Below are positions 1-64,000 of a stretch of 64,000 nt of DNA, piece after piece (the stretch's first letter is position 1; every line of letters starts with the position of its first letter). The notes beneath the pieces are model-generated. The model worked only from the letters and a program-made list of their open reading frames with translations, did no database searches and was not told the origin of the DNA. The stretch covers positions 1,164,577 through 1,228,576 of the forward strand of contig OZ242187.1 in assembly GCA_965205465.1 (NCBI GenBank). The letters run 5' to 3'. Origin of the DNA: Candidatus Aldehydirespiratoraceae bacterium. GTDB taxonomy: Bacteria; Actinomycetota; Acidimicrobiia; Acidimicrobiales; Aldehydirespiratoraceae. The position numbers and the translations under genes were made by a program.

Positions 1-351
1 GCTCTGCGCTCCAACGATGCGGTGGTCAGCATCGACACCAACCTCACCCCGGAACTCGAAGCCGAAGGTCTCGCCCGAGACATGGTCCGCGAGATCCAGA
101 ACGCTCGCCGAGCCGAAGATCTGGTGGTCACCGACCGTATCGAGGTCTGGATCACAGCTGCTGCCAACACTGCCGTCACATCGCTCAAAGAACACGACGC
201 CTATGTGTCTGAACAGGTACTAGCCACCCAGATCAGCACCGCCCCAGCCCCTGAACACCTGCGCATCCACGAGACAAAAATCGACGGCGAACCTTATTGT
301 TTCTCGCTGCGCACGATCCCGACACAGCCTGCCAACCGAGCGAGCAAGTAG
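1..351 (+). CDS. ileS: Isoleucyl-tRNA synthetase, C-terminal end (5'-partial at window edge)
   Basis: Frame 1 is open from nt 1. The sequence ...TPELEAEGLARDMVREIQNARRAEDLVVTDRIEVWI... matches the conserved C-terminal segment of actinobacterial type IleRS. Stop at 349-351. Confidence 0.8.
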   Translation, partial: ALRSNDAVVSIDTNLTPELEAEGLARDMVREIQNARRAEDLVVTDRIEVWITAAANTAVTSLKEHDAYVSEQVLATQISTAPAPEHLRIHETKIDGEPYCFSLRTIPTQPANRASK

Positions 352-360
352 GCGACCGAC

Positions 361-1122
361 GTGGAACGCTTGGAGTTCACCGGCGGAGCGGGAGCGCAAC
401 TCACTGGCGTGTTGCATCGCCCGCCTGACGGTTCCGAGGTTCTGGGAGCGGCCCTGCTAGCCCACTGTTTCACCTGCTCGAAGGACCTGTTCACGACCAC
501 CCGCATTGCCAAGGGTCTGGCCAGTGGCGGATACCTCACGATGGCTTTCGATTTCACCGGACTCGGCGACAGCGGCGGAGAAATGGCATCCACAACCGTT
601 GCCACAAATGTGGCTGATCTGACTCAAGCCGCGGTGGCGTTGATCCGGCGCGGCGTCGGCCCGTGTGTGCTGGTCGGCCACAGTCTTGGTGGCTCCGCCG
701 CGGTACTGGCTGCGTCGCGCCTGCACACCGTGACCGCAGTCGTGGCAGTCGCCTCTCCAGCCTCGGTCGCCCATGTCGAGCACCTCTTTGACGCAGATGC
801 CCTTGAGCAGATCCGCAGCGACGGTCAAGCCGAGGTCAAGATTGGTCCACGACCGGTAACCATCGGCAGGGAGTTCCTAGCCGACCTGCACCGACACGAC
901 GTGACCGCAGCGGCAGCGGAACTGGACCGACCCATGTTGGTGGTACAAGCTGGAGCCGACACCGTGGTTGGACACGACCAAACTGAAGCGCTGGCCGAAG
1001 CCGGATCTGCGACGCTTCATACGGTCCCGGGAGCCGACCATCTGTTCACTAACCGAGATCACTCCGACGAACTAGTCCGTGCCATCCTCAACTGGCTATC
1101 CAAGGACCGCTCGGCCTCTTAG
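361..1122 (+). CDS. Alpha/beta-fold hydrolase
   Basis: 253-aa ORF with a GTG start. It has the nucleophile elbow GHSLGG and an HCFTCSKD motif typical of small alpha/beta hydrolases. Confidence 0.8.
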   Translation: MERLEFTGGAGAQLTGVLHRPPDGSEVLGAALLAHCFTCSKDLFTTTRIAKGLASGGYLTMAFDFTGLGDSGGEMASTTVATNVADLTQAAVALIRRGVGPCVLVGHSLGGSAAVLAASRLHTVTAVVAVASPASVAHVEHLFDADALEQIRSDGQAEVKIGPRPVTIGREFLADLHRHDVTAAAAELDRPMLVVQAGADTVVGHDQTEALAEAGSATLHTVPGADHLFTNRDHSDELVRAILNWLSKDRSAS

Positions 1123-2087
1123 TTGTCGAGTCGGCGGCCTTCTTCTACCAGGTTGATCTCCCAGATCACCTTCGCTAGGGCATCGCCAGCGGTGATCGTT
1201 GGGAACCTCAAGGGGTTTTCTGGCGTCACTGTCGTTGGAACCGGAGCCAGAATCGTCCATGGTTCCGGATGGGCAAATTGCACCACCGAATAGCGGTCAC
1301 CCTGCTGCCCCTGGCCTGAGACGACTCGGTGAAATCCTGGTGGGATCAGCCCGTTGGTGAACCGTTCAAGCATCAATCCGGTGTTGAGGATCGCTCCGTC
1401 GTCTGGAGGCACGGCATCAATCCAGCCGTCTTCGACTTTTACCTGCAAGCCGGCCGCGGTAGCGCGGGGCAACGCAGTGATCAGGTTGATGTCAGCGTGC
1501 TCAGCGGCCCACACATGGGTCTCATCGGGTGCCTGCTCCATCGCCGGGTAGTGGATTGCCCGGGTGAGGTTTGCGCCGTCGACAAGCATCTGCTCGAAGA
1601 AGGATTCGTGAAGTCCCAGACCAACCGCAATGATCCGCGACACCCGAATCTGTAGCTCCACAACCGTGTCGTGGAAATCAAGGAGTAGTTCGCCCACACC
1701 GGCGATGTCATCGTCGGGCAGCGTTGCCGGCCCATAGCGGAAGGGGTACTGGGTGCGAAGCGGATGACCGTTGGGCCGCGGAGCATGCCAGTTGATCATC
1801 TCCTTGAAGTCGGGCACATCGGCGATCGCAGCAGTCTCCACCAGCAGCCCGGTGTAGCCAGTTTGCCCGTTGCTACCAGGCACTATGTACGCATCCTTGC
1901 GGTCTTGCGGCAACGAGAAGAACTCCTCGAGTTTGCCGTAGACCTCGTCGATCATGTCAATACTCATGTCGTGCTCGACGTAAACGAAGCCTGTCACCAG
2001 GCTCTTCATCACCCCATCGACAACGCCCTGACGGGCAGCACGGTCGCCCCGTTCAAACGCCAACAGGTCAACGTCCAGTATCTCCAT
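1119..2087 (-). CDS. 2-oxoglutarate/Fe(II)-dependent oxygenase (isopenicillin N synthase family)
   Basis: 322-aa ORF. The N-terminal non-haem dioxygenase region and an H-x-D...H style core (AEHADINLIT ... FHRV) resemble IPNS-family oxygenases. Confidence 0.7.
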   Translation of the reverse strand: MEILDVDLLAFERGDRAARQGVVDGVMKSLVTGFVYVEHDMSIDMIDEVYGKLEEFFSLPQDRKDAYIVPGSNGQTGYTGLLVETAAIADVPDFKEMINWHAPRPNGHPLRTQYPFRYGPATLPDDDIAGVGELLLDFHDTVVELQIRVSRIIAVGLGLHESFFEQMLVDGANLTRAIHYPAMEQAPDETHVWAAEHADINLITALPRATAAGLQVKVEDGWIDAVPPDDGAILNTGLMLERFTNGLIPPGFHRVVSGQGQQGDRYSVVQFAHPEPWTILAPVPTTVTPENPLRFPTITAGDALAKVIWEINLVEEGRRLDN

Positions 2088-2163
2088 CCAAAAACACTAG
2101 CCCTGAACTGGCAATTAGCCGAAATGTACCAACTCATTTGCAAGTGCCACTGCGCACTGATTA

Positions 2164-2185
2164 CGCTCATGTAATTACATGAGCG
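2164..2185. promoter_or_regulatory. Perfect 22-bp palindrome cgctcatgtaa/ttacatgagcg in the divergent oxygenase/nrdA intergenic region; candidate operator
   Basis: Read directly; the two halves are exact reverse complements. The AT-rich core sits in a GC-rich genome, 77 bp upstream of the nrdA start. Confidence 0.35.
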
Positions 2186-2261
2186 CGATCAGTCGGTCTA
2201 AGAAGAACCGCTTGGAACTACTGATCCTCAAAACCCTCCCCGGGCACGGAAAGGTCACGCA

Positions 2262-4805
2262 ATGGTGATGCAACAGGATCGGCTAAGCGCCGTGCAGAGC
2301 ACACCTGCAGCCTCAGCCGTCACTACCAGCATGCGAGTACGCAAGCGCAACGGCACGCTAGAACCCGTTGACGTCAACAAAATTGTCAACGCAGTCGCCA
2401 GAGCGACCGAAGGACTACACGGCGTCGACCCCATGTTCGTGTCGACACGCACTATTGCCGCGCTAGCCGACGGCGCCACCACCCAGGAACTCGACGAACT
2501 GTCGATCCGCACCGCCGCGGGTTTGATCGTTGAGGAACCCAACTACTCCAAACTCGCTGCCCGCCTGCTCTCGACCTACATCGACAAAGAGGTCCGCAAC
2601 CAAAACGCCCCCTGGTTCTCAGAGTCAGTAACACTAGGCCACAAGCTTGGCCTTATCAGCGACGAAGTCTTCGAGTTCGTCGGCGAGCACGCCCCAGAAC
2701 TCAACGCCGCCATCGACAGCCAACGAGACAGGAACTTCGAGTTCTTCGGGATCCGCACGGTCTACGACCGCTACCTCCTACGCCACCCCGAGACCCGAAA
2801 AGTCATCGAAACCCCGCAGTACTTCTTCCTCCGTGTCGCCTGCGGACTTTCCAACAACCCCGAAGAAGCCATCTACTTCTACGACCTGATGTCATCGCTG
2901 GCATACCTGCCCTCAAGCCCCACGCTTTTCAACTCCGGCACCAAACACCCGCAGATGTCGAGCTGCTACCTGCTCGATTCCCCCGAAGACTCACTCGAAG
3001 GCATCTACAAGCGCTACACCGATATCGCTCAGCTTTCCAAGTTTGCTGGAGGAATTGGCGTCGCCTGGCATCGAGTTCGGTCCAAGAACAGTCTCATCGT
3101 CGGCACCAATGGGCTGTCCAACGGCATCGTGCCATGGCTCAGGACCCTTGATGCCTCTGTCGCTGCTGTCAACCAGGGGGGTCGTCGTAAAGGCGCAGCC
3201 TGCGTCTACCTAGAAGCATGGCATGCCGACATCGAGCAATTCCTCGAACTGCGAGACAACACCGGCGACCACACCCGCCGGACGCACAACATCAACTTGG
3301 CTAACTGGATCCCCGATCTATTCATGGAGAGAGTCAAGAATGGCTGGAAGTGGAGCCTTTTCGACCCCAAGAAAGTCCCGGACTTGATCGACACGTACGG
3401 TGACGAGTTCCGTGCCATATACGAACAAGCAGAGGCCGACGGACTCCAAGAAAAGCAAGTCGAAGCCCGCGAGCTTTACCAACGCATGATGAGGGCACTG
3501 GCCGAGACAGGCAATGGTTGGATGACCTTCAAGGACTCCGCCAACCGGAAGTGCAACCAGACCGGTCCCGGTTCAACGGGCGAAACCAACGCCCGCGACC
3601 GAGTCGTGCACCTATCCAACTTGTGTACCGAGATCCTTGAGGTCACAAGCCAAAGCGAGACTGCGGTGTGCAACCTCGGCTCGGTCAACCTCGGCAAGTT
3701 CGTTACCACGATCCCCTCCGAAACGCCCCCGACGCTTAACAGCGCTACCAGCACAAACGGCGCAACTCCCGACCAGACAGCCACAGCACGAACCGCCCCA
3801 ACTGACGTGAAAACGATGGACTACCAGAGGCTCGGGCAGGTAGTGCGCCAAGTTGTGCCGTTCCTTGATCGAGTGATCGACATCAATTTCTACCCGACCC
3901 CAGAGGCCGGCACATCCAACCACCGCTGGCGACCCGTCGGCCTCGGATTGATGGGTTTGCAAGATGTCTTCTTCAAAATGAGTCTGGCTTTCGATTCGCC
4001 CGAAGCGCGCGAAGTCTCCCGCCGTATAAGCGAGGAGATTTACTTCAACGCCCTATGGGCCTCAACGGAATTGGCCGAGAGCAACGGAGCGCACGCCGCC
4101 TTCGCCGAAACCAGAGCGGCCCAAGGCGACCTGCAGTTCGACCTGTGGGGCGTCGAGCCATCAGACCCCGAGCGCTGGGAGACCCTGCGCCAACGCATCT
4201 CCCAGCACGGTCTGCGCAACTCGCTGATGATCGCCATCGCCCCAACCGCGACCATCGCTTCGATCTCCGGATGCTACGAGTGCATCGAGCCACAGGTATC
4301 CAACCTTTTCAAACGAGAAACCCTCTCAGGAGAGTTCATGCAGATCAATCGCTACCTCGTCGCAGAACTTCAGCGCTGGGGTCTGTGGGACACCGACATG
4401 ATCGCCGATGTCAAGAAGGCGGAAGGCTCAATCCAAACAATTGACCGTGTACCCGACGACCTCAAGACCATCTATCGAACGGCATGGGAAATCCCGATGA
4501 AGTCTCTTATTGAGATGGCCGCTGACCGCGGCGCCTTCGTCGATCAGAGCCAATCACTGAATCTGTTCATGGAGGCCCCGACTATCGGAAAGCTGTCTTC
4601 CATGTACATGCACGCCTGGGAGAAGGGCCTGAAGACCACCTATTACCTGCGGAGTCGCCCAGCAACACGTATCAACAAAACTACGGCCGGCGCGCCGGGA
4701 ACCGGTGGTCCGACCAACGGCTCCCGGGACAAGAAGACCTCCACAGACGCCGAAGCTCTCGCCTGCTCACTTGAAAATCCCGAGACATGCGAGGCATGCG
4801 ACTGA
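2262..4805 (+). CDS. nrdA: Ribonucleoside-diphosphate reductase, alpha subunit (class I, with N-terminal ATP-cone)
   Basis: 847 aa. ATP-cone (VRKRNGTLEPVDVNKIVNAV), catalytic motifs (SSCYLL, NLCTEI, CNLGSVNL, PTATIASI) and a C-terminal Cys pair (CEAC). Confidence 0.95.
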   Translation: MVMQQDRLSAVQSTPAASAVTTSMRVRKRNGTLEPVDVNKIVNAVARATEGLHGVDPMFVSTRTIAALADGATTQELDELSIRTAAGLIVEEPNYSKLAARLLSTYIDKEVRNQNAPWFSESVTLGHKLGLISDEVFEFVGEHAPELNAAIDSQRDRNFEFFGIRTVYDRYLLRHPETRKVIETPQYFFLRVACGLSNNPEEAIYFYDLMSSLAYLPSSPTLFNSGTKHPQMSSCYLLDSPEDSLEGIYKRYTDIAQLSKFAGGIGVAWHRVRSKNSLIVGTNGLSNGIVPWLRTLDASVAAVNQGGRRKGAACVYLEAWHADIEQFLELRDNTGDHTRRTHNINLANWIPDLFMERVKNGWKWSLFDPKKVPDLIDTYGDEFRAIYEQAEADGLQEKQVEARELYQRMMRALAETGNGWMTFKDSANRKCNQTGPGSTGETNARDRVVHLSNLCTEILEVTSQSETAVCNLGSVNLGKFVTTIPSETPPTLNSATSTNGATPDQTATARTAPTDVKTMDYQRLGQVVRQVVPFLDRVIDINFYPTPEAGTSNHRWRPVGLGLMGLQDVFFKMSLAFDSPEAREVSRRISEEIYFNALWASTELAESNGAHAAFAETRAAQGDLQFDLWGVEPSDPERWETLRQRISQHGLRNSLMIAIAPTATIASISGCYECIEPQVSNLFKRETLSGEFMQINRYLVAELQRWGLWDTDMIADVKKAEGSIQTIDRVPDDLKTIYRTAWEIPMKSLIEMAADRGAFVDQSQSLNLFMEAPTIGKLSSMYMHAWEKGLKTTYYLRSRPATRINKTTAGAPGTGGPTNGSRDKKTSTDAEALACSLENPETCEACD

Positions 4806-5914
4806 TGGCCCTAACTGACGATCTGAGTTTTGCCACTGATCCGGCACCGGCCACTGATCCAGCACAGCCTTCAGAAGGCCATGCCGGTCATTACGCCACA
4901 CCGGCCAATGCCGAATCCAACATCTTGGACCCTGGCTTCAACTTGACCTTGCGGCCAATGCGCTATCCGCAGTTTTTTGAGATGTACAAGGACGCGATCA
5001 AGAACACCTGGACCGTCGAAGAAATCGACTTCTCCGACGACCTCACCGACCTTGACCGCAAGCTGATGCCCGCCGAGAAGCACCTCATCAGCCGACTCGT
5101 CGCGTTTTTCGCTACGGGTGACTCGATCGTGGCCAACAATCTTGTCCTCAATCTCTACGAGCACATCAACTCACCCGAGGCGCGGATGTATCTTTCGCGC
5201 CAACTCTACGAAGAGGCACTGCACGTCCAGTTCTATCTGAACCTGCTCGACAACTACATCCCCGACGCCGACGAGCGGGCCGCTGCTTTTTGCGCAATCG
5301 ACAACATTCCCTCGATACGGGCAAAAGCAGAGTTCTGCTTCAAGTGGATGGACTCTGTCGGCAAAGGTCCGCTGCTGACTGCGGAGGATCGTCAGCGGTT
5401 CCTTATGAACCTGATCTGCTTCGCCACTTGCATCGAAGGCTTGTTCTTCTTCGCCGCTTTCGCCTATGTCTACTTCCTGCGTTCAAAGGGCCTCCTCAAC
5501 GGTTTGGCAGCGGGCACCAACTGGGTGTTCCGCGACGAATCAATGCACATGAACTTCGCCCTCGAGGTGATCAACACGGTGCGCTCCGAAGAACCAGAAC
5601 TCTTCGACGCTGAACTCGGCGAACGCATCACCGCCATGCTTGAGGAGGCCGTCGAGGCCGAATTCCTGTTTGCACAAGATCTTCTGGGCGAAGGTGTGCC
5701 GGGTATGTCCACCTCCGACACCCGCAACTACCTTGAGTTCGTTGCAGATCAGCGACTCGTCCAGTTGGGCCTTCCCCGGCGCTTCGGTTCCCGCAACCCG
5801 TTCGCCTTCATGGAGTTGCAGGATGTGCAGGAGTTGTCGAACTTCTTCGAGCGGACGGTATCGGCATACCAGGTCGGTGTTGAGGGCGAAGTCTCTTTCG
5901 ACGAAGATTTCTAG
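4805..5914 (+). CDS. nrdB: Ribonucleoside-diphosphate reductase, beta subunit
   Basis: Ferritin-like di-iron motifs (EEALHVQFY, FRDESMHMNF). The ATG at 4805 overlaps the nrdA TGA (TGATG), which suggests translational coupling. The track ORF starts earlier, at 4787. Confidence 0.93.
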   Translation: MALTDDLSFATDPAPATDPAQPSEGHAGHYATPANAESNILDPGFNLTLRPMRYPQFFEMYKDAIKNTWTVEEIDFSDDLTDLDRKLMPAEKHLISRLVAFFATGDSIVANNLVLNLYEHINSPEARMYLSRQLYEEALHVQFYLNLLDNYIPDADERAAAFCAIDNIPSIRAKAEFCFKWMDSVGKGPLLTAEDRQRFLMNLICFATCIEGLFFFAAFAYVYFLRSKGLLNGLAAGTNWVFRDESMHMNFALEVINTVRSEEPELFDAELGERITAMLEEAVEAEFLFAQDLLGEGVPGMSTSDTRNYLEFVADQRLVQLGLPRRFGSRNPFAFMELQDVQELSNFFERTVSAYQVGVEGEVSFDEDF

Positions 5915-5968
5915 CGACCCACCCACAAGAGCGGGAATCGATGGGCGTGTCGCGGCGTTTCTAATACC

Positions 5969-6598
5969 ATGACTGGTGTGGTAACTCGGATCGCGGCGAC
6001 ACTGCTAGTGGTCGCCGGAATAGGTGCCATCGTCTGGGTGTCGGTGCGCGACCAGGACGAGCCCCAGTCCGTCACCGAAGTGCTTGCGCAGCGCCAATCC
6101 GAGTCAGTCGACGAGACCCCCGAACCGATCCCGGTGTTGGGTCAAGCCGACACGCTCACTGGGCTCGACGGCTGGCTCAACACCGATGCAACCTCGCTGG
6201 AACAGATTCGTGCCGACAACGAACTGACGATCGTTCAGTTCTGGACCTTCGGCTGCTACAACTGCAAGAACACCCTTGATGCCCTAGCCCAGATATACGC
6301 CGACTTCGGTGACCGTGACGTGGAGATCATCGGGGTTCACGCCCCGGAGTTCTCCTACGAAGCCGATGTTGACAACATTATTTCCGCCGCCGCGGAACTC
6401 GGTGTTACCTGGCCGATCGCACTCGACACCAACAAGCGCAACTTCCACCGCTGGCAGGAAGGGCCCACCGCGTATTGGCCGCGGGTCTACCTGATCGACA
6501 GCGACAACCAGATCCGGCTTGACAAGCGCGGCGACCGCTCCTCGAACTACGCCCTGCTCTACGAGTACGTAGAGCGACTGCTCGACGGCGAGGCTTAG
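5969..6598 (+). CDS. Membrane-anchored TlpA/ResA-like thiol-disulfide oxidoreductase (thioredoxin fold)
   Basis: N-terminal TM helix and a WTFGCYNCKNT CxxC motif in a redoxin-like context. Confidence 0.8.
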   Translation: MTGVVTRIAATLLVVAGIGAIVWVSVRDQDEPQSVTEVLAQRQSESVDETPEPIPVLGQADTLTGLDGWLNTDATSLEQIRADNELTIVQFWTFGCYNCKNTLDALAQIYADFGDRDVEIIGVHAPEFSYEADVDNIISAAAELGVTWPIALDTNKRNFHRWQEGPTAYWPRVYLIDSDNQIRLDKRGDRSSNYALLYEYVERLLDGEA

Positions 6599-6604
6599 GT
6601 CGCG

Positions 6605-7201
6605 GTGGCTACGTTTGTTGAAGGGGTCGAGGCGATCACCCAAGCGTGCACCCTTGTCGTGCTGCTGCCCGGTTTGGCAATGGTGCTGGTTGCTCGTCGC
6701 GGTCGACTCACCTTGGCGCTCGGCTATACCGTCTTCGCCGCCGTGTTGATGTGGTCCCAGGCCGCGGGGCACTGGTCAATCGTGAGCCGCGGCGCGATCG
6801 TCGTCCCTCTCGGAATACTGGTAGCGGCAACGTTTGTGGCAGCCCGATCAGCCGAACGTGCAGATCAACGCCGGTTAATCGGCGCCGGAGTCATCGGCGG
6901 TACGCTCGCGGGTTGGATGTGGCTTCCCTGCGTGGGCACTCAGCTCGGCGACATTTTGAACAATGCAACTAGCCAAGGACTTCGCACCTTGGCGCTGATG
7001 CTTGTCTACACGGTCGGGGCGCTGCTCCCGATGCTGCTACTCGCTCTTCTCAGCCACGCCGTACCAGCCAGCGAGAAGATCCTCAACCACCGTGCGCTCG
7101 GAGTCATCGGGATGGGATTCGGCGCGCTCTACGCCATCACAGTCGCTATCGGCCGCTACGACGACCTAGTAGGCGAGCTCTACCGAATCTCGGCGACCTA
7201 G
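6605..7201 (+). CDS. CcdA/DsbD-like transmembrane thiol-disulfide electron transporter
   Basis: A polytopic hydrophobic protein with two membrane-embedded Cys motifs (QACTLVV, WLPCVG). It lies immediately downstream of the thioredoxin-like gene. Confidence 0.65.
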   Translation: MATFVEGVEAITQACTLVVLLPGLAMVLVARRGRLTLALGYTVFAAVLMWSQAAGHWSIVSRGAIVVPLGILVAATFVAARSAERADQRRLIGAGVIGGTLAGWMWLPCVGTQLGDILNNATSQGLRTLALMLVYTVGALLPMLLLALLSHAVPASEKILNHRALGVIGMGFGALYAITVAIGRYDDLVGELYRISAT

Positions 7202-7208
7202 AGCGCGC

Positions 7209-8522
7209 TCAGCGGTCGACTGAACCGCCGTAGCCGGTGGTGCCAGAGGCACCCGCGGCAGCACCGAGGCGTTGCAAAGGCGTGGTGTGAGTAGATGGCG
7301 TCGGCGTGAACTCGACGGGCATCTTCTTCACACCACCGATGAAATTGGAGCGCAGGTAGTCGAGGTCTCCGACCAATCGAATATCTGGCAAGCGCTCGGC
7401 GATGCCCTTGAACATCAGACGAATCTCCATGCGAGCCAGGTTGGCTCCAAGACAGAAGTGAGGTCCGCCGCCTCCAAAACCAATGTGGTCGTTGGGGGTC
7501 CGCTCAATGTCGAAACGCCAAGGATCAGCAAAGGCCCGGGGGTCGCGGTTGGCGGCAATATGCCACATCACGACCTTGTCGTCTTCTTTGATCTTGACAC
7601 CACCCACTTCATAGTCCCGCATGGCTTGACGGCGGAAATGGAGAACCGGCGTAGCCCAGCGCACCACCTCGTCGGCCATGGTCGCGGCGTAACGGTCGGG
7701 ATCTGAGCGGTACTTCTCCCACTGGTCGGGAAATTGGAAGAAGCCGTGCATGCCATGGGTCATCGAGTTGCGGGTGGTTTCGTTGCCTGCCACACAGAGC
7801 AGCAGGAAGAACATGTCGAACTCGGTCTCACTGAGCTTTTCCCCGTCGATATCGGCAGACAGCAGGGTGGTGATGATGTCGTCTGCGGGCTTGTCCCGGC
7901 GTTCCTTCTGCAGAGCATTGGAGTACGCGAACAGCTCCATTGAAGATGCGATCAGATCTTCCCGGGAAGCGACGACATCAGGATCGTCGCCGCCGATCAT
8001 GGCGTTGGTCCAGTCGAAGATTTTTAGACGGTCCTCCAGTGGGATGCCCATCATCTCCGCGATCGCCTGCAACGGAAGTTCGGCGCTCAGATCGTCCACA
8101 AAGTCGGCATAACCCTGCTCAGACACCCTGTCGATGATCATGTCGGTGCGATTCAGCAGGTAGTCCTCCAGCAAGTTGATCATCCGCGGTGTGAAACCGC
8201 GACTGACAATCCGGCGATAGCGGGTGTGCTTAGGGGGATCCAAGGAGATCATCGAATCATGCCTGAATTCGTCGATTGCATCTGCGCGGTTCCGCTCGGT
8301 CATCTGAGTGCCACCGCGATTGGACGAGAACGCTTCGGCGTTGCGGTTGACCTCTTTGAGGTGCTCAAGCCGGGTGATAGCCCAGAACCCAGGACCCCTG
8401 TCTCCCTCATCGATCCAATGAATCCCTGGGTCGGTCTCACGCAGGCGCTCAAGCATGTCGTGGTGTTCCTGGCGCTGGAACGCATCCATGTCCCACAAAT
8501 CAACACCATCAGTAACTGTCAT
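7209..8522 (-). CDS. Cytochrome P450, CYP125-like (steroid/alkyl side-chain omega-hydroxylase family)
   Basis: Haem loop FGGGGPHFCLGANLA, and AGNETTRN and EVVRWATPV motifs. By recollection it is extensively colinear with mycobacterial CYP125. An AGGAG RBS sits 5 nt before the ATG at 8522; the track start is 8528. Confidence 0.88.
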   Translation of the reverse strand: MTVTDGVDLWDMDAFQRQEHHDMLERLRETDPGIHWIDEGDRGPGFWAITRLEHLKEVNRNAEAFSSNRGGTQMTERNRADAIDEFRHDSMISLDPPKHTRYRRIVSRGFTPRMINLLEDYLLNRTDMIIDRVSEQGYADFVDDLSAELPLQAIAEMMGIPLEDRLKIFDWTNAMIGGDDPDVVASREDLIASSMELFAYSNALQKERRDKPADDIITTLLSADIDGEKLSETEFDMFFLLLCVAGNETTRNSMTHGMHGFFQFPDQWEKYRSDPDRYAATMADEVVRWATPVLHFRRQAMRDYEVGGVKIKEDDKVVMWHIAANRDPRAFADPWRFDIERTPNDHIGFGGGGPHFCLGANLARMEIRLMFKGIAERLPDIRLVGDLDYLRSNFIGGVKKMPVEFTPTPSTHTTPLQRLGAAAGASGTTGYGGSVDR

Positions 8523-8585
8523 GCTCACTCCTAGTTTTGCCTTCCTACGAAGGAACTTTAGAGTAAGGACACCCCGATTAGAAAA

Positions 8586-9701
8586 TCAAACTGCGGGAGC
8601 GACAACCGGCTCAGGCCCGACATAGCGCGCACTGGGCCGCATGATCTTGCCCTCGGCGTGCTGCTCAACCACATGCGCGGCCCAACCAATCGATCGACTG
8701 ACCGAGAACGTCGGGGTGAACATCTCGCGGGGCAAACCAACCAGTTCCAGAACCACACCGGCCCAGAACTCGACGTTGGTAACGATCCGCTGATCGGGTC
8801 TCCACTCGGCCAACACCGCTAGGATCTCACTTTCGATTCCCGCAGCGCGGTCCACGAGTTCGCCACCAAGGCGCTCTGCGGCTTCGCGCAACACAACCCC
8901 GCGAGGATCTTCAGCCCGATAGACGGCATGACCAAATCCCATGATCTTGTCGCCCGCGCCGAGACGAGCGCGGGTCCAGTCAGCAGCAGTAGCCGGATCG
9001 CCAATTTCATCAATCATCTGCATACAACGACTCGGCGCTCCACCATGCAATGGACCCGTGAGTGCTCCCACCGCGGCAACCAGCGACCCGGCCATATCCG
9101 CTCCCGTGCTGGCCACCACTCGACCCGTGAAAGTCGAGGCGTTGAAACCATGGTCGAGCGTGGCCACAAGGTACTGCTCAACGGCACGTTCAACCTCTGC
9201 GCTCGGAACCGAGTCGGTCACCATACGGAAATAGTCAGCGGCATGGCCGATGGCAGGGTCTGGAGCTACCGGCGACAACCCCCGCCGCTGTCGATAGTGG
9301 CGAGCGAGGATCGTGGGCACAACCGCAGCGAGACGCATCGCGTCGCCATGTATCTCTTCAGCGCTGCGGTCAAGCAGCGGGCCGCGGGCTTCGTGATCAC
9401 CCACCGCAAGCATGCCGATACGAAGAGCCACCATTGGATCGCCAACCCAACGGGCGCTCTCGTCAAGTAGCCGCGACACCGGCTCAGGGAGCGTTCGCAA
9501 TTGGCCTGGATCTAGACGCGGCACCTCGGGAGGCAGCGCACCGCTCATCTGCAAAGTCCACACATCTTCGAGCGACCGGGTACGAGCGAGCTCCGCGGCG
9601 TCGTACTGTCGGTAATGGAAGAATCCCTCTTGGCCTCTTACCGCGCCGAGCATGGTGTCAGCCACCGCCAAGCCCTTGAGTCCGGGGGGCGCGATTTCCA
9701 T
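8586..9701 (-). CDS. Citrate synthase family protein (citrate/2-methylcitrate synthase-like)
   Basis: GFGHAVYRAEDPRG motif and a citrate-synthase C-terminal core. The start is placed at MEIAPPGLKGL, with a GGGAGAG RBS upstream. Confidence 0.82.
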   Translation of the reverse strand: MEIAPPGLKGLAVADTMLGAVRGQEGFFHYRQYDAAELARTRSLEDVWTLQMSGALPPEVPRLDPGQLRTLPEPVSRLLDESARWVGDPMVALRIGMLAVGDHEARGPLLDRSAEEIHGDAMRLAAVVPTILARHYRQRRGLSPVAPDPAIGHAADYFRMVTDSVPSAEVERAVEQYLVATLDHGFNASTFTGRVVASTGADMAGSLVAAVGALTGPLHGGAPSRCMQMIDEIGDPATAADWTRARLGAGDKIMGFGHAVYRAEDPRGVVLREAAERLGGELVDRAAGIESEILAVLAEWRPDQRIVTNVEFWAGVVLELVGLPREMFTPTFSVSRSIGWAAHVVEQHAEGKIMRPSARYVGPEPVVAPAV

Positions 9702-9878
9702 GGGTATTCTCTCCCTTGTTCTAGCGATGTTCTTAGCAAGTGGCCGCTGCAATCAAGCTTCGGTAGTTCTTTGAACTCAGAGTCCGAATCGATACCGCTG
9801 TACTCAATATTGCCGCGGAGAAAGACAAAACGACAACACCGGCCCCGCTCTTGGGCGGATTCAGTTTCGCGGGTGTGG

Positions 9879-10880
9879 TCAGCTGTCGAGCAAACGGTCG
9901 ACAGCGACACTCGGGCTTATTTTACCGGCTGCAACTGCGGCTTCCAGTTCGGCGTTGCGGGCAGCGAAAGCACTATCAGCCGCGACTTGATCCAACAACC
10001 GTTCGCGCACCATGTCGCGCATCCAATTGAGTTGTTGATCTCTTCGGCGTTGCTCTCGTTCACCTGTTTCGCCAAGCGCGTGGCGATGCTGTTGCACAAG
10101 TGTCCAGATCTCGTCCAGTCCCTCACCAGTAAGCGCAGAACAAGTGACGACGGGAGTGCTCCAATCGGGGCTTTGCGGCGCCAACAGGTGCAGCGCTCGG
10201 CGATAATCAACCGCGGCGAGCTCAGCGGGCTGCGAATTGTCCCCGTCGGCCTTGTTGACAGCCACAAGATCGGCCAACTCCAAAACACCTTTCTTGATGC
10301 CCTGCAGTTCATCGCCCGCCCCTGCCAACATCAGCACCATAAAGATGTCGACCAAGGAATGGACCACCGTCTCTGACTGCCCGACTCCCACAGTCTCAAC
10401 GATGATGGTGTCGTAGCCACCTGCCTCCAGTACCAGCATCGACTCACGAGTTGAGCGGGCCACACCCCCGAGGGTGCCAGCCGACGGTGCGGGCCTGATG
10501 AAAGCCCCCTCGTCAGCAGACAGTTTCGTCATCCTTGTCTTGTCGGCAAGGATTGAACCACCGCTACGCGAACTCGAAGGATCAACCGCTACAACCGCGA
10601 CACGGCGATTTGCCGCAGTGAGTCTGGTGCCAAGCGTTTCGATGAACGTCGACTTGCCGACACCGGGAACACCGGTGATCCCAATCCGGTCGGCTTTGCC
10701 GGTGTGCGGCAGCAACACCTCCAGCAGCGCCGCGGCTCGCAGACGATGTCTGGGTTTGGTCGATTCAACAAGCGTGATGGCGCGCCCAATGGCACTGCGA
10801 TCACCGGTGAGCACCGCGGCAGCGAGGTCTCCGTCGCGTGCGGTTGGTTCGCCTTCATCGTCTGGGATTGCGCTTGACAT
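9879..10880 (-). CDS. meaB: Methylmalonyl-CoA mutase accessory GTPase (MeaB/ArgK)
   Basis: P-loop GVPGVGKST and NKAD G4 motif. It lies directly downstream of the mutase large subunit. The internal ATG at 10880 was chosen because the longer track ORF overlaps mutB. Confidence 0.9.
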   Translation of the reverse strand: MSSAIPDDEGEPTARDGDLAAAVLTGDRSAIGRAITLVESTKPRHRLRAAALLEVLLPHTGKADRIGITGVPGVGKSTFIETLGTRLTAANRRVAVVAVDPSSSRSGGSILADKTRMTKLSADEGAFIRPAPSAGTLGGVARSTRESMLVLEAGGYDTIIVETVGVGQSETVVHSLVDIFMVLMLAGAGDELQGIKKGVLELADLVAVNKADGDNSQPAELAAVDYRRALHLLAPQSPDWSTPVVTCSALTGEGLDEIWTLVQQHRHALGETGEREQRRRDQQLNWMRDMVRERLLDQVAADSAFAARNAELEAAVAAGKISPSVAVDRLLDS

Positions 10881-10926
10881 CACTGCCGACGTTACCGTTT
10901 CGTCTGTCCCGAACGAGACTAGGAAA

Positions 10927-13080
10927 CTAAAACAAGTCGAGCAGTTCCACCGCGGCGTCGGCAACAACCGTTCCCGGGGGGTAGACAGCCACCGCGCCCA
11001 TCTCCAGCAGGGTCGCAATGTCGTCTGGAGGAATCACCCCGCCGACGGTGATCTTGATGTCTGAACGGCCTAGTCGTTCGAGTTCGCGGATCAACTCGGG
11101 CACCAGTGTGAGATGGCCGGCTGCCAATGACGATGCCCCCACCACATGGACATCGGCCTCAACGGCTTGGCGTGCCACCTCGGCGGGGGTTTGAAACAGA
11201 GGACCAATGTCGACATCGAAACCGAGGTCGGCAAAAGCTGTGGCGATAACCTTTTGGCCCCGGTCGTGACCGTCCTGGCCCATCTTGGCCACAAGAATGC
11301 GGGGGCGACGGCCACGGGCTTCGGCGAACGCCTCGACTCGTTCTCTGACTCTGGTGATGGAATCGTCGTTGGCGCCCATTTCGGCTCGGTACACCCCTTC
11401 GATAGTACGGATCTGCGCTACATGACGACCGTAGACGTTTTCTAGGGCGTCGCTGATCTCCCCCACTGTTGCTTTCTGGCGGGCCGCGTCTATAGCGAGG
11501 GCCAAAAGGTTGCCCTCCGCGGTCTTCGCGGCCGTGGTCAACGCCGCTAAGGCGGACTCCACGCCGCGGTCGTCTCGTTCGGCTCGCAACTGCTCCAGCT
11601 TGGCAATCTGGGCGGCTCGCACATCGGCGTTGTCGATCTTGAGGACTTCAACATCTTCGTGTTGTCCTAGTCGCGGATCAAGCCGGTATTTGTTGACACC
11701 GATCACCGCCTGAGCACCAGAGTCGATACGAGCTTGGGTTCGTGCGGCTGCTTCCTCAATCCTCATCTTGGGGATTCCTGCTTCGATGGCTGCCGCCATG
11801 CCGCCCATACCTTCCACTTCGCTGATGTGGCCCCAGGCAACTTCGGCTAGATCGTGGGTCAATTTCTCAACGTGATAGCTGCCTCCCCAAGGGTCGACCG
11901 TGCGGGTTGTACCGCTCTCCTGTTGCAAGAACAGTTGGGTGTTGCGGGCGATTCGGGCAGAGAAATCGGTGGGCAGTCCGAGTGCCTCATCCAAGGCGTT
12001 GGTGTGAAGAGACTGGGTATGGCCCTGGGTGGCGGCCATCGCCTCTACACAAGTGCGAACGACATTGTTGTAGACGTCTTGGGCGGTGAGGCTCCAACCG
12101 CTGGTCTGAGAATGCGTGCGCAACGACAGCGACTTCGGGTTTTCAGGGCCGAATTGCGCCATCAACTTCGCCCACAGCAAGCGGGCAGCACGGAGTTTCG
12201 CCACTTCCATGAAAAAGTCCATGCCAATGCCCCAAAAGAAGCTGAGACGTGGGGCAAACGAGTCAACCGGCAACCCGGCGGAAATCCCTGCCCGCACGTA
12301 TTCGATACCGTCGGCCAAGGTGTAAGCCAGTTCGAGATCAGCGGTCGCTCCGGCTTCTTGGATGTGGTAGCCCGAGATCGAAATCGAGTTGAACTTCGGC
12401 ATCTGCTGCGACGTGAAAGCGAAAATGTCCGAGATGATCCGCATGCTCGGAGCCGGTGGGTAGATGTAGGTATTTCGGACCATGAACTCTTTGAGAATGT
12501 CGTTTTGGATGGTCCCTGAAAGCTGAGGTGGTTTCACCCCCTGCTCTTCAGCGGCCACCACATACAGGGCCAGCACCGGCAGTACCGCGCCGTTCATGGT
12601 CATGGAGACGCTCATCTGATCCAGTGGGATGCCCTCGAACAACTGGCGCATATCCAGGATCGAGTCGATTGCGACCCCAGCCATGCCCACATCGCCCGAG
12701 ACGCGGGGGTTGTCGGAGTCATAGCCGCGGTGTGTTGCCAGATCGAATGCGATTGAGAGGCCTTTTTGACCGGCTGCCAGGTTGCGGCGATAGAAGGCGT
12801 TGGATTCTTCAGCGGTTGAAAACCCGGCGTATTGGCGGATGGTCCACGGCTGGTTCACATACATCGTCGGGTACGGGCCTCGAAGGAACGGTGCGAATCC
12901 CGGCAACGTATGCGGGAAATCGAATTCAGCGATGTCTGCCGCGGTCGCGACCGCAGAAATATCGATTCCCTCCGGGGTTCGGCTGATATGGGCACGTCCC
13001 GCGGCGATCTGTTCGTTGTCGAGACCGGTGAATTCACCGCCGTCAAGGTCAACCGTCGTGAAATCCGGGATCACGCTCAT
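10927..13080 (-). CDS. mutB: Methylmalonyl-CoA mutase, large (alpha) subunit
   Basis: 717 aa. TIM-barrel substrate domain ([15 protein letters not shown]) plus a C-terminal B12-binding domain ([11 protein letters not shown]). Confidence 0.95.
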
Positions 13081-13257
13081 TGCTTCACCGTAGCGGCCAC
13101 CGCAGCGCCAACAGCAATGATCCAGACGCCGGTTTCTGGGACTACGGTCTGTTCCGTCATCGGTCTATTGGGACTTCGTCCACACAAACGAACACGGAGC
13201 AGCGATCATCGCCGCTGCCATCGAAGAACACCTCCACCAAGCCCTCAGCCAACTGGA

Positions 13258-15072
13258 CTAGAGGCCGAGGTCGGATTGGAGGCGGGTCAGGGCCTCAACT
13301 ACATCCATTCCCTGATGCCAGAACTCGTCGACACCGGCGGTTTCCAGATCGCCGCGAAGATCACCTGGCTGACCAGCGAGAATCACTCGCTTGGCGCCCG
13401 CCTCACGCAACGCCAATGTTGTACCGACGCCTCGAAGCGCATAAACGGGATCCGATGAACAGATCACCGCGACCGCCGCACCAGATTCGCTGAAGCGAGC
13501 TTCGGCTTCCAACGGCGATTGAGAGCCGTGCACCTGTGCTCCCGAACCGACCAGACCCGCCACAGCCAAGAGGTTGGAGACCCAGGTGCTGCGAGCCGTG
13601 TGGGTCGCCAAATCCCCAAGCGCGGCAATGTGCACTCGGGGGCGCTCACCGGTAGCCAACAGATGGCGGTCAGCGGCGTCTCGCAGAGCTTCAAACGGCG
13701 CTGCCAGTCGGCGTAGCGGAAGCCCCGCCCCCGCCGACGCCTCGGGTGTGCTGAGTTCTTGTCCCGATTGTTCTTCATCTGCCAAGTATGGATATTCCGA
13801 CACTCCGGTAATGACCTCACTACGGGTGTGCAGCGCTTCAAGTCTTCGCTGCCACGAGCGGTCAATCGCCAAACGCACCGAACCATCGGCAATGACCGCC
13901 TCTATCCCGCCCGCAGCCTCAACTTCTACAAACTCAGACCAAGCCCGAGCAGCGAGTCGAGAGGTCAGAGACTCAACGAACCACGCACCCGAGGCAGGAT
14001 CCACTACCCGAGCGAGATGTGACTCTTCGATCAGCACCGTCTGGGTGTTACGAGCAACACGTCGAGAAAAGTCGTCGGGTGGACCAGACGCCTCATTGAA
14101 AGGCAACACTGTGACCGCATCAGCACCTCCGACACCAGCCGCAAAGGCTGCTGCCGTCGCCCGCAACATGTTGACCCACGGGTCGCGGCGGCTGTAGATC
14201 GCCCGACTGGTGACCGCCTGTTGGAGTTGCGGCGCAGCGGTGGGATCAATACCAGACGCCTCCAACACCCGTGCCCAGAGACGTCTTGCCGCACGCAGTT
14301 TGGCCATATTGACGAACTGGTCGGCGCCAATGCTCAGCCTGAAACCGATGGTGTTCGCCCCAAGCAGGGGGTCGACGTCAAAGGACTCAAGTAGGCGGAG
14401 ATAGGCGACCCCAGTAGCGATGCCGTACGCAAGTTCGCAAGCCTCACTGGCACCGGCCTCGGCGTAGCGAGTCGAGTCGACACTCAATGTCCGACCTGAT
14501 GGCAAGAACGACACCAGCGAAGCGGCCACGTTCACCACATCGGCTGCGTTGGCGAAACCACCGCGCGGCACCTCGCCAATGGGGTCCAGTCCAAACCAGC
14601 TGGCGGTGGTGGCCAAATTGCCTTGCTGTTGAATCACCGCAGCCAGCGCGCGCGCGGCGTTGATGTCGGCATGAGGGGCCAAGACCACCGCGGCCAAATC
14701 GAACAAAACCCCCGCAGTAGCCCGCTGCAGCGTATCCAGGGTCCAGTTCGGGCTCGGGGGGACCAACTCAACGGAAGTGACGCCGCGTTCAAGTTCTTCG
14801 AGAACCGCGCGACCGCAAGCGTCGGGGTCGTCTGCGCTGAACTGCTGGCGCACATTCCAACCGCGCTCAAGCCGTTGCGCGTCAACGGGTACAAACGTCG
14901 CGGGCTCAAGCGAGTCCGTTGCGGTGTAGAGCGGCTGAATATCAAGGTCGTCGCGAGTCGTCGAGACGAGCACCTCGTCGAATGACCTGCCGCGCAGCAC
15001 TTTGGTGACTGCGTCTGCCCAATCTGAGAGTTCAGTCTTGCTGAAACTGAAGTCAAAGTCCGGTTCTGTCAC
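13258..15072 (-). CDS. mutA: Methylmalonyl-CoA mutase, small (beta) subunit
   Basis: 604 aa with mutase-like architecture but no canonical DxHxxG B12 motif. It lies upstream of mutB. Confidence 0.85.
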   Translation of the reverse strand: MTEPDFDFSFSKTELSDWADAVTKVLRGRSFDEVLVSTTRDDLDIQPLYTATDSLEPATFVPVDAQRLERGWNVRQQFSADDPDACGRAVLEELERGVTSVELVPPSPNWTLDTLQRATAGVLFDLAAVVLAPHADINAARALAAVIQQQGNLATTASWFGLDPIGEVPRGGFANAADVVNVAASLVSFLPSGRTLSVDSTRYAEAGASEACELAYGIATGVAYLRLLESFDVDPLLGANTIGFRLSIGADQFVNMAKLRAARRLWARVLEASGIDPTAAPQLQQAVTSRAIYSRRDPWVNMLRATAAAFAAGVGGADAVTVLPFNEASGPPDDFSRRVARNTQTVLIEESHLARVVDPASGAWFVESLTSRLAARAWSEFVEVEAAGGIEAVIADGSVRLAIDRSWQRRLEALHTRSEVITGVSEYPYLADEEQSGQELSTPEASAGAGLPLRRLAAPFEALRDAADRHLLATGERPRVHIAALGDLATHTARSTWVSNLLAVAGLVGSGAQVHGSQSPLEAEARFSESGAAVAVICSSDPVYALRGVGTTLALREAGAKRVILAGQPGDLRGDLETAGVDEFWHQGMDVVEALTRLQSDLGL

Positions 15073-15218
15073 CGTTCTATCCTATTGGCTGGTGCGTTTG
15101 GTCTACGAGGACCGTGCCAACACAGACCGAATAGTCGCCGCGATCGAGGCCTCAGAACACTGACGTAGAGCGGTCGAGCATCCCCCACTCGCGAAGGAGG
15201 TTCGCTTAGGTTGCGAAT

Positions 15219-16937
15219 ATGGCTCAGCAATCTTCGGCGTCGGCTTCAGGTCGTCCTGTTACTGATTTTGTTCACGGTCGCGGGTTGCGTTGGGCGTCGT
15301 TTGTTTCGCTGTTGGTATGCGCTCTTTTTGCTGGTGGATTGGTTCTTGGGTCGGTGAACGCCATCGAATCCGAAACGTATTCGTGCCAACCGCCGGTGAC
15401 GCCGACTCACCCTTTCTCTGATGTGGGTGAAGACTCGTTCGCGTATGACGCCGTGGCCTGTATCTATCTGCTGGGTGTCACCACCGGCACCACGCCCACC
15501 ACGTTTTCACCCGACGAATACGTGACCCGCGAACAGATGGCTTCGTTCATGGCTCGGCTATACCAAGCCGTTACCGGTACCGAAGCTCCGGTCGTGTCGA
15601 CACCGTTCACTGACATACCTAGCGACTCGTTCGCACAAGATGACATCGCGCGAATCTATGGACTCGGCATCACCACCGGGACCACAACCACCACCTATTC
15701 GCCCTATTTTTTTGTGACCCGCGAGGAGATGGCGGCTTTCTTGGCACGGCTTTATCGAGCTGTTTATGACCAGCAGGCGCCGGTTGTGTTGACACCGTTT
15801 TTTGATGTGCCGTTGGACTCGTTCGCATACGACGACATTGGACGTATCTACGGGTTGGGTCTCACCACCGGGACCACAACCACCACCTATTCGCCCCACC
15901 TCAATGTGACCCGCGAGGAAATGGCGGCTTTCTTGGCGCGTTTCCGCCAACTCCCAGAACCCACAACCACAACCACCATCAACATCAACATCAACATCAA
16001 CATCAACGCAGACGACACCACTGATCCGCCTTCACCACCCCAAGACGACACCAGCGACGAGGACACCAGCGACCACGAAGCAACCTCGCCACGTGATATC
16101 GCCTTTCTCCGCACGAGTTCCAACAGCACCGGCGAGATCTGGGTAATGGACGAAGATGGTCGCAACCTGAAACAAATCACCAGCACGAACAACTCCGCCG
16201 AGGACCCGACGTTTTCACCCAACGGAACATACATCGCTTATACGGCTGCGAGCGCCACAAGCATCCTGCAGATTTGGGTCATGAACGCGGATGGCAGCAA
16301 CCCGATCCAGATCACCGAGGAACCTGAAGATCGAATAGCCGAATTTAGTGTTGATCCGTCCTGGTCAGCTGATGGCCAACGAATCGCCTACGTGAGTTAC
16401 GGCTCGAATCACGCTTTCGAAATATTCGTCATGAATGCGGATGGTTCCAACCCGCAACAGATCACCAGCAGTTATCTGCATCCACGACAGCCCCGGTGGT
16501 CACCCGACGGCATGCGCATCGCCTTCACCAGGACCAACGGCGACAAAGATAGTGTTCTGGTAATCGACGCGGACGGCACCGACCTGAAGTATCTCAGTTC
16601 TGCGTCCAGCTCTAGTAATGATCCGGCGTGGTCCCCTGACGGCACAAAAATCTCCTTCGCAAGTCACCAAAGTGGCGAAACAGAACAAATCTGGGTGATG
16701 GACGCTGACGGGACCAACCAAACACAGATCACCGGCGACGGCTACTCAAACTCAGAACCAGCTTGGTCACCAGACGGACGCATCATCTATGTCAGCAATC
16801 GAGGTCACGATGTCAAAGAAGAGATCTGGATCATGGATGCCGATGGCACTAACCAACAAGCCGTTACCAGCGACGCCCGCAATGAGTTGGACAGGCAGCC
16901 CACATGGTCATCAAGCGCCACTGATGCCCCCTCATAA
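15219..16937 (+). CDS. Secreted/anchored surface protein: 3 N-terminal SLH repeats + Thr/Ile-Asn linker + TolB-like (PD40) beta-propeller repeats
   Basis: N-terminal hydrophobic anchor. Three copies of F.D....FA.DD....Y.LG.T.GT....YSP...VTREEMAAFLAR (SLH-like). Repeated WSPDG/WSADG blades with IWVMDADG-type strands. Confidence 0.85.
   Translation: MAQQSSASASGRPVTDFVHGRGLRWASFVSLLVCALFAGGLVLGSVNAIESETYSCQPPVTPTHPFSDVGEDSFAYDAVACIYLLGVTTGTTPTTFSPDEYVTREQMASFMARLYQAVTGTEAPVVSTPFTDIPSDSFAQDDIARIYGLGITTGTTTTTYSPYFFVTREEMAAFLARLYRAVYDQQAPVVLTPFFDVPLDSFAYDDIGRIYGLGLTTGTTTTTYSPHLNVTREEMAAFLARFRQLPEPTTTTTINININININADDTTDPPSPPQDDTSDEDTSDHEATSPRDIAFLRTSSNSTGEIWVMDEDGRNLKQITSTNNSAEDPTFSPNGTYIAYTAASATSILQIWVMNADGSNPIQITEEPEDRIAEFSVDPSWSADGQRIAYVSYGSNHAFEIFVMNADGSNPQQITSSYLHPRQPRWSPDGMRIAFTRTNGDKDSVLVIDADGTDLKYLSSASSSSNDPAWSPDGTKISFASHQSGETEQIWVMDADGTNQTQITGDGYSNSEPAWSPDGRIIYVSNRGHDVKEEIWIMDADGTNQQAVTSDARNELDRQPTWSSSATDAPS
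15978..16007 (+). repeat. In-frame hexanucleotide repeat (atcaac)x5 encoding (IN)5 in the linker
   Basis: Read directly from the sequence. Confidence 0.9.
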
Positions 16938-17002
16938 GTACTTGGACTTGGACCTGGGAAGCATCCACCACTAAACGGCAATACTGAAATAATTTTGTCC
17001 CT

Positions 17003-19027
17003 GTGGTCCGACATTTTTTCGACAATGCTTTAGGTCGCCCTGTCACAGCCATCGTCAACGATCGCAGGGCCAGGTTGGGACCATTCGTTTCGCTGCTGGT
17101 CTGTGCTCTCATTGCTGGCGGACTAGTCCTGGCTTCAGTAAACGCGAACGACATCAAGTTGCGAGTCTGCCCGAGTCCCGAAGCGCCAGTTCACCCTTTC
17201 ACCGACGTATCTGAAGACTCGTTCGCATACGACGACGTGACCTGTATCTATCTACTCGGAGTCACCACGGGTACCAGCCCCACCACATATTCTCCTGACC
17301 GCTATGTGACCCGCGAGGAGATGGCCGCTTTCATGGGACGGCTCTATCGGGCTGTTACTGGTCTGGAAGCCCCGATCGTGCCGACTCCGTTCACCGACAT
17401 GCCGACTAGCTCGTACGCATACGAACACTTGGGGAGAATCTATGGACTCGGGATAACCACTGGTACCAGCCCCACCACATACTCTACTTACTTTTTTGTG
17501 ACCCGCGAGGAGATCGCTTCGTTCATGGCTCGTTTTTATCGAGCAATCAGTGGGAGCGAAGCACCGATCGTGGAGACACCGTTCACCGATGTACCAACCG
17601 ACTCATACGCATACGACGATGTCGCACGAATCTATGGACTAGGGCTCACCACCGGCACTGGCCCAGAGGAATATTCACCCGAGAGGCACATGACACGTGA
17701 GGAAATGGCTTCATTCTTGGCGCGCTACTACCGACTGCTTCCCAGTCCCAGCGAGCTGGAGATATTGCGGAGAAACAGCCTCCTTGCGTCAACGACACAA
17801 CCGCCGACCATCACACAACCGCCGACCATCACACAACCGCCGACCATCACACAACCGCCGACCATCACACAACCGCCGACCATCACACAACCGCCGACCA
17901 TCACACAACCGCCGACCATCACACAACCGCCGACCATCACACAACCGCCGACCATCACACAACCGCCGACCATCACACAACCGCCGACCATCACACAACC
18001 GCCGACCGCAACGCTTCCACCACTCAACAACCCCGCGACTTGCACTCGAAGTAGTATCTCAAGTCACGCCATCGCCTTCGCCCGTTCGTTCTCCCACAGC
18101 GAGGGCACCCTACAAGTCTCAACCATCGGTGAGATCTGGATTTCAAACGAAGACGGCACGAATCTCTGCCGACTCACCAACACCAATGACGGAAGCAAGC
18201 ATCCCGCATGGTCACCCAACGGCGCCTACCTCGCCTACACGGGCCCTGGCTTGAACGGCAGCGACTCGCAGATCTGGGTGGTGAACGCCGACGGCAGCAA
18301 CGCACGGCAGATCACAAGCGCCCCGTCAACCGCCCCCTGGGAGTTCAACTTCAACCCAACCTGGTCACCTGACAGCACCAAACTCGCCTTTCGCGGCCAC
18401 GCCGACGGCACAGCCGATCTTGACCTGCACATAATTGACGCGGACGGGACCGACCAGCGACGAGTGAGTTCCACGTATCACAAAGCAACGGAACCCTCGT
18501 GGTCTCCAAACGGCAGAAAGATCGCCTTCACCAAGTACGGCGACTCCAAGTGTAGGGACGGGATTCCGATTTCGGGAGATGCAGAGATTTGGGTGATGAA
18601 CGTCAGCGACGGAGTGGCAACGCAACTTACCGGACGCGATTCCAGCACTGAACCTGCCTGCGTCGACAAGGAACCTCAAACGTACGGCACGGAGTATCAT
18701 GCCACTCATCCCGAGTGGTCACCGGACGGCACCAAGATCGCCTACACCGGGGGCCGTGGAGGTATCGACACAGCAGTGTGGGTTATGGACGCCGATGGCA
18801 CCAACAAGATGAGACTAACCAGCGTGGCCGGCTATTCGACACAGCCATCCTGGTCACATGACGGCACACAAATCGCCTACTCAACATTTGCAGGTACCGG
18901 GTTCGGTACTGAAATCTGGATCATTGACGCCGACGGCACCAACCCGCAAAGAATCACCTATCACCCAGACGAAGTGATCGACGGCAATCTGACCTACATC
19001 AGAGATTCCGAACCAACCTGGCGCTGA
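17003..19027 (+). CDS. Paralogue of 15219-16937: 3 SLH repeats + (TQPPTI)n linker + PD40 beta-propeller repeats
   Basis: Same N-terminal anchor (GRPVT...FVSLLVCAL.AGGLVL.SVNA) and SLH triplet. Multiple WSPNG/WSPDG/WSHDG blades. Confidence 0.85.
   Translation: MVRHFFDNALGRPVTAIVNDRRARLGPFVSLLVCALIAGGLVLASVNANDIKLRVCPSPEAPVHPFTDVSEDSFAYDDVTCIYLLGVTTGTSPTTYSPDRYVTREEMAAFMGRLYRAVTGLEAPIVPTPFTDMPTSSYAYEHLGRIYGLGITTGTSPTTYSTYFFVTREEIASFMARFYRAISGSEAPIVETPFTDVPTDSYAYDDVARIYGLGLTTGTGPEEYSPERHMTREEMASFLARYYRLLPSPSELEILRRNSLLASTTQPPTITQPPTITQPPTITQPPTITQPPTITQPPTITQPPTITQPPTITQPPTITQPPTITQPPTITQPPTATLPPLNNPATCTRSSISSHAIAFARSFSHSEGTLQVSTIGEIWISNEDGTNLCRLTNTNDGSKHPAWSPNGAYLAYTGPGLNGSDSQIWVVNADGSNARQITSAPSTAPWEFNFNPTWSPDSTKLAFRGHADGTADLDLHIIDADGTDQRRVSSTYHKATEPSWSPNGRKIAFTKYGDSKCRDGIPISGDAEIWVMNVSDGVATQLTGRDSSTEPACVDKEPQTYGTEYHATHPEWSPDGTKIAYTGGRGGIDTAVWVMDADGTNKMRLTSVAGYSTQPSWSHDGTQIAYSTFAGTGFGTEIWIIDADGTNPQRITYHPDEVIDGNLTYIRDSEPTWR
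17795..18010 (+). repeat. 18-bp tandem repeat acacaaccgccgaccatc: 11 perfect copies plus 1 degenerate copy (encodes TQPPTI)
   Basis: Units counted directly at 17795, 17813 ... 17975. The last unit (17993-18010) ends in ...gaccgca. Confidence 0.95.
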
Positions 19028-19059
19028 ACGACCAACCGAGCGCCACGCCAACAAGGCAC

Positions 19060-20217
19060 TCAGGACTCGAGTTGGCCTTGCAAACCCTCGACAGCCTCGA
19101 TGAACTCTTCGACCATGTCCAAAACGACTGTACTCGCGGACTTTCGTTGGTTCATGTTGCCGACTACTTGCCCGACAAAATAGTTGGCCAACTTTTCCGC
19201 TCCAGACCCCGCTTGGTGGGCTGCCCGATCAATTCGTCGCTGAGCGGCTGCGGTGAGGATCGGCTGCAATGGCATGCCGAGCGGGTCAGGGGTGTCGTCT
19301 CGGTCCCATTCCTGCGTCCATGCCGACTTCAACATCCGCGCGGGTTTTCCGGTGAGCGATCGTGATCTGATCGTGTCGGCCGATGTGGCCGCGAGGAATT
19401 TCTCCTTCACAACCGGGTGCGTTTCAGCCTCATCAGTGGTTAACCAGACCGACCCGCACCACACACCCTGCGCACCGAGCGCCATCGCCGCAGCCATCTG
19501 ACGGCCACGGCCGATGCCACCGGCGCCTAGCACCGGAAGCGATGTGGCGTCGACGATCTCGGGTATCAACACCATGGATCCGATCTCGCCTGTGTGGCCT
19601 CCAGCCTCAGAACCCTGTGCGACGATCAAGTCAACACCCGCACGCTCGTGCGCCTCGGCGTGTGACGGTCGACCCGCTAGCGCACCCACCATGCGACCGG
19701 CTCCTTTCACCGCCTCGATCATCTCTTTGGGCGGCGGACCCAAAGCGTTGGCCACAAAAGCGGTCCGCTTGGCCAATGCCACATCGATTTGCGGAGCCGC
19801 CGCGTTCGCGGAGAAGGGCGCGGCCCCAGCTCTGTCCATGCTCCCAGAAAGTGTGCTCTCATCAGGCCGCATCGCTGGCACCTCGTAACGGGCCAGGATG
19901 TCGTCGACGAACTCTCTGTGCTCCGGCGGGATCATCTTGACGAGATCCGCGGTCGTGAAGCCGCCGGAGTCGTCACCGGCGTAGCGGGCCGGGATAATCA
20001 AGTCGACGCCATATGGCTTGTCGCCAACCGCGTCCTCAATCCACTCAAGATCGATTTCAAGTGCTTCAGGCGTGTGGCCGACAGCACCGAGGACTCCCAT
20101 ACCTCCTGCCCTCGAAACCGCTGCTACCACGTCTCGACAATGGCTGAAGGCAAATATCGGGAATTCAAGATCGAACATTTTCGTTACGTCGTTGCGCATC
20201 TGCGGATCCTCTATCAA
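19060..20217 (-). CDS. Nitronate monooxygenase / 2-nitropropane dioxygenase family FMN oxidoreductase
   Basis: FPIFAFSHCRDVVAAVSRAGGMGVLG N-terminus and a GGIG...GA.GVW core. It is a paralogue of 34906-36030. Confidence 0.85.
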   Translation of the reverse strand: MIEDPQMRNDVTKMFDLEFPIFAFSHCRDVVAAVSRAGGMGVLGAVGHTPEALEIDLEWIEDAVGDKPYGVDLIIPARYAGDDSGGFTTADLVKMIPPEHREFVDDILARYEVPAMRPDESTLSGSMDRAGAAPFSANAAAPQIDVALAKRTAFVANALGPPPKEMIEAVKGAGRMVGALAGRPSHAEAHERAGVDLIVAQGSEAGGHTGEIGSMVLIPEIVDATSLPVLGAGGIGRGRQMAAAMALGAQGVWCGSVWLTTDEAETHPVVKEKFLAATSADTIRSRSLTGKPARMLKSAWTQEWDRDDTPDPLGMPLQPILTAAAQRRIDRAAHQAGSGAEKLANYFVGQVVGNMNQRKSASTVVLDMVEEFIEAVEGLQGQLES

Positions 20218-20280
20218 CTCTCACTACCGACCATACCGGTAAGTTAGCGACCGTTCACATGCTTGGGGTACACTGCGCGC

Positions 20281-21465
20281 ATGAGCACACCAGAAGTCGT
20301 AATCGTCGACGCCGTCCGCAGCCCAATCGGCAAACGGAACGGTGAACTGTCCACCATGCACAGCATCAACTTGCTAGGCGATGTACAAAAGGCGATCTTT
20401 GAGCGCACCGGGATGGACCCGGCCGCAGTTGGCCAAGTTGTTGGAGGATGCGTCGGCCAGGTCGGTATGCAAGCCATGAATACGGCTCGCAACGCCTGGC
20501 TCGCTGCCGGGCTGCCGCTTTCGGTGGCTGCGACCACAGTCGACGCTCAGTGTGGTTCGAGCCAGCAGGCAACCAACCTCGCTTATTCACTCGTGAAGTC
20601 TGGGGTTGTCGAGGTGGCACTGAGCTGTGGAATCGAGTTGATGAGCCAGATCAAGATGGGCTCGACCATTCCCGATCCCGCTACTACCGGCGTACCGGTC
20701 AACTCCCGCTATTGGAAAAGCTACGAGTGGACCTCACAGTTCGAAGGGGCCGAACGTATCGCTGACAAGTGGGACCTCACCCGGACCGAAGCCGACGAAT
20801 TCGGTCTACGAAGCCAGCAACTAGCAGCTGAAGCCTGGGAAGAAGACGCTTTCGGGTCGCAAATCGTTCCCGTCGAAGTCCCGGTCCTTTCCGAGGACGG
20901 CAAACCCAACGGCGAACACAACTCAGTAACCAAAGACGGAGGTCTGCGCGAGACCACCCTGGAGGCCCTCGCCAACCTGAAACCGGTTGCTCGTGACGAC
21001 GGGATACACACCGCCGGCTCGTCAAGCCAGATCAGCGATGGTGCTGGCGCGGTTTTGATGATGACCCGCGAAAAGGCCGACGAACTCGGCCTGAAACCCC
21101 TAGCAAGGATCGTCGACACCTGTCTCGTCGGCACCGATCCGGTGCTGATGCTGACCGGGCCCATCGATGCCACCCAAAAGCTTCTCGCCGATAACAACCT
21201 CACTATCGACGACATCGGTCTCGTCGAGATCAACGAGGCCTTCGCCTCGGTCGTGTTGGCTTGGGAACGGGAGCTGTCGCCCGACATGAGCACCGTCAAT
21301 CCCAACGGTGGGGCCATTGCTCTTGGTCACCCCCTAGGGGGAACCGGGTCTATCTTGATGACCAAAGCGGTGCACGAGATGCAACGCAGCGACATTGAGT
21401 ACGGCATCGTCACCATGTGTTGCGGCGGTGGTCTAGGAACCGGAACCCTGCTCCAGAAGACTTAG
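20281..21465 (+). CDS. Thiolase (acetyl-CoA C-acyltransferase)
   Basis: VIVDAVRSPIGKRNG N-terminus, active-site QCGSSQQA, and C-terminal NPNGGAIALGHPLG and CCGGG motifs. Confidence 0.92.
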   Translation: MSTPEVVIVDAVRSPIGKRNGELSTMHSINLLGDVQKAIFERTGMDPAAVGQVVGGCVGQVGMQAMNTARNAWLAAGLPLSVAATTVDAQCGSSQQATNLAYSLVKSGVVEVALSCGIELMSQIKMGSTIPDPATTGVPVNSRYWKSYEWTSQFEGAERIADKWDLTRTEADEFGLRSQQLAAEAWEEDAFGSQIVPVEVPVLSEDGKPNGEHNSVTKDGGLRETTLEALANLKPVARDDGIHTAGSSSQISDGAGAVLMMTREKADELGLKPLARIVDTCLVGTDPVLMLTGPIDATQKLLADNNLTIDDIGLVEINEAFASVVLAWERELSPDMSTVNPNGGAIALGHPLGGTGSILMTKAVHEMQRSDIEYGIVTMCCGGGLGTGTLLQKT

Positions 21466-21634
21466 CCGGCTCTTGGGGCGGCTCCTGGGGCGGCTCTTAG
21501 CCGGCTCTTGGGGCGGCTCCTGGGGCGGCTCTTAGGGCGGCTCTTGGGGCGGCTCTTGGGGCGGCTCTTAGGGCGGCTCTTGGGGCGGCTCTTGGGGCGG
21601 CTCTTAGGGCGGCTCTTGGGGCGGCTCTTCAGCC
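21461..21634. repeat. G-rich minisatellite: ~13.5 copies of a 12-mer (ggctcttggggc) with a 36-bp super-period, exactly filling the gap between two convergent stop codons
   Basis: Read directly. There are nine GGGG runs and three TTAGGG variants on the + strand. The thiolase TAG (21463-21465) and the minus-strand TGA (21629-21631) both lie inside repeat-like units. Confidence 0.95.
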
Positions 21635-22174
21635 TTGCGCCCAGAACTCTTGCCAGTGTTCGCCGTCGTAGGGAATCGAACCTAGGCCAATCTGCTTGTC
21701 TGGCCAGTTGGCCGGCGCTTGCACCAACGGGTTGGGTTCATCGTGTCGCCAGCCAAGCCACAGTAGATGGCGCCGGCGCGTGAACTTCCAAACTCCATCG
21801 ACACGTATGTAACGGTCTTCGTACTTGATCAGCTGCTGAATGAAGCCCTCGTCAGCATCGTCGATGAATCCATGAGCCCAAACCGTGCCCCGTGCAGTTG
21901 GTGTGCCGCTGTCGGAAGGATCGTCGCTGTCGGTTTTTTCGTCAAACTCGATCAAGTGATTCGCGACTAGCAGCACGGCCATGCCGATCTGGCTGAGCGA
22001 TTCAGCAAAAAACGCTCGTGCTCCGCCGGCACCCTCGCCGTACTGCCCAAAACGCGCGTCTGGGCGGTACAGCGAAACCAACAATTCGAGATCTCGACGG
22101 TCAACAGCGTCGGCATACGCGAAGGCCAGTTGCCGGATCTCGTCTCGCGCCACCGTCTGCTCAATGGCTGTCAT
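21629..22174 (-). CDS. SnoaL-like / NTF2-fold protein
   Basis: ARDEIRQLAFAYADAVDRRDLELLVSLY is typical of SnoaL_4 domains. The internal ATG at 22174 avoids overlap with the upstream gene. Confidence 0.65.
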   Translation of the reverse strand: MTAIEQTVARDEIRQLAFAYADAVDRRDLELLVSLYRPDARFGQYGEGAGGARAFFAESLSQIGMAVLLVANHLIEFDEKTDSDDPSDSGTPTARGTVWAHGFIDDADEGFIQQLIKYEDRYIRVDGVWKFTRRRHLLWLGWRHDEPNPLVQAPANWPDKQIGLGSIPYDGEHWQEFWAQG

Positions 22175-22185
22175 TTCATCAGCCA

Positions 22186-22641
22186 CTAAGACCCTCCCTC
22201 CGCTTCTGAGACAACGACAACGTGGTCGAGGAAACGGTCGATCGTGGCTACCGCAAACTCCAAGAATACCGCCCCTTGTGGGGTCGGCTCCGGATCGACG
22301 ACTACCCCCCAACAAAGGTGGCACTCGGGTCCGTCATCACGCAGCACAAACGTGGCGTGGTACAAGTCAAGGCCCGTGGGCCCGGTCACCGAATAGGCGC
22401 GCCGCCACGGTGGTTCGAACGACAACACCGTTTCCACCAATAGCTCGTCTGAACCAAGCAGTTCCTGCTGACCCGGCAGTTTCAGATGCAGTACCGCTCC
22501 CGGACCATGCGGTGCTGGATCACCCTCGGTGACATAACCGCCGGTCAGCTTCTCGATCAGGTCATTCAAGACCTTCCAAGTGTGTTCGCGGGGCGCGTTG
22601 ACATGCCTCTCAAGCGAACGAGACTGGTGCTTTTTGTTCAT
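22186..22641 (-). CDS. SRPBCC (START/polyketide-cyclase-like) family protein
   Basis: 151 aa. The N-terminal pattern ...ERHVNAPREHTWKVLND... is typical of SRPBCC ligand-binding proteins. Confidence 0.55.
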   Translation of the reverse strand: MNKKHQSRSLERHVNAPREHTWKVLNDLIEKLTGGYVTEGDPAPHGPGAVLHLKLPGQQELLGSDELLVETVLSFEPPWRRAYSVTGPTGLDLYHATFVLRDDGPECHLCWGVVVDPEPTPQGAVFLEFAVATIDRFLDHVVVVSEAEGGS

Positions 22642-22644
22642 GAA

Positions 22645-23400
22645 TCAATACCTCAGAGACGACATAGCATCCACAATCGTGTCACGTAGATCCGGTTGAC
22701 AGACAATGAGACCAGGCGACCATGGGTCGGCCTTGTTGAACCAAAGCTCACTGCCATCAAGCCGACAAGCAACCAGACCCGCAGCCTCTGCCACCGCGGC
22801 TGGAGCGCACACATCCCATTCGTAGAGTCCACCACCATGCACATAAGCATCGACTTCACCGCGCACCACCGCCATCGCTTTCACCCCCGCTGAACCCACA
22901 GCCAATATTTCCGCGCCGAGCGCTCGTTGCAACACACGGCCATCAATGTGACGACGCGAGCGAGAGACCAAGACCCGAGGTTGATCTCCGACACGCGACA
23001 TGATCGGCACCGGCGTCGGTTCGGTTGCCCAGGTTGTGTTCCATCCCGGTACCGCCACGGCTCCCGCTGTAGGTCTGCCTGCTTCGACTAGCGCCACATG
23101 CACCGACCAGTGGGCGCTCCATCCGAAATCACTGGAGCCGTCCAGCGGGTCGACAATCCAAACCCGATCAGCGGACAGGCGAGAACTCAGATCGCGTCCC
23201 TCTTCGGAGAGGATCGCATCATTCGGGCGATGCTCGGCCAGTTCTTTGACGATGAAATTATGTGCAGCCCGATCGGCCTCGTACTCAAACGATCTCCAGC
23301 CTCGCTGTGCATGTCCTGATTTGTCGAGCATCCGCTCCAGAAGCTCACCGGTCTCAGAGGCGACACGAAACGCCAAGGCGTGATCAGACGAATCAGCCAT
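22645..23400 (-). CDS. Inositol monophosphatase family / 3'(2'),5'-bisphosphate nucleotidase (CysQ-like)
   Basis: Metal-binding motifs LSEE, WIVDPLDGSSDF and WDVCA. Confidence 0.82.
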   Translation of the reverse strand: MADSSDHALAFRVASETGELLERMLDKSGHAQRGWRSFEYEADRAAHNFIVKELAEHRPNDAILSEEGRDLSSRLSADRVWIVDPLDGSSDFGWSAHWSVHVALVEAGRPTAGAVAVPGWNTTWATEPTPVPIMSRVGDQPRVLVSRSRRHIDGRVLQRALGAEILAVGSAGVKAMAVVRGEVDAYVHGGGLYEWDVCAPAAVAEAAGLVACRLDGSELWFNKADPWSPGLIVCQPDLRDTIVDAMSSLRY

Positions 23401-23409
23401 TCAACCCAC

Positions 23410-24249
23410 TCAGATCTCCCAGTTCGCGACGCGACCACACGCGGCAATCTGTTGGGCACGGGCAACGATCTGCTCTCCGTATTGAGGATGAGGGAGGATA
23501 TAAAATCTCTCTTCCACGATCGCTTCGAACACCCGCTGTGCGACCTCGCTGGGCGGCATCCCCGAAGCAAGCAGGTCTCGCACTGCGGAGCGCCTGAACT
23601 CGCTCTCTTCGGTCGGCTCCTCCAACGACACCAGGTGTTCAGGGATGTTGCGATCCGAATCCGCGATGCGGGTGCGCACAAATCCGGGACACAACACCGA
23701 GACTCGCAGGTTGGTGGTCTCTCGGGTTTCAAGTGAGAGCACCTCGCTCATTGCAACAACACCGTACTTTGCCACCGTGTACGCCCCCATTGACGGCGTC
23801 GGAAGCAGACCGGCCATTGAAGCTGTATTCACTATGGCGCACGGCTCTTGATGCGCGACCATGGCCGGGCCGAAGGCCTTGATTCCATAGATCACTCCCA
23901 TCAGATCAACACCGAGCACCCAGTCCCAGACCCCGATGTCGTCCGGTTCGAGGATCGGCGCTCCACCCGCGACTCCGGCGTTGTTGAACAGGATGTGGAC
24001 ATCTCCGAAGTGTTCGTTGGCAGCCGCGGCGAGGGCCTTGACTGAATCATTGTCGGCAACATCGGTTCGCACGCCCAACACGCTCGCGCCGTCAGCTTCC
24101 AATCCCGCCACCGCGGAATCGAGCGCCGACTGTTCGATGTCGGCAATGACCAGGTTCATGCCCTCGACCGCTAATCGTGTAGCCACCCCATGACCGATGC
24201 CGCTGGCGCCACCGGTTATCACCGCAGTCTTTCCACTGAATTCGCGCAT
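23410..24249 (-). CDS. Short-chain dehydrogenase/reductase (SDR)
   Basis: TGGASGIGHG cofactor motif, NNAG and YTVAKYG catalytic motifs. Confidence 0.9.
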   Translation of the reverse strand: MREFSGKTAVITGGASGIGHGVATRLAVEGMNLVIADIEQSALDSAVAGLEADGASVLGVRTDVADNDSVKALAAAANEHFGDVHILFNNAGVAGGAPILEPDDIGVWDWVLGVDLMGVIYGIKAFGPAMVAHQEPCAIVNTASMAGLLPTPSMGAYTVAKYGVVAMSEVLSLETRETTNLRVSVLCPGFVRTRIADSDRNIPEHLVSLEEPTEESEFRRSAVRDLLASGMPPSEVAQRVFEAIVEERFYILPHPQYGEQIVARAQQIAACGRVANWEI

Positions 24250-24313
24250 TGGTTGATCCTTACAGCTAATTCCGCATGTGCGGAAGTCAAGTCGTTGTAG
24301 AACTCCGCTGATC

Positions 24314-24910
24314 TCAGCCGGACGGGGCCTCGAGCCGGTGCAGCGACACCGCGTAGTTCCCGTCGCGGTACTGATCCTGCTCCCAAGTCGCCCAACGCCG
24401 GTGGAGTCTCAGTCCTGTTGCGGCGGCGTGACGGTCGTAGTCCGCAAGACTGAGCCGCCCGAGCTGAAAACCGGCCAACACGAGCCCTCCTGGCTCAAGA
24501 TGACGGGCCATGTTGGTCAACACTGTGGCTTCGGTGCCCGGTTCCACAAAGATCATCACGTTGCCGGCCATGACGATCAGGTCGAACCGTCGATTCAAGT
24601 CCAGCAGGCACAGATCATCTTGAAACCAGCAGAGCCCGGGTGCCTTTGATTCGGCTTCGGCAAGCATGTCTGGATCCAGGTCCACCCCGACAACAGATAT
24701 TCCCCGCCGGTCAAGCTCAATGGCGACGCGACCTGTGCCACACCCCGCGTCGAGCACTGAAGCCTCCGGACCGAATCCGTATGACTCGAGCAGCGCACAA
24801 ACCAGGTCGGCTTCCCCGTGAATGGACTGACCGGCGGCTTCCAATGCGGCCCACCTACTGTCGTAGTCGGCACCGGGTTGGACATCGGTGCGGCGACTCC
24901 ATCTACTCAT
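24314..24910 (-). CDS. Class I SAM-dependent methyltransferase
   Basis: VLDAGCGTGRVAIEL motif I. Start chosen at MSRWSRRTD. Confidence 0.82.
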   Translation of the reverse strand: MSRWSRRTDVQPGADYDSRWAALEAAGQSIHGEADLVCALLESYGFGPEASVLDAGCGTGRVAIELDRRGISVVGVDLDPDMLAEAESKAPGLCWFQDDLCLLDLNRRFDLIVMAGNVMIFVEPGTEATVLTNMARHLEPGGLVLAGFQLGRLSLADYDRHAAATGLRLHRRWATWEQDQYRDGNYAVSLHRLEAPSG

Positions 24911-24993
24911 GCGGTACCTCTCCTGATCGCTGACGAACCATACAGTCCGGCCCCACACAGCACACTTGCGGGACCGCGAAAGCCATATCGGGC

Positions 24994-27480
24994 TTGAGCG
25001 CTAGAGTCACCGGTGTGAGCGGAAGCGCTTCCCATACTCCCGGCGCGCGAGCGTCCACACAGGCCATTGAGAACTACCGATTTCGCCAACGGCTGATACC
25101 CGTATCCCTGCTCCTCGGAGTCTCGCTCACGTTGGCATCGGTATTCTTATTCGCGTCGGCGAGTTCAGCGCAGGATCCAGTCACGAACCGGATTGAATGC
25201 AGCGACGCCACCGATGATTTCGTGCTGTTGTGCCTCGCCTTCGAGGCAGTGGTCAACAATTTTGTGGATGGCGTAGTTGTAGTGGACTTGGCAGACGCCG
25301 CCAAACAAGGCGTGATAGACGCCAACCTTGCTGAGCGAACGACTGATACGCCGCCCTGTGCATTACCAGCGCCCGAGTTTGAGGACATGTGCGCCGAGAT
25401 CGACAAGGCGGAAGACACCACCGCTGCCGCGGTCGCCGCGACCGATGCGATGTTGGCATCGCTCAACGAGGCGCGGACCCGTCGTTTGACGCCGGCCCAG
25501 CACCGTTCATTCGACGACATCCTGAGTCCTGAAATCACCAGAATCGGAATCGGTATCGAGTTTGCGTTGCTGGACACTGACGGGAATCCCTGCACAACCC
25601 CGAGCGATACCTGCCGCCTGCTAATTCTGGAGGTCTATTCACCGAGTCCCGCAGAAACAGCCGGTTTGATGGTCGGTGATGTAATCGTCGCGTACGGCAA
25701 AGTAGTTGCGGACAACCCCTGCAGGGATCTACGAAGTCTGGACTACGGCCACGACCTTGGAGACACCGTGTCGGTGTCGATACTTCGCAATGGCACAGCC
25801 ATGGATTTTGACTTGGTGACCGCAGAAGTCATCGATCCAGTGGTATTCAGTCAGATTGTCGACGGCAACGTCGGTTACATCCAACTTGACATTTTCGCGA
25901 CCGGTTCTCCGGAGACGTTTCTGGCGCACTTGACTAGTCTGATCGATGCGGGAGCCAAGGCGATCGTGGTGGATCTTCGAAACAACCCGGGCGGTTACCT
26001 CACTGAAACGAGCCTGATTTCCGCTGCTTTCCTCAATGATGGTGACCTTGTATATCGCATTGCCTCGGTTCACTCGGATCAATCCGCGAATTCAAGCGGG
26101 GATGGCATAGCTGCAGATGCGATCGCGTTTCCAATGGCGATAGCCGTCAATGGTCGTTCAGCCTCGGGTTCTGAGCTTTTTGCTTTGGCAATGCGCGGGA
26201 ACAGCCGAGCAAAGATCGTTGGCAGCACCACTTTCGGCAAGCACACGGGGCAGCAGACATTTGCCGCTGAGGCGTCAGATGGTACGTCGTTGGGTGCAAT
26301 ACAGGTGACATCGTTGAGATTCTTCGGGCCGGGCGACCTCAGCTCTGCGGGCGGAATCCAACCTGATTTCGTCGAATCAATATCGGACTGCGCACATCCC
26401 ATCGGTGTTGTACGTCAGTCAGTGCCGTCGCTGTATCCCCGAGTGTCGGAACTCTCCCTTACGTCTATGCCGGCCTCGGTTGCCTACAAGTCAGGCGAAA
26501 AAGTCACGGTGGCTGTCTCTTTTGATGCTCCGGTATCTGTTGATACGGCAAACGGAAAGCCATACCTTGAGTTGCAGGTGGGAACCGAAGTGCGTCAGGC
26601 CGTATATAAGTCGACATTGACGAGCAACGGTGTCAGCGTCGTTGATTTCGAATACACAGTGGCAAACGACACTGACGATGACGGCATCAGCATTGAGCAG
26701 GACTCGATCGTCGGTAACGGCGCGACCATACGCAGGCGTGGTGCTGGTTGGGACGCGATCCTCGACCATCCGCTGCTTGCCGCGGAGATCAACCGCGCCG
26801 TGACCGAACCCCTCATTATTGACCCCGTGATAATCGACCCGGTGACAGTGGAACCAGAACCCGAGCCAGAACCCGTCGAACCCGACCGCTATTTCAGTGA
26901 CATCTCTCACACATCCTTTATCGAAGCGATCAACTGGCTGGCTGAACAACAGATCACCCAAGGTTGCGGACAAGACACGTTCTGCCCGGATCTACCCGTC
27001 ACCCGCGGCCAAATGGCCGCCTTCTTGAGCCGAGCACTGCAACTACCCGCCGCCGACCAAGACTATTTCAACGACGACAACAACTCGACGTTCCAAGACT
27101 ACATCAACCGCCTCATACAAGCCGGAATCACCCAAGGTTGCGGACAAGACACATTCTGCCCAGATCTATCCGTCACCCGCGGCCAAATGGCCGCCTTCTT
27201 GAGCCGAGCACTGCAACTACCCGCGGCGGACCAGGACTATTTCAACGACGCAACAACTCGACGTTCCAAGACTACATCAACCGCCTCCGACAAGCCGGAA
27301 TCACCACGGGTTGCGGGCCAACTACTTTCTGTCCCGACGAGTCCGTCACCCGCGGCCAAATGGCCGCCTTTCTTTATAGAGCTCGTGACCTCATCGAGGC
27401 CGCCCGTCAACAAAACTTGTGAATCCAGCAGTCATCGACTTTCGTTCAAAACTGCCGCTCTCGGCCCTTTGCGTGGTTAG
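24994..27480 (+). CDS. Secreted S41 (tail-specific/C-terminal processing) peptidase with PDZ, an Ig-like domain and C-terminal SLH-like repeats; 3' end disturbed by a 1-nt frameshift (the intact frame would stop at 27422)
   Basis: PDZ (GLMVGDVIVAYG), S41 core (DLRNNPGGYL, NGRSASGSELFA, GSTTFGKHTGQ). Two intact copies of F.D...F...IN.L...GITQGCGQDTFCPD..VTRGQMAAFLSRAL. A third copy is readable only in the -1 frame (track ORF 26964-27422). The start codon is uncertain. Confidence 0.8.
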   Translation: MSARVTGVSGSASHTPGARASTQAIENYRFRQRLIPVSLLLGVSLTLASVFLFASASSAQDPVTNRIECSDATDDFVLLCLAFEAVVNNFVDGVVVVDLADAAKQGVIDANLAERTTDTPPCALPAPEFEDMCAEIDKAEDTTAAAVAATDAMLASLNEARTRRLTPAQHRSFDDILSPEITRIGIGIEFALLDTDGNPCTTPSDTCRLLILEVYSPSPAETAGLMVGDVIVAYGKVVADNPCRDLRSLDYGHDLGDTVSVSILRNGTAMDFDLVTAEVIDPVVFSQIVDGNVGYIQLDIFATGSPETFLAHLTSLIDAGAKAIVVDLRNNPGGYLTETSLISAAFLNDGDLVYRIASVHSDQSANSSGDGIAADAIAFPMAIAVNGRSASGSELFALAMRGNSRAKIVGSTTFGKHTGQQTFAAEASDGTSLGAIQVTSLRFFGPGDLSSAGGIQPDFVESISDCAHPIGVVRQSVPSLYPRVSELSLTSMPASVAYKSGEKVTVAVSFDAPVSVDTANGKPYLELQVGTEVRQAVYKSTLTSNGVSVVDFEYTVANDTDDDGISIEQDSIVGNGATIRRRGAGWDAILDHPLLAAEINRAVTEPLIIDPVIIDPVTVEPEPEPEPVEPDRYFSDISHTSFIEAINWLAEQQITQGCGQDTFCPDLPVTRGQMAAFLSRALQLPAADQDYFNDDNNSTFQDYINRLIQAGITQGCGQDTFCPDLSVTRGQMAAFLSRALQLPAADQDYFNDATTRRSKTTSTASDKPESPRVAGQLLSVPTSPSPAAKWPPFFIELVTSSRPPVNKTCESSSHRLSFKTAALGPLRG
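27246..27254 (+). other. Frameshift site: 'aacgacgcaacaactcg' versus 'aacgacgacaacaactcg' in the preceding repeat (one A missing)
   Basis: Direct comparison of repeat 2 (27066-27090) with repeat 3 (27241-27260). Confidence 0.85.
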
Positions 27481-27489
27481 CTCAGAGAT

Positions 27490-29070
27490 GTGAGCAGCCG
27501 ATTTCCCACACTGACGACGGGCGATCTCGTTGCTGGGATCTCGGTCGCGCTGGTGTTGTTGCCACAATCACTGGCCTACGCCGAGATCGCGGGCGTTCCG
27601 CCACATGTGGGTCTTTTTGCCGCAGCTTTGCCTCCTTTGCTGGCGGCGCCTTTTGTTTCCTCGCCGTATCTCCAAACGGGTCCAGTAGCGCTTACTTCGC
27701 TGCTGACCTTCGGTGCCCTTTCCGGCCTCGAAAGCGCTGGAACCGCGCCATATATCGAGCTTGCTGCGTTATTGGCGCTGATTGTAGGGGTTACTCGTGC
27801 GATCCTCGGTCTGCTGCGGGGGGGCATTGTCGCCTATGTCATGTCACAACCAGTGCTGACCGGTTTCACCGCTAGCGCAGCGATCTTGATCGTGGCGTCG
27901 CAAGTACCTTCAATGTTCGACGCAAATCCCGACACCGAGGGAGTTATCGAGCGGGCATTGTGGGTGCTGTTACGGCCAAACGAGTGGGACGCAACCGCGA
28001 TAGTGCTCAGCATCTCCACGGTTCTGGTGGTGCTGGGAGCACGCCGAGTTCACCAACTCTTCCCCGGCGTGTTGATAGCGGTCGTTGTGACCGTGTTGTG
28101 GAGTGAAGCCACCAACTACGGCGGGACCGTCGTTGGCGACCTTCCCGGAGGCTTCATAACCCTCAGTCTTGACCTTCCCTACAGTCAAACCCCATCGCTG
28201 CTCGTTGCCGGGATCGTCATCGCGCTGGTTGGGTTCGCAGAACCCGCATCCATCGCCCGAACCTTCGCTACCGCCGATCGCATCCCCTGGTCGGCAAATC
28301 GAGAGCTCTTGAGTCAAGGCGTCGCCAACATCGCATCGGGGATTTCGGGCGGCTTTCCCGTTGGCGGATCTTTCTCTCGCAGTTCGCTGAACCGCTTCGC
28401 TGGGGCGCAGACGCAGTGGTCAGGCGCCATCACAGGAGCTTTCGTGATGGCAGCTATCCCGTTGTCGGCAATGCTGGAGTCCTTGCCCACGGCGGTGTTG
28501 GGGGCGATCGTGTTGACCGCGGTTTATCACCTTATTGACGTGCCGGCCATGCTGTGGATCGTCCGTGGTTCGCGACTGCAGGGTCTCGTGGTCTTCGGCA
28601 CTTTCGCTGCGACGCTGATATCAGCGCCCAACGTTGAGCGCGGCGTCATTGCAGGAGTGGGTCTTGCGCTCATAGTCCATCTCATTCGCGAGCTTCGTGT
28701 CGACCACAGACACGAGGTTGAAGACGACACGCTGGTACTGCGTCCCTACGGCGTGATCTGGTTCGTTACTGCTCCGCATCTCGAAATAAGCTTCATCGCG
28801 GCCCGAGCCGAGCACCCCCAACTCCAGAATTTGCGCATCGACTTCGCCAACGTCGGGCGTGTCGACTACGGGGGTGCAGCAAAGTTGGCAGAGCTTGTGG
28901 ACGACGCTGTCGACGCTGGTCTCAACGTCGACATTGTCAACATTGCACCCCATGCGAAACGCTCCATGGCCGCTCACCTCGGCGGACGTCACGGAGTTCC
29001 CACACTTGACCAATTGGCCGACGACGAACGGCACCAATGGAGCCTCCGCCGCAAGCCACAGAGCCCATGA
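27490..29070 (+). CDS. SulP-family anion (sulfate) permease with C-terminal STAS domain
   Basis: The N-terminal DLVAGISVALVLLPQSLAYAEIAGVPP signature, about 10 hydrophobic segments and a STAS-like C-terminus. Confidence 0.9.
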   Translation: MSSRFPTLTTGDLVAGISVALVLLPQSLAYAEIAGVPPHVGLFAAALPPLLAAPFVSSPYLQTGPVALTSLLTFGALSGLESAGTAPYIELAALLALIVGVTRAILGLLRGGIVAYVMSQPVLTGFTASAAILIVASQVPSMFDANPDTEGVIERALWVLLRPNEWDATAIVLSISTVLVVLGARRVHQLFPGVLIAVVVTVLWSEATNYGGTVVGDLPGGFITLSLDLPYSQTPSLLVAGIVIALVGFAEPASIARTFATADRIPWSANRELLSQGVANIASGISGGFPVGGSFSRSSLNRFAGAQTQWSGAITGAFVMAAIPLSAMLESLPTAVLGAIVLTAVYHLIDVPAMLWIVRGSRLQGLVVFGTFAATLISAPNVERGVIAGVGLALIVHLIRELRVDHRHEVEDDTLVLRPYGVIWFVTAPHLEISFIAARAEHPQLQNLRIDFANVGRVDYGGAAKLAELVDDAVDAGLNVDIVNIAPHAKRSMAAHLGGRHGVPTLDQLADDERHQWSLRRKPQSP

Positions 29071-29121
29071 ACCACACTGCCCATGAACAGCAGCTGAAAC
29101 GATCCCGACCAGCGGTTCTAT

Positions 29122-30132
29122 TCAGCCCTTCACCAACTCCGCGATGACTCGCAGTTCCTCTGGGGTGCGGGCTGACACGTTGAGCATTGTGACCGGGCTC
29201 TCGTCCCATGCTTGAAGACGGTCGCGGATCCGATCGACCGAACCGACAAGCGAAATCTCATCAGCGAATTCGGTAGGGACCATGGCAATCGCCTCGTCAC
29301 GCTTCCCCTCGAAGAAAAGGTCCTGGATCTTGTAGGCCTCCTCCTCATATCCCATTCGCGCCATCAACTTGGTGTGGTAATTCTGCCCTTTGGCACCCAT
29401 CCCACCGATGTAGAACCCTAGCGAAGCCTTGGTGGGATACAGCGCCTCTTGGACATCGTCGTGGACGCGCACCGAGACATTGACTGCGATCTCGAAATCA
29501 GGCCTCGCCAGGGCCAACTCGCTGGCGTAGACCTCGGGTCGAAACGGCGAGTAATACAACGGAATCCAACCGTCAGCGATTTCGACTGTTTGGGCAATGT
29601 TCTTTGGTCCTTCGGCGCCGATCCAGATGGGGATCTCACGCAACGGGTGGGTCATCACCTTCAACGGCTTTCCTAATCCCTCCGAACCGTCACCCTGGTA
29701 GGGCATCTGAAAATGATCCCCTTGGAACTCCATCGCGCCCTCACGACGAAACACCTGGCGCAAAATCTCCACATACTCGCGAGTTCGGGCGAGGGGCTTG
29801 CGCGAGGGCATGCCGTACCAGCCTTCGACGACTTGGGGGCCAGACACGCCGAGACCCAAAATCGTGCGTCCGTTGGAAATGTGATCGAGGGTTATGGCAT
29901 GCATGGCAGTCGCTGTTGGCGTGCGAGCCGAGAGTTGCACGACACCGGTTCCGAGCTTGATGCGCTCGGTGTGAGCCGCTATCAGCACAAGGGGGCTGAA
30001 TGCATCCGAACCCCACGACTCAGCGGACCAAACAGCGTCGAATCCAAGCTTTTCGGCTTCCACGCTCAACTCCACCAAGTTGTCGGGCATCCCCCGACCC
30101 CAGTAACCCCAGATTAATCCCAGATCCAACAC
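29122..30132 (-). CDS. Luciferase-like monooxygenase (LLM class, probably F420-dependent oxidoreductase)
   Basis: AEKLGFDAVWSAESWGSDAFS and GRTILGLGVSGPQVVEGWYG motifs. GTG start preceded by GAGGAGGA. Confidence 0.85.
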   Translation of the reverse strand: MLDLGLIWGYWGRGMPDNLVELSVEAEKLGFDAVWSAESWGSDAFSPLVLIAAHTERIKLGTGVVQLSARTPTATAMHAITLDHISNGRTILGLGVSGPQVVEGWYGMPSRKPLARTREYVEILRQVFRREGAMEFQGDHFQMPYQGDGSEGLGKPLKVMTHPLREIPIWIGAEGPKNIAQTVEIADGWIPLYYSPFRPEVYASELALARPDFEIAVNVSVRVHDDVQEALYPTKASLGFYIGGMGAKGQNYHTKLMARMGYEEEAYKIQDLFFEGKRDEAIAMVPTEFADEISLVGSVDRIRDRLQAWDESPVTMLNVSARTPEELRVIAELVKG

Positions 30133-31067
30133 GGTTTCCTCCTCAATTCAGTGGTCAATTCAGTGGTCGGCGACCAAACCCTCGATGAAGTTGTAGGTCG
30201 CCTCCGCGATGACTGACCAATCGGTATCGGCTTGTTTTGCGTCGGAGCCAGGCCGAGGCTCTTTTCGGCTTCGGTTTTTCCCCCAGCGGGCCTGAGCGGT
30301 TCCAAACGCGGTCCCCAATGTCCGTGGGGCGCGACCAAATGACGAGTGTGATCGCCGTAGCCGTAGTCAGATTCCATCACCGCTCGGCCATAACGGCTGT
30401 GATGGACAACGCCATCGGCTTCCGAACACCAGATTTGGTAGCTCTCACGCGCCTGCGGGAAAAGGTGAGGTTTGCGGTTGTGCTGAGTCCACAGAATAGG
30501 GATGCCCGCGGCACGCAGGTTGGCGATCACTTCGCGGGTTCGAGCCGGGTCGGTTCCTGCGGACCACTCGGGCCAGTGCAAATGGAACACGTCGAATTCG
30601 CAGAGCGCAGCGGGGTCGTCCAGCAACCAGGTCGCCTCTTGGTCAGCCACCCGTTCGCCGAGTGGGTCATACAAGCTGCGGCTGTACCAGTGTCCTGCTG
30701 CCTCTGCTGCATTAGCCAGATCTGCTTCGTTCCAGGCTCCGAGCGCCGGGTTGTCGTCAAGTCCTCCAAAGCGCAACAGGGTTTCAGCTGTGCGGTAGCT
30801 GTAGAAACTGTGAGTCATTCTGCCGTCGAGCTGTCGCACGATATCGAGCGCGACATCCGCGCACTGCAGTCCTGCGACCTGCTCTACACCCGCCTCGTGC
30901 AACAACGAGAGCGTGAATGCGAGATCGGCTCGAGCGTCGGGGCCAACGACGTAGCCACCATGTACGCGTGGCAAATCGAGACCGGGAGCGTGTTCGGCCT
31001 CAAAATCGCTCAGCACTGCTTTGACAAGTTCAAGCAATCCGTTTGCCAGGTCAGAAGGGGTTGGCAT
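30114..31067 (-). pseudogene. Probable truncated glycosyltransferase-like gene (GT-B N-terminal half only; out-of-frame tail)
   Basis: FDVFHLHWPEW ... GIPILWTQHNRKPH ... ADGVVHHSRYG ... SLGLAP resembles the N-terminal Rossmann half of GT4-type enzymes. No C-terminal half follows. The last ~40 codons look non-protein-like, while another frame reads ...DWSVIAEATYNFIEGLVADH*. Confidence 0.4.
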
Positions 31068-31170
31068 AGCGGTCAGTCAGAGGTCGGGTGAGAGGTCGCG
31101 TAGGGCCGTACGCTAATACTTTGGTGCGGCGCGACCTCAACCCGATCGAGTAGGCATTCGAGGAACAGAC

Positions 31171-31299
31171 ATGACCCGACGACTCAGCAAACTCAGCCGA
31201 TCAGTTGCGGGCAAGGTCGTGCTCATTACTGGTGCTGCCTCGGGAATGGGTAGAGCCACTGCCGCGGTTGATGGCGGACAGACCATGAAGAACGACTGA
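31171..31299 (+). pseudogene. SDR N-terminal fragment (42 codons), gene remnant
   Basis: My own translation gives MTRRLSKLSRSVAGKVVLITGAASGMGRATAAVDGGQTMKND*. It has the SDR cofactor motif TGAASGMG, then diverges and stops. It is too short to appear in the ORF track. Confidence 0.5.
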
Positions 31300-31346
31300 A
31301 GCGGGCGCGTTCGTGGTTGGTGCTTTGATACCGTGAATCCTGTTCA

Positions 31347-32597
31347 TTGCAATTGTGTGACAAAATGCCCGGCACGTCGCGATCACCTGTAGCTCCCCCA
31401 CGAAATCGCCGCAACCGGAAGCTTCGCGTCGTAGCCGCGGCCCTGGTTTTTTCCGCGATCGCCGCAACAGGCCCAATAGCGGTCGCGCAAGACAAACCAC
31501 CTGACGAACTCCGTGAGGAACGAAAGCAAGTCAAAGAGAAAGAGGTCGAAACACAAGAGGAGATCGAGGAACTCTTGGGGGACCTCGACAACCTGGAGAT
31601 CGCATTCAACAATCTGGTCGCGGCCGCAGACAGCGCCGATGAAGCTGTTGACGCCGCCATCAGAAAATTGAGCGACGCACAGGCAGAGCAAGCTAGGACG
31701 GCAACGAGAATCGCCGAACTTGAAGCCGAGATCGCCGAGACCCAACTGTTGTTGCAACAATCAGCCATCAGCGCCTACACGTCGTTTCAAGGACCCAACA
31801 GCGAGCAGACGGCGTTGAGTTCGGACCCTTGGCAGCAGGCACGCAGCCAGTCCTTGCGCCGTTTCGCCAACCGCAGCACCGAGGATCTCCTCGACGCGTT
31901 TCGAGGCCAAGCAGCTGAACTCGAAGCGCTACGTGAAGAATCGGACCGTTACATCAACGAACTCGAAGAACTGCGCAACGACGCACTTGAACGGGAGGAC
32001 AATTTCAACCGAGCTGTCGCCCGCGAGGGCCACGCGCTCGCGACGATCGAAAACCGCCGGATTGATCTCATCACCGAACTCGAATCTCTCGAGAATCAGA
32101 GCGCCGAATTGGCAGACAGAATCACCCGAGAAGTTGATCGCCTAGCCGCCATCGCCGCCGCGGCCCGAAGGCGGGCTCAAGGGGTCACCGTGCCTCCCAA
32201 CGCACCGGTTGAGCTGGCATCCGTTTGGGGGATAGTTGTCAATGTTCTGATCGTCGAAGAGCTTGAGGGGCTTCTGGTCGCAATGGAAGCCGAGGGATTC
32301 ACCCTTGGCGGTGGCGGATATCGAGACAATTCCAGGCAGATCGAACTGCGACGCCAGCATTGCGGCACCTCTGAATACGCGGTCTACCAGATGCCGGCGT
32401 CCCAGTGCAGTCCACCCACGGCCCGACCCGGATTCTCGCAACACCAGGTCGGGTTGGCCGTCGACTTCACACACAACGGCAGGATCATCCGCAGCCGTAA
32501 CACAGCCGTGTTCCAAGCCATGGCCCGAATCGCCCCGGACTACGGGTTCGTGAACTTGCCGAGCGAGCCTTGGCACTGGTCGACCACCGGCCAGTAA
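31347..32597 (+). CDS. Secreted coiled-coil protein with C-terminal M15B/VanY-type D-alanyl-D-alanine carboxypeptidase domain
   Basis: Signal peptide, and about 270 aa of heptad-rich E/L/A/R sequence. The C-terminus carries GGGYRDNSRQ...PGFSQHQVGLAVDF...EPWHW (zinc H-x-D...H peptidase motifs). The start may be 31365. Confidence 0.8.
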   Translation: MQLCDKMPGTSRSPVAPPRNRRNRKLRVVAAALVFSAIAATGPIAVAQDKPPDELREERKQVKEKEVETQEEIEELLGDLDNLEIAFNNLVAAADSADEAVDAAIRKLSDAQAEQARTATRIAELEAEIAETQLLLQQSAISAYTSFQGPNSEQTALSSDPWQQARSQSLRRFANRSTEDLLDAFRGQAAELEALREESDRYINELEELRNDALEREDNFNRAVAREGHALATIENRRIDLITELESLENQSAELADRITREVDRLAAIAAAARRRAQGVTVPPNAPVELASVWGIVVNVLIVEELEGLLVAMEAEGFTLGGGGYRDNSRQIELRRQHCGTSEYAVYQMPASQCSPPTARPGFSQHQVGLAVDFTHNGRIIRSRNTAVFQAMARIAPDYGFVNLPSEPWHWSTTGQ

Positions 32598-32623
32598 GCA
32601 ATTCGCTGAGCCTCAGCGTGGTG

Positions 32624-33832
32624 CTATCGAGATGTTGCAGCGACCGCTTCGGCGGGGCGGCCCGCGATCAGACCGTCGACACCTCGACCGAGTAGTTCGG
32701 CGTAGAACTCGCGGGTCTCAACCACATCGGTTCCACTCAGCCAAACCCAGACGTAGCGGCCCTCGTTGTGGATCCTCTCGGTGAGTTCTGGGGTAACGAC
32801 TTCGACTCCCTCGAAGGTCAACGGGACCTGTAACACGCGGTAGCGAGAATCGAGAGGTACCCCCGACAAGAACCATGCGAGCATGGCTTCGAGTCCGGGG
32901 CTGGTGGCCACGCTGGGAGCAAGTTCGTTCAACGCGGCCAGCGTCTCGTCGTTGAAAGAACTCACGATCACCGACTGCTCGCGACCCAACTCGGCGATCT
33001 CCGCAGCAAGCACCTCCGCTGCGGCAACACCGGTACGAGGGTCTGCTTCGCCGTCTGGGCCACTTTGGATTTTGATCTCCACGTCTAGCACGTGATTCGG
33101 GAAGCGCTCTGCCACCTCGGTGAACGTCGCCACCGAGAAGTCGTCGGGTTCGAAACCCGGCGGTGGTTCAACCTCCCCTGTGCGCACCCCGCGAAATACA
33201 TACTCCTCATCCGGCTGGGATTGGTCTCCCCATCGGCCGGGCAGGAACCAATGTGCGCTATCAAGCGCCTGGATCTCGGCCAGCGTCAATTCGGCTACTC
33301 GACCGGTGGTTTCGGTAGTGCGGTCCACGGTGTCGTCATGCTGCACGATGAGTACACCATCGGCGGTGAGTTGCACATCAAGTTCGAGGATGTCGGCACC
33401 GGCCGCTGCTGCTTGTGCGTACGCGTAGATCGTCGAGTGTGGATAGTCCTGATCGCCGCCCGCGTGGGCAATAACCAGGGGGCGATCAAGTTCGAGGAGT
33501 TGGTCGAGAGTCGGCGCATCCGGTCGAGGTGCCTCGGTGGTCGTGGTCGAGGGGGCCTTCGTTGTGGTCGTCGTCGCGGGCGCTTGTGTTGTGGAGGTCG
33601 TCGAATCCACAGTCGATGATGTCACCGTCGTGGTTGTAGTCGTTGACGGCTCGACCGATGTTGAGGGCGTTTCAGAACTAGACGGCTCTCCACTACCGTC
33701 TTCGCCGTTACCACAACCCACAACAAACAACCCGGCAACCAGCGCTAGAACCCTGAGCCTGCATGGTTTAGCCAGCGACCGTAAACCAACAGTTCCCTGC
33801 ACAGTATTGCTTTCCGTCGTCGATGCCCACAT
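32624..33832 (-). CDS. Glycerophosphodiester phosphodiesterase lipoprotein with Thr/Ser-rich linker
   Basis: Lipobox LFVVGC, a poly-T/S linker, and a GDPD core (VIAHAGG, ELDVQLTADGVLIVQHDDTVDRTT). The start is uncertain (33832 or the GTG at 33802). Confidence 0.83.
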   Translation of the reverse strand: MWASTTESNTVQGTVGLRSLAKPCRLRVLALVAGLFVVGCGNGEDGSGEPSSSETPSTSVEPSTTTTTTVTSSTVDSTTSTTQAPATTTTTKAPSTTTTEAPRPDAPTLDQLLELDRPLVIAHAGGDQDYPHSTIYAYAQAAAAGADILELDVQLTADGVLIVQHDDTVDRTTETTGRVAELTLAEIQALDSAHWFLPGRWGDQSQPDEEYVFRGVRTGEVEPPPGFEPDDFSVATFTEVAERFPNHVLDVEIKIQSGPDGEADPRTGVAAAEVLAAEIAELGREQSVIVSSFNDETLAALNELAPSVATSPGLEAMLAWFLSGVPLDSRYRVLQVPLTFEGVEVVTPELTERIHNEGRYVWVWLSGTDVVETREFYAELLGRGVDGLIAGRPAEAVAATSR

Positions 33833-33867
33833 CGTTGAGGCTCTGCGGCAAAAGGTATCATGGCCGG

Positions 33868-34887
33868 ATGTCATCCACATTGTTCAGTCTTCTCAAGGAC
33901 TCAATCTCGGGCGATGCTGTGGCGCGCACAGTTGAAGAACACGAGGGCCGGTTCGACACCGTCGGAGACGAAGACCCGAGAGAAAGCGGCTACCACGATC
34001 TTGTCACCGACTACTACAAACTCGTCACGGACTTCTATGAGTACGGCTGGGGCAAGTCCTTCCATTGTGCCCCGCGGCATGCAAACGAGAGCTTTCAAGC
34101 TTCTCTCACCCGCCACCAGCACTTCATTGCCCACAAGCTTGGCCTTCAGCCCGGCATGCGGGTCGCCGACCTGGGTTGTGGTGTCGGCGGTCCACTGCGC
34201 GAAATCATCAGCTTTTCTGGCGCCAACGTGGTCGGCGTCAACATCAGTTCCTACCAACTTGAACTTGCGCGGAAATACACCGATGAAGCCGGACTTGGTC
34301 ATTTGGCGGAGTTTCTTGAATGCGACTTCATGAACGTTGACGCGCCCGACAGCTCTTTCGACGCCATCTTTGCGATTGAGGCGACGCCTCATGCGCCCGA
34401 TCTCGTCCGCGTGTTCAGCGAAGCTCTGCGCCTGCTGAAAGGTGGCGGTTGCTTCGCCACGTACGAGTGGTGCCTGACGGATCAATTTGATGTCAACGAC
34501 CCGTATCACGTTCAGCTCAAGAATGACATTGAGCTGGGCGCAGCGACGCAAGAGATGCGATACAAACACGATGTAGACGCGGCGTTCCGTGAAGCCGGTT
34601 TCGAATTGCTGGAAACGCGCGACTTAGCTGAACAAACTACGCCTGGAATTCCGTGGTATCAGCCCTTGGTCGGTTCCGGTGTTTCTCTTTCGAGATTCCG
34701 CAGTTCAAGTGTCGGCCGACAGGCGACATATCGTTCCTTGCGTGCGCTAGAAGCGCTCAGGGTCGTCCCAGCTGGAGCGTCGGAGGTTTCGAGGCTCTTG
34801 AACATCGGCGCGAAAGCCCTCGCCGAGGCCGGTCGGCTGGGGATCTTCACCCCGATGTACTTCGCGCTCGCCCGCAAACCTGCCTAG
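33868..34887 (+). CDS. Sterol 24-C-methyltransferase (ERG6/SMT)-like SAM-dependent methyltransferase
   Basis: YYKLVTDFYEYGWGKSFHCAPR, DLGCGVGGPLREI, IEATPHAP and YEWCLTD motifs. The C-terminal ...LAEAGRLGIFTPMYFALARKP matches the sterol-MT C-terminal domain pattern. Confidence 0.8.
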   Translation: MSSTLFSLLKDSISGDAVARTVEEHEGRFDTVGDEDPRESGYHDLVTDYYKLVTDFYEYGWGKSFHCAPRHANESFQASLTRHQHFIAHKLGLQPGMRVADLGCGVGGPLREIISFSGANVVGVNISSYQLELARKYTDEAGLGHLAEFLECDFMNVDAPDSSFDAIFAIEATPHAPDLVRVFSEALRLLKGGGCFATYEWCLTDQFDVNDPYHVQLKNDIELGAATQEMRYKHDVDAAFREAGFELLETRDLAEQTTPGIPWYQPLVGSGVSLSRFRSSSVGRQATYRSLRALEALRVVPAGASEVSRLLNIGAKALAEAGRLGIFTPMYFALARKPA

Positions 34888-34905
34888 AGCAAGTCCGAGT
34901 CGTCC

Positions 34906-36030
34906 TTAGTCGATAGCAAGCAACGCTTGGGAGCGTTGTAGGGAGTCGATGCACTCCTCCACTAGTTCAAAGACGACATCCGCGCTGCGCTTCACTTTGT
35001 TCATGGATCCGACGATCTGACCAACAGGGTTGAAGGCAACTTGTTGGGCCTTGTCGGGGTAACGACCGCTTCTCACCATCGCCTCGCGTACTGCCATCAT
35101 CTGCAACGGCATTCCCAAAGTGTCGGGAGTCTCAGGCCGTTCCCATGCCTCGGTCCAGTCGTTGCGCAGCATTCGGCACGGTTTTCCCGTATATGAGCGG
35201 GAGCGCACCGTGTCCTTGCTGGTGGCATCAAGGAAGGACTGAATTTGCGCTGGTGGTCCCGCCGCTTCTTCCACGGTCAGCCACAAAGAACCGGTCCATA
35301 CTCCTGCCGCTCCCATGGCCAAAGCAGCAGCCATCTGACGACCCGAGCCGATCCCCCCAGCGGCGAGCACCGGAATCGGCGAGATCGCATCGATTACCTG
35401 GGGCCACAACACCATCGAACCGATGTCTCCGGTGTGGCCACCTCCCTCGTAGCCTTGGGCGATCACGAAATCGAGGCCGGCCGCAGCGTGGCGACTCGCT
35501 TGAGCGGGTGTGCCGCAGAGCGCTCCGACCGCCCGACCACTTGCCTGGATTTGCTCGACGAGATCTGGCGGCGGAGTCCCCAAAGCGTTGGCCACCATAA
35601 CCGCGTTGTCGTGACGCAAAATCTCTTCGACCTGGGGAACAGCGGTTGCTGCGTTCCAGCCCATTAGCCCGCTACCGAGCTCTTCGTCGGTCGGTAACTC
35701 TGGAACCTCGTGCTTGTCAAGCATCTCCCGTACAAACTGCCGGTGCTCGTCTGGGATCATCGACTGGAGTTGGCCTGTCAACTTGTTGAGGTCCATCTCG
35801 TCGGCACCGTCGTACTTGGCTGGCAGCACGATGTCTACGCCATAGGGCTTGTCACCGATGTGTTCGTCGATCCATTCGAGTTCGATCCTGAGCTGTTCCA
35901 CACCGAAGCCCACTGCGCCCAAGACGCCCAATCCACCCGCCTTGCTCACAGCGACCACAACGTCACGGCAGTGCGTGAACGCGTAAATCGGGAACTCAAT
36001 ACCAAACCGTTGAGTCAACTCGTTCTTCAT
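34906..36030 (-). CDS. Nitronate monooxygenase family FMN oxidoreductase (paralogue of 19060-20217)
   Basis: FPIYAFTHCRDVVVAVSKAGGLGVLG, with the same domain order as the paralogue. Confidence 0.85.
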   Translation of the reverse strand: MKNELTQRFGIEFPIYAFTHCRDVVVAVSKAGGLGVLGAVGFGVEQLRIELEWIDEHIGDKPYGVDIVLPAKYDGADEMDLNKLTGQLQSMIPDEHRQFVREMLDKHEVPELPTDEELGSGLMGWNAATAVPQVEEILRHDNAVMVANALGTPPPDLVEQIQASGRAVGALCGTPAQASRHAAAGLDFVIAQGYEGGGHTGDIGSMVLWPQVIDAISPIPVLAAGGIGSGRQMAAALAMGAAGVWTGSLWLTVEEAAGPPAQIQSFLDATSKDTVRSRSYTGKPCRMLRNDWTEAWERPETPDTLGMPLQMMAVREAMVRSGRYPDKAQQVAFNPVGQIVGSMNKVKRSADVVFELVEECIDSLQRSQALLAID

Positions 36031-36086
36031 GGGTTCAACCGTAGCGGTGCTTTGCTTTCGCCGGGCCTAACCGGAGCCGCGTCAAC

Positions 36087-36132
36087 TTCGCCGGGCGTAG
36101 CCGGAGCCGCGGAAGGTCAGTCTTGCGGGGAT
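36087..36132. repeat. Left copy of a perfect 46-bp direct repeat (ttcgccgggcgtagccggagccgcggaaggtcagtcttgcggggat)
   Basis: Identical to 37702-37747 on base-by-base reading. It is preceded by one related ~30-bp unit (36055-36081). Confidence 0.95.
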
Positions 36133-36210
36133 GTTGACCGGTGGATTCAGGCTTAGTGCCGTGTAGTGGCTTGGCGAACCAAGACGCGAGATACCTAATT
36201 GGACCATAGT

Positions 36211-36223
36211 TTGACGGTATAAT
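36211..36223 (+). promoter_or_regulatory. AT-rich promoter-like region; perfect TATAAT at 36218-36223 about 60 nt upstream of the HNH gene
   Basis: ttgacggtataat read directly. The -35 assignment is ambiguous. Confidence 0.3.
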
Positions 36224-36284
36224 ATTTCAATATTATCTATGATGTTCCCTGTATTGTCATAGCCATTTGATACTATAAAAACTA

Positions 36285-37610
36285 ATGAAATCTACAGTGG
36301 TAACCCAACCAAAACCGAGCACCGAAGACTCGTTCCATGTTGTCGAACTAGACGATGTAGGCGATGCTTTAGAAATAGCAGCCAAACTCGAATATGGTGG
36401 TTTGCCTGGTGCTGTGTTGGGTGATTCAACAGTGCGTGTCGCAGAGTTGAAAGCACAACTAGCGGCGTTGGAATCTGAGATCGTTGCCGCTTATGACGCC
36501 TCAGGCGATTGGCAGGTTTCAGGTTACCGAACCGTTGGCGCAGCGTTGACGCACCGCGCTCGGATACGGCGCTCAGAAGCCAACCAGACGGTTCAGTTGG
36601 CGCGTTCGCTCAAGGCAATGCCCCTCGTGTCTGACGCGCTCAGCAACGGTGAGATCAGTCTCTGTCACGCACGTCGGCTGGCCAAAGCCTCCACACGCAA
36701 CAGTTTCAGCGATGTTGAACCGTTGTTGTGCGACCATGCCCGCGGACTCAGTTACGCGGCTTTTGACAAGGCGGTGTCATATTGGGAACACCTCATCGAC
36801 ACCAACGCAGCCGAACATGACGCGACGTTCAAAGAACAACGCCGCGAGTTCCATGCGTCGATGACCTTCGACGGGATGGGACGCCTCGACGGATGGCTCG
36901 ACCCGATCAGCTTCGAGGCGTTCCGTAACGCTTTGGACCGCATCGAAGCCGAACTGTTCAACAACGACTTAAAAGATGCACAAGCCGACCACGCCGACAA
37001 ACACGCCGCTGAACTATGGCGCACACCCGCACAAAGACGCGCTGACGCCCTAATCGAGATGGCACGACGCGCCACCGCAGTACCCGAAGGCGCAAAGACC
37101 CCTGAACCGTTGGTGATCATCCACATGGACAAACCAACCTTCGAAACCGGCCTCAACCAGACCCTCGGCCCAACCCTGTACACCAACCCATCACCACCCA
37201 ACCAACCCCCACCCCCCGAAACCAACCGCGGCGACACCTCGACCGGCAAACTCTGCGAAACTGACCGCGGTGACATGTTGACCGGCAGACTCTGCGAAAC
37301 TGACAGCGGGGCGGTGATCACCCCAACCCAAGGCGTTGAACAAGCCCTCAGAGGCCACATCCGCCGCCTCGTCTATCAATCACCCGGCGTGATCTTGGAC
37401 TACGGCCGCTCCACCCGACTCTTCACCGGAGCGCTACGCCAAGCCATCCAAGCCCGAGACCGCACCTGCCGCCATCCCGGCTGCGACCTACCAGCCCGAC
37501 TATGCGAAATCGACCACATCACCGAATGGCAACACGGCGGCACCACCGTCCACACCAACGCTGCCACCCGCTGCTCCTACCACCACCGCCACCACAAACC
37601 CCCCATATAA
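36285..37610 (+). CDS. DUF222 domain / HNH endonuclease protein (13E12-repeat family type)
   Basis: The N-terminal region has AELKAQLAALESEIVAAYD...HARRLAKA (DUF222-like). The C-terminus has CRHPGCDLPARLCEIDHITEWQHGGTTVHTNAATRCSYHH (HNH). There is an internal 39-bp duplication (LCETDRGD...). Confidence 0.85.
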   Translation: MKSTVVTQPKPSTEDSFHVVELDDVGDALEIAAKLEYGGLPGAVLGDSTVRVAELKAQLAALESEIVAAYDASGDWQVSGYRTVGAALTHRARIRRSEANQTVQLARSLKAMPLVSDALSNGEISLCHARRLAKASTRNSFSDVEPLLCDHARGLSYAAFDKAVSYWEHLIDTNAAEHDATFKEQRREFHASMTFDGMGRLDGWLDPISFEAFRNALDRIEAELFNNDLKDAQADHADKHAAELWRTPAQRRADALIEMARRATAVPEGAKTPEPLVIIHMDKPTFETGLNQTLGPTLYTNPSPPNQPPPPETNRGDTSTGKLCETDRGDMLTGRLCETDSGAVITPTQGVEQALRGHIRRLVYQSPGVILDYGRSTRLFTGALRQAIQARDRTCRHPGCDLPARLCEIDHITEWQHGGTTVHTNAATRCSYHHRHHKPPI

Positions 37611-37634
37611 GACCAGCGCCCGGATTAGCCCAAC

Positions 37635-37765
37635 TTTGCTTTCGCCGGGCGTAGCCGGAACCGCGGAGATTTCGCCGGGCGTAGCCGGAACCGCGAGGAT
37701 TTTCGCCGGGCGTAGCCGGAGCCGCGGAAGGTCAGTCTTGCGGGGATTTCGCCGGGTACTAGCCG
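37635..37765. repeat. Tandem array of ~30-bp units ttcgccgggcgtagccggaRccgcg... (about 3.5 units); includes the right 46-bp direct repeat at 37702-37747
   Basis: Read directly. Confidence 0.9.
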
Positions 37766-37766
37766 A

Positions 37767-38747
37767 TCACTCGTCTTGGAGGGCGGGGATCACACGATCA
37801 ACGGTGAGCTCCAGGGACTCCCAGGCCGAGTCGATCGGCATACCCCCGACCAACGGGTGCAGCGCGAGCGCGCCCGTCTGGCGAACCCGGTCCACCGCCT
37901 GCTCTGGCGTCAAGAACTGGTAGATGCCTTCTGCACGCAGTTCTTCTTGGTTGGTGGCATGGGTATGGACCGCAGAAGTCTGGCCAGGGGGCTGCCACGA
38001 GTCATAAACCGAGGCCTCCAGCCAGAAGTGTCGGCCAAGTTCGGCCCAAGCCTCATCAGGATCGTTGACCACATGGACCATGGCTACCTGCTCCGGTGAG
38101 ATGCAGAACCCCTGCGTTCCCAGCCTTTCGCACTCGGCGTAATACAGTGCCTCAACCTCTGGGTTGGCCGCAGGGAGTTGCAGGGGCAAACCGAAGCGCG
38201 CCGCCCGCTTCGCCGCAGCCGGGCCGGAACCCCCGATCATCACCATCGGATGCGGGCGGGTGTAAGGCATGGGACCAACCTTGATCGTCGCGCCGTTGTA
38301 TTCGAACTCCTCACCTGACCAGACCTTCTGCATGGTTTCGAGGGCATGGTCGAGGATCTTGCCGCGACGTTTCCAGTCCTTTTGGACCGCGGCGTATTCG
38401 GCGGGGCGGTAACCAAGCCCCGTGGTGATCGCAATCCGACCCCTGCTTATCAGATCAATCACCGCTAGCTCTTGTGCCAAACGCACCGGATCGTGCAGCG
38501 GTACCAACAGCGCGGTGATCGCCACGGACAGGTTCTCGGTGCGGTTGAGAATCATCGCGGCGTTGAGCAGCGGCGTGGGGCTCCAACCGATCTCGGTGGC
38601 CTGATGTTCCTCAAGGCTCACCATCGCGAAACCGTTCTTGTCGGCGTACTCGGCGAGGTCGAAGCCGGCTCGATAGCGGTCACTCATCTGCGCTGGGTCG
38701 GTCGGGTCTGGATGCACGAAGTTGAGCCGCATCATCATGAAAGCCAC
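37767..38747 (-). CDS. Luciferase-like monooxygenase (LLM class flavin-dependent oxidoreductase)
   Basis: LAEYADKNGFAMVSLEEHQ, IDLISRGRIAITTGLGY and similar LLM motifs. Confidence 0.83.
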   Translation of the reverse strand: MAFMMMRLNFVHPDPTDPAQMSDRYRAGFDLAEYADKNGFAMVSLEEHQATEIGWSPTPLLNAAMILNRTENLSVAITALLVPLHDPVRLAQELAVIDLISRGRIAITTGLGYRPAEYAAVQKDWKRRGKILDHALETMQKVWSGEEFEYNGATIKVGPMPYTRPHPMVMIGGSGPAAAKRAARFGLPLQLPAANPEVEALYYAECERLGTQGFCISPEQVAMVHVVNDPDEAWAELGRHFWLEASVYDSWQPPGQTSAVHTHATNQEELRAEGIYQFLTPEQAVDRVRQTGALALHPLVGGMPIDSAWESLELTVDRVIPALQDE

Positions 38748-38783
38748 AGCAAAACTCTCCTTGGGTCTGGGTCTGGGGTTGAG

Positions 38784-40046
38784 TCAATCAGCGAACGGAG
38801 CGGGGACACCACAACGCTCACCTGGCGAGAATGTAACCGGCATAGTGACAACGCCCGTCATCAGCAAGTTGCCGGGATACGGCTTGAAACCATCGAGGTT
38901 GATCTGGTAGTCGGGAACTCGGTCCAACACATCGGCAATCATCAACTCGGACTGGAGCCGGGCGATGCTTGAACCCACACAACGGTGGCCGCCCAACCCG
39001 AAGGCCAGATGTTTATTGACCTCGCGGTCAATTACTACCTCACCAGCTCGTTCAAAGGCGCTGGGATCACGATTGGCGGCAACCCAGGAGATAAGAATCA
39101 CATCGCCGCGCTTGATTTGTCGACCTCCTAGTTCGACATCTCGGGTGGCCGTGCGGGTCAACGACTCGCTAGGACTGTAGAAGCGCAGAAACTCCTCGAC
39201 TGCGCTGACGATGAGCGTCCGGTCGTCGATGAGACGCTGCCGGTCCGCCGCGTGCGTACCCAGGTAATGCAACCCCCAAGACACCAGCGATGTGGTCGTG
39301 TCGATTCCTCCCGCAACCAGATTCCAAAGGATTCCGACCACTTGGTCATCGCTCGGAACGCTGCCGTCGAGAACGCTGGTGACGATCGCCGAGGTGAGAT
39401 CGCTTGACGGATTGGCCCGGCGATACCGGGTGTAATCAGCCAATTCCTCCCACATCGTCGACCAGTTGGCGAGCGCGGCATGCAGGCGTGGGTCGTCTTT
39501 AGTGAACGACGAGGTGGCGTGAAAGAAGTCCGCGTAGTAGCGCCAGTTCTTGCTGGGCATTCCCATCATTTCGAGGGTCATAACTGCAGGTACGGGGGTG
39601 GCGTAGTCATCTACTAGGTCGCATGCGCCGCTTTCGATCACTTCGTCGAGGAACCAGCCCGATACCTGAGCCATGCGATCTCGATTGGCTTCAACTGCTT
39701 TGCTGACCATGAATGGGTTTATTACCCGACGCAGATCGGCGTGCTCGCGACCATCGATTTCTGACACGCCCATGCGGACAAGGTTCGGCGGTCGGGGGAT
39801 CCCACAGATTCCCCGGTAAGCAATTCCCTCCTCAGACTCCGGGTCGTAGCGATGCGCAAACGTTTCGTTGTCACGGGCGACCTGCGCCACCGAGGCGTAG
39901 TCGGTAACCATCCAAAAGCCGCCGTACGCCGCGTTGTGTACGACCGGGCAAGTCTCGCGTAGTTCCGCGTAGCGCTGGTGTCGCTGCGCGACAAAGTCCG
40001 CTTCCTGGTGGTCAACGTCAACCTCAACCCCTAGACCGTCGCTCAC
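38784..40046 (-). CDS. Cytochrome P450
   Basis: Haem loop FGLGGHRCVGSSIA, an EEFLRFYSP (ExxR) motif, and AGGIDTT in the I-helix. GTG start at 40046 with a GAGGAGG RBS (40053-40059). Confidence 0.9.
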   Translation of the reverse strand: MSDGLGVEVDVDHQEADFVAQRHQRYAELRETCPVVHNAAYGGFWMVTDYASVAQVARDNETFAHRYDPESEEGIAYRGICGIPRPPNLVRMGVSEIDGREHADLRRVINPFMVSKAVEANRDRMAQVSGWFLDEVIESGACDLVDDYATPVPAVMTLEMMGMPSKNWRYYADFFHATSSFTKDDPRLHAALANWSTMWEELADYTRYRRANPSSDLTSAIVTSVLDGSVPSDDQVVGILWNLVAGGIDTTTSLVSWGLHYLGTHAADRQRLIDDRTLIVSAVEEFLRFYSPSESLTRTATRDVELGGRQIKRGDVILISWVAANRDPSAFERAGEVVIDREVNKHLAFGLGGHRCVGSSIARLQSELMIADVLDRVPDYQINLDGFKPYPGNLLMTGVVTMPVTFSPGERCGVPAPFAD

Positions 40047-40240
40047 GGGTTCACCTCCTCTAAGCCAGTCTCGCCCTATCCCCCACCCCGCGCAATCGCA
40101 GCCCGACACTCCACTCACCAACACGACACGCTTCGGTTACGCGCTCAGCCGGTTTCGACCATCACTCACTTCTTGTCGCAGCGCGCTACGGTTGTCTCCA
40201 CGTGGTCCCGGGCAGCGGGGCCGAAACCTAGGAATTCGAG

Positions 40241-41650
40241 ATGAGAATTTTACCGTCTGTTGAGCCCACTCCCGAGCAGCTCAAGATCCTTAAGCACGCA
40301 AAGCACGGCCATCTCTTGATCAGGGGTGCGGCCGGGAGTGGCAAGACCACCGCCGCTCTACTGCGCTTGCACGCCCAAGTCGCGTCGCGACTGAGCCGAC
40401 GAAAACGCCTCGGGCATGACGCACCAGTACGGGCTCTGGTGCTGACGTTCAATCGAACCCTGGAAGGCTATATTGCGGAACTCGCTCGTCAATCGTCGCC
40501 GAACGATGATGCGCTTCATCTCGAGATCAGTACGTTTAGCCGCTGGGCAAAATCACTGGTCGGAAACGTCGACATCGCTGGGCGCGACGATTCGTCAGCG
40601 ATACTCCGACTGCACCTTCAAACCTTCACCACCTCACGCCAGCACGAGTTCATGGTCGACGAGGTTCAATATGTCCTCGGTCGTTTCAGGCCGGGAACAC
40701 TCTCCGACTATCTCACTGTCGTTCGAGAAGGTCGGGGGGCCGCGCCCCGCATGGATCGCCCGGTACGCGAAGTATTGCTCCAGGACGTTCTTCCTGCATA
40801 CGCTAAGGCTAAAGCTGAACGTGGTGTCGTCGACTGGAATGATCTCGCACTGTTGGCGGCCGAGGCTGAAACCGGCCTGCTCTACGACATCGTAATCATT
40901 GACGAGGCACAAGATTTCTCTGCCAATCAGGTCCGGGCAGTAACCCGCCACTTGCGAGACTTGCACAGCACAACTTTCGTGCTCGACGCTGTCCAGCGCA
41001 TCTACCCGCAATACTTTAAATGGAAAGAAGTTGGCATCTCCGCCCGACCCGAAATGATCTATACGCTCCGGGAGAACTACCGCAATACCTCCGCTATCGC
41101 CAAGTTCGCCCGCCCGCTCGTTGCCGACCTCCCTGTTGAAGACGATGGAACGTTGCCAGACTTCACCGCCTGCAATCGCAAAGGTGCCAAGCCGGTGGTC
41201 GTTGTCGGTAAATACAACGCTCAACTCAAGGTCATGCTTGATCGGCTTGAACACCGCGCCGACCTGTCCAGCGAATCCGTGGCCCTGCTCCAACCACGCG
41301 GCGGTGGCTGGTTCAACGAGGCCCGCAGAATACTCGATGCCCGAAGTATCCCGTTCTGCGAGTTGTCCCGACAAAACAAATGGCCTTCGGGTAATGAGGT
41401 CGTGGCACTGTGCACCATCCATTCCGCCAAGGGACTCGAGTTTGACCATGTGCTTCTTCCCGGCCTCAGCCAGCAGGTCACACCGCACGGTCCCGAGGAC
41501 GGCGACGCAGACCTCGACCGGCTCCGTCGCATGTTGGCGATGGCAGTTGGCCGGGCGCGAAAGTCAGTAATGGTCGGCTACAAACCTGGTGAGGAGTCTT
41601 CCTTGATCGGGCTCCTAGACCCCTCCACCTACAAATTGATTGAGGCGTAA
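40241..41650 (+). CDS. Compact superfamily-1 (UvrD/Rep-like) helicase/ATPase
   Basis: Full SF1 motif set: Q (PTPEQ), I (GAAGSGKTT), Ia (LTFNRT), II (IIDEAQDF), III (LDAVQRIY), IV (RENYRNT), V (TIHSAKGLEFDHVLL), VI (MAVGRARKSV). Confidence 0.85.
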   Translation: MRILPSVEPTPEQLKILKHAKHGHLLIRGAAGSGKTTAALLRLHAQVASRLSRRKRLGHDAPVRALVLTFNRTLEGYIAELARQSSPNDDALHLEISTFSRWAKSLVGNVDIAGRDDSSAILRLHLQTFTTSRQHEFMVDEVQYVLGRFRPGTLSDYLTVVREGRGAAPRMDRPVREVLLQDVLPAYAKAKAERGVVDWNDLALLAAEAETGLLYDIVIIDEAQDFSANQVRAVTRHLRDLHSTTFVLDAVQRIYPQYFKWKEVGISARPEMIYTLRENYRNTSAIAKFARPLVADLPVEDDGTLPDFTACNRKGAKPVVVVGKYNAQLKVMLDRLEHRADLSSESVALLQPRGGGWFNEARRILDARSIPFCELSRQNKWPSGNEVVALCTIHSAKGLEFDHVLLPGLSQQVTPHGPEDGDADLDRLRRMLAMAVGRARKSVMVGYKPGEESSLIGLLDPSTYKLIEA

Positions 41651-41655
41651 GCGCC

Positions 41656-42339
41656 ATGGCGTGGCTTCCCGAAGCTCAACCGCAAACTGCCGAAGAGTCA
41701 AGCCGAGCTCCGTCTTGCCCAGAGATCGCCATGGCGGCCAATGAACGCCGCATTACCAGGATCGTACATTTCACCCGCATAAGCGGACTCGTGGGCATAT
41801 TGGCTAGTTCGGCCGTCAAGGCCCGACGTGACTTGCCAAAGGATAGTCAGCTAAAATACGTCTACGGAGAGAACGCGACTGACCGGAGCCGGGACTTGCC
41901 TTGGCACGGCTACGTCAATCTGTCCGTGTCGGAGATCAACGTTCATATGTTCCAGCGCTCCGTGACGTGGCACCCAAACGATGAATGGGTGATCCTTGAG
42001 TTCGACCCAGACATCCTGACTCATCCAGGTGTGGTGTTCAGCACAACAAACAACGCTTATGACGTATCTCATCGCGCTACTGGGCTTGAGGGCTTCAACC
42101 AAATGTTCGCATCGGAGGTTCCCTGGGGCTACCTGGGTACCGTCAGTTATCGCCGCGGTCGAGGGTCGCATCAGCCAACCAATCCACAAGCAGAGGTTCT
42201 TTACCCGTTCAGGCTCTCCCTTGAGCACCTTGACGCGATTACTGTGAGTGATGAAGACACCTACGACAGTGTTGAGGGCGCATTGTCCCCCTTTCCCCCC
42301 AATCCTAGAATTGCTTGTGTCCCGGAGGCATTCCAGTGA
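41656..42339 (+). CDS. DarT-like (DUF4433-like) ADP-ribosyltransferase, candidate toxin
   Basis: Three colinear motifs recalled from DarT: ITRIVHFTRISGLVGIL (cf. I.HiThi.NL..Il), WHGYVNLSV (cf. hDYVPFYF) and NPQAEVLYPF..SLEHLDAITV (cf. kQAE.Lv.....l..I..I.v). The size (227 aa) fits. No HMM search was run. Confidence 0.6.
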   Translation: MAWLPEAQPQTAEESSRAPSCPEIAMAANERRITRIVHFTRISGLVGILASSAVKARRDLPKDSQLKYVYGENATDRSRDLPWHGYVNLSVSEINVHMFQRSVTWHPNDEWVILEFDPDILTHPGVVFSTTNNAYDVSHRATGLEGFNQMFASEVPWGYLGTVSYRRGRGSHQPTNPQAEVLYPFRLSLEHLDAITVSDEDTYDSVEGALSPFPPNPRIACVPEAFQ

Positions 42340-44063
42340 CCACGACAACGACCAACACAAACCCAACGCCCCAAGAACAGGTACCTCTGTTCGACGATTC
42401 CAACGACGACCACTCCAGCGCGGAGTCGTGCCTTCAGGACGCTGGTGGCGTCGTGCCCCGATCTCCTCAGGCCGACAACAGCCGCTGTGCACAGACTCGC
42501 AATTCCATGTTGTGGGCTGCTTATGCGGACGCTCTCGGATTCATCAGTGAACTCGTGGACCACAAAGGTCTCAAGAGGAGAACCAAAGGCGCGGAACTAG
42601 ACCGGCTCATGGAATGGAGGCGGCGAGTCGGGGGGCGAGGAGGCGTTGATGTCGTGCTGCCAGCGGGGTGCTGGTCCGACGATACCCAGTTGCGCATGGC
42701 TGTGAGCCGAACGATCACTCACCATGGCTTCGACATTGAAACCTTCTCCCGCATTGAGTTGCCCGTATGGCCCGCCTACGCCCTGGGAGGTGGCCGCGCT
42801 TCCAAGGCGGCGGCCAAGAACCTCGGTAAGCCTGGGGCTCTGTGGTACGCCAACACCTTTCCTGGATGGAATAACGCGGGCGGAAACGGTGCCGCCATGA
42901 GAATTCAGCCGCATGTCTGGTCCTCTCGAAACCTCACAGACGACTACCTGCTTGATGTGATCGTGGACAGCGTCTGCACTCACGGGCACCCCCGTGCGAT
43001 CGTCGGAGCGTGTTTCCACGCTTCCACACTGGCGCACTGTCTACGGGTCGGCACTATTCCCGACCTGACCACAAGCGACGAAATCGCCGCGGGGATGCGC
43101 GACGTCGTCCACCTAATTGAGGATCACCCGACTCTCGGATCCACTTGGATCGGCCTTTGGGAACGAGAGACCGGTCAGCAGTTTCGAGAAGTTTGGAACT
43201 CCACCGTTGACGAACTCCACACGGCAATCAGCCAGGTTTCGTCTGACTCCAACACGGCCGACGGCACAACCGGGGCCTACCAGAACATCTGTGATCGTCT
43301 CGGACTAGACGCAGCAAACCAGCGGGGCAGCGGCATTCTCACGACCGTCGCCGCAATTGCATCGGCTGCAATCTCTCAGAGCGCCCACGAAGGCATCATC
43401 GCTGCCGCGAATGCTGTCGGCACCGACACCGACACGATCGCGACAATGGCCGGAGCATTGCTTGGTGCTTGTGACAGAGCCGGTCAACCCCCCGAAGAAC
43501 CCCTCGACAGTGACTACTTGCTGAGCGAATCCGACCGACTGGTAGCCATCTCGCAGTGCCAAACCGTCCGTAACCAACGGTACCCCGACACTCTCACTTG
43601 GGCAGCGCCCCAGACTCAAGCCGACGCGTTGGTGAGAGACGATAAAGGACTCGCGGTGGAAGGTCTCGGTCCGGTAACGGAGTTGGAAACCAGCGCCGTG
43701 CGTACGCCCCGCAACGACTTCGCCTGGCAGTGGGTTCGGACCGATTTCGGCCAGACACTTCTCATCAAACGGCGGACAGCAGTGAGGTTTCTCGGTGCCG
43801 GAAACAACCTCGAACCGCCACCTGCGCCGGTAAACCGATCTCGCTCCCGCAAAGCTGCCAAGCCCGTCGCACCAGCCAGCGGCGAGCACAGCGACCCGAA
43901 GTTGGACTGTAGCGTCGAGGTTGACGAAGCCGTTAGATACGCCAAGGAGAACATCAACGACGACGCAGCACTCGGTCGCATCGTTCGCAAGGTCGCTCAA
44001 GAAAGCACCCTCGGTAACTCTCTTACCTTCATGAGAGAAATTCGCGAGAAATTGCAACATTGA
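42336..44063 (+). CDS. ADP-ribosylglycohydrolase (ARH/DraG family) with ~180-aa C-terminal extension, candidate antitoxin
   Basis: ARH hallmarks: AAYADALGFISE, WSDDTQL, GNGAAMRIQPH, THGHPRA, GTDTDTIATMAGALLGA. The GTG at 42336 overlaps the upstream TGA (GTGA). A GGAGG RBS lies at 42324-42328. Confidence 0.85.
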   Translation: MTTTTTNTNPTPQEQVPLFDDSNDDHSSAESCLQDAGGVVPRSPQADNSRCAQTRNSMLWAAYADALGFISELVDHKGLKRRTKGAELDRLMEWRRRVGGRGGVDVVLPAGCWSDDTQLRMAVSRTITHHGFDIETFSRIELPVWPAYALGGGRASKAAAKNLGKPGALWYANTFPGWNNAGGNGAAMRIQPHVWSSRNLTDDYLLDVIVDSVCTHGHPRAIVGACFHASTLAHCLRVGTIPDLTTSDEIAAGMRDVVHLIEDHPTLGSTWIGLWERETGQQFREVWNSTVDELHTAISQVSSDSNTADGTTGAYQNICDRLGLDAANQRGSGILTTVAAIASAAISQSAHEGIIAAANAVGTDTDTIATMAGALLGACDRAGQPPEEPLDSDYLLSESDRLVAISQCQTVRNQRYPDTLTWAAPQTQADALVRDDKGLAVEGLGPVTELETSAVRTPRNDFAWQWVRTDFGQTLLIKRRTAVRFLGAGNNLEPPPAPVNRSRSRKAAKPVAPASGEHSDPKLDCSVEVDEAVRYAKENINDDAALGRIVRKVAQESTLGNSLTFMREIREKLQH

Positions 44064-44198
44064 TCACACCGGCCGGTGGATCATCACATCCAAATAAAAG
44101 CGTCATGGCAGACTTCGACCTCGTAGTGCTCTCAATGAAGCGCTTATGCTCAAACTGGATAACAGAAGCGGTTCTCGTTGATCGCAGGGAGAAATGCA

Positions 44199-45050
44199 AT
44201 GACTATGGACCTATTCCGCTATGACGGGAAACGGGTTGTGGTAGTCGGCGGAGCTACCGGCATGGGGGCATCGACTGCGCGTATGGCCTCCGATCTCGGT
44301 GCGGAAGTAATCGTGATTGATGTCGCCGAAGTCGCATACGACTGTGCTCAGACGATTCAAGTTGACCTTCGCAACCAGCCCGAGGTCGACGCCGCTGTTG
44401 ACGCGATCGCTGGGCCTGTTGACGCGGTGTTTGCCTGCGCCGGGGTAGCCGACGGCACGCCCGGCATAATGCTCATCAACTTCACCAGCCAACGCCACCT
44501 GATCGAACGCATGGTGGCCGACAACAGGTTGGTGCCAGGGGGTTCGGTTGCATTGGTCTCATCGGTGGCCGGACTGGGGTGGCGCAAAAACATCGAACAG
44601 GTGAAGGACTTTCTCTCCAATGAGGACTGGGCCGCGGCAGCCGCATGGACCGAAGCTCATCCCGTTACCGACAACTACGGTTTCAGCAAAGAGGCGATCA
44701 ACTGTTACGTCGCCCAGCAGGGTTTCCCTTTGCTCACCAAGGGAATCCGCATCAACGCGATCCTGCCGGGCCCGACCGATACTCCCCTGGCACGCGCAAA
44801 CGCCGATCTTTGGCTCACCTTCGGCGCCGACTACCGCGAAGCAACAAACTCACCGACTCTGCAGCCCGACCAGATGGCCTCCACCATGATCTTCTTGTGC
44901 TCGGCAGCCGCCAGCGGGATCAACGGCGTGACCTTGCTGGTCGACCAAGGCCATGTGAGCGCTTCTTTGGTTGACTCCTTCGACGCACCTCTCGTGAAGA
45001 TGATCGCCGGTGAGATGGAGTTCGACCTCGCAGCACTCGGCTTCGAGTAG
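44199..45050 (+). CDS. Short-chain dehydrogenase/reductase (SDR)
   Basis: VVVVGGATGMGAS cofactor motif and a YGFSKEA catalytic Tyr/Lys. ATG at 44199 after a GGGAGA RBS. Confidence 0.85.
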   Translation: MTMDLFRYDGKRVVVVGGATGMGASTARMASDLGAEVIVIDVAEVAYDCAQTIQVDLRNQPEVDAAVDAIAGPVDAVFACAGVADGTPGIMLINFTSQRHLIERMVADNRLVPGGSVALVSSVAGLGWRKNIEQVKDFLSNEDWAAAAAWTEAHPVTDNYGFSKEAINCYVAQQGFPLLTKGIRINAILPGPTDTPLARANADLWLTFGADYREATNSPTLQPDQMASTMIFLCSAAASGINGVTLLVDQGHVSASLVDSFDAPLVKMIAGEMEFDLAALGFE

Positions 45051-45129
45051 CCCACCCAGGCGTTCTTGGTCACGCAACCAGCACAGGTGTTAGTTTCTGC
45101 TGCACGGGACAATGCCAAGGGAGACCGCC

Positions 45130-46413
45130 GTGGACATGAACGACATGATCCTGGTGAGTGTCGATGATCACCTGTGCGAGCCGCCGCACATGTTCGATGC
45201 TCACCTGCCGAAGAAATGGGCTGATGAGGCACCAAAGCTGATTCGGACCAACGAAGGCAACGATGTTTGGACGTTCAACAAGGCGGTGATTCCCAATGTC
45301 GGGCTCAACGCGGTTGCTGGACGCCCCAAAGAAGAATACGGGATCGAGCCGACCTGTTTCGAAGAGATGCGTCCCGGGTGCTACGACATTCATGAACGCA
45401 TCAAAGACATGAACGCAGGCGGTGTGCTCGGCTCGATGTGTTTTCCTTCGTTCCCCGGTTTCGCCGGACGCCTGTTCGCTGCTCACCCCGACAAGGAGTT
45501 CGCAGCAGATCTCATCCGCGCTTACAACGACTGGCACATAGACGAGTGGTGCGGTAGCTACCCGGGACGCTTCATCCCCATGGCGCTGCCCATGATCTGG
45601 TCGGCGGACGAATGCGCTGCAGAGGTTCGCCGAGTGGCCACCAAGGGGTGCCACTCAATGACCTTCACCGAGAATCCGGTGCCGCTGGGGGAGCCGAGCT
45701 TCCATGACGAGTACTGGAACCCGCTGTGGGACGCTCTGGTGGATTGCGACACGGTGTTGTCGATCCATCTCGGTTCCTCAGGGCAGTTGGTGGTAACCGC
45801 ACCCGATGCCCCCATGGACGTGATGATCCAGATGCAACCCATGAACATCTCCACCGCGGCAGCCGATTTGTTGTGGTCAACGCTGCCCCGCCGCTACCCG
45901 AAACTCAAGATCGCCCTCTCCGAGGGAGGTGCCGGCTGGGTTCCCTATTTCATGGACCGGGCCGACAAGACCTACAACATGCACCATCTTTGGACTGGTC
46001 AGGATTTCGGCGACATGCTGCCCAGCGAAGTGTTCCGCCGCAATTTCTTGACCTGTTTCATCACCGACCCGGTTGGTGTGGCCCTGCGCCACGAGATCGG
46101 CATCAACAACATCTGTTGGGAAATGGACTATCCCCACTCCGATTCCAACTGGCCCAACGCACCCGAGGAGTTGGCTGAGGTGTTGGTCGGGGTACCCGAC
46201 GACGAAGTCAACCGCATCACCCATCTCAACGCCATGGACTGGTATTCCTACGATCCGTTCGCATTGCTCGACCAGAAGGATTGCACCGTCGGCGCGTTGC
46301 GCGCCGCCGCAGGCGACCACGACGTGTCGGAAAAGCCATTGTCGACAGGCCGTTACGAAGCTGGCGGCAACGTTTCGCTGAAGGACTTCGCGGCCAAAGC
46401 CTCAGGCCGCTGA
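45130..46413 (+). CDS. Amidohydrolase-2 (ACMSD-like metal-dependent hydrolase/decarboxylase) family protein
   Basis: ILVSVDDHLCEPPH N-terminal metal motif and a MDYPHSDS C-terminal motif. The GTG at 45130 follows an AAGGGAGA RBS; the track start is 45112. Confidence 0.83.
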   Translation: MDMNDMILVSVDDHLCEPPHMFDAHLPKKWADEAPKLIRTNEGNDVWTFNKAVIPNVGLNAVAGRPKEEYGIEPTCFEEMRPGCYDIHERIKDMNAGGVLGSMCFPSFPGFAGRLFAAHPDKEFAADLIRAYNDWHIDEWCGSYPGRFIPMALPMIWSADECAAEVRRVATKGCHSMTFTENPVPLGEPSFHDEYWNPLWDALVDCDTVLSIHLGSSGQLVVTAPDAPMDVMIQMQPMNISTAAADLLWSTLPRRYPKLKIALSEGGAGWVPYFMDRADKTYNMHHLWTGQDFGDMLPSEVFRRNFLTCFITDPVGVALRHEIGINNICWEMDYPHSDSNWPNAPEELAEVLVGVPDDEVNRITHLNAMDWYSYDPFALLDQKDCTVGALRAAAGDHDVSEKPLSTGRYEAGGNVSLKDFAAKASGR

Positions 46414-46416
46414 CGG

Positions 46417-47175
46417 TTAGCGCAAACCTCCGTCGAGACGCAGGATGGCGCCGGTGGTGTAAACGCCGGCATCGCTCGCGAAATAGAGGGCCGCGCCGAC
46501 AACCTCGTCGGGTTGACCAGCCCGGCCGAGCGAGATCTGGTCGCCGAGCCCAGCGATCGCCTCAGCTGACCAAGCCTTGGATATGTCGGTCAGGAACGGG
46601 CCTGGTTGGATGCAGTTGACCCGAACCTCGGGTCCGTATGCCTTGGACAGGCTTTCGGTCAGGTTGTGGAGGCTCGCTTTGGCCATCCCGTATACGACTT
46701 CGCCCGGTGTCGGTTTGGTTGCCGCGCTCGAGCTGACGAAGATGATCGAGCCTGAGCCGCGCGCCTTCATACGGTCGCCTACCACGGCGGTTAAACGGAA
46801 CGTTCCCTTGAGGTTGACATCCATCACCTTGTCGTACAGCGCTTCGCTGATCTCTCCAACTGAGGGATACAAAGGTGCCATTCCAGCGTTGTTGACCAGG
46901 ATGTCAATGTCACCGAACCGTTGGCAGGCCGCATCGGCAAGCGCCTCCACCTGGTCCCAATACCCAACATGACACTCGAGCGGCAGGGCTTCGACACCAA
47001 AGGCACGAGCTTCATCAGCAACCGCTTCGCAGTTGTCGAGCTTGCGGCTGGCGATGACAACGTTGGCTCCGTGTTCGGCAAAGGCCAGAACCATTTCACG
47101 TCCGAGTCCCCGACTGCCGCCAGTGACTACGGCGGTGCGCCCCGTCAGGTCGAATAGTTCACTTGCGTGTGTCAT
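46417..47175 (-). CDS. SDR (FabG-like 3-oxoacyl reductase family)
   Basis: VTGGSRGLGREM, NNAG and YGMAKAS motifs. Confidence 0.9.
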   Translation of the reverse strand: MTHASELFDLTGRTAVVTGGSRGLGREMVLAFAEHGANVVIASRKLDNCEAVADEARAFGVEALPLECHVGYWDQVEALADAACQRFGDIDILVNNAGMAPLYPSVGEISEALYDKVMDVNLKGTFRLTAVVGDRMKARGSGSIIFVSSSAATKPTPGEVVYGMAKASLHNLTESLSKAYGPEVRVNCIQPGPFLTDISKAWSAEAIAGLGDQISLGRAGQPDEVVGAALYFASDAGVYTTGAILRLDGGLR

Positions 47176-47184
47176 GGCTCCTGG

Positions 47185-47288
47185 TTTGCGATGTTGGCTA
47201 GGCGCTTTGCGATGTTGGCTAGGCGACAGTATGCCCCCTGGGCCATACTTGGCAGCAACATCTCACTCAACAGCATCTCACTCAACAG
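47185..47288. promoter_or_regulatory. Divergent promoter region with two pairs of perfect direct repeats (20 bp x2 at 47185-47204 and 47206-47225; 15 bp x2 tandem at 47259-47288)
   Basis: tttgcgatgttggctaggcg twice and catctcactcaacag twice, read directly. The two families share the inverted core gatgttg/caacatc. Confidence 0.4.
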
Positions 47289-47301
47289 CGAGGCGACCGC
47301 T

Positions 47302-48483
47302 ATGACGAAGCGAACGATTGACTTCCCGGTGTTCGACGCCGACAACCACATGTATGAGACAGAGGATGCGTTCACCCGCTATCTTCCGCCGAAATACGCC
47401 AACGCCATCAAGTACGTCCAGGTCAAGGGCCGCACCAAAATCGCCATCAACGACAAAATCTCCGAGTTCATCCCCAACCCGACATTCGAAGTCGTGGCCG
47501 CTCCCGGAGCACAGGAAGAGTTCTACCGTTCGGGTAATCCCGAGGGAAAGACGCTACGAGAGATCTTCGGCAAACCGATCAAATGTCCTGAGTGGGCTCG
47601 CAATGCCGAAGCCCGGCTACCCCATCTCGACGAACTGGGGCTTGATGGCTCGCTCATGTTTCCGACGTTGGCCAGCCTGCTCGAAGAGCGGATGCGCGAC
47701 GATCCCGATCTCTGCCATGCCGCGGTCCATTCCCTGAACCAGTGGATCTATGACGAGTGGCGTTTCGACTACGAGGGACGGATCTTCGCCACGCCGGTGA
47801 TTACCCTGCCGATCGTCGAAAAAGCTATCGAGGAACTGGAGTGGTGTCTGGACCGAGGTGCCCGCTGCATTCTGATCCGCCCCGCACCCGCCTGGGGGTT
47901 GCGTGGTCCCCGTTCGCCCGGCTTACCGGAGTTTGATCCGTTTTGGGCGAGAGTGCAGGAAGCAGGTGTGATGGTCGGCATGCACAGTTCAGATTCGGGC
48001 TACGCCGATTTGGTTTCGATTTGGGAAGGAAGCGGGGAAATGCTGCCATTCAAGCCCAATCCGTTGCGCAGTCTGCTCATGTCCAACCGGCCGATCACCG
48101 ACATGATGAGCGCCATGGTGTGTCACGGCGCTTTCGCCCGGTTCCCAGACCTGCGAATCGGCACGATCGAGAACGGTGGCACTTGGGTGGCACCCTTTGT
48201 CAAGAGCCTTGAGGAGATTTACAAGAAAATGCCTCAAGAGTTCAGCGAGCATCCTGTCAACGCTTTCAAGCGCAACGTGTATGTCAATCCGTTCTGGGAG
48301 GATGCTCTTGAAGGTTTGCTCGAAATCATGACTCCGGACCGTCTCCTGTTCGGGTCCGACTATCCCCATCCTGAGGGGCTCGGTAATCCAATTGAGTTCG
48401 TTGACGATTTGCCCTCGTCTCTGGGCCACGATGACGTCGCCAAGATCATGGGCGGAAATCTCAAGTCGCTGCTAAAAGTCTGA
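47302..48483 (+). CDS. Amidohydrolase-2 family protein
   Basis: VFDADNHMYE N-terminal metal motif and a GSDYPHPEG C-terminal motif. ATG at 47302; the track ORF start at 47167 runs through the promoter repeats. Confidence 0.85.
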   Translation: MTKRTIDFPVFDADNHMYETEDAFTRYLPPKYANAIKYVQVKGRTKIAINDKISEFIPNPTFEVVAAPGAQEEFYRSGNPEGKTLREIFGKPIKCPEWARNAEARLPHLDELGLDGSLMFPTLASLLEERMRDDPDLCHAAVHSLNQWIYDEWRFDYEGRIFATPVITLPIVEKAIEELEWCLDRGARCILIRPAPAWGLRGPRSPGLPEFDPFWARVQEAGVMVGMHSSDSGYADLVSIWEGSGEMLPFKPNPLRSLLMSNRPITDMMSAMVCHGAFARFPDLRIGTIENGGTWVAPFVKSLEEIYKKMPQEFSEHPVNAFKRNVYVNPFWEDALEGLLEIMTPDRLLFGSDYPHPEGLGNPIEFVDDLPSSLGHDDVAKIMGGNLKSLLKV

Positions 48484-48490
48484 GAGAGTA

Positions 48491-49687
48491 ATGAGTGACG
48501 AAACAGCGGCGGCCGAACCGCCGGCAGAAACCACCACTGGCATCGACATCTCAGGTCCGCCTCAGGAGATGTACAAGTTTCTGCGCGATCACATGCCGGT
48601 AATGACGGTCGATCATGAACTGATGGCCGGCACCAGCGTGGCGCTCCACGACGACGTCATGACGGTGCTGCAGAACCCGCAGATCTTCTCATCCGACGGA
48701 GCCGCAGAAATCGGCCAGATTCGTCCTCTCATTCCGTTGGAGATCGACCCCCCGGAGCACGCCAAGTATCGCAAGCTCCTAGATCCGCTGTTCGCGCCTC
48801 GCAGGGTCGCATTGCTCGAACCGTCAACCAGAGCATTGGCTACAAGCCTTATCGAAGCGGTGGTCGATGATGGTCACTGCAACTTTCACGAGGCCATCGC
48901 CGAGCCGCTGCCCAGCCAGGTGTTCCTGACAATGTTCGGCCTCCCAGTTGAGCGCACGCGCGAGTTCATTGAGTTGAAAGACGGCATCATTCGTCCACCG
49001 GTGAAAAGTTCGACCGAAGCTGCGGAGTACCGAGTAGCTACCGGCAAGCGAATATATGCGGTATTGCAGGAGGCGGTCGACCAGCGCCTCGAAACCCGAC
49101 AAGACGATTTCCTGTCGCAGTTTCTGGACGCGCAGGTGGACGGAACTCAGCTCACCGTCGATGAGGTTCTCGATATCGGTTATCTGTTTTTTCTGGCTGG
49201 ACTCGACACAGTTACAGCGTCGCTCGACTGCATGCTTGCTCATCTGGCTCAGCACCCGAAGCATCAACGGCGGCTCGTTTCGCAACCCACCGACATCGGT
49301 GCCGCGATGGAAGAGCTCTTGCGCTGGGAGACCCCGGTCGCTGGGGTGGTTCGGGTTGCTGTCCAGGACACCGAACTATCGGGTTGCCCCATCAAAGCGG
49401 GCGACAAAGTCTCGGTGAACCTGGGTTCGGCCAATACCGACGAGCGGTTTTGGGACAGTGTCGACACCGTTGATTTCGACCGCTCCATCAACAAACACAT
49501 TGCCTTCGGCGGCGGTGTTCACCGCTGCCTCGGATCGCATCTGGCACGCATGGAAATGCGAGTGTGTCTCGAGGAATGGCACAAACGAGTGCCGTCTTAT
49601 GAACTGAAGCCTGGTACCACTCCGCGCTACACCATGGGGCTGCGCAGCGTCGAGAATCTTGAATTGGTGTGGCCCACCCGATCATGA
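48491..49687 (+). CDS. Cytochrome P450
   Basis: Haem loop FGGGVHRCLGSHLA, an EELLRWETP (ExxR) motif, and AGLDTV in the I-helix. Confidence 0.9.
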   Translation: MSDETAAAEPPAETTTGIDISGPPQEMYKFLRDHMPVMTVDHELMAGTSVALHDDVMTVLQNPQIFSSDGAAEIGQIRPLIPLEIDPPEHAKYRKLLDPLFAPRRVALLEPSTRALATSLIEAVVDDGHCNFHEAIAEPLPSQVFLTMFGLPVERTREFIELKDGIIRPPVKSSTEAAEYRVATGKRIYAVLQEAVDQRLETRQDDFLSQFLDAQVDGTQLTVDEVLDIGYLFFLAGLDTVTASLDCMLAHLAQHPKHQRRLVSQPTDIGAAMEELLRWETPVAGVVRVAVQDTELSGCPIKAGDKVSVNLGSANTDERFWDSVDTVDFDRSINKHIAFGGGVHRCLGSHLARMEMRVCLEEWHKRVPSYELKPGTTPRYTMGLRSVENLELVWPTRS

Positions 49688-50931
49688 ACGAAGACTCACC
49701 TGCCGCTCGCACAACAAGCCCACTTGAGGGGATCCGGGTGGTGGAGATAGCGAGTTGGATGTTTGTCCCGTCGGGTGGTTCGGTGCTCGCCGACTGGGGG
49801 GCCGACGTGCTCAAAATCGAGAATCCTCAAGGCGGCGACCCACAGCGTGGGCTGATTACCTCCGGGCTGGTTCCAGGCGGGGCGGGTGGCGTGAACTTCA
49901 TGATCGAACAACCCAACCGCAGCAAACGCTCAGTGGCCATCAATGTCGCACACCCCGACGGCCATGAAGCATTCATGAAGCTGATCGAATCGGCTGATGT
50001 CTTCCTCACCAACTATCTGCCGCCGATCAGGCGCAAGCTGAAGATCGACACCGACGACATTCTGGCCCGCAACCCGAAGATCGTCATTGCCCGAGGTACT
50101 GGGCAGGGACCCAACGGTCCCGATGCCGAGAAAGGCGGTTACGACGGTGCTTCATATTGGGCCCGTGGAGGGTTGGGGTCGGTATTCCCACCCGACAGCG
50201 ACGGTTGGCCCATGGCGCAGAGTTCGCCTGCATTCGGCGACGTCATCGGCGGCCTTGCCACCGCGGGCGCAATCGCCGCGGCTCTGTTGAAACGGGAGCG
50301 AACCGGAGAAACGAGTGTGGTCGATGTAAGCCTGCTGGCCACAGCTTTGTGGCAGATCTCGCCTTTGGTCGTTGCCTCGAAACTGTTCGGTATGACTTCG
50401 CTGCCCCGCGGCGACCGTCGACTGTCACCGAATCCCGGAGTGGGTGTCTACCGAACCAAAGACAACCGCTTCATCAGCCTGATATTGCTGCAGAGCGACA
50501 AGCACTGGGAGGACTTCGCCGCTCGTTTGGAACGCCCGATCCTTGTCGAAGATGAGCGTTTCAATCACTCATCTGCGCGGGCGCAGAACGGTCCCGCATG
50601 CATCGACATCATCGACGAGGCGTTCGCCGAGCGGACTCTTGACGAGTGGAAGGAACGGCTGGAGACTTTCGACGGTGTGTGGACGCCTTTTCAGACACTG
50701 GCCGAGCTCTATTCCGACCGCCAAGTCGTTGCCAACAGCTACCTGCCTTCGATGGAGCACGGCAGCGGTGAAGAAGTTCAGCTTGTGGCGAGTCCCGCGC
50801 AATTCGATGAACAACCGATATTGGTTGAGCGAGCCCCCGAACTCGGCGAGCACACCGAGTTGGTTCTGAACGAGCTTGGTTTCGACTGGCCCGACATCAT
50901 CGCCATGAAAGAATCCGGCGCGATCCTCTAG
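49684..50931 (+). CDS. Family III CoA-transferase (CaiB/BaiF; alpha-methylacyl-CoA racemase-like)
   Basis: LEGIRVVEIASWMFVPSGGSVLADWGADVLKIE N-terminus. The ATG at 49684 overlaps the P450 TGA (ATGA). Confidence 0.88.
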   Translation: MNEDSPAARTTSPLEGIRVVEIASWMFVPSGGSVLADWGADVLKIENPQGGDPQRGLITSGLVPGGAGGVNFMIEQPNRSKRSVAINVAHPDGHEAFMKLIESADVFLTNYLPPIRRKLKIDTDDILARNPKIVIARGTGQGPNGPDAEKGGYDGASYWARGGLGSVFPPDSDGWPMAQSSPAFGDVIGGLATAGAIAAALLKRERTGETSVVDVSLLATALWQISPLVVASKLFGMTSLPRGDRRLSPNPGVGVYRTKDNRFISLILLQSDKHWEDFAARLERPILVEDERFNHSSARAQNGPACIDIIDEAFAERTLDEWKERLETFDGVWTPFQTLAELYSDRQVVANSYLPSMEHGSGEEVQLVASPAQFDEQPILVERAPELGEHTELVLNELGFDWPDIIAMKESGAIL

Positions 50932-51048
50932 TCGCCCCAGGTGCCAAGCGAACAGGGGAATTGGGGCGGGCCATGACGGGTGAACTAGCCTCGCTTGCTA
51001 ACGCCTCGCGGCCACATACTTGACTCGATCGTCCTAGGGGGATGCCTT

Positions 51049-52587
51049 ATGAATCGACAACGGCAAGCCATCGTCGCTTTGCTCTGCGCCTTTGTGTTGT
51101 TCACAGGAGCATGCGGCAACAGCGGTGATCCAGGTGACTCCAGCGATCGAGGGGCCAGCGACACCAGCGGTGACGACAGCGACGACGCTACCGACAGCGC
51201 TGGCGACAGAGCGGACGACAGCGCCGACAGCGACGACACCAAAGAGCCCGACAGCGATACCGACGCGGACTCTGACGGCGGCAGCGAGAGCACTGATAGC
51301 ACCGACGCTACCGACAGCGCTGACGGCGACGCTCAAGACGATGCTGAAGATCTATGGGCTGGGCGAGACGAGTTCATCGCGATTGATGGCGTACCCGGCG
51401 TGAGCGACGATGAGATTGCCGTCATTGTGGTCGGTATTCGCGAAGGCAACCTTTTGGGCACCTGCATACTCGACTGCTACGTCACTGGTGTGCAGGCATA
51501 CTTCGACCACATCAACGACGGTGGCGGCATCTACGGCCGTGAATTGGTGATCGGCAAAGAACACGACGATCAGCTCTTCGGGAACCAACTGGCAGCACTT
51601 GATATCATCTCCGACAACGACAGCTTCGCCTCCTTTCAGGCCACGCTCATAGCCTCGGGGTGGGGAGACCTTCACGAAGCCGGGATCCCGAGCTTCACCT
51701 GGAACATCCACTCGACCGAATCTGTCGACCGCGACACGATCTTCGGACACTTCGCATTCGGCTGCCCCACTTGCTCCCAGCGGGCAGTTCCTTGGCTGGT
51801 GTCTATTTCGGGGGCCTCCACGGTCGCCACGCTCGGCTACGGAGTGTCGGAGAACAGTCAGGTCTGCGCGAACTCGCTGGCTGACTCGGTGGAGTTGTAC
51901 AGCGATGATCTCGGCATCTCCGTCGGCTACGTCAACGACAATCTTTCCTATGGGCTGACCAGCGGAGTCGCCCCAGAAGTCACCCGGATGATCGATGCCG
52001 GAGTCGACTTCATTGCTACCTGTCTGGATCTCAACGGGATGAAGACCCTGGCGCAAGAATTGCTACGCCAGGGTGCGCGCGATCAGGTAACGATGTATCA
52101 CCCCAACACTTATGACTCCAAGTTTGTGGCCGAGGCCGGCAGCCTCTTCGACGGTGACTATGTCATCCCTCAGTTCGCAGCCTTCGAGTACGACACAGGC
52201 AGCGAACTCAAGGCGTTGTACGACGAGTGGGTTCCACGCCATGGCGGTCCGGTGGCGGAACAAACAATGATTGGTTGGATAAACGCCGACGCCATGGTTA
52301 CCGGTCTGCTCCACGCAGGGCCAGACTTCGACCGCCAGAAGCTCATCGACGCGCTCAACTCGATCGTCTATGACGCCGATGGTCTCATCAATCCGCTCGA
52401 GTTCGGTAGACAGCACAAATCGCCGACTGAGGGTGACCCCACCCATGACTACGAACTTGAGTGCGTCTCGGCGGTGCAGATGCTCAACGGCGGTTTCGTC
52501 GGTTTCCAAGAGGCCCCTTTCATGTGCTGGTCCAACGAGACAACTGACTGGTCCGAGCCTGTGCCGGTCAACTTCGCCGACCGCTGA
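51049..52587 (+). CDS. ABC transporter substrate-binding lipoprotein (LivJ/branched-chain amino acid type) with acidic D/S-rich linker
   Basis: Lipobox LFTGAC and a long DSxD low-complexity linker, followed by a type-I periplasmic-binding fold. RBS AGGGGGA. Confidence 0.8.
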   Translation: MNRQRQAIVALLCAFVLFTGACGNSGDPGDSSDRGASDTSGDDSDDATDSAGDRADDSADSDDTKEPDSDTDADSDGGSESTDSTDATDSADGDAQDDAEDLWAGRDEFIAIDGVPGVSDDEIAVIVVGIREGNLLGTCILDCYVTGVQAYFDHINDGGGIYGRELVIGKEHDDQLFGNQLAALDIISDNDSFASFQATLIASGWGDLHEAGIPSFTWNIHSTESVDRDTIFGHFAFGCPTCSQRAVPWLVSISGASTVATLGYGVSENSQVCANSLADSVELYSDDLGISVGYVNDNLSYGLTSGVAPEVTRMIDAGVDFIATCLDLNGMKTLAQELLRQGARDQVTMYHPNTYDSKFVAEAGSLFDGDYVIPQFAAFEYDTGSELKALYDEWVPRHGGPVAEQTMIGWINADAMVTGLLHAGPDFDRQKLIDALNSIVYDADGLINPLEFGRQHKSPTEGDPTHDYELECVSAVQMLNGGFVGFQEAPFMCWSNETTDWSEPVPVNFADR

Positions 52588-52603
52588 TCGGTAACCGCCG
52601 CCG

Positions 52604-54700
52604 GTGATCCTCGCGTCCAGCTTCCTCGAAGACCTGCTGCGCAGTGTTCTTCAGGGAACGCCATCGGGTGCTGTATTTGCGCTGATCGCCATCGGCTTCG
52701 TACTCACTTACAAGACCTCTGGAGTGTTCAACCTGGCTTTCGGTGCGCAGGCTTACATATCGGCAGCCATGTTCTTCAAGGCTCGCACGCAGTGGAACTG
52801 GTCGATCCCTTTGTCGTTGTTGGTGTCAGTTTTCGTCCTGGCACCGGCGATCGGCTTAGTCCTGGAAAGGTTCTTGTTTCGCCGGCTGAGGACCGCCTCG
52901 GCGGTTGCGAAGCTGGTTGTAACCATCGGGCTGAGCGTGGCGCTCCCTGCGGTGTTCGAGATCTTCGCTGACTACGCGCCGGTAGCGGGTCGGGCACCTA
53001 CAGGCATCGTGCCCAAGGGGAGTTCGGTCTTTTATGACCCGCTCGGCGTGTACCCGTTCAGCCGCGACGAACTCGCGGCCATGGGCGTCATTCTGATCGC
53101 TGTGGTCGTGCTCGGGGCGATCTTTCGGTTCACCTCGATCGGGCTGTCAATGCGGGCCGTTGTGGAGAGTCCGAGGATGACCGAACTCAACGGCATCGCC
53201 GCGGATCGAGTTTCTGCAGTTGCCTGGGCTTTGTCGAGCACGTTTGCGGGTATGGCGGGTGTGTTGATCGCACCGATTCGTTTCAACACGCTCATCTCCA
53301 ACGACTTCTTCAATGTTGTTGTCGTCGCGATCGCCGCAGCGGCCATTGGACGGCTTGTCAGCATTCCCCGAGCGTTGGCCGGGGGAATCGGACTCGGCTG
53401 GTTCATTGCTGTCTTCAACACCTTTCTGCCCCGTTGGGTGGACGATTACACCTGGCTACGGCCGCTGCGAGACAACTTCTCGAACTCTCTGCCTTTTGTC
53501 GTGCTGTTCGCGATATTGGTCTTTTGGCCCGCCATAAGGAGGTCGCTCGACGCAGGCGATCCTCTGGCAGGGGTCGACCCTCCACCGCCGGCACCGGCGG
53601 CTGCGGAACGTCACCCGAAACTGACCCGTTTCACACGGCTGTTTGCACTTGGGTTCTTTCTGTTCGTCGGACTCACGATCTTCTTTCGGGCTGACCGCAG
53701 TTGGGTGTTCATCGTCACCACCGCGGTGATCCTTTCGACGATCTACCTTTCGATAACAGTCATCACTGGTTTCGCCGGGCAGATAAGCCTCTGCCAGGGC
53801 GCCTTCGCGGCGATCGGTGGTTTCACCGTGTTTCAGACGGCCGACCGTTACGACCTGTCGGTGCTCGTCGCGGCTTTGATCGGGGCATCTATTGCGGCTC
53901 TTGTGGGCGCAATTCTGTCGCTCCCAGTATTGCGCCTCGGCGGCATCTGGTTGGCTATCGCCACTCTTGCCTTCGCCTTGTTCTTTGATGCTGTCTTAGT
54001 ACGCACATCGTGGATTGGAGGTGGAGACACCGCACTTCTTCAAGGAACCAGAGTGCCCCGTCCCATTCTGGGGCCGATCGACTTCGGTAACGACAAATCG
54101 TTTCTGGCGCTTGCAGTAATCGTATTCGTGATCACTTCTGTGGCGGTGATCCAGCTTCGCGAAGGCACCATCGGTCGGACCCTGCGCGCTATTCGCGGTA
54201 GCGAAGTAGCCGCTGAATCTATTGGCATCTCACCTGCGAAAGCCCGCATCGTCGCTTTCGCCACCTCAGCCTTCATCGCCGGTCTTGGGGGTTCGATGCT
54301 CACGATGCTCCAGGAGAACGTCAACTATCAAAACAACTTCTCCCCCGTCGGGTCGCTGTTCTGGCTGGTCCTGGTGGTGGCCCTCGGTGTGCGTACGGTG
54401 GAAGGCGCCGCCCAGGCCGGAGCAGCGTATTCGATGTTTGAACCGCTGGTTCTACGAGGCGAACTCTTTAACTGGATTCTGCGAGCAGAAGATCGTTTGC
54501 CTGGCTTCTTCCCCGTCTCCGGTAAGTGGCGTTTGATCCTGTTCGGTTTCGCAGCTATGCAATTTGCCCGACATCCCGAGGGATTGGTTGAGCACGGAAA
54601 ACGACGATTCACTTCCCGTCTGAACCAGCGTCTCAGAAGTAGCGACCTCACCGAGGGTGCTGATTCCGACGGCACAGACTCTGGCGGTGGTGCAGCGTGA
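52604..54700 (+). CDS. Fused LivH-LivM-type ABC transporter permease
   Basis: 698 aa with two tandem branched-chain-amino-acid-type permease modules and many TM segments. Confidence 0.83.
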   Translation: MILASSFLEDLLRSVLQGTPSGAVFALIAIGFVLTYKTSGVFNLAFGAQAYISAAMFFKARTQWNWSIPLSLLVSVFVLAPAIGLVLERFLFRRLRTASAVAKLVVTIGLSVALPAVFEIFADYAPVAGRAPTGIVPKGSSVFYDPLGVYPFSRDELAAMGVILIAVVVLGAIFRFTSIGLSMRAVVESPRMTELNGIAADRVSAVAWALSSTFAGMAGVLIAPIRFNTLISNDFFNVVVVAIAAAAIGRLVSIPRALAGGIGLGWFIAVFNTFLPRWVDDYTWLRPLRDNFSNSLPFVVLFAILVFWPAIRRSLDAGDPLAGVDPPPPAPAAAERHPKLTRFTRLFALGFFLFVGLTIFFRADRSWVFIVTTAVILSTIYLSITVITGFAGQISLCQGAFAAIGGFTVFQTADRYDLSVLVAALIGASIAALVGAILSLPVLRLGGIWLAIATLAFALFFDAVLVRTSWIGGGDTALLQGTRVPRPILGPIDFGNDKSFLALAVIVFVITSVAVIQLREGTIGRTLRAIRGSEVAAESIGISPAKARIVAFATSAFIAGLGGSMLTMLQENVNYQNNFSPVGSLFWLVLVVALGVRTVEGAAQAGAAYSMFEPLVLRGELFNWILRAEDRLPGFFPVSGKWRLILFGFAAMQFARHPEGLVEHGKRRFTSRLNQRLRSSDLTEGADSDGTDSGGGAA

Positions 54701-55644
54701 CTGGGCCCACGACCGTTGGCAGAGAACAGGGACCGCACACGGTGTTGGCCGTGTCTGGGATCAGCAAGAACTTCTCGGGCATCATCGCGCTCAACGACGT
54801 GAGTCTTACTGTCGAAGCGGGCGAAAGAGTGGGACTCATCGGCCCCAACGGTGCAGGCAAAACCACCTTGTTCAACTGTCTGCTGGGAATCTTGCGGCCC
54901 GACGCGGGAACAGTGGAACTCAACGGTGTCAATGTCACAGGCCATCGCGTTCACAAGCGAGCGCAAGCAGGAATGGGCCGCACGTTCCAACGAATCGAGC
55001 TGTTCACCGACACAACGGTACGAGAACACCTGCTCATCGCTGAGCGGGTCCGCAACGGCAACGGTGCTTTCTGGAAGGATCTATTGGGGCGGGGCAGGCC
55101 TACCGCGGCTGAGATCAGCGCTTGCGATGCCGTGCTCGAATTGCTGGGACTCGCCGAAGTCGCCGAGGTGCCGATCGAGTCTTTGAGTCTGGGGCAGGGT
55201 CGTCTCGTTGAGGTGGGACGGGCGCTGATGACCGACCCCAGGATCTTGCTGCTCGACGAGCCATCCTCGGGGCTTGATCGGGAGGAGACCAACGCCTTGG
55301 CTGCCACCCTCAGAGCCATCCAGAGCGAGCGCGGGTTCGCCATCTTGCTGGTCGAACACGATGTGGAGTTGGTGGCCGAGTTCACAACGCGGCTATACGT
55401 GCTCGACTTCGGGCAGTTGATCGCACAGGGACCAACCACCGAAACCCTCGCCGCGCCAGCCGTGCGCAACGCCTACCTCGGCAGTGCTGGCGCTGCGGAC
55501 GGTGCCGCAGATAGCGTTGCTAGCGCTGCGGACGGTGCCGCAGATAGCGTTGCTAGCGCTGCGGACGGTGCCACAGATCCGTCCCGCCCCGCGACGACGC
55601 CGCAGGCCCGTCCCAGTCGCGAACCCAAAGAGGGCGAGCTGTGA
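54697..55644 (+). CDS. ABC transporter ATP-binding protein (LivG-like) with repeat-containing C-terminal tail
   Basis: Walker A GPNGAGKTT, signature LSLGQGR, Walker B LLLDEP. GTGA overlap with the permease stop. Confidence 0.9.
   Translation: MTGPTTVGREQGPHTVLAVSGISKNFSGIIALNDVSLTVEAGERVGLIGPNGAGKTTLFNCLLGILRPDAGTVELNGVNVTGHRVHKRAQAGMGRTFQRIELFTDTTVREHLLIAERVRNGNGAFWKDLLGRGRPTAAEISACDAVLELLGLAEVAEVPIESLSLGQGRLVEVGRALMTDPRILLLDEPSSGLDREETNALAATLRAIQSERGFAILLVEHDVELVAEFTTRLYVLDFGQLIAQGPTTETLAAPAVRNAYLGSAGAADGAADSVASAADGAADSVASAADGATDPSRPATTPQARPSREPKEGEL
55492..55577 (+). repeat. 33-bp in-frame tandem repeat x2.6 (AADGAADSVAS) in the LivG-like C-terminus
   Basis: gctgcggacggtgccgcagatagcgttgctagc repeated; read directly. 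Confidence 0.9.
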
Positions 55645-56357
55645 CTGCGTTGCTGGAGCTTCGGGATGTACGGGCGGAATACGGGCCGTTTCGGGCGCTC
55701 TTCGGCGTTTCGCTGGAAATCGAGCCCGGGGGTGCGGTGGCGCTGCTCGGCGCCAACGGCGCCGGTAAGACAACCGTGGCACGCGTGGCCACTGGGCTAG
55801 TGCAAGCCAGCGCAGGCCAAGTGCTCGTCGACGGCAGCGAGATGACCGACAGCCCGACCTATGCCTACGCCCGGACCGGCATCGTTCACGCCCCCGAAGG
55901 ACGTTCAATATTCGCCACCTTTACGGTCGAGGAAAACCTCAACCTTTCGTTTCGGAGTTTTCTGGGGAAAGCGAAGGTCCGCGAATCGTTGGCAAAAGCC
56001 TTCGATCTGTTCCCCCGCCTGGGGGAGCGTCGTTTACAGATGGCCGGCACTCTGTCTGGCGGAGAACAGAGGATGCTTTCACTGGCCCGTGTCCTGGTGG
56101 TGCAACCCCGCCTGCTCATCGCTGATGAACTCTCCCTCGGCCTCGCTCCGATCGTGGTCGACGAGGTCTACACCACTCTGGAGGCGATTCGCAGTTCGGG
56201 CACCGCTCTGCTGATCGTAGAACAACACATCGGGCATGCCCTTGATCTGTGTGACGATGTGGTGTTACTCGAACACGGACGAGTTGCCTGGCAGGGATCC
56301 ACCACCGAGGCCGCCGAGGTCGTTGTCAACCGACTGTTCGAGTCGGGCGAATCCTAA
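55641..56357 (+). CDS. ABC transporter ATP-binding protein (LivF-like)
   Basis: Walker A GANGAGKTT, signature LSGGEQR, Walker B LIADEL. GTGA overlap with the upstream gene. Confidence 0.9.
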   Translation: MTALLELRDVRAEYGPFRALFGVSLEIEPGGAVALLGANGAGKTTVARVATGLVQASAGQVLVDGSEMTDSPTYAYARTGIVHAPEGRSIFATFTVEENLNLSFRSFLGKAKVRESLAKAFDLFPRLGERRLQMAGTLSGGEQRMLSLARVLVVQPRLLIADELSLGLAPIVVDEVYTTLEAIRSSGTALLIVEQHIGHALDLCDDVVLLEHGRVAWQGSTTEAAEVVVNRLFESGES

Positions 56358-56367
56358 GCCTGAATCC

Positions 56368-56396
56368 ACCGACGGGTTTGTGGGATCGTCGGTTTG
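56368..56396 (+). terminator. Weak hairpin (accgacg-N12-cgtcggt) followed by tt, downstream of the ABC operon
   Basis: A 7-bp perfect stem read directly, with a poor U-tract. Confidence 0.25.
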
Positions 56397-56445
56397 GGGC
56401 CGGGTGGCCCTTGGTGGAGGTTGTTGGGGTGGATAGCCTTCGGCG

Positions 56446-58305
56446 GTGAAACAAAGCCGGGACGACATTCGAAACATCGCCATGATCGCCCATGTCGACC
56501 ACGGGAAGACGACCCTCGTTGATGCGTTGCTGCGACAGACAGGGGCCTTTCGTGAAGGTGCCGCTTTAACAGACCGAGTGATGGACTCGATGGATCTGGA
56601 GCGGGAAAAGGGCATCACGATCATGGCCAAGAACACCGCCATTCGTTATGGGGGAGTCAAGATCAATATTGTCGACACTCCCGGCCATGCCGACTTTGGG
56701 GGCGAGGTCGAACGAGCACTCACCATGGTCGACGGCGTGGTGCTGCTCGTGGATGCGTCGGAGGGACCGCTGCCGCAAACCCGCTTCGTGTTGCGCAAGG
56801 CTTTGGAACTGCGGTTGTCGGTCGTCTTGGTGATCAACAAAATCGACCGTCCCGATGCCCGCATCTCAGCGGTGCTCGACGAGACGTACGAACTCTTTTT
56901 GGATCTCGACGCCGACGAGGAGCAGATTGAGTTCCCGATCGTCTACACCATTGCCCGACATGGCTTAGCCACCCTTGATCCCGATGTGGCTGCTACAGAC
57001 CTTCAGCCGTTGTTCGAGGCGTTACTCAACACCGTTCCGGCACCTGTACACGATCCGGACCATCCCATGCGGGCTTGGGTCACCAACCTCGACAGTTCTC
57101 CCTATGTTGGGCGCATCGCCTTATGCCGGGTCGAACACGGCACCATACGCAGAGGGCAGACGGTTGCCTGGTGCAGAGCCGACGGCACCATAGCAGCAGG
57201 CCGTGTAGGCACCCTGACGGTCACCGAAGCGCTGGAACGTGTTGATGTTGACGAGGCCGGGCCGGGGGAGCTCATCGGAGTATCAGGAATCGACGAGGTC
57301 ACCATCGGTGAGACGCTGGCCGACGCCGACGACCCCCGCCCGTTCCCGGCCATCACCGTTGACGAACCCTCGCTAGCGATGACGATTGGGGTCAACAACT
57401 CACCGCTGGCCGGTCGTGACGGCTCTAATCTGACCGCTCGGCTGATAAAGGCCCGGCTTGACCAAGAGCTGATCGGCAACGTGTCCATCCGGGTGTTCTC
57501 CACTGATCGCCCCGATACCTGGGAAGTCCAGGGCCGGGGAGAACTGCAACTGGCGGTGCTGGTCGAAACCATGAGGCGCGAGGGGTTTGAACTCACCGTC
57601 GGCAAACCCGAAGTGCTCACCCGAGAGGTCGACGGCCAGCGCCACGAACCCACCGAACGGCTCACCATCGATGTGCCCGAGGAACACACCGGCGCGGTCA
57701 CGCAACTGCTAGGCGGGCGAAAAGCTCGCTTACAGGACATGACCAACCATGGGACCGGATGGGTTCGGCTCGAATATGTGGTGCCTGCTCGGGCGCTGAT
57801 TGGTTTCCGCACGGAGTTCCTCACCCAGACGCGCGGCACCGGGCTGCTTCACCATGTGTTCGAGGGATGGACGCCATGGGCCGGAGATTTGGGAATGCGC
57901 CCCCGTGGCGCCGTTGTCGCCGACCGCAGCGGCGACACCACCGCATATGCGATCGCGGCTCTGCAGGAACGCTCAGCGCTCTATGTCGCCCCCGGGGTAA
58001 ACGTCTATGAAGGGATGATCGTCGGTGAAAACAGCCGCGGCCAGGACATGGACGTCAACGTGTGCCGCGAGAAGAAGCAAACCAACATCCGCACCCAATC
58101 AAGTGATGACACCGTGCGTCTTACCCCGCCCCGCCTGTTTTCGCTGGAGCAGGCGCTTGAAACCGTGACCAGTGATGAGTGCGTTGAGGTCACCCCGGCA
58201 GCGATCAGAATGCGCAAGATCATCCTCGATAATGGCGAACGGGCACGAACGCTCAAACGCCTCAAAGCACCACCCGAAGCCAATGTGCGTGCGTCGCACG
58301 GGTAG
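56446..58305 (+). CDS. typA: Translational GTPase TypA/BipA
   Basis: [33 protein letters not shown] and NKIDR G-motifs, with EF-G-like domain order. Confidence 0.95.
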
Positions 58306-58381
58306 GTGTTTCAAGGAGTTGTTGAGGTTTGACTGCTGACGTTTCGGTTCACCTGCCAACTCAATATGGGACCAGCGTTTG

Positions 58382-59029
58382 TTACCACCCGCTGCGAATC
58401 AGGCTGTAGACGTTGGCGAAACTCTCAACGATCTCGGGTGGCAACGGCACCACCCCACCCAAAGCCTCCGCACCGTGCGCCACCCGGGCCGTGTGTTCCA
58501 CCACCTCTGCGGTGTGCAAGGCATCTGCTGGCGAACGCCCCACGCAGAGCAGGCCGTGGTTGGCCATCAGCACCGCGCCTCGGTCAGCGAGGTGGCGGAC
58601 CACTTCGACAGCCAGCTCATCGCTGCCGGTCATGCGATACTCCGAGACCGCTATATCGCCACCTAGATAGACAATCCCTTCTTCTATGCATACCGGGATC
58701 GGCTTGCGGGCCAAGGCGAACATCGAGCCGTAACGAGGGTGACAGTGAACCACTCCGCCGACCTCCGAAAATGCGTTGTAACAGGCTAGATGCATTGCTT
58801 TCTCGGTCGATGGGCGGGCTGAGTCCGAAACCGTTTCACCGTCAAGGTCCATGACCGCAAGGTTGTCAACAGCAATGTCGGCGTAAGGCACCGACGACGG
58901 TGTCATCACGATTGAACCGTCGGCTCGTCGACCAGACACATTTCCCGCCGTGCCGACGACAAGATCAATGTCGTACATGCGGCTAGCGGTGTCGACCACC
59001 GCTTGGCGCACGTCGGGATTGTCGCTCAC
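58382..59029 (-). CDS. Class II aldolase/adducin family protein (fuculose-phosphate aldolase-like)
   Basis: GTAGNVSGR motif and an HCHP...H zinc-ligand pattern. GTGA overlap with the upstream dehydrogenase. Confidence 0.83.
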   Translation of the reverse strand: MSDNPDVRQAVVDTASRMYDIDLVVGTAGNVSGRRADGSIVMTPSSVPYADIAVDNLAVMDLDGETVSDSARPSTEKAMHLACYNAFSEVGGVVHCHPRYGSMFALARKPIPVCIEEGIVYLGGDIAVSEYRMTGSDELAVEVVRHLADRGAVLMANHGLLCVGRSPADALHTAEVVEHTARVAHGAEALGGVVPLPPEIVESFANVYSLIRSGW

Positions 59030-59997
59030 GGCAACACCTCCGGGTTGACGCAGTTCACAGGATGTTCGTTGGCCAGGATCGCCTTCACGTCCGCCACGAT
59101 CATCTCGGTCTGGCGTATCTCCACATCGTAGGTTGCACCGCCGATATGAGGGGTGAGCACCACATTGTCCATTTTCAGTAGCGGGTGCTCGACGGGAAGC
59201 GATTCGCCGTCAACATGGTCGAGGGCCGCGCCACCAAGTTGACCACTCTCAAGCGCACAGATCAGCGCATCAACATCATGGAGTCCCGCTCTCGCTGAGT
59301 TGACGTAGAGAGCCTTGGGTTTCATCTGCGAGAACTCAGAAGCGTTCATCATCTGATGGGTGTCGGGAGTGACGACAGCGTGCATCGAAACAACATCGGC
59401 TTCGGCTAGCAAGTCATCAAGTTCATGGGTGGCGTCGGGCACGAATGGATCATGGCTGATAACAGTCATTCCGAGGCCTTCCAGTCTCCATTTTGTTGCT
59501 CTGCCCACGGCACCGAGCCCCACCAGTCCGGCCGTGCGGCCTGCCAGCTGCCAGGTTCTGTATCGCTGGTATGGCAACGTCTGTCCAAAAACCGTGCCGT
59601 TCACCATGTCACGGTGCCCCGCAATGACACTGCGCGAAAGAGCCATCAGCAGCGCAACCGTCATCTCCGCCACTGCATCGGAGTTGCGCCCCGGGGTGCA
59701 GACAACCGGAATTCCGGCCGCTGTAGCACCTGCTACATCGACGTTTGCGGGAGCGCCTCGCGTCGTTCCGATCATCTTCAACGGAAGATCAAATACCGCG
59801 CCGGAACAGAAATCCGCCTCGCAAATCAATATCTCAGCACCGAGTTCTTGGAGCTTCGCGGCCAGATCATCAGGGCCGTAGAGCCTGATCGGGGTGTATT
59901 CGAGCCAAGGATCGAAGATGACTTCGGCAAGGTCATGGAGCTCGTCGAGCGCCGGGCCGCGAAGCGGTGCCGTGACGAACGCACGGGGTCGAGACAT
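59026..59997 (-). CDS. D-isomer-specific 2-hydroxyacid dehydrogenase (phosphoglycerate dehydrogenase-like)
   Basis: NAD motif GLVGLGAVGRATKWRLEGLGM and a catalytic R...E...H pattern (NSARAG, TPHIGG). Internal ATG at 59997. Confidence 0.85.
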   Translation of the reverse strand: MSRPRAFVTAPLRGPALDELHDLAEVIFDPWLEYTPIRLYGPDDLAAKLQELGAEILICEADFCSGAVFDLPLKMIGTTRGAPANVDVAGATAAGIPVVCTPGRNSDAVAEMTVALLMALSRSVIAGHRDMVNGTVFGQTLPYQRYRTWQLAGRTAGLVGLGAVGRATKWRLEGLGMTVISHDPFVPDATHELDDLLAEADVVSMHAVVTPDTHQMMNASEFSQMKPKALYVNSARAGLHDVDALICALESGQLGGAALDHVDGESLPVEHPLLKMDNVVLTPHIGGATYDVEIRQTEMIVADVKAILANEHPVNCVNPEVLP

Positions 59998-60022
59998 GGC
60001 CCCCACGTTAGAGGGTCGAGAC

Positions 60023-60073
60023 ACACTCGTGGGCCTAGCGGCCTGTGAGCGCAGCGAACAAGAGCGGCAAGAA
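60023..60073. repeat. ~50-nt conserved element, copy 1 (acactcgtgggcctagcggcctgtgagcgcagcgaacaagagcggcaagaaa)
   Basis: The 46-bp core 60025-60070 matches 62692-62737 with 3 mismatches. It contains the hairpin GGGCC-tagc-GGCC(C/T). Confidence 0.85.
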
Positions 60074-60123
60074 ATTGCTACCCGATCCGATTCTCGAACT
60101 CCAAACTCGTATATGCTCCGCCG

Positions 60124-62634
60124 GTGCGCCCTCGGCACAGTTCCCTAGATGTGCGTGCCACGACTAAGGCATCCGCCGATTGGGCGACCGTCGTGGCTAC
60201 TCTTGCGGTGATAATTCTCGGATTTTCCAGTTCGGCATCCGCGCAGATCTCCCCGGAGGTGACCATCCTGGATCCCAACCTCCGGGCTGCCATCGAACTG
60301 GAGTTGGGAAAGACCTCAGACGAAGTCATCACCCGGGCCGACATGGGGACCCTGGCCACCCTGACAGCAGAAGATTCGGGCATTAGAGACACAACCGGAT
60401 TGGAATACGCCACCAATCTCAACAGCCTCAATCTGGGCTTCAACCAGCTCTCGGAAATCGACGTCACCCCATTTGTCAACCTCACCACCCTGAAACTTGG
60501 CGACAACCAACTCTCGGAAATCGACGTCACCCCCCTCACCGACCTGACCACCCTCTGGCTTCACCACAACCAAATCTCAGAAATGGACGTCACCCCCCTC
60601 GTTGACCTCACAGCCCTCTGGACCTACGACAACCAGCTCTCGGAAATCGACGTCACCCCCCTCGTCAACCTCACCGATTTATGGATGAGCGACAACCAAC
60701 TCTCCGCGATCAACGTCGCCCCCCTAACCCAACTCGAACGACTCTGGATCTATGACAATCAGCTCACCGAAATCGACGTCTCCGCGCTCACCAACCTCAC
60801 AAGCGTCAACCTCAGTGGCAACCAACTCTCCGCGATCAACGTCGCCCCCCTAACCCAACTCACCACCCTGAGCTTGAGCGGCAACCAACTCTCCGCGATC
60901 AACGTCGCCCCCCTGACCCAACTCACCGAACTATTGATGACCGGCAACCAACTCTCCGCGATCGACGTCGCCCCCCTAACCCAACTCGAACGACTCTGGA
61001 TCTATGACAATCAGCTCACCGAAATCGAAGTCTCCGCGCTCACCAACCTCACAAGCGTCAACCTCAGCGACAACCAACTCTCCGCGATCGACGTCGCCCC
61101 CCTAACCCAACTCGAACGACTCTCGGTCGACCACAACCAGCTTTCCACGATCGACGTCGCCCCCCTAACCCAACTCACCACCCTGAACTTGAGCGGCAAC
61201 CAACTCTCCGCGATCGACGTCGCCCCCCTAACCCAACTCGAACGACTCTCGGTCAACCACAACCAGCTTTCCACGATCGACGTCGCCCCCCTAACCCAAC
61301 TCACCACCCTGAGCTTGAGCGGCAACCAACTCTCCGCGATCGACGTCGCCCCCCTAACCCAACTCACCGCCCTGGACTTGAGCGGCAACCAACTCTCCGC
61401 GATCGCCGTCGCCCCCCTAACCCAACTCGAACGACTCTGGGTCGACCACAACCAGCTTTCCACGATAGATGTCGCCCCCCTAACCCAACTCACACACCTC
61501 GATGTCTCGTTCAACCGCATCACTGACATTGGCTCGCTGAAAGGACTGACTGGTCTGACAAACTTGACAACATTGGGCCTCACTTGCAACCAAATCACCG
61601 ACTTCGCCCCTCTAGCCGCCCAAGAACAAGCTGGATTGACGGTTCACGGCAAAGACGATCAGAGTGGCACCGGCGACAGCGCCTCCCCCAACTGCCCAGA
61701 AATCGCGGGGGAAGACAATGACTCCGACACGCCGCCGCCACAGCCACGGCCGAAATTCACACAACCAGCCAACACACAACCAGCCAACACAAAACCAGCC
61801 AACACAAAACCAGCCAACACAAAACCAGCCAACACAAAACCAGCCAACACAAAACCAGCCAACACAAAACCGGAAGACACCGAAGAAGCAGAGCCGGAAG
61901 ACACCGAAGAAGCAGAGCCGGAAGACACCGAAGAAGCAGAGCCGGAAGACACCGAAGAAGCAGAGCCGGAAGACACCGAAGAAGCAGAGCCGGAAGACAC
62001 CGAAGAAGCAGAGCCGGACAGGCCCGTCCGGGTCGCCGCCTGCGACCTCGACCCCAGCAGTTCCACACAACCCTTCAGCGACGTCTCCGATAGCTCATTC
62101 GCATTCAACGATGTGGGTTGTCTAGTTGCGTTGGAAGTAACCAAAGGCACCAGTGAAACCACCTACTCACCCGGCCAAGCCGTCACCCGCGAACAAATGG
62201 CAGCATTCATCGCCCGCCTCTACAAAGCCATCACCAAAGAACCCGCTCCGCTATCAGAGACACCGTTCACCGACGTGGCACCCACCTCGTTCGCCTATGA
62301 CGACATCGGTCGTATTTTCGGACTCGGCATCACCAAAGGCACCAGTGAAACCACCTACTCACCCCAACAAACCGTCACCCGCGAACAAATGGCAGCATTC
62401 ATCGCCCGCCTCTACAAAGCCATCACCAAAGAACCCGCTCCGCTATCAGAGACACCGTTCACCGACGTGGCACCCACCTCGTTCGCCTATGACGACATCA
62501 GTCGTGTATTCGGACTCGGCATCACCAAAGGCACCAGTGAAACCACCTACTCACCCCAACAAACCGTCACCCGCGAACAAATGGCAGCATTCATCGCCCG
62601 CCTCTACCGAACGCTGACCAGCCCGAGCACCTGA
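60124..62634 (+). CDS. Secreted internalin-like leucine-rich-repeat protein with PANTK/PEDTEEAE repeat linkers and 3 C-terminal SLH repeats
   Basis: Signal peptide (...FSSSASA). About 20 LRRs of 22-23 aa (L..L.LS.NQLS.IDV.PLTQ). Three SLH-like units (F.DV....FA..D......G.TKGTSETTYSP...VTREQMAAFIARLY). Confidence 0.85.
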   Translation: MRPRHSSLDVRATTKASADWATVVATLAVIILGFSSSASAQISPEVTILDPNLRAAIELELGKTSDEVITRADMGTLATLTAEDSGIRDTTGLEYATNLNSLNLGFNQLSEIDVTPFVNLTTLKLGDNQLSEIDVTPLTDLTTLWLHHNQISEMDVTPLVDLTALWTYDNQLSEIDVTPLVNLTDLWMSDNQLSAINVAPLTQLERLWIYDNQLTEIDVSALTNLTSVNLSGNQLSAINVAPLTQLTTLSLSGNQLSAINVAPLTQLTELLMTGNQLSAIDVAPLTQLERLWIYDNQLTEIEVSALTNLTSVNLSDNQLSAIDVAPLTQLERLSVDHNQLSTIDVAPLTQLTTLNLSGNQLSAIDVAPLTQLERLSVNHNQLSTIDVAPLTQLTTLSLSGNQLSAIDVAPLTQLTALDLSGNQLSAIAVAPLTQLERLWVDHNQLSTIDVAPLTQLTHLDVSFNRITDIGSLKGLTGLTNLTTLGLTCNQITDFAPLAAQEQAGLTVHGKDDQSGTGDSASPNCPEIAGEDNDSDTPPPQPRPKFTQPANTQPANTKPANTKPANTKPANTKPANTKPANTKPEDTEEAEPEDTEEAEPEDTEEAEPEDTEEAEPEDTEEAEPEDTEEAEPDRPVRVAACDLDPSSSTQPFSDVSDSSFAFNDVGCLVALEVTKGTSETTYSPGQAVTREQMAAFIARLYKAITKEPAPLSETPFTDVAPTSFAYDDIGRIFGLGITKGTSETTYSPQQTVTREQMAAFIARLYKAITKEPAPLSETPFTDVAPTSFAYDDISRVFGLGITKGTSETTYSPQQTVTREQMAAFIARLYRTLTSPST
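61759..61863 (+). repeat. 15-bp in-frame tandem repeat x7 (T[Q/K]PAN)
   Basis: acaMaaccagccaac units counted directly. Confidence 0.9.
61870..62013 (+). repeat. 24-bp perfect in-frame tandem repeat x6 (PEDTEEAE)
   Basis: ccggaagacaccgaagaagcagag x6, read directly. Confidence 0.95.
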
Positions 62635-62689
62635 CTCGCCGATCAGCAACGCAGTCAACTATGACTAGCAACATGAGCGCTGCCAAAAC

Positions 62690-62740
62690 AGACTCGTGGG
62701 CCTAGCGGCCCGTGAGCGCAGCGAGCAAGAGAGGCAAGCA
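62690..62740. repeat. ~50-nt conserved element, copy 2
   Basis: See 60023-60073. It lies about 30 nt upstream of the FGGY-kinase RBS. Confidence 0.85.
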
Positions 62741-62769
62741 ACGTCTATGGTCAGCCGGAGGAAGTACTT

Positions 62770-64000
62770 GTGGCGCAGGTGACCGTGGGAATCGACATCG
62801 GGACCACTTCGGTCAAGGCCGTGGCCGCGGATGCCGACGGCGAAATCGTTGCTCGTGCGCGGATCGGTCATCGTTTGATCGCTGCAAGGTCCGACCGCTT
62901 TGAACATGACCCGAGATCTGCGTGGATCGATGGGGTTGTAGCCGCCTGGAACGCGGTGAGTGCGAGCCACGAAGTAGCAGGGGTCTGCGTCTCGGCGATG
63001 GTTCCGTCACTGTGCGGTGTCAACAATCGTGGCGAACCGGTAACGGCCGGCCTTCTTTATGGTGATGCCCGAGGCCGTTACAGCACGCCCGGCGCAACGC
63101 GCGGGGTGATCGAGGTGCCGACGACCGGTCTCGGCGAAGTCGCCGGTTTTGCTGCTTGGATCGCCGCTCAACCCGAAGTCGCCGCGCTGTGGCCTGCACA
63201 GGCAGTTGCCAATCATGCTTTATGTGGGGTGGGTGCCATCGACACAGCTACCGCTATGACGATGACGCCACTGTTCGGCCTAACAGGCTGGGACGCCGAG
63301 GTGCTCGAGATGCTCGGCGTCAAGCCCAGCCAGCTTCCGTTGACATGCCCAGGGCAAACCCCGATACCGCGCAACACCTCTCGAAGGACAACTTCGATCA
63401 TCGGAGCGACCACGGCTATCTCGGGTGGCACGATTGATGCGTTGGCCGAACAGACCGTGGCCGACGCTCACGCCATCGGTGATGTGCTGGTGGTCTGTGG
63501 CACCACCTTGATCATCTGGGGTCTTACCGACGAATGGCGCGAAGTTGAGGGGTTGTGGACCATCCCTTACGCGGTTGACAACAGGATCGCAATTGGTGGT
63601 GCCAGCAACGCAGGCGGCCTCTTCATCGACCGCGTGCGTTCAATGGTCGGCGATGTCAACGAAGCCGATCTGCTCGAGGCGAGCGCTGCAAGCCTGCCCG
63701 TTTGGGTTCCGTATCTGCGGGGTGAGAGGACCCCCTGGCACGACCCGGGGCGCCGAGCAGAACTGCTCGGATTAGGACTCAACCACGGGCCCGTCGAGAT
63801 AACCGCGGCCGCTTACGAAGCTGCTGGATTTGTTGTTCGGCATCACCTTGATCTCGCCAACATTTCTCCGCGGAGGATCGTGGCTGCCGGGGGCGGGGTC
63901 CAGAGCGACGCCTGGATGCAAGCCTTGGCCGACTGCACCAATCTTGGAGTCGATGTGTCTGTTCATCCCGAGGGTGCAGCTCTCGGGGCCGCTTACGCCT
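62770..64000 (+). CDS. FGGY-family carbohydrate kinase (xylulokinase/gluconokinase-like), 3'-partial at window edge
   Basis: Absent from the supplied ORF track because there is no stop before the window end. My own translation gives V-A-Q-VTVGIDIGTTSVKAVAADADGEIV...GGASNAGG...PYLRGERTPWHD...AAGGGVQSDAWMQ. A GGAGGA RBS sits 8 nt before the GTG at 62770. Confidence 0.85.
   Translation, partial: MAQVTVGIDIGTTSVKAVAADADGEIVARARIGHRLIAARSDRFEHDPRSAWIDGVVAAWNAVSASHEVAGVCVSAMVPSLCGVNNRGEPVTAGLLYGDARGRYSTPGATRGVIEVPTTGLGEVAGFAAWIAAQPEVAALWPAQAVANHALCGVGAIDTATAMTMTPLFGLTGWDAEVLEMLGVKPSQLPLTCPGQTPIPRNTSRRTTSIIGATTAISGGTIDALAEQTVADAHAIGDVLVVCGTTLIIWGLTDEWREVEGLWTIPYAVDNRIAIGGASNAGGLFIDRVRSMVGDVNEADLLEASAASLPVWVPYLRGERTPWHDPGRRAELLGLGLNHGPVEITAAAYEAAGFVVRHHLDLANISPRRIVAAGGGVQSDAWMQALADCTNLGVDVSVHPEGAALGAAYA

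Follow-up and report, generated by a model that had tools for sequence, protein, structure and literature searches.

Bacterial sterol C-24 methyltransferases (SMTs) have been described from sponge symbionts and other environments, with 20 of 24 metagenomic enzymes active in vitro and three propylating (PMC10070321; 10.64898/2025.12.19.695621). Both desmosterol and 24-methylenecholesterol serve as their substrates in vitro (Brown et al. 2023, PMC10070321; Brown & Welander 2025), and those proven active share 38-42% identity with yeast ERG6 at E values of 1e-77 to 1e-88 (Brown et al. Suppl. Data 1). Among further Gly249-type SMTs from sponge metagenomes, only four of ten were active (Brown & Welander 2025, 10.64898/2025.12.19.695621). 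Active SMTs share a signature of 25 conserved residues, including 84-GWGxxFHF-91 in ERG6 numbering (Brown & Welander 2025), and all SMTs assayed in published work, active or inactive, keep Phe91. The aromatic residues of Region I are thought to stabilise cationic intermediates and to steer the product outcome. Gly249 is needed for 24-isopropyl products, i.e. side-chain propylation (Brown & Welander 2025, 10.64898/2025.12.19.695621); mutation of this residue to Ala (G249A) leaves the C28 and C29 products but abolishes the C30 sterols, and Phe at position 81 or 83 promotes propylation (Brown & Welander 2025). Metagenome-assembled genomes (MAGs) from sponges, Acidimicrobiia among them, contain sterol genes, and ERG6 homologues are enriched in them (Kelly et al. 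2022). An SMT of Chlamydiae from a drinking water MAG, found in a genome without sterol synthesis genes, provides a precedent for the methylation of host-acquired sterols (Brown et al. 2023, PMC10070321).

The window analysed here, a stretch of 64,000 nucleotides, carries an SMT gene (Table 1). Its host is probably a sponge-associated symbiont, an uncultured member of the Acidimicrobiaceae (Acidimicrobiia) represented by a contig of ~4.12 Mb with 59% GC. Taken as a whole, our preferred explanation is an ERG6/SMT-family enzyme that uses SAM to C-methylate the sterol side chain, without propylation and with an exogenous sterol slightly favoured; we assign it a probability of about 0.7. Because this class of enzymes has already been published and partly assayed (2022-2025), the novelty of the window SMT is lowered: it adds to the known bacterial SMT group and leaves the existing picture unchanged.

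Table 1. SMT features and steroid-type genes located in the window
Feature	Position	Strand	Remarks
SMT coding sequence	33868..34887	+	339 aa + stop
Region I (sterol-binding), YEYGWGKSFHC	34036..34068	+	residues 57-67; YEYGWGKSFH = 57-66
SAM-binding motif, DLGCGVGGP	34168..34194	+	residues 101-109; aligns with ERG6 125-DxGxGxxGP-133
IEATPHAP	34375..34398	+	residues 170-177; Glu171 = conserved ERG6 E195
Ala225	34540..34542	+	ERG6 position 249
Sterol_MT_C domain	34690..34881	+	residues 275-338; ends in IFTPMYFALARKP
CYP125-like P450 (steroid C26-monooxygenase type)	7209..8528	-	7212-8528 matches CYP125 structures at E ~1e-113; ~25 kb from SMT
NMO-family gene	19060-20217	-	adjoins thiolase
Thiolase	20263..21465	+	NCBIfam equivalog 'steroid 3-ketoacyl-CoA thiolase', 518.4 vs cutoff 515 bits
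Rv3520c-family F420-dependent LLM oxidoreductase	29122..30132	-	431 vs cutoff 335 bits

Family membership and sequence features

The window SMT was aligned by BLASTP with yeast ERG6 over its full length, with 41% identity across 335 residues and an E value of 4e-91, values comparable to those of the active bacterial enzymes cited above. The ERG6 sequence used reproduced the published numbering at 25 of 25 conserved positions and at D249. Brown et al. searched for SMTs by BLASTP to ERG6 at E <= 1e-50 and >= 30% identity with both Pfam domains, and the window protein lies within all of these limits. Sterol_MT_C (PF08498) was matched at E 6.7e-21 and 74.6 bits against a cutoff of 21.7, covering profile positions 2-65 of 66, while Methyltransf_11, the class I SAM-methyltransferase core, spans residues 101-197 (E 1.3e-18). 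PF08498 is also carried by all 120 of the best homologues. Among NCBIfam models no SMT model passed, and only generic methyltransferase matches far under their cutoffs were returned. When the protein was aligned by MAFFT to 120 homologues from the database, 24 of the 25 signature residues were found, the exception being F91, which is Cys67 in the window protein. Judged on its sequence, the window gene is a full-length SMT, with a similarity far beyond chance.

All motifs quoted by the first-pass annotation are present in the translation: YEYGWGKSFH, LGCGVGGP (residues 102-109), IEATPHAP, YEWCLTD (residues 199-205) and the C-terminal FTPMYFALARKP (residues 327-338). Its numbering of the regions, with IEATPHAP as region II and YEWCLTD as region III, departs from the literature, which assigns the SAM motif to Region II, the IEAT.. 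motif to Region III and G217 to Region IV. It also overlooked that Region I ends in Cys (GWGKSFHC) and not in the invariant Phe. Residues D101, G103, G105, G108 and P109 align to ERG6 125-133 and give the DxGxGxxGP pattern, and the counterparts of ERG6 Y81 and Y83 are Tyr57 and Tyr59. Only small gaps interrupt the alignment with ERG6 in Regions I-IV and the C-terminal domain, and Tyr at both 81 and 83 is shared with that single-methylating enzyme. In contrast to ERG6, the window SMT is shorter by an N-terminal extension of ~25 residues, a C-terminal one of ~15 and a 7-residue insert, has Ala in place of D249 and Cys in place of F91, and belongs to a bacterial host.

The enclosing open reading frame (33823..34887, + strand) has 354 codons for amino acids, and the ATG at 33868 is its codon 16. 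The public gene call (ENA contig ERZ25071132:ctg817721) also gives 339 aa, and nearly all homologues have 339-341 aa and start with MSS/MxxKL; this agreement in length and N-terminus upholds the start chosen earlier. An identical protein is encoded on a 4,124,646-bp NCBI/ENA contig.

The best non-SMT methyltransferases in PDB were matched in the Rossmann core only, with E values of ~1e-20 (best 2e-20). Therefore a grouping with fatty-acid- or tocopherol-type methyltransferases, named in advance as the outcome that would count against the assignment, did not emerge, and the distance tree described below places the window protein within the SMT clade. The claim that this bacterial gene encodes a homologue of ERG6/SMT-type sterol C-24 methyltransferases thus holds by its domains, full-length similarity to ERG6, signature residues and tree placement, in preference to a place among the CMAS, tocopherol, UbiE or other methyltransferases. 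PDB contains no true SMT, by sequence or by fold; entry 6f5z, named '24-sterol C-methyltransferase', was set aside as a match to the core only (E 7e-10). For the AlphaFold2 model of the window SMT (pLDDT 79.7, pTM 0.81), the nearest solved folds found by Foldseek were TleD, RebM/AtmM/MitM and geranyl diphosphate C-methyltransferase. TleD and geranyl diphosphate C-methyltransferase (E values of ~1e-18 to 1e-15, TM scores of 0.55-0.65) belong to the class I methyltransferases and act on a C=C bond of isoprenoids via a carbocation; however, they share only 16-24% identity with the window SMT and have no Sterol_MT_C lid. As far as the model can tell, the fold neighbours are consistent with SMT chemistry without being specific to it.

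Relatives and predicted products

The nearest database proteins share 95% identity (P0001), followed by proteins at 83-87% labelled '[Acidimicrobiaceae bacterium]'; in the 87% cluster, one entry already bears the name 'sterol 24-C-methyltransferase family protein'. At 58-66% identity come entries called 'sterol methyltransferase [Candidatus Poriferisodalis / Poriferisocius sp.]'. All of 1.84 billion representatives were searched, giving 366 clusters (50% identity level) at E <= 1e-30, and the window clade appears there as one representative with 59% identity. Five contigs with assayed SMTs were recovered from JGI/GenBank metagenomes. The closest assayed relative among them, LXNI01016685, is 59% identical to the window SMT and was inactive on desmosterol and 24-methylenecholesterol. 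The remaining four are the assayed SMTs of LXNI01004480 (48%), LXNJ01014139 (47%) and Lake Fryxell (49%), and the SMT of a Beatty hot spring (46%), which was inactive.

A neighbour-joining (distance) tree, rooted on ERG6 as its one eukaryotic sequence and supporting clade assignment only, separated two bacterial SMT clades. One has Asp or Asn at position 249, and the other, with Gly, Ala or Thr249, includes the window SMT. Within the latter, the window SMT (WIN) falls in a tight Ala249 subclade together with P0001, P0002, P0008 and P0009, sister to the Poriferisodalis group. Purifying selection on the gene is indicated by a dN/dS of 0.14 against the 83% sister gene. More distant SMTs of the same clade adjoin genes for SdmA-like Rieske, P450 and sterol-sensing MMPL proteins (loci L005 and L010), and one at L165 stands in tandem with other SMTs with an oxidosqualene cyclase (OSC) adjoining.

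The window SMT resembles the bacterial SMTs of Brown and co-workers in architecture, length (~340 aa), identity to ERG6 (~41%), membership in the Gly/Ala/Thr-249 clade and an uncultured, probably sponge-associated host. It differs from them in sharing at most 59% identity with any assayed one recovered, in Ala rather than Gly249 and Cys rather than Phe91, in a gene position outside a sterol cluster, and in its actinobacterial host, since neither paper names an actinobacterial SMT. The SMTs of the Asp/Asn249 clade (e.g. LXNI01004480, LXNJ01014139, Porisulfidus and Nitrospirales sponge MAGs) are homologous to it at 43-51% identity and come from the same habitats.

The propylating signature, Gly249 with Phe at 81 and/or 83, is absent from the window SMT, which has Ala225, Tyr57 and Tyr59 at these positions. 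Because of Ala249 and the Tyr residues at 81 and 83, the sequence predicts one or two methylations and no 24-isopropyl products. By analogy with described SMTs, the delta-24 double bond of a desmosterol- or zymosterol-like sterol would attack the methyl group of SAM, and the carbocation then formed would be stabilised by the aromatic pocket of Region I. Loss of a proton would leave a 24-methylene or a 24-methyl-delta-25 sterol, with 24-ethyl(idene) sterols as possible products of a second round. Substrate, product range and sterol source are points that we infer from such comparisons. Against this explanation stand the inactivity of the closest assayed relative found (59%), the activity of only four of ten Gly249-type sponge enzymes, the change of Phe91 to Cys and the absence of sterol-synthesis genes nearby.

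Gene neighbourhood and the source of sterols

The SMT gene is apparently monocistronic and stands alone, outside any sterol-synthesis cluster. Its upstream neighbour is a divergent GDPD lipoprotein gene, and its downstream neighbour is a convergent NMO-family gene whose stop lies 18 nt from the SMT. This arrangement is kept in L002, an 83% sister genome (circular, 4.15 Mb), and the same flanks occur in L174, a second strain from the same sample as the window lineage. In Poriferisodalis the flanks differ: two loci carry the gene orders EthD-SMT-Amidohydro_2 and SMT-DUF7802-FA_hydroxylase. A scan for sigma-70 promoters and terminators around the SMT gene was uninformative.

The first-pass annotation had seen a hint at sterol handling in a CYP125-like P450 and other enzymes of steroid side-chain catabolism type in the same window. 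The P450 is real, with its strong match to CYP125 structures, and a steroid-type thiolase and an Rv3520c-type LLM oxidoreductase add to this context (Table 1), so that the hint is partly confirmed. The other two P450s of the window are generic, and the steroid-type genes are scattered over 25 kb, interspersed with housekeeping genes. Together, the steroid-type genes point to a catabolism of sterols or lipids by the organism and not to an operon shared with the SMT.

As noted earlier, the window contains no OSC: a Pfam scan of all its ~50 open reading frames found no SQHop_cyclase, squalene epoxidase (SE), squalene synthase (SQS) or CYP51. There is no sterol-synthesis gene within ~30 kb on either side of the SMT, and none, including OSC, at the syntenic loci of L002 and L174. 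Such a lone SMT could still be the tailoring step of a full de novo pathway with its cyclase and demethylases elsewhere on the 4.1-Mb chromosome, so that the bacterium would make its own 24-alkylated sterols. We regard this as a serious possibility, though a clearly less likely one than our preferred explanation. In its favour, Kelly et al. (2022) report ERG24-CYP51-LSS clusters in sponge Acidimicrobiia and describe further sterol genes as 'scattered around the chromosome', at least five Acidimicrobiales/Acidimicrobiia MAGs contain SMO-OSC genes of the sponge type that do not adjoin an SMT, and one Poriferisodalis SMT adjoins an ERG3/ERG25-type FA_hydroxylase gene.

Searches for a cyclase bear on this possibility. 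Among the metagenome loci, a cyclase with the DCTxE/QW motifs adjoins the SMT in 13 cases, and all 13 of these SMTs belong to the Asp/Asn249 clade. With the SMT-adjacent metagenome OSCs as queries, one genome per GTDB species was scanned and 80 of at least 564 loci were fetched. These 80 OSC loci were 74-100% identical and belong to Gammaproteobacteria, Nitrospirales, Binatia, Alphaproteobacteria, Chloroflexota and the five Acidimicrobiales/Acidimicrobiia MAGs. An SMT of the Asp/Asn249 clade adjoins the fused squalene monooxygenase-OSC in 51 of the 80, whereas SMTs of the window clade usually do not adjoin one and the window gene does not. The five actinobacterial OSC loci have no SMT within 10 kb and a GC content of 0.69-0.72, compared with 0.59 for the window. 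Two protein-database searches, with an Acidimicrobiales OSC and an 'Acidimicrobiaceae' SMO-OSC fusion as queries, covered 120 of 995 and 120 of 644 matches.

In total, ~250 OSC matches were examined, and none lies on a contig of a size known for the window lineage (4,124,646; 4,168,352; 3,862,695; 4,152,244; 3,812,498; 3,070,977 bp) or could be assigned to that lineage by composition or by proximity of accessions. The composition of the OSC loci also differs: tetranucleotide correlations (r) with the window reach at most 0.89 for the fetched OSC loci and 0.85-0.86 for readable OSC contigs, compared with 0.98-0.99 within the lineage (0.988 for L002) and 0.975-0.985 within the window. Between the 87% SMTs and the 'Acidimicrobiaceae' OSCs, NCBI accession numbers differ by more than 20,000, a sign that SMT-bearing and OSC-bearing MAGs are not the same. 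An 'Acidimicrobiaceae bacterium' OSC cluster (P0160, with member P0254 on a 4,146,695-bp contig) was considered as belonging to the window lineage and was rejected for the contigs that could be read, which have a GC content of 0.68 and r of 0.85 against 0.99 within the lineage; the gap between the NCBI protein accessions also spoke against it. OSC P0194 and SMT P0301, the latter from the window's own cluster, seemed to share one 39,820-bp contig, and on look-up proved to lie on two unrelated contigs. Two window-clade SMTs from other genomes have an OSC match on Mb-scale contigs of equal size (P0017/L098 and P0026/P0179; 2,106,183 and 1,037,924 bp); this weak evidence for de novo synthesis is a tentative link, because the 39,820-bp match was a coincidence.

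Collectively, these searches provide mild evidence, drawn from part of OSC diversity, against a sponge-type OSC in the window lineage. We lean slightly towards sterols from the host or environment over unlinked de novo synthesis, because the gene stands alone, no OSC is tied to the lineage and genes of the side-chain catabolism type occur in the window; this lean rests on negative OSC searches covering the fractions given above (80 of at least 564, 120 of 995 and 120 of 644). The Chlamydiae SMT is similar in having no other recognisable sterol-synthesis genes nearby. It differs from the window SMT in its Gly249 and Phe83 and in its 24-isopropyl sterol products; its genome is without sterol synthesis genes, whereas for the window genome only the window and the syntenic loci bear on that point.

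The Region I cysteine and its bearing on sterol alkylation

Cys67 of the window SMT (codon TGT, 34066-34068) occupies ERG6 position F91 and is the sole window residue departing from any column conserved at >=95%. Phe91 is kept in all ~170 sequences compared outside the window sublineage (120 cluster representatives and ~50 more). Within the >=90% cluster, Cys91 was found in four of the 15 distinct alleles listed (the window's P0291, P0293, P0301 and P0304), which come from several assemblies; the idea that it is private to this genome or a possible error was thus rejected. The Cys91 alleles form one subclade with two Phe alleles nested within it. The window and L174 have the Cys codon TGT in common, while L002 has TTC. 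Two Cys91 genes show a dN/dS of 0.13 at a dS of 0.19, on a par with the 0.14 against the Phe-bearing sister gene. Because several alleles and assemblies carry it under purifying selection, the F91C change is, on sequence evidence, genuine and heritable, and selection tolerates or possibly favours it. On mutagenesis of F91 in ERG6, the papers available to the search offered nothing apart from the 2025 preprint of Brown and Welander. With only 24 of 25 residues, the activity prediction based on the signature is lowered; on the other side, the Cys allele has persisted under purifying selection, which argues for a retained function.

The altered residue also invites a reading in which an SMT-family enzyme acts on another substrate or with another regiochemistry, for instance on a triterpenoid or isoprenoid olefin, or at C-26 of (epi)codisterol-type sterols. 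In Botryococcus, enzymes resembling SMTs methylate squalene or botryococcene. Within the clade of the window SMT, several SMTs without obvious defects were inactive on both standard substrates, no C-26 sterol methyltransferase has yet been discovered, and the SMT authors themselves raise substrate specificity as an explanation; moreover, this sublineage has altered an otherwise invariant residue of Region I. We nevertheless consider such a shift unlikely. The remaining sterol- and SAM-binding residues are canonical, and the Phe and Cys alleles are otherwise nearly identical and nested, which argues against a major functional shift. A bolder version, which we hold to be quite improbable, is that the Cys91/Ala249 sublineage remodels host sterols without a cyclase of its own and with an altered regiochemistry or substrate (e.g. 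C-26), the Region I change being adaptive. If this were true, C-26 methylation would yield sponge biomarkers of the aplysterol or 26-methylstigmastane type. Least probable of all is a crippled or inactive Cys91 enzyme heading for loss, as the universality of Phe91 in literature-tested SMTs and the other homologues compared might suggest, since at least four Cys91 alleles persist in several assemblies with the same TGT codon and the low dN/dS given above, Cys67 is the only deviation at highly conserved columns, the open reading frame is intact and local synteny is kept.

Under the preferred explanation of a non-propylating sterol side-chain methyltransferase, the finding bears on sterane biomarkers. 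Side-chain alkylated steranes are read as biomarkers of eukaryotes (and sponges), and each bacterial lineage that alkylates sterols bears on that reading. New here are an actinobacterial (Acidimicrobiaceae) lineage with complete genomes of ~4.1 Mb, and an SMT that stands apart from any sterol cluster and co-occurs with genes of the sterol-catabolism type. Ala249 is a further new detail, predicting methyl or ethyl and not isopropyl products. Finally, the natural F91C allele, kept by selection, offers a ready-made test of the proposed role of aromatic residues in Region I.

Presumed mobile insertions near the sterol methyltransferase gene

The convergent pair formed by the sterol C-24 methyltransferase (SMT) gene and its NMO-family neighbor directly adjoins a gene for a DUF222 protein of the HNH-endonuclease type, which is bracketed by copies of a 25-nt direct repeat, TTCGCCGGGCGTAGCCGGAGCCGCG, two upstream and three downstream. 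No further copies of this repeat were found in the rest of the window (0 expected by chance), and the sister genome L002 lacks this DUF222 gene. The DUF222 gene and its repeats look like a small mobile insertion.

A three-gene module of 4.16 kb encodes a UvrD-like helicase, a DarT-like ssDNA ADP-ribosyltransferase (Pfam E-value 1e-19; PADLOC DarT 1.9e-10) and an ADP-ribosylglycohydrolase-family protein of 575-582 amino acids. The bounds of the indel lie at about 40020 and 44182; in L174, a second strain from the same sample, the module is absent and the site is occupied by 82 bp. The module is present in L002, with a nucleotide identity of 95.6% as compared to 90.7% in the flanks. A macrodomain DarG antidote was not recognizable in the module (no match in PADLOC), and the antidote is presumed to be the ARH-family protein. 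The module may represent a variant DarT system carried on a mobile defence islet.

Functional gene content of the window

The window holds dispersed genes of the type known from mycobacterial cholesterol catabolism; none of the KshA, KstD and Hsa ring-opening genes were seen in it. The four secreted proteins with S-layer-homology (SLH) domains comprise two PD40 beta-propellers, one S41 peptidase-PDZ protein and one long leucine-rich-repeat (LRR) array; the latter is a eukaryote-like repeat type typical of sponge symbionts. At 60-62 kb the composition profile shows a strong GC/AT-skew excursion, which is explained by the gene for the LRR protein.

Presumed mobile, cholesterol-catabolism-type and SLH-domain features (window positions)
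Feature	Position	Remark
CYP125-like P450	7209-8528	cholesterol-catabolism type
Four secreted SLH-domain proteins	15219-19027, 24994-27480, 60124-62634	
NMO and steroid-type thiolase	19060-21465	cholesterol-catabolism type
Rv3520c-type LLM	29122-30132	cholesterol-catabolism type
DUF222 gene	36285-37610	within repeat-bracketed stretch 36050-37760
DarT-like module	40241-44063	three genes
SDR / Amidohydro_2 / SDR / Amidohydro_2 / P450 / family III CoA-transferase block	44178-50931	cholesterol-catabolism type

Sterol genes in other genomes

In an alphaproteobacterial MAG (L165, 12438-15567), three tandem SMT genes adjoin an oxidosqualene cyclase (OSC) gene; two of them belong to the clade of the window's SMT (55-57% identity), and one to the clade with Asp/Asn at position 249. 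In two other genomes (L005 and L010), two SMT genes stand together with genes for an SdmA-like Rieske protein, a GPP34-P450 fusion and an MMPL transporter of the sterol-sensing type. In a Poriferisodalis genome (L006, 10986-13094), a DUF7802 gene overlaps with a divergent SMT gene (57% identity), and an FA_hydroxylase gene of the ERG3/ERG25 type comes next, an arrangement that may constitute a small sterol-tailoring unit with an uncharacterized partner.

Fused squalene-monooxygenase/OSC genes were compared among 80 loci (L091-L170), of at least 564, from the genome-contig scan. Between MAGs that represent eight or more phyla or classes, among them Porisulfidus, Nitrospirales, Binatia, Alpha- and Gammaproteobacteria, Acidimicrobiales, Tepidiformaceae and Vicinamibacterales, the fused proteins share 74-100% identity. 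This similarity implies that the fused genes have spread horizontally, and recently, among sponge symbionts. Such a spread fits the report of Kelly et al. 2022, although the range of taxa found here is much broader than theirs.

Follow-up and report, generated by a model that had tools for sequence, protein, structure and literature searches.

A DUF222/HNH nuclease gene within a short-repeat array of Acidimicrobiales, with an IS1380-family end at its 5' junction

A nuclease gene lying between two identical direct repeats raises the question of how it arrived there and whether the repeats are the marks of its arrival. Such a gene occupies the spacer between a nitronate monooxygenase (NMO) family gene and a luciferase-like monooxygenase (LLM) gene in the 64-kb stretch of DNA analyzed here (the window); we refer to this NMO-LLM spacer as site B. 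A sequence-only reading had assigned the gene to the DUF222/HNH family that marks the REP13E12 repeats and had taken the repeats either for attL/attR or for the trace of homing or recombination into a pre-existing repeat array. The layout it described was confirmed. The 46-mer TTCGCCGGGCGTAGCCGGAGCCGCGGAAGGTCAGTCTTGCGGGGAT was present in exactly two identical copies (36087-36132 and 37702-37747), the copies are terminal units of a repeat family that counts 2 units to the left of the gene and about 3.5 to its right, and the 1569 bp between them contain one real ORF, together with a 13-nt insertion-sequence end, a 133-bp AT-rich leader and a 23-nt 3' tail. The repeated flank exceeded 46 bp, as 36050-36132 corresponds to 37634-37747, both built of the prefix CTTTGCT, units and a locus-specific 21-nt tail (GAAGGTCAGTCTTGCGGGGAT, at 36112-36132 on the left); the last 46 nt of the left array make up the left copy of the 46-mer. 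Searching the window for the 25-nt unit with up to 2 mismatches returned five sites, all on the + strand (36057, 36087, 37641, 37671 and 37702), with a partial unit following the fifth, while 100 dinucleotide-preserving shuffles of the window gave 0 occurrences. The features are collected in Table 1.

Table 1. Features of site B and its flanking genes, in window positions.
Feature	Position	Strand	Basis or detail
Left flanking gene, NMO family	34906..36030	-	Pfam NMO, E = 7.8e-43; start codon toward left array
Left repeat array	36050..36132	+	prefix CTTTGCT, unit 36057-36081 (2 mismatches), spacer TCAAC, unit 36087-36111, 21-nt tail
Junction filler GTTGAC, 6 nt	36133..36138	+	between array tail and insertion-sequence remnant
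Insertion-sequence remnant, 13 nt, CGGTGGATTCAGG (reverse complement of CCTGAATCCACCG)	36139..36151	+	IS1380-family terminal inverted repeat, IRR type
AT-rich 5' region, 133 bp, copied with the gene	36152..36284	+	starts with CTTAG, the insertion-sequence target
DUF222 + HNH nuclease gene, 441 aa, intact, 13E12-repeat-type	36285..37610	+	ORF, Pfam, motif
In-frame tandem repeat, 39 bp, 2.4 copies	37217..37309	+	period 39, 85% matches; encodes ETxRGDxxTGxLC
3' tail, 23 nt, GACCAGCGCCCGGATTAGCCCAA	37611..37633	+	stop codon to right array
Right repeat array	37634..37757	+	prefix CTTTGCT, units 37641-37665, 37671-37695, 37702-37726, tail 37727-37747, partial unit 37748-37757
Right flanking gene, LLM	37767..38747	-	Pfam Bac_luciferase, E = 2.1e-37; stop codon toward right array

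The nuclease gene and its leader

The encoded protein matched DUF222 (Pfam PF02720) over residues 51-267 (E = 1e-24, 87.9 bits against a cutoff of 24.4). The Pfam HNH model scored below threshold (E = 0.012, 16.2 bits against a cutoff of 21.4), and a PF01844 match is precomputed for several homologues. Across 35 homologues the C-terminal HNH motif C395-x4-C400...C407..D410-H411...N425...C430..H433 was invariant or nearly so, with C395, C400, D410, H411 and C430 invariant and C407, N425 and H433 conserved in at least 90%. The DUF222 match and this motif upheld the family assignment made earlier. The C-terminus of an AlphaFold model (mean pLDDT 77.8) superposed on HNH nucleases (4h9d, 6ghc and 5zmm) when searched with Foldseek. 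Local fold matches were to the Gme HNH nicking endonuclease, McrA and ParB/Noc, all with E > 0.3, and the best was to the HNH nicking endonuclease 4h9d (probability 0.97). A PDB sequence search gave no significant match; because of this, and because the Foldseek matches were local with E > 0.3, the DUF222 fold yielded nothing firm beyond a hint of a ParB/Noc-like helix-turn-helix. Exact-protein look-up returned no record, and a scan of metagenome contigs with the protein gave just two fragments, both distant (41-47% identity), and added no new contexts. The tandem repeat falls in the disordered linker between DUF222 and HNH (pLDDT < 50 for residues 302-334), and its copy number varied among orthologues, with proteins of 428, 441 and 492 aa differing by whole 13-aa units. 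Among nine intact copies dN/dS was 0.19-0.43, the flanking genes giving 0.02-0.11. Purifying selection still acts on the gene, which is therefore a working gene. Its product is probably a DNA nickase or nuclease, whether selfish or domesticated.

GC content was 0.385-0.445 in 200-bp intervals spanning 36100-36399 as compared to about 0.55-0.66 around them. The AT-rich 5' region was conserved among paralogues and contains a conserved TTGTCATAGCCATTTGATACTAT, which, read by eye, is a possible candidate for the extended -10 promoter of a leaderless mRNA. A promoter scan of this region returned promoter-like sites on the minus strand alone. No RNA family was matched by an Rfam scan of 35500-38300 at E <= 1, and we accordingly gave up the idea that the array or the leader is a guide RNA or another structured RNA. 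Behind the gene, the 3' tail was common to the other occupied site-B genomes and resembled the 3' flank of paralogues in two further loci (L061 and L055). By eye this tail could also be aligned to the array as a degenerate half unit (11 of 14 matches) and may then belong to the array and not to the cassette; the similar tails in L061 and L055 stand away from arrays.

Filled and empty sites and a second locus

Related genomes carried site B both filled and empty, and the insertion is real for that reason. The gene was present in five cases (the window, L057/L032, L004 together with L005, L063 and L067), and two related Acidimicrobiales genomes, L052 and L048, had a single array and no gene, which are the empty sites that the sequence-only reading had expected. 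Its proposal of an insertion into a pre-existing repeat array was supported as well. This comparison covered 2.1 kb of flanking sequence in a handful of MAGs, between which the flanking proteins were about 96-98% identical (96.5-97.9% aa identity for NMO in L052, L004, L048 and L032, and about 97% for LLM). The MAGs of this Acidimicrobiales clade bear the labels Aldehydirespiratoraceae and Acidimicrobiaceae, and sponge-type bin names occur among them; the host actinobacterium is probably sponge-associated. A tree of NMO and LLM (2106 columns), built to polarize gain against loss, had a star-like ingroup with conflicting site patterns and bootstraps that were unusable after rooting.

L067 and L063 had a left array of the same architecture as the window, L057 had a shorter one of a single unit, and the filler was identical in all four. 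All occupied genomes had identical junctions, which indicates one event in the history of the clade. The 21-nt tail was confined to site B among the loci examined. It was present once in the empty site of L052, whose single array corresponds to the right array of the window, and twice in the window alone; in L057, L063 and L067 it lay to the left of the gene, with a GGGAT remnant or nothing on the right side. The right array was eroded in the four other occupied genomes (L057, L063, L067 and CBDHCN), the array was inverted in L048, and a perfect 46-bp pair on both sides of the gene was observed in the window lineage alone.

Copies of the gene at other loci, which the sequence-only reading had suggested looking for, were found. 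The interval from DUF948/alaS to mgsA held the gene in L055, L056, L058, L064, L065 and L066 and again in a lineage at 80% identity (L068-L070), and it looks like the conserved home of the DUF222/HNH gene. One genome, OZ240617, had site B empty (L052) and the gene at the alaS/mgsA locus (L055), and the contig CBDFKX carried the gene at both loci (L056 and L057). Homology between the window copy and the home-locus copies ran exactly from the CTTAG at 36152 to the stop codon at 37610, and on these boundaries the window copy is a paralogue of the home-locus gene. Three proteins of the family were listed on one 5.16-Mb contig. The two copies in CBDFKX were 97.9% identical to each other, compared to 93-95% between genomes, a comparison that shows homogenization of the two paralogues by gene conversion.

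Movement of the gene and origin of the flanking repeat

The 13-nt remnant directly upstream of CTTAG matched exactly the end of two IS1380-family elements in relatives (L065 and L017). In L065 a complete element of 1613 bp lay at the identical CTTAG upstream of the HNH gene, with a transposase of the IS1380 family (NCBIfam NF033539, E = 1.8e-85), inverted repeats CCTGAATCCACCG and CCTGGATCCACCG and a CTTAG target duplication. The element in L017 had a CTAAG target duplication, and other copies used CTAAG or CTTAG. Transposase, inverted repeats and 5-bp target duplication were thus seen in relatives and the window retains the 13-nt end alone. An IRR-type end is the terminal inverted repeat found downstream of the transposase gene, and the transposase gene therefore pointed toward the HNH gene, as in ISEcp1. 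The end at the 5' junction points to insertion-sequence-associated movement of the gene. A complete insertion sequence beside the gene at site B was found in no genome examined, and for this reason the element may instead have inserted later at a favored CTTAG and then been deleted; the L065 insertion at CTTAG was independent and in the opposite orientation. At site B the body of the element is gone and its left boundary lost. A search for inverted repeats at the two ends of the cassette brought out none that were convincing, and the 3' tail as a surrogate right end gave a weak inverted-repeat match by eye (GGATT-AG). The array offers no CTTAG target. IS1380 elements make 5-bp target duplications, which leaves a duplication of 46-86 bp unexplained by them, and the earlier statement that the duplicated flank is too long for an ordinary transposase target duplication held up.

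The flanking repeat itself proved to be generic. The exact 25-mer was found at 54 loci in about 15 MAGs, and the site-B loci were alone in having this DUF222/HNH gene adjoining; no 25-nt units were found near the HNH copies at three other loci. The sequence-only reading had held that its proposal would fall if the repeats were common genome-wide independent of HNH genes and no empty sites existed. The former was observed and the latter was not, as L052 and L048 are empty. Some arrays lie in frame within housekeeping genes (GltB, NuoL, an acyl-CoA-synthetase-like enzyme, a TPP enzyme, ABC transporters and P450), where the modules encode AAPATPGE or SPGVAGAA. Composite modules of 59-96 nt in tandem were common in the family (L048, L009, L027 and L039). 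On either strand the unit folded less well than shuffled sequence did (z = +1.4 and +1.6), a 53-nt module gave z = -0.5 and -0.05, and the imperfect palindrome or hairpin of REP/BIME elements was absent from the unit. A REP-like array was rejected on the lack of a fold and a CRISPR-like array on its spacers, which are 5-35 nt long and identical within an array. Many of the MAGs with the unit look sponge-derived. No report of in-frame repeats in sponge Acidimicrobiia turned up in a literature search.

These data bear on whether the 46-mers could be attL and attR, that is, the recombination sites of a site-specifically integrating element such as a prophage or island remnant. A perfect 46-bp direct repeat in the window and the tie made in the literature between REP13E12 and a putative prophage attachment site (PMC13061034) speak for such sites, but the repeats enclose one gene and no integrase or recombinase, the unit is that of a dispersed family found nearly everywhere without an HNH gene, and the bracket is not kept in the other four occupied genomes. 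We consider this reading close to refuted and its probability very low. Because the 25-nt unit is dispersed and almost never near an HNH gene, the bracket is duplicated array sequence. In M. tuberculosis the REP13E12 repeat serves phiRv1, whose attachment site lies inside the repeat, not flanking it. Homing driven by the nuclease itself would have the DUF222/HNH protein nick or cut in or beside the array, with the gene copied or ligated in. The intact and conserved motif, the purifying selection, the fold match to a nicking endonuclease, the multi-copy family and a copied unit that hugs the ORF and promoter, like free-standing homing endonuclease genes, are all consistent with this, but over 50 further arrays of the unit lack an HNH gene, the gene copies at three other loci lie away from any unit, and the junctions are the same in all occupied genomes. 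In addition, the cassette is abutted by an insertion-sequence end, not by array sequence, and a literature search found no cleavage data for any DUF222 protein. Homing of this kind, in which staggered nicks 46-86 nt apart would be filled in and the long duplication would be the signature of the enzyme, is improbable; paired nicks would yield such a duplication, as is established from paired-nickase genome editing.

Two further histories concern the array and the empty alleles. The array could already have been a tandem pair of multi-unit modules, each of prefix, units and tail, so that insertion itself duplicated nothing; the cassette would have landed between them, and the empty alleles would have contracted later. 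Tandem composite modules are common in the family, and unit number differs between close relatives (the array is even inverted in L048), but each of the two empty alleles consists of one module, and the tail is present once in L052. An extra contraction step would be needed in each empty lineage, and the filler and insertion-sequence remnant would be left unexplained; we regard this history as unlikely. The gene could otherwise be ancestral at site B, with the empty sites arising as deletions by recombination between the flanking arrays. By distance the empty-site genome OZ240617 nests among occupied genomes, its junction (TCAAC-TTTGCC, within GCCGCGTCAACTTTGCC) is also the product expected from deletion between the short CAACTT repeats of an occupied allele, and direct repeats of at least 46 bp favor such deletions. 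The outgroup L048 is empty, however, and the homology to a more widely conserved home locus ends at sharp boundaries with an insertion-sequence end beside them, so the site-B copy arrived by insertion at some point. An ancestral gene is a real but doubtful alternative; it concerns the history of L052 alone and is compatible with the explanation that we prefer.

That explanation, which we favor with modest confidence, is that an array already in place took in the gene once, long ago, in an event associated with an insertion sequence, and that gene conversion and erosion came afterwards. The cassette of about 1.5 kb (36133-37633) comprises filler, IS1380-type end, CTTAG, leader, gene and 3' tail. 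In the order of events that we infer, a copy would have been placed once, in the ancestor of several present lineages, into an LLM-NMO spacer that already held an array of the dispersed, non-palindromic repeat. The right end of an IS1380-family element would have lain against CTTAG upstream of the gene, and the element may have been the mover and carried the gene along, or may have been part of a stretch of DNA captured where the array was broken; it would later have been lost except for 13 nt. Array sequence with the locus-specific tail (at least 46 bp and up to about 86 bp) would have come to lie on both sides through break repair, by staggered-break fill-in or by copying from the downstream array, unless the array was already tandem. 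Afterwards the paralogues were homogenized by gene conversion, the arrays expanded, contracted and recombined, and the right side took in, in some lineages, an IS5-like element that has since decayed; the site is now polymorphic, occupied or empty. Movement was most likely neither by an integrase nor by homing aimed at the array, and most likely associated with an insertion sequence.

A bolder joint reading takes the 25-nt unit for an undescribed coding-tolerant mobile minisatellite of Acidimicrobiales and has the cassette enter by a nick-based target duplication of 46-86 bp. We think it rather improbable as a whole. The unit in this joint reading colonizes intergenic spacers and the loops and linkers of housekeeping proteins. 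If true, the nick-based entry would be the first mechanistic footprint of the movement of a 13E12-type HNH gene. A repeat family in frame inside essential genes of several species may be the more original observation.

Comparison with known systems

The cassette belongs to a known kind of element and the repeats that flank it are array material. DUF222/HNH genes are widespread and multi-copy in Actinobacteria and form recombination hot spots in M. tuberculosis (PMC13061034). Site B is a clean natural experiment on them: close relatives have the site in either state, filled or empty, there is a donor-type home locus, the limits of homology are exact, the junction carries an insertion-sequence end, and gene conversion between copies is ongoing. 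It suggests that DUF222/HNH genes can be IS1380-type passengers, rather than or besides self-propelled homing genes, and it is a warning that long perfect direct repeats beside such genes can be by-products of a local array and not attachment sites.

The closest relatives are the DUF222-HNH genes of REP13E12, the '13E12 repeat family' of M. tuberculosis (Gordon et al. 1999, as cited in PMC10589994; PMC13061034), whose loci are gene-conversion hot spots and which are still without a defined function or known mode of movement (PMC13061034). The window gene shares with them the DUF222 family and C-terminal HNH motif, the lack of a defined function, a gene-sized unit of about 1.4-1.5 kb, several paralogues per genome and gene conversion. 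It differs in its host (Acidimicrobiia, about 59% GC), in lying within an unrelated short-repeat array with an insertion-sequence end, and in showing a clear polymorphism, occupied or empty, whose junctions are defined. The loci examined showed neither a prophage nor an integrase.

ISEcp1, a member of the IS1380 family, moves a neighboring gene such as blaCTX-M by one-ended transposition (PMC3316993). Shared with that system are an IS1380-family element (an NCBIfam equivalog match) with 13-nt inverted repeats beginning CC and, in relatives, a 5-bp target duplication, and a right end that lies against the gene on its 5' side, oriented as ISEcp1 is when it mobilizes the DNA downstream. The differences are that no more than 13 nt of the element are left at site B, that the duplication on the flanks measures 46-86 bp, that a nuclease gene and not a resistance gene is the cargo, and that no 5-bp duplication around an element-plus-gene unit is demonstrable there. 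Free-standing HNH homing endonuclease genes resemble the cassette in being gene-sized mobile units with an HNH ORF, their own promoter (putative here), presence/absence polymorphism and paralogous spread. The window gene is unlike them in having no intron or intein context, one insertion event and an insertion-sequence end at its junction, and the evidence against the array as the target of a homing enzyme is indirect.

The MIRU of mycobacteria are short direct tandem arrays over many loci, often between genes of one operon, and Rickettsia palindromic elements are found in frame inside protein-coding genes. The 25-nt family resembles MIRU in its short direct tandem units at many loci, often between genes of one operon, and the Rickettsia elements in its in-frame occurrence inside protein-coding genes. 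It is set apart from both by variable, array-specific spacers, by a non-palindromic unit and by the identity of that unit across many species-level genomes.

Anatomy of the DUF222/HNH locus

The sequence-only reading had described a perfect 46-bp direct repeat around a single DUF222/HNH ORF, and both observations were confirmed: the 46-mer TTCGCCGGGCGTAGCCGGAGCCGCGGAAGGTCAGTCTTGCGGGGAT is present in two identical copies and one credible gene lies between them (coordinates in the table). The first 25 nt of the 46-mer are a repeat unit, U, which is followed by a locus-specific 21-nt tail. At ≤2 mismatches U occurs five times in the 64-kb window, always on the + strand and at the HNH locus, and no match was obtained in 100 shuffles of the window. 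The gene and its AT-rich 133-bp leader (GC ~0.39-0.45, kept among paralogues) form a cassette on the strand opposite to the co-oriented metabolic genes on either side, which encode a nitronate monooxygenase (NMO) and a luciferase-like monooxygenase (LLM). Two sigma-70-like promoter matches in the leader (10/12 and 9/12 positions) face NMO and point away from the HNH gene; these are consensus matches only, and they could substitute for NMO transcription that the insertion severed from LLM.

By protein family the gene belongs to the 13E12-type DUF222/HNH genes. The Pfam HNH model scored below threshold on the 441-aa protein (E = 0.012), the HNH-motif cysteine, Asp-His and Asn residues showed no or almost no variation across 35 aligned homologues, and an AlphaFold model (mean pLDDT 77.8) superposed locally at its C-terminus on the HNH nucleases Gme nicking endonuclease 4h9d (probability 0.97), McrA 6ghc and 5zmm. 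A 39-bp in-frame tandem repeat encodes the disordered linker joining the two domains, with 1 copy in 428-aa orthologues, 2 in those of 441 aa, ~6 in those of 492 aa, and higher numbers in the remote paralogues at L061 and L062 (L numbers denote loci from related Acidimicrobiales genomes). All nine gene copies examined were intact and dN/dS was 0.19-0.43 as compared to 0.02-0.11 for NMO and LLM; the gene is retained, with its constraint relaxed. Elsewhere in the window are long tandem repeats within coding sequence, namely a 63/126/252-nt leucine-rich-repeat-like array and, SLH-like by eye, repeats of 174-192 nt; these fit the eukaryote-like/surface-protein repertoire expected of a sponge symbiont and have no bearing on the HNH finding.

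Features of the window and of related loci
Feature	Position	Strand	Remarks
46-mer, left and right copies	36087-36132; 37702-37747		
DUF222/HNH gene	36285-37610	+	441 aa; Pfam DUF222 E = 1e-24
39-bp tandem repeat in HNH gene	37217-37309		ETxRGDxxTGxLC
Promoter matches in leader	36203-36260	-	
NMO	34906-36030	-	Pfam
LLM	37767-38747	-	Pfam; then a P450
Long coding tandem repeats	60481-61498; 15588-17652; 26953-27370; 62140-62607		
Solitary IS1380-type end	56359-56371		
ABC-transporter ATPase gene	55641-56357		
typA/bipA	56446-58305		
IS5-like transposase fragments	L057:5346-5530; L063:4346-4610; L067:4346-4620		all begin GGCTTAAGGAGCCGCGC
Inverted LLM-NMO array	L048:6453-6595		
In-frame U array	L031:2246-2444; L034; L040		AMP-binding enzyme
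In-frame U array	L006; L018:5166-5316; L030		NuoL-like
In-frame U array	L016:5001-5240		GltB
In-frame U array	L041:7478-7562		TPP enzyme
In-frame U array	L003:3182-3326; L042:6480-6612		ABC transporter
In-frame U array	L002:1125-1191		P450

Occupied sites, empty sites and paralogues

The cassette was found between NMO and LLM in five related genomes: the window, L057/L032 (CBDFKX), L004+L005 (CBDHCN), L063 and L067. In L052 (OZ240617) and L048 (VXYK) no HNH gene separates NMO from LLM, which adjoin each other across a single array, and flanking-protein identity among occupied- and empty-site genomes is ~96-98%. The window, L057, L063 and L067 share an identical left junction, in which the array tail is followed by GTTGAC, CGGTGGATTCAGG and CTTAG; this points to one insertion event. 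The CBDHCN left junction carries a secondary deletion.

Close homologues (88-93% aa identity) were detected at a second locus between DUF948/alaS and mgsA (L055, L056, L058, L064, L065, L066), which is more widely conserved, and a lineage at only 80% identity has its HNH copy in the same alaS/mgsA region. At this home locus OZ240617, whose NMO-LLM site is empty, has a copy, and CBDFKX has copies at both sites. At the DNA level, the homology of home copy and window starts exactly at CTTAG (36152) and ends exactly with the stop codon (37610), and the copied unit was therefore the ORF with its 133 bp of AT-rich upstream sequence. More distant paralogues lie at still other loci (L061, and L062, where the gene is interrupted by an ISL3 element) and several family proteins map to one 5.16-Mb contig; the family therefore exists in multiple copies and has been mobile over evolutionary time. 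The two CBDFKX paralogues are 97.9% identical as compared to 93-95% between genomes, regardless of locus, a case of concerted evolution by gene conversion. Gene conversion has been reported at REP13E12 loci in M. tuberculosis (PMC13061034).

Distribution of the repeat unit U

When one genome per species was scanned, the exact 25-mer turned up at 54 loci, all in Acidimicrobiales MAGs. These were labelled Candidatus Aldehydirespiratoraceae, Acidimicrobiaceae, Acidimicrobiia or Acidimicrobiales, plus one Microthrix, and bin names among the Acidimicrobiaceae MAGs are of the sponge type (for example SB0670 and RHO3). U is a generic, dispersed repeat family: its arrays are direct, with 1-10 copies, periods of 30-96 nt and spacers particular to each array, and among the 54 loci the HNH gene adjoins U only where the locus is syntenic with the window. 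A REP-type palindrome was ruled out because U folded less stably than shuffled sequence on both strands and no Rfam family matched the region. In L048, the most divergent relative, the LLM-NMO array has the opposite orientation and a 59-nt composite period in which U alternates with the variant unit TTCGCCGGGCGCGGCAGCCGCG, suggesting that arrays are rebuilt or re-seeded in place.

A by-product of the analysis, less expected than the HNH cassette, was that U arrays also occur in frame within housekeeping genes of several species, in long ORFs with strong Pfam matches. Five of the six frames of U are stop-free, the antisense strand encoding (D/S)AAPATPGE modules and the sense strand SSPGVAGAA modules. 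The in-frame periods observed (30, 36, 42, 45 and 60 nt) are all multiples of 3, and U number varies between species at one and the same position of the same gene. U looks like a coding-tolerant mobile minisatellite, of which we found no description in the literature.

Insertion-sequence traces and the 46-bp bracket

Between the left array and CTTAG lie 19 nt, GTTGAC followed by the 13-mer CGGTGGATTCAGG. The reverse complement of this 13-mer, CCTGAATCCACCG, forms the terminal inverted repeat of an element of 1613 bp, and the transposase of that element is classed as an IS1380-family equivalog (NF033539, E = 1.8e-85). L065 has a complete copy inserted at precisely this CTTAG, upstream of the HNH gene of the home locus; the pentamer is duplicated, and the ends of the copy were set by comparison with the uninterrupted L066. 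Other copies (L017, L053) have CTAAG or CTTAG as target. In the three copies examined, position 5 of the inverted repeat is A at the end downstream of the transposase gene and G at the upstream end. The NMO-LLM remnant is of the A type, and the lost element would therefore have faced the HNH gene, the reverse of the orientation seen in L065.

The window also contains a second solitary 13-nt end of this type, CCTGAATCCACCG, directly after CCTAAG and between an ABC-transporter ATPase stop codon and typA/bipA. No transposase was found near it, and it represents a further decayed copy at CTWAG, the target that the element prefers. Variously deleted IS5-like transposase gene fragments (peptides ...LRPDRGYDY... 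and ...RWIVESTNSWL...) separate the 3' tail of the HNH gene from the right array in L057, L063 and L067; the window and CBDHCN lack them. HNH gene neighbourhoods also gather IS256 (L055), ISL3 (L062) and IS1380 (L065) elements.

In the empty L052 the order of array elements is prefix, U, TCAAC, TTTGCC, U, TTAAC, U, 21-nt tail and partial unit, after which comes the LLM stop. Among all loci examined the tail is restricted to the NMO-LLM site, being present once in L052, once in L057, L063 and L067 (on the left-hand side of the HNH gene), and twice in the window only. In the right arrays of L057, L067 and CBDHCN it is reduced to GGGAT or GGGGT, which would be derivable by a 16-nt deletion between GCGG repeats, and in that of L063 it is entirely lost. 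This distribution, with the right-side remnants, suggests that the ancestral occupied allele had the array including the tail on both sides, so that no less than 46 bp and as much as ~86 bp of target were probably duplicated; the window keeps this duplication best. Compared with L067, its closest relative, the window shows 97.5% identity over the left flank and gene and only 95.7% right of the cassette, indicating a recombination breakpoint at the right junction. The two 46-bp copies show zero differences where several would be expected of neutral copies as old as the insertion, given synonymous divergence of 0.10-0.17 among occupied lineages, which suggests homogenisation or recent exchange and not a fresh insertion scar.

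The proposal that the 46-mers are attL/attR is close to excluded: an integrase is absent, the bracket varies among occupied genomes, the repeat is generic and other copies of the HNH gene lack it. Directly observed are how the locus is built, that the site is occupied in some genomes and empty in others, where paralogy begins and ends, the insertion-sequence end and the generic character of the repeat; the order of events and the manner of duplication are inferred, and the preferred account is as follows. An IS1380-family element would have inserted at CTTAG upstream of the DUF222/HNH gene; element and gene were then transposed, or a fragment spanning the element end and gene captured, into the pre-existing LLM-NMO array, and the element was subsequently lost except for 13 nt. 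Array sequence would have been duplicated in repair, either by filling in of a staggered break or by mending a break at the element. In the latter case U and tail would be copied from the array downstream before the ends were joined, a route that would account for the 6-nt filler as well. The main rivals are a paired-nick, nuclease-driven insertion, simple insertion of the cassette between modules of a tandem array already present and, as regards L052 alone, secondary cassette loss.

ISEcp1 is the best-known IS1380 member. The orientation deduced for the lost element is the configuration in which ISEcp1 moves downstream genes, which it mobilises by one-ended transposition (PMC3316993). How 13E12-type DUF222/HNH genes move is not known, which makes this cassette useful. 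The window gene resembles the 13E12 family in its multi-copy, gene-conversion-prone behaviour, but differs in its host and in being an insertion polymorphism with an insertion-sequence footprint.
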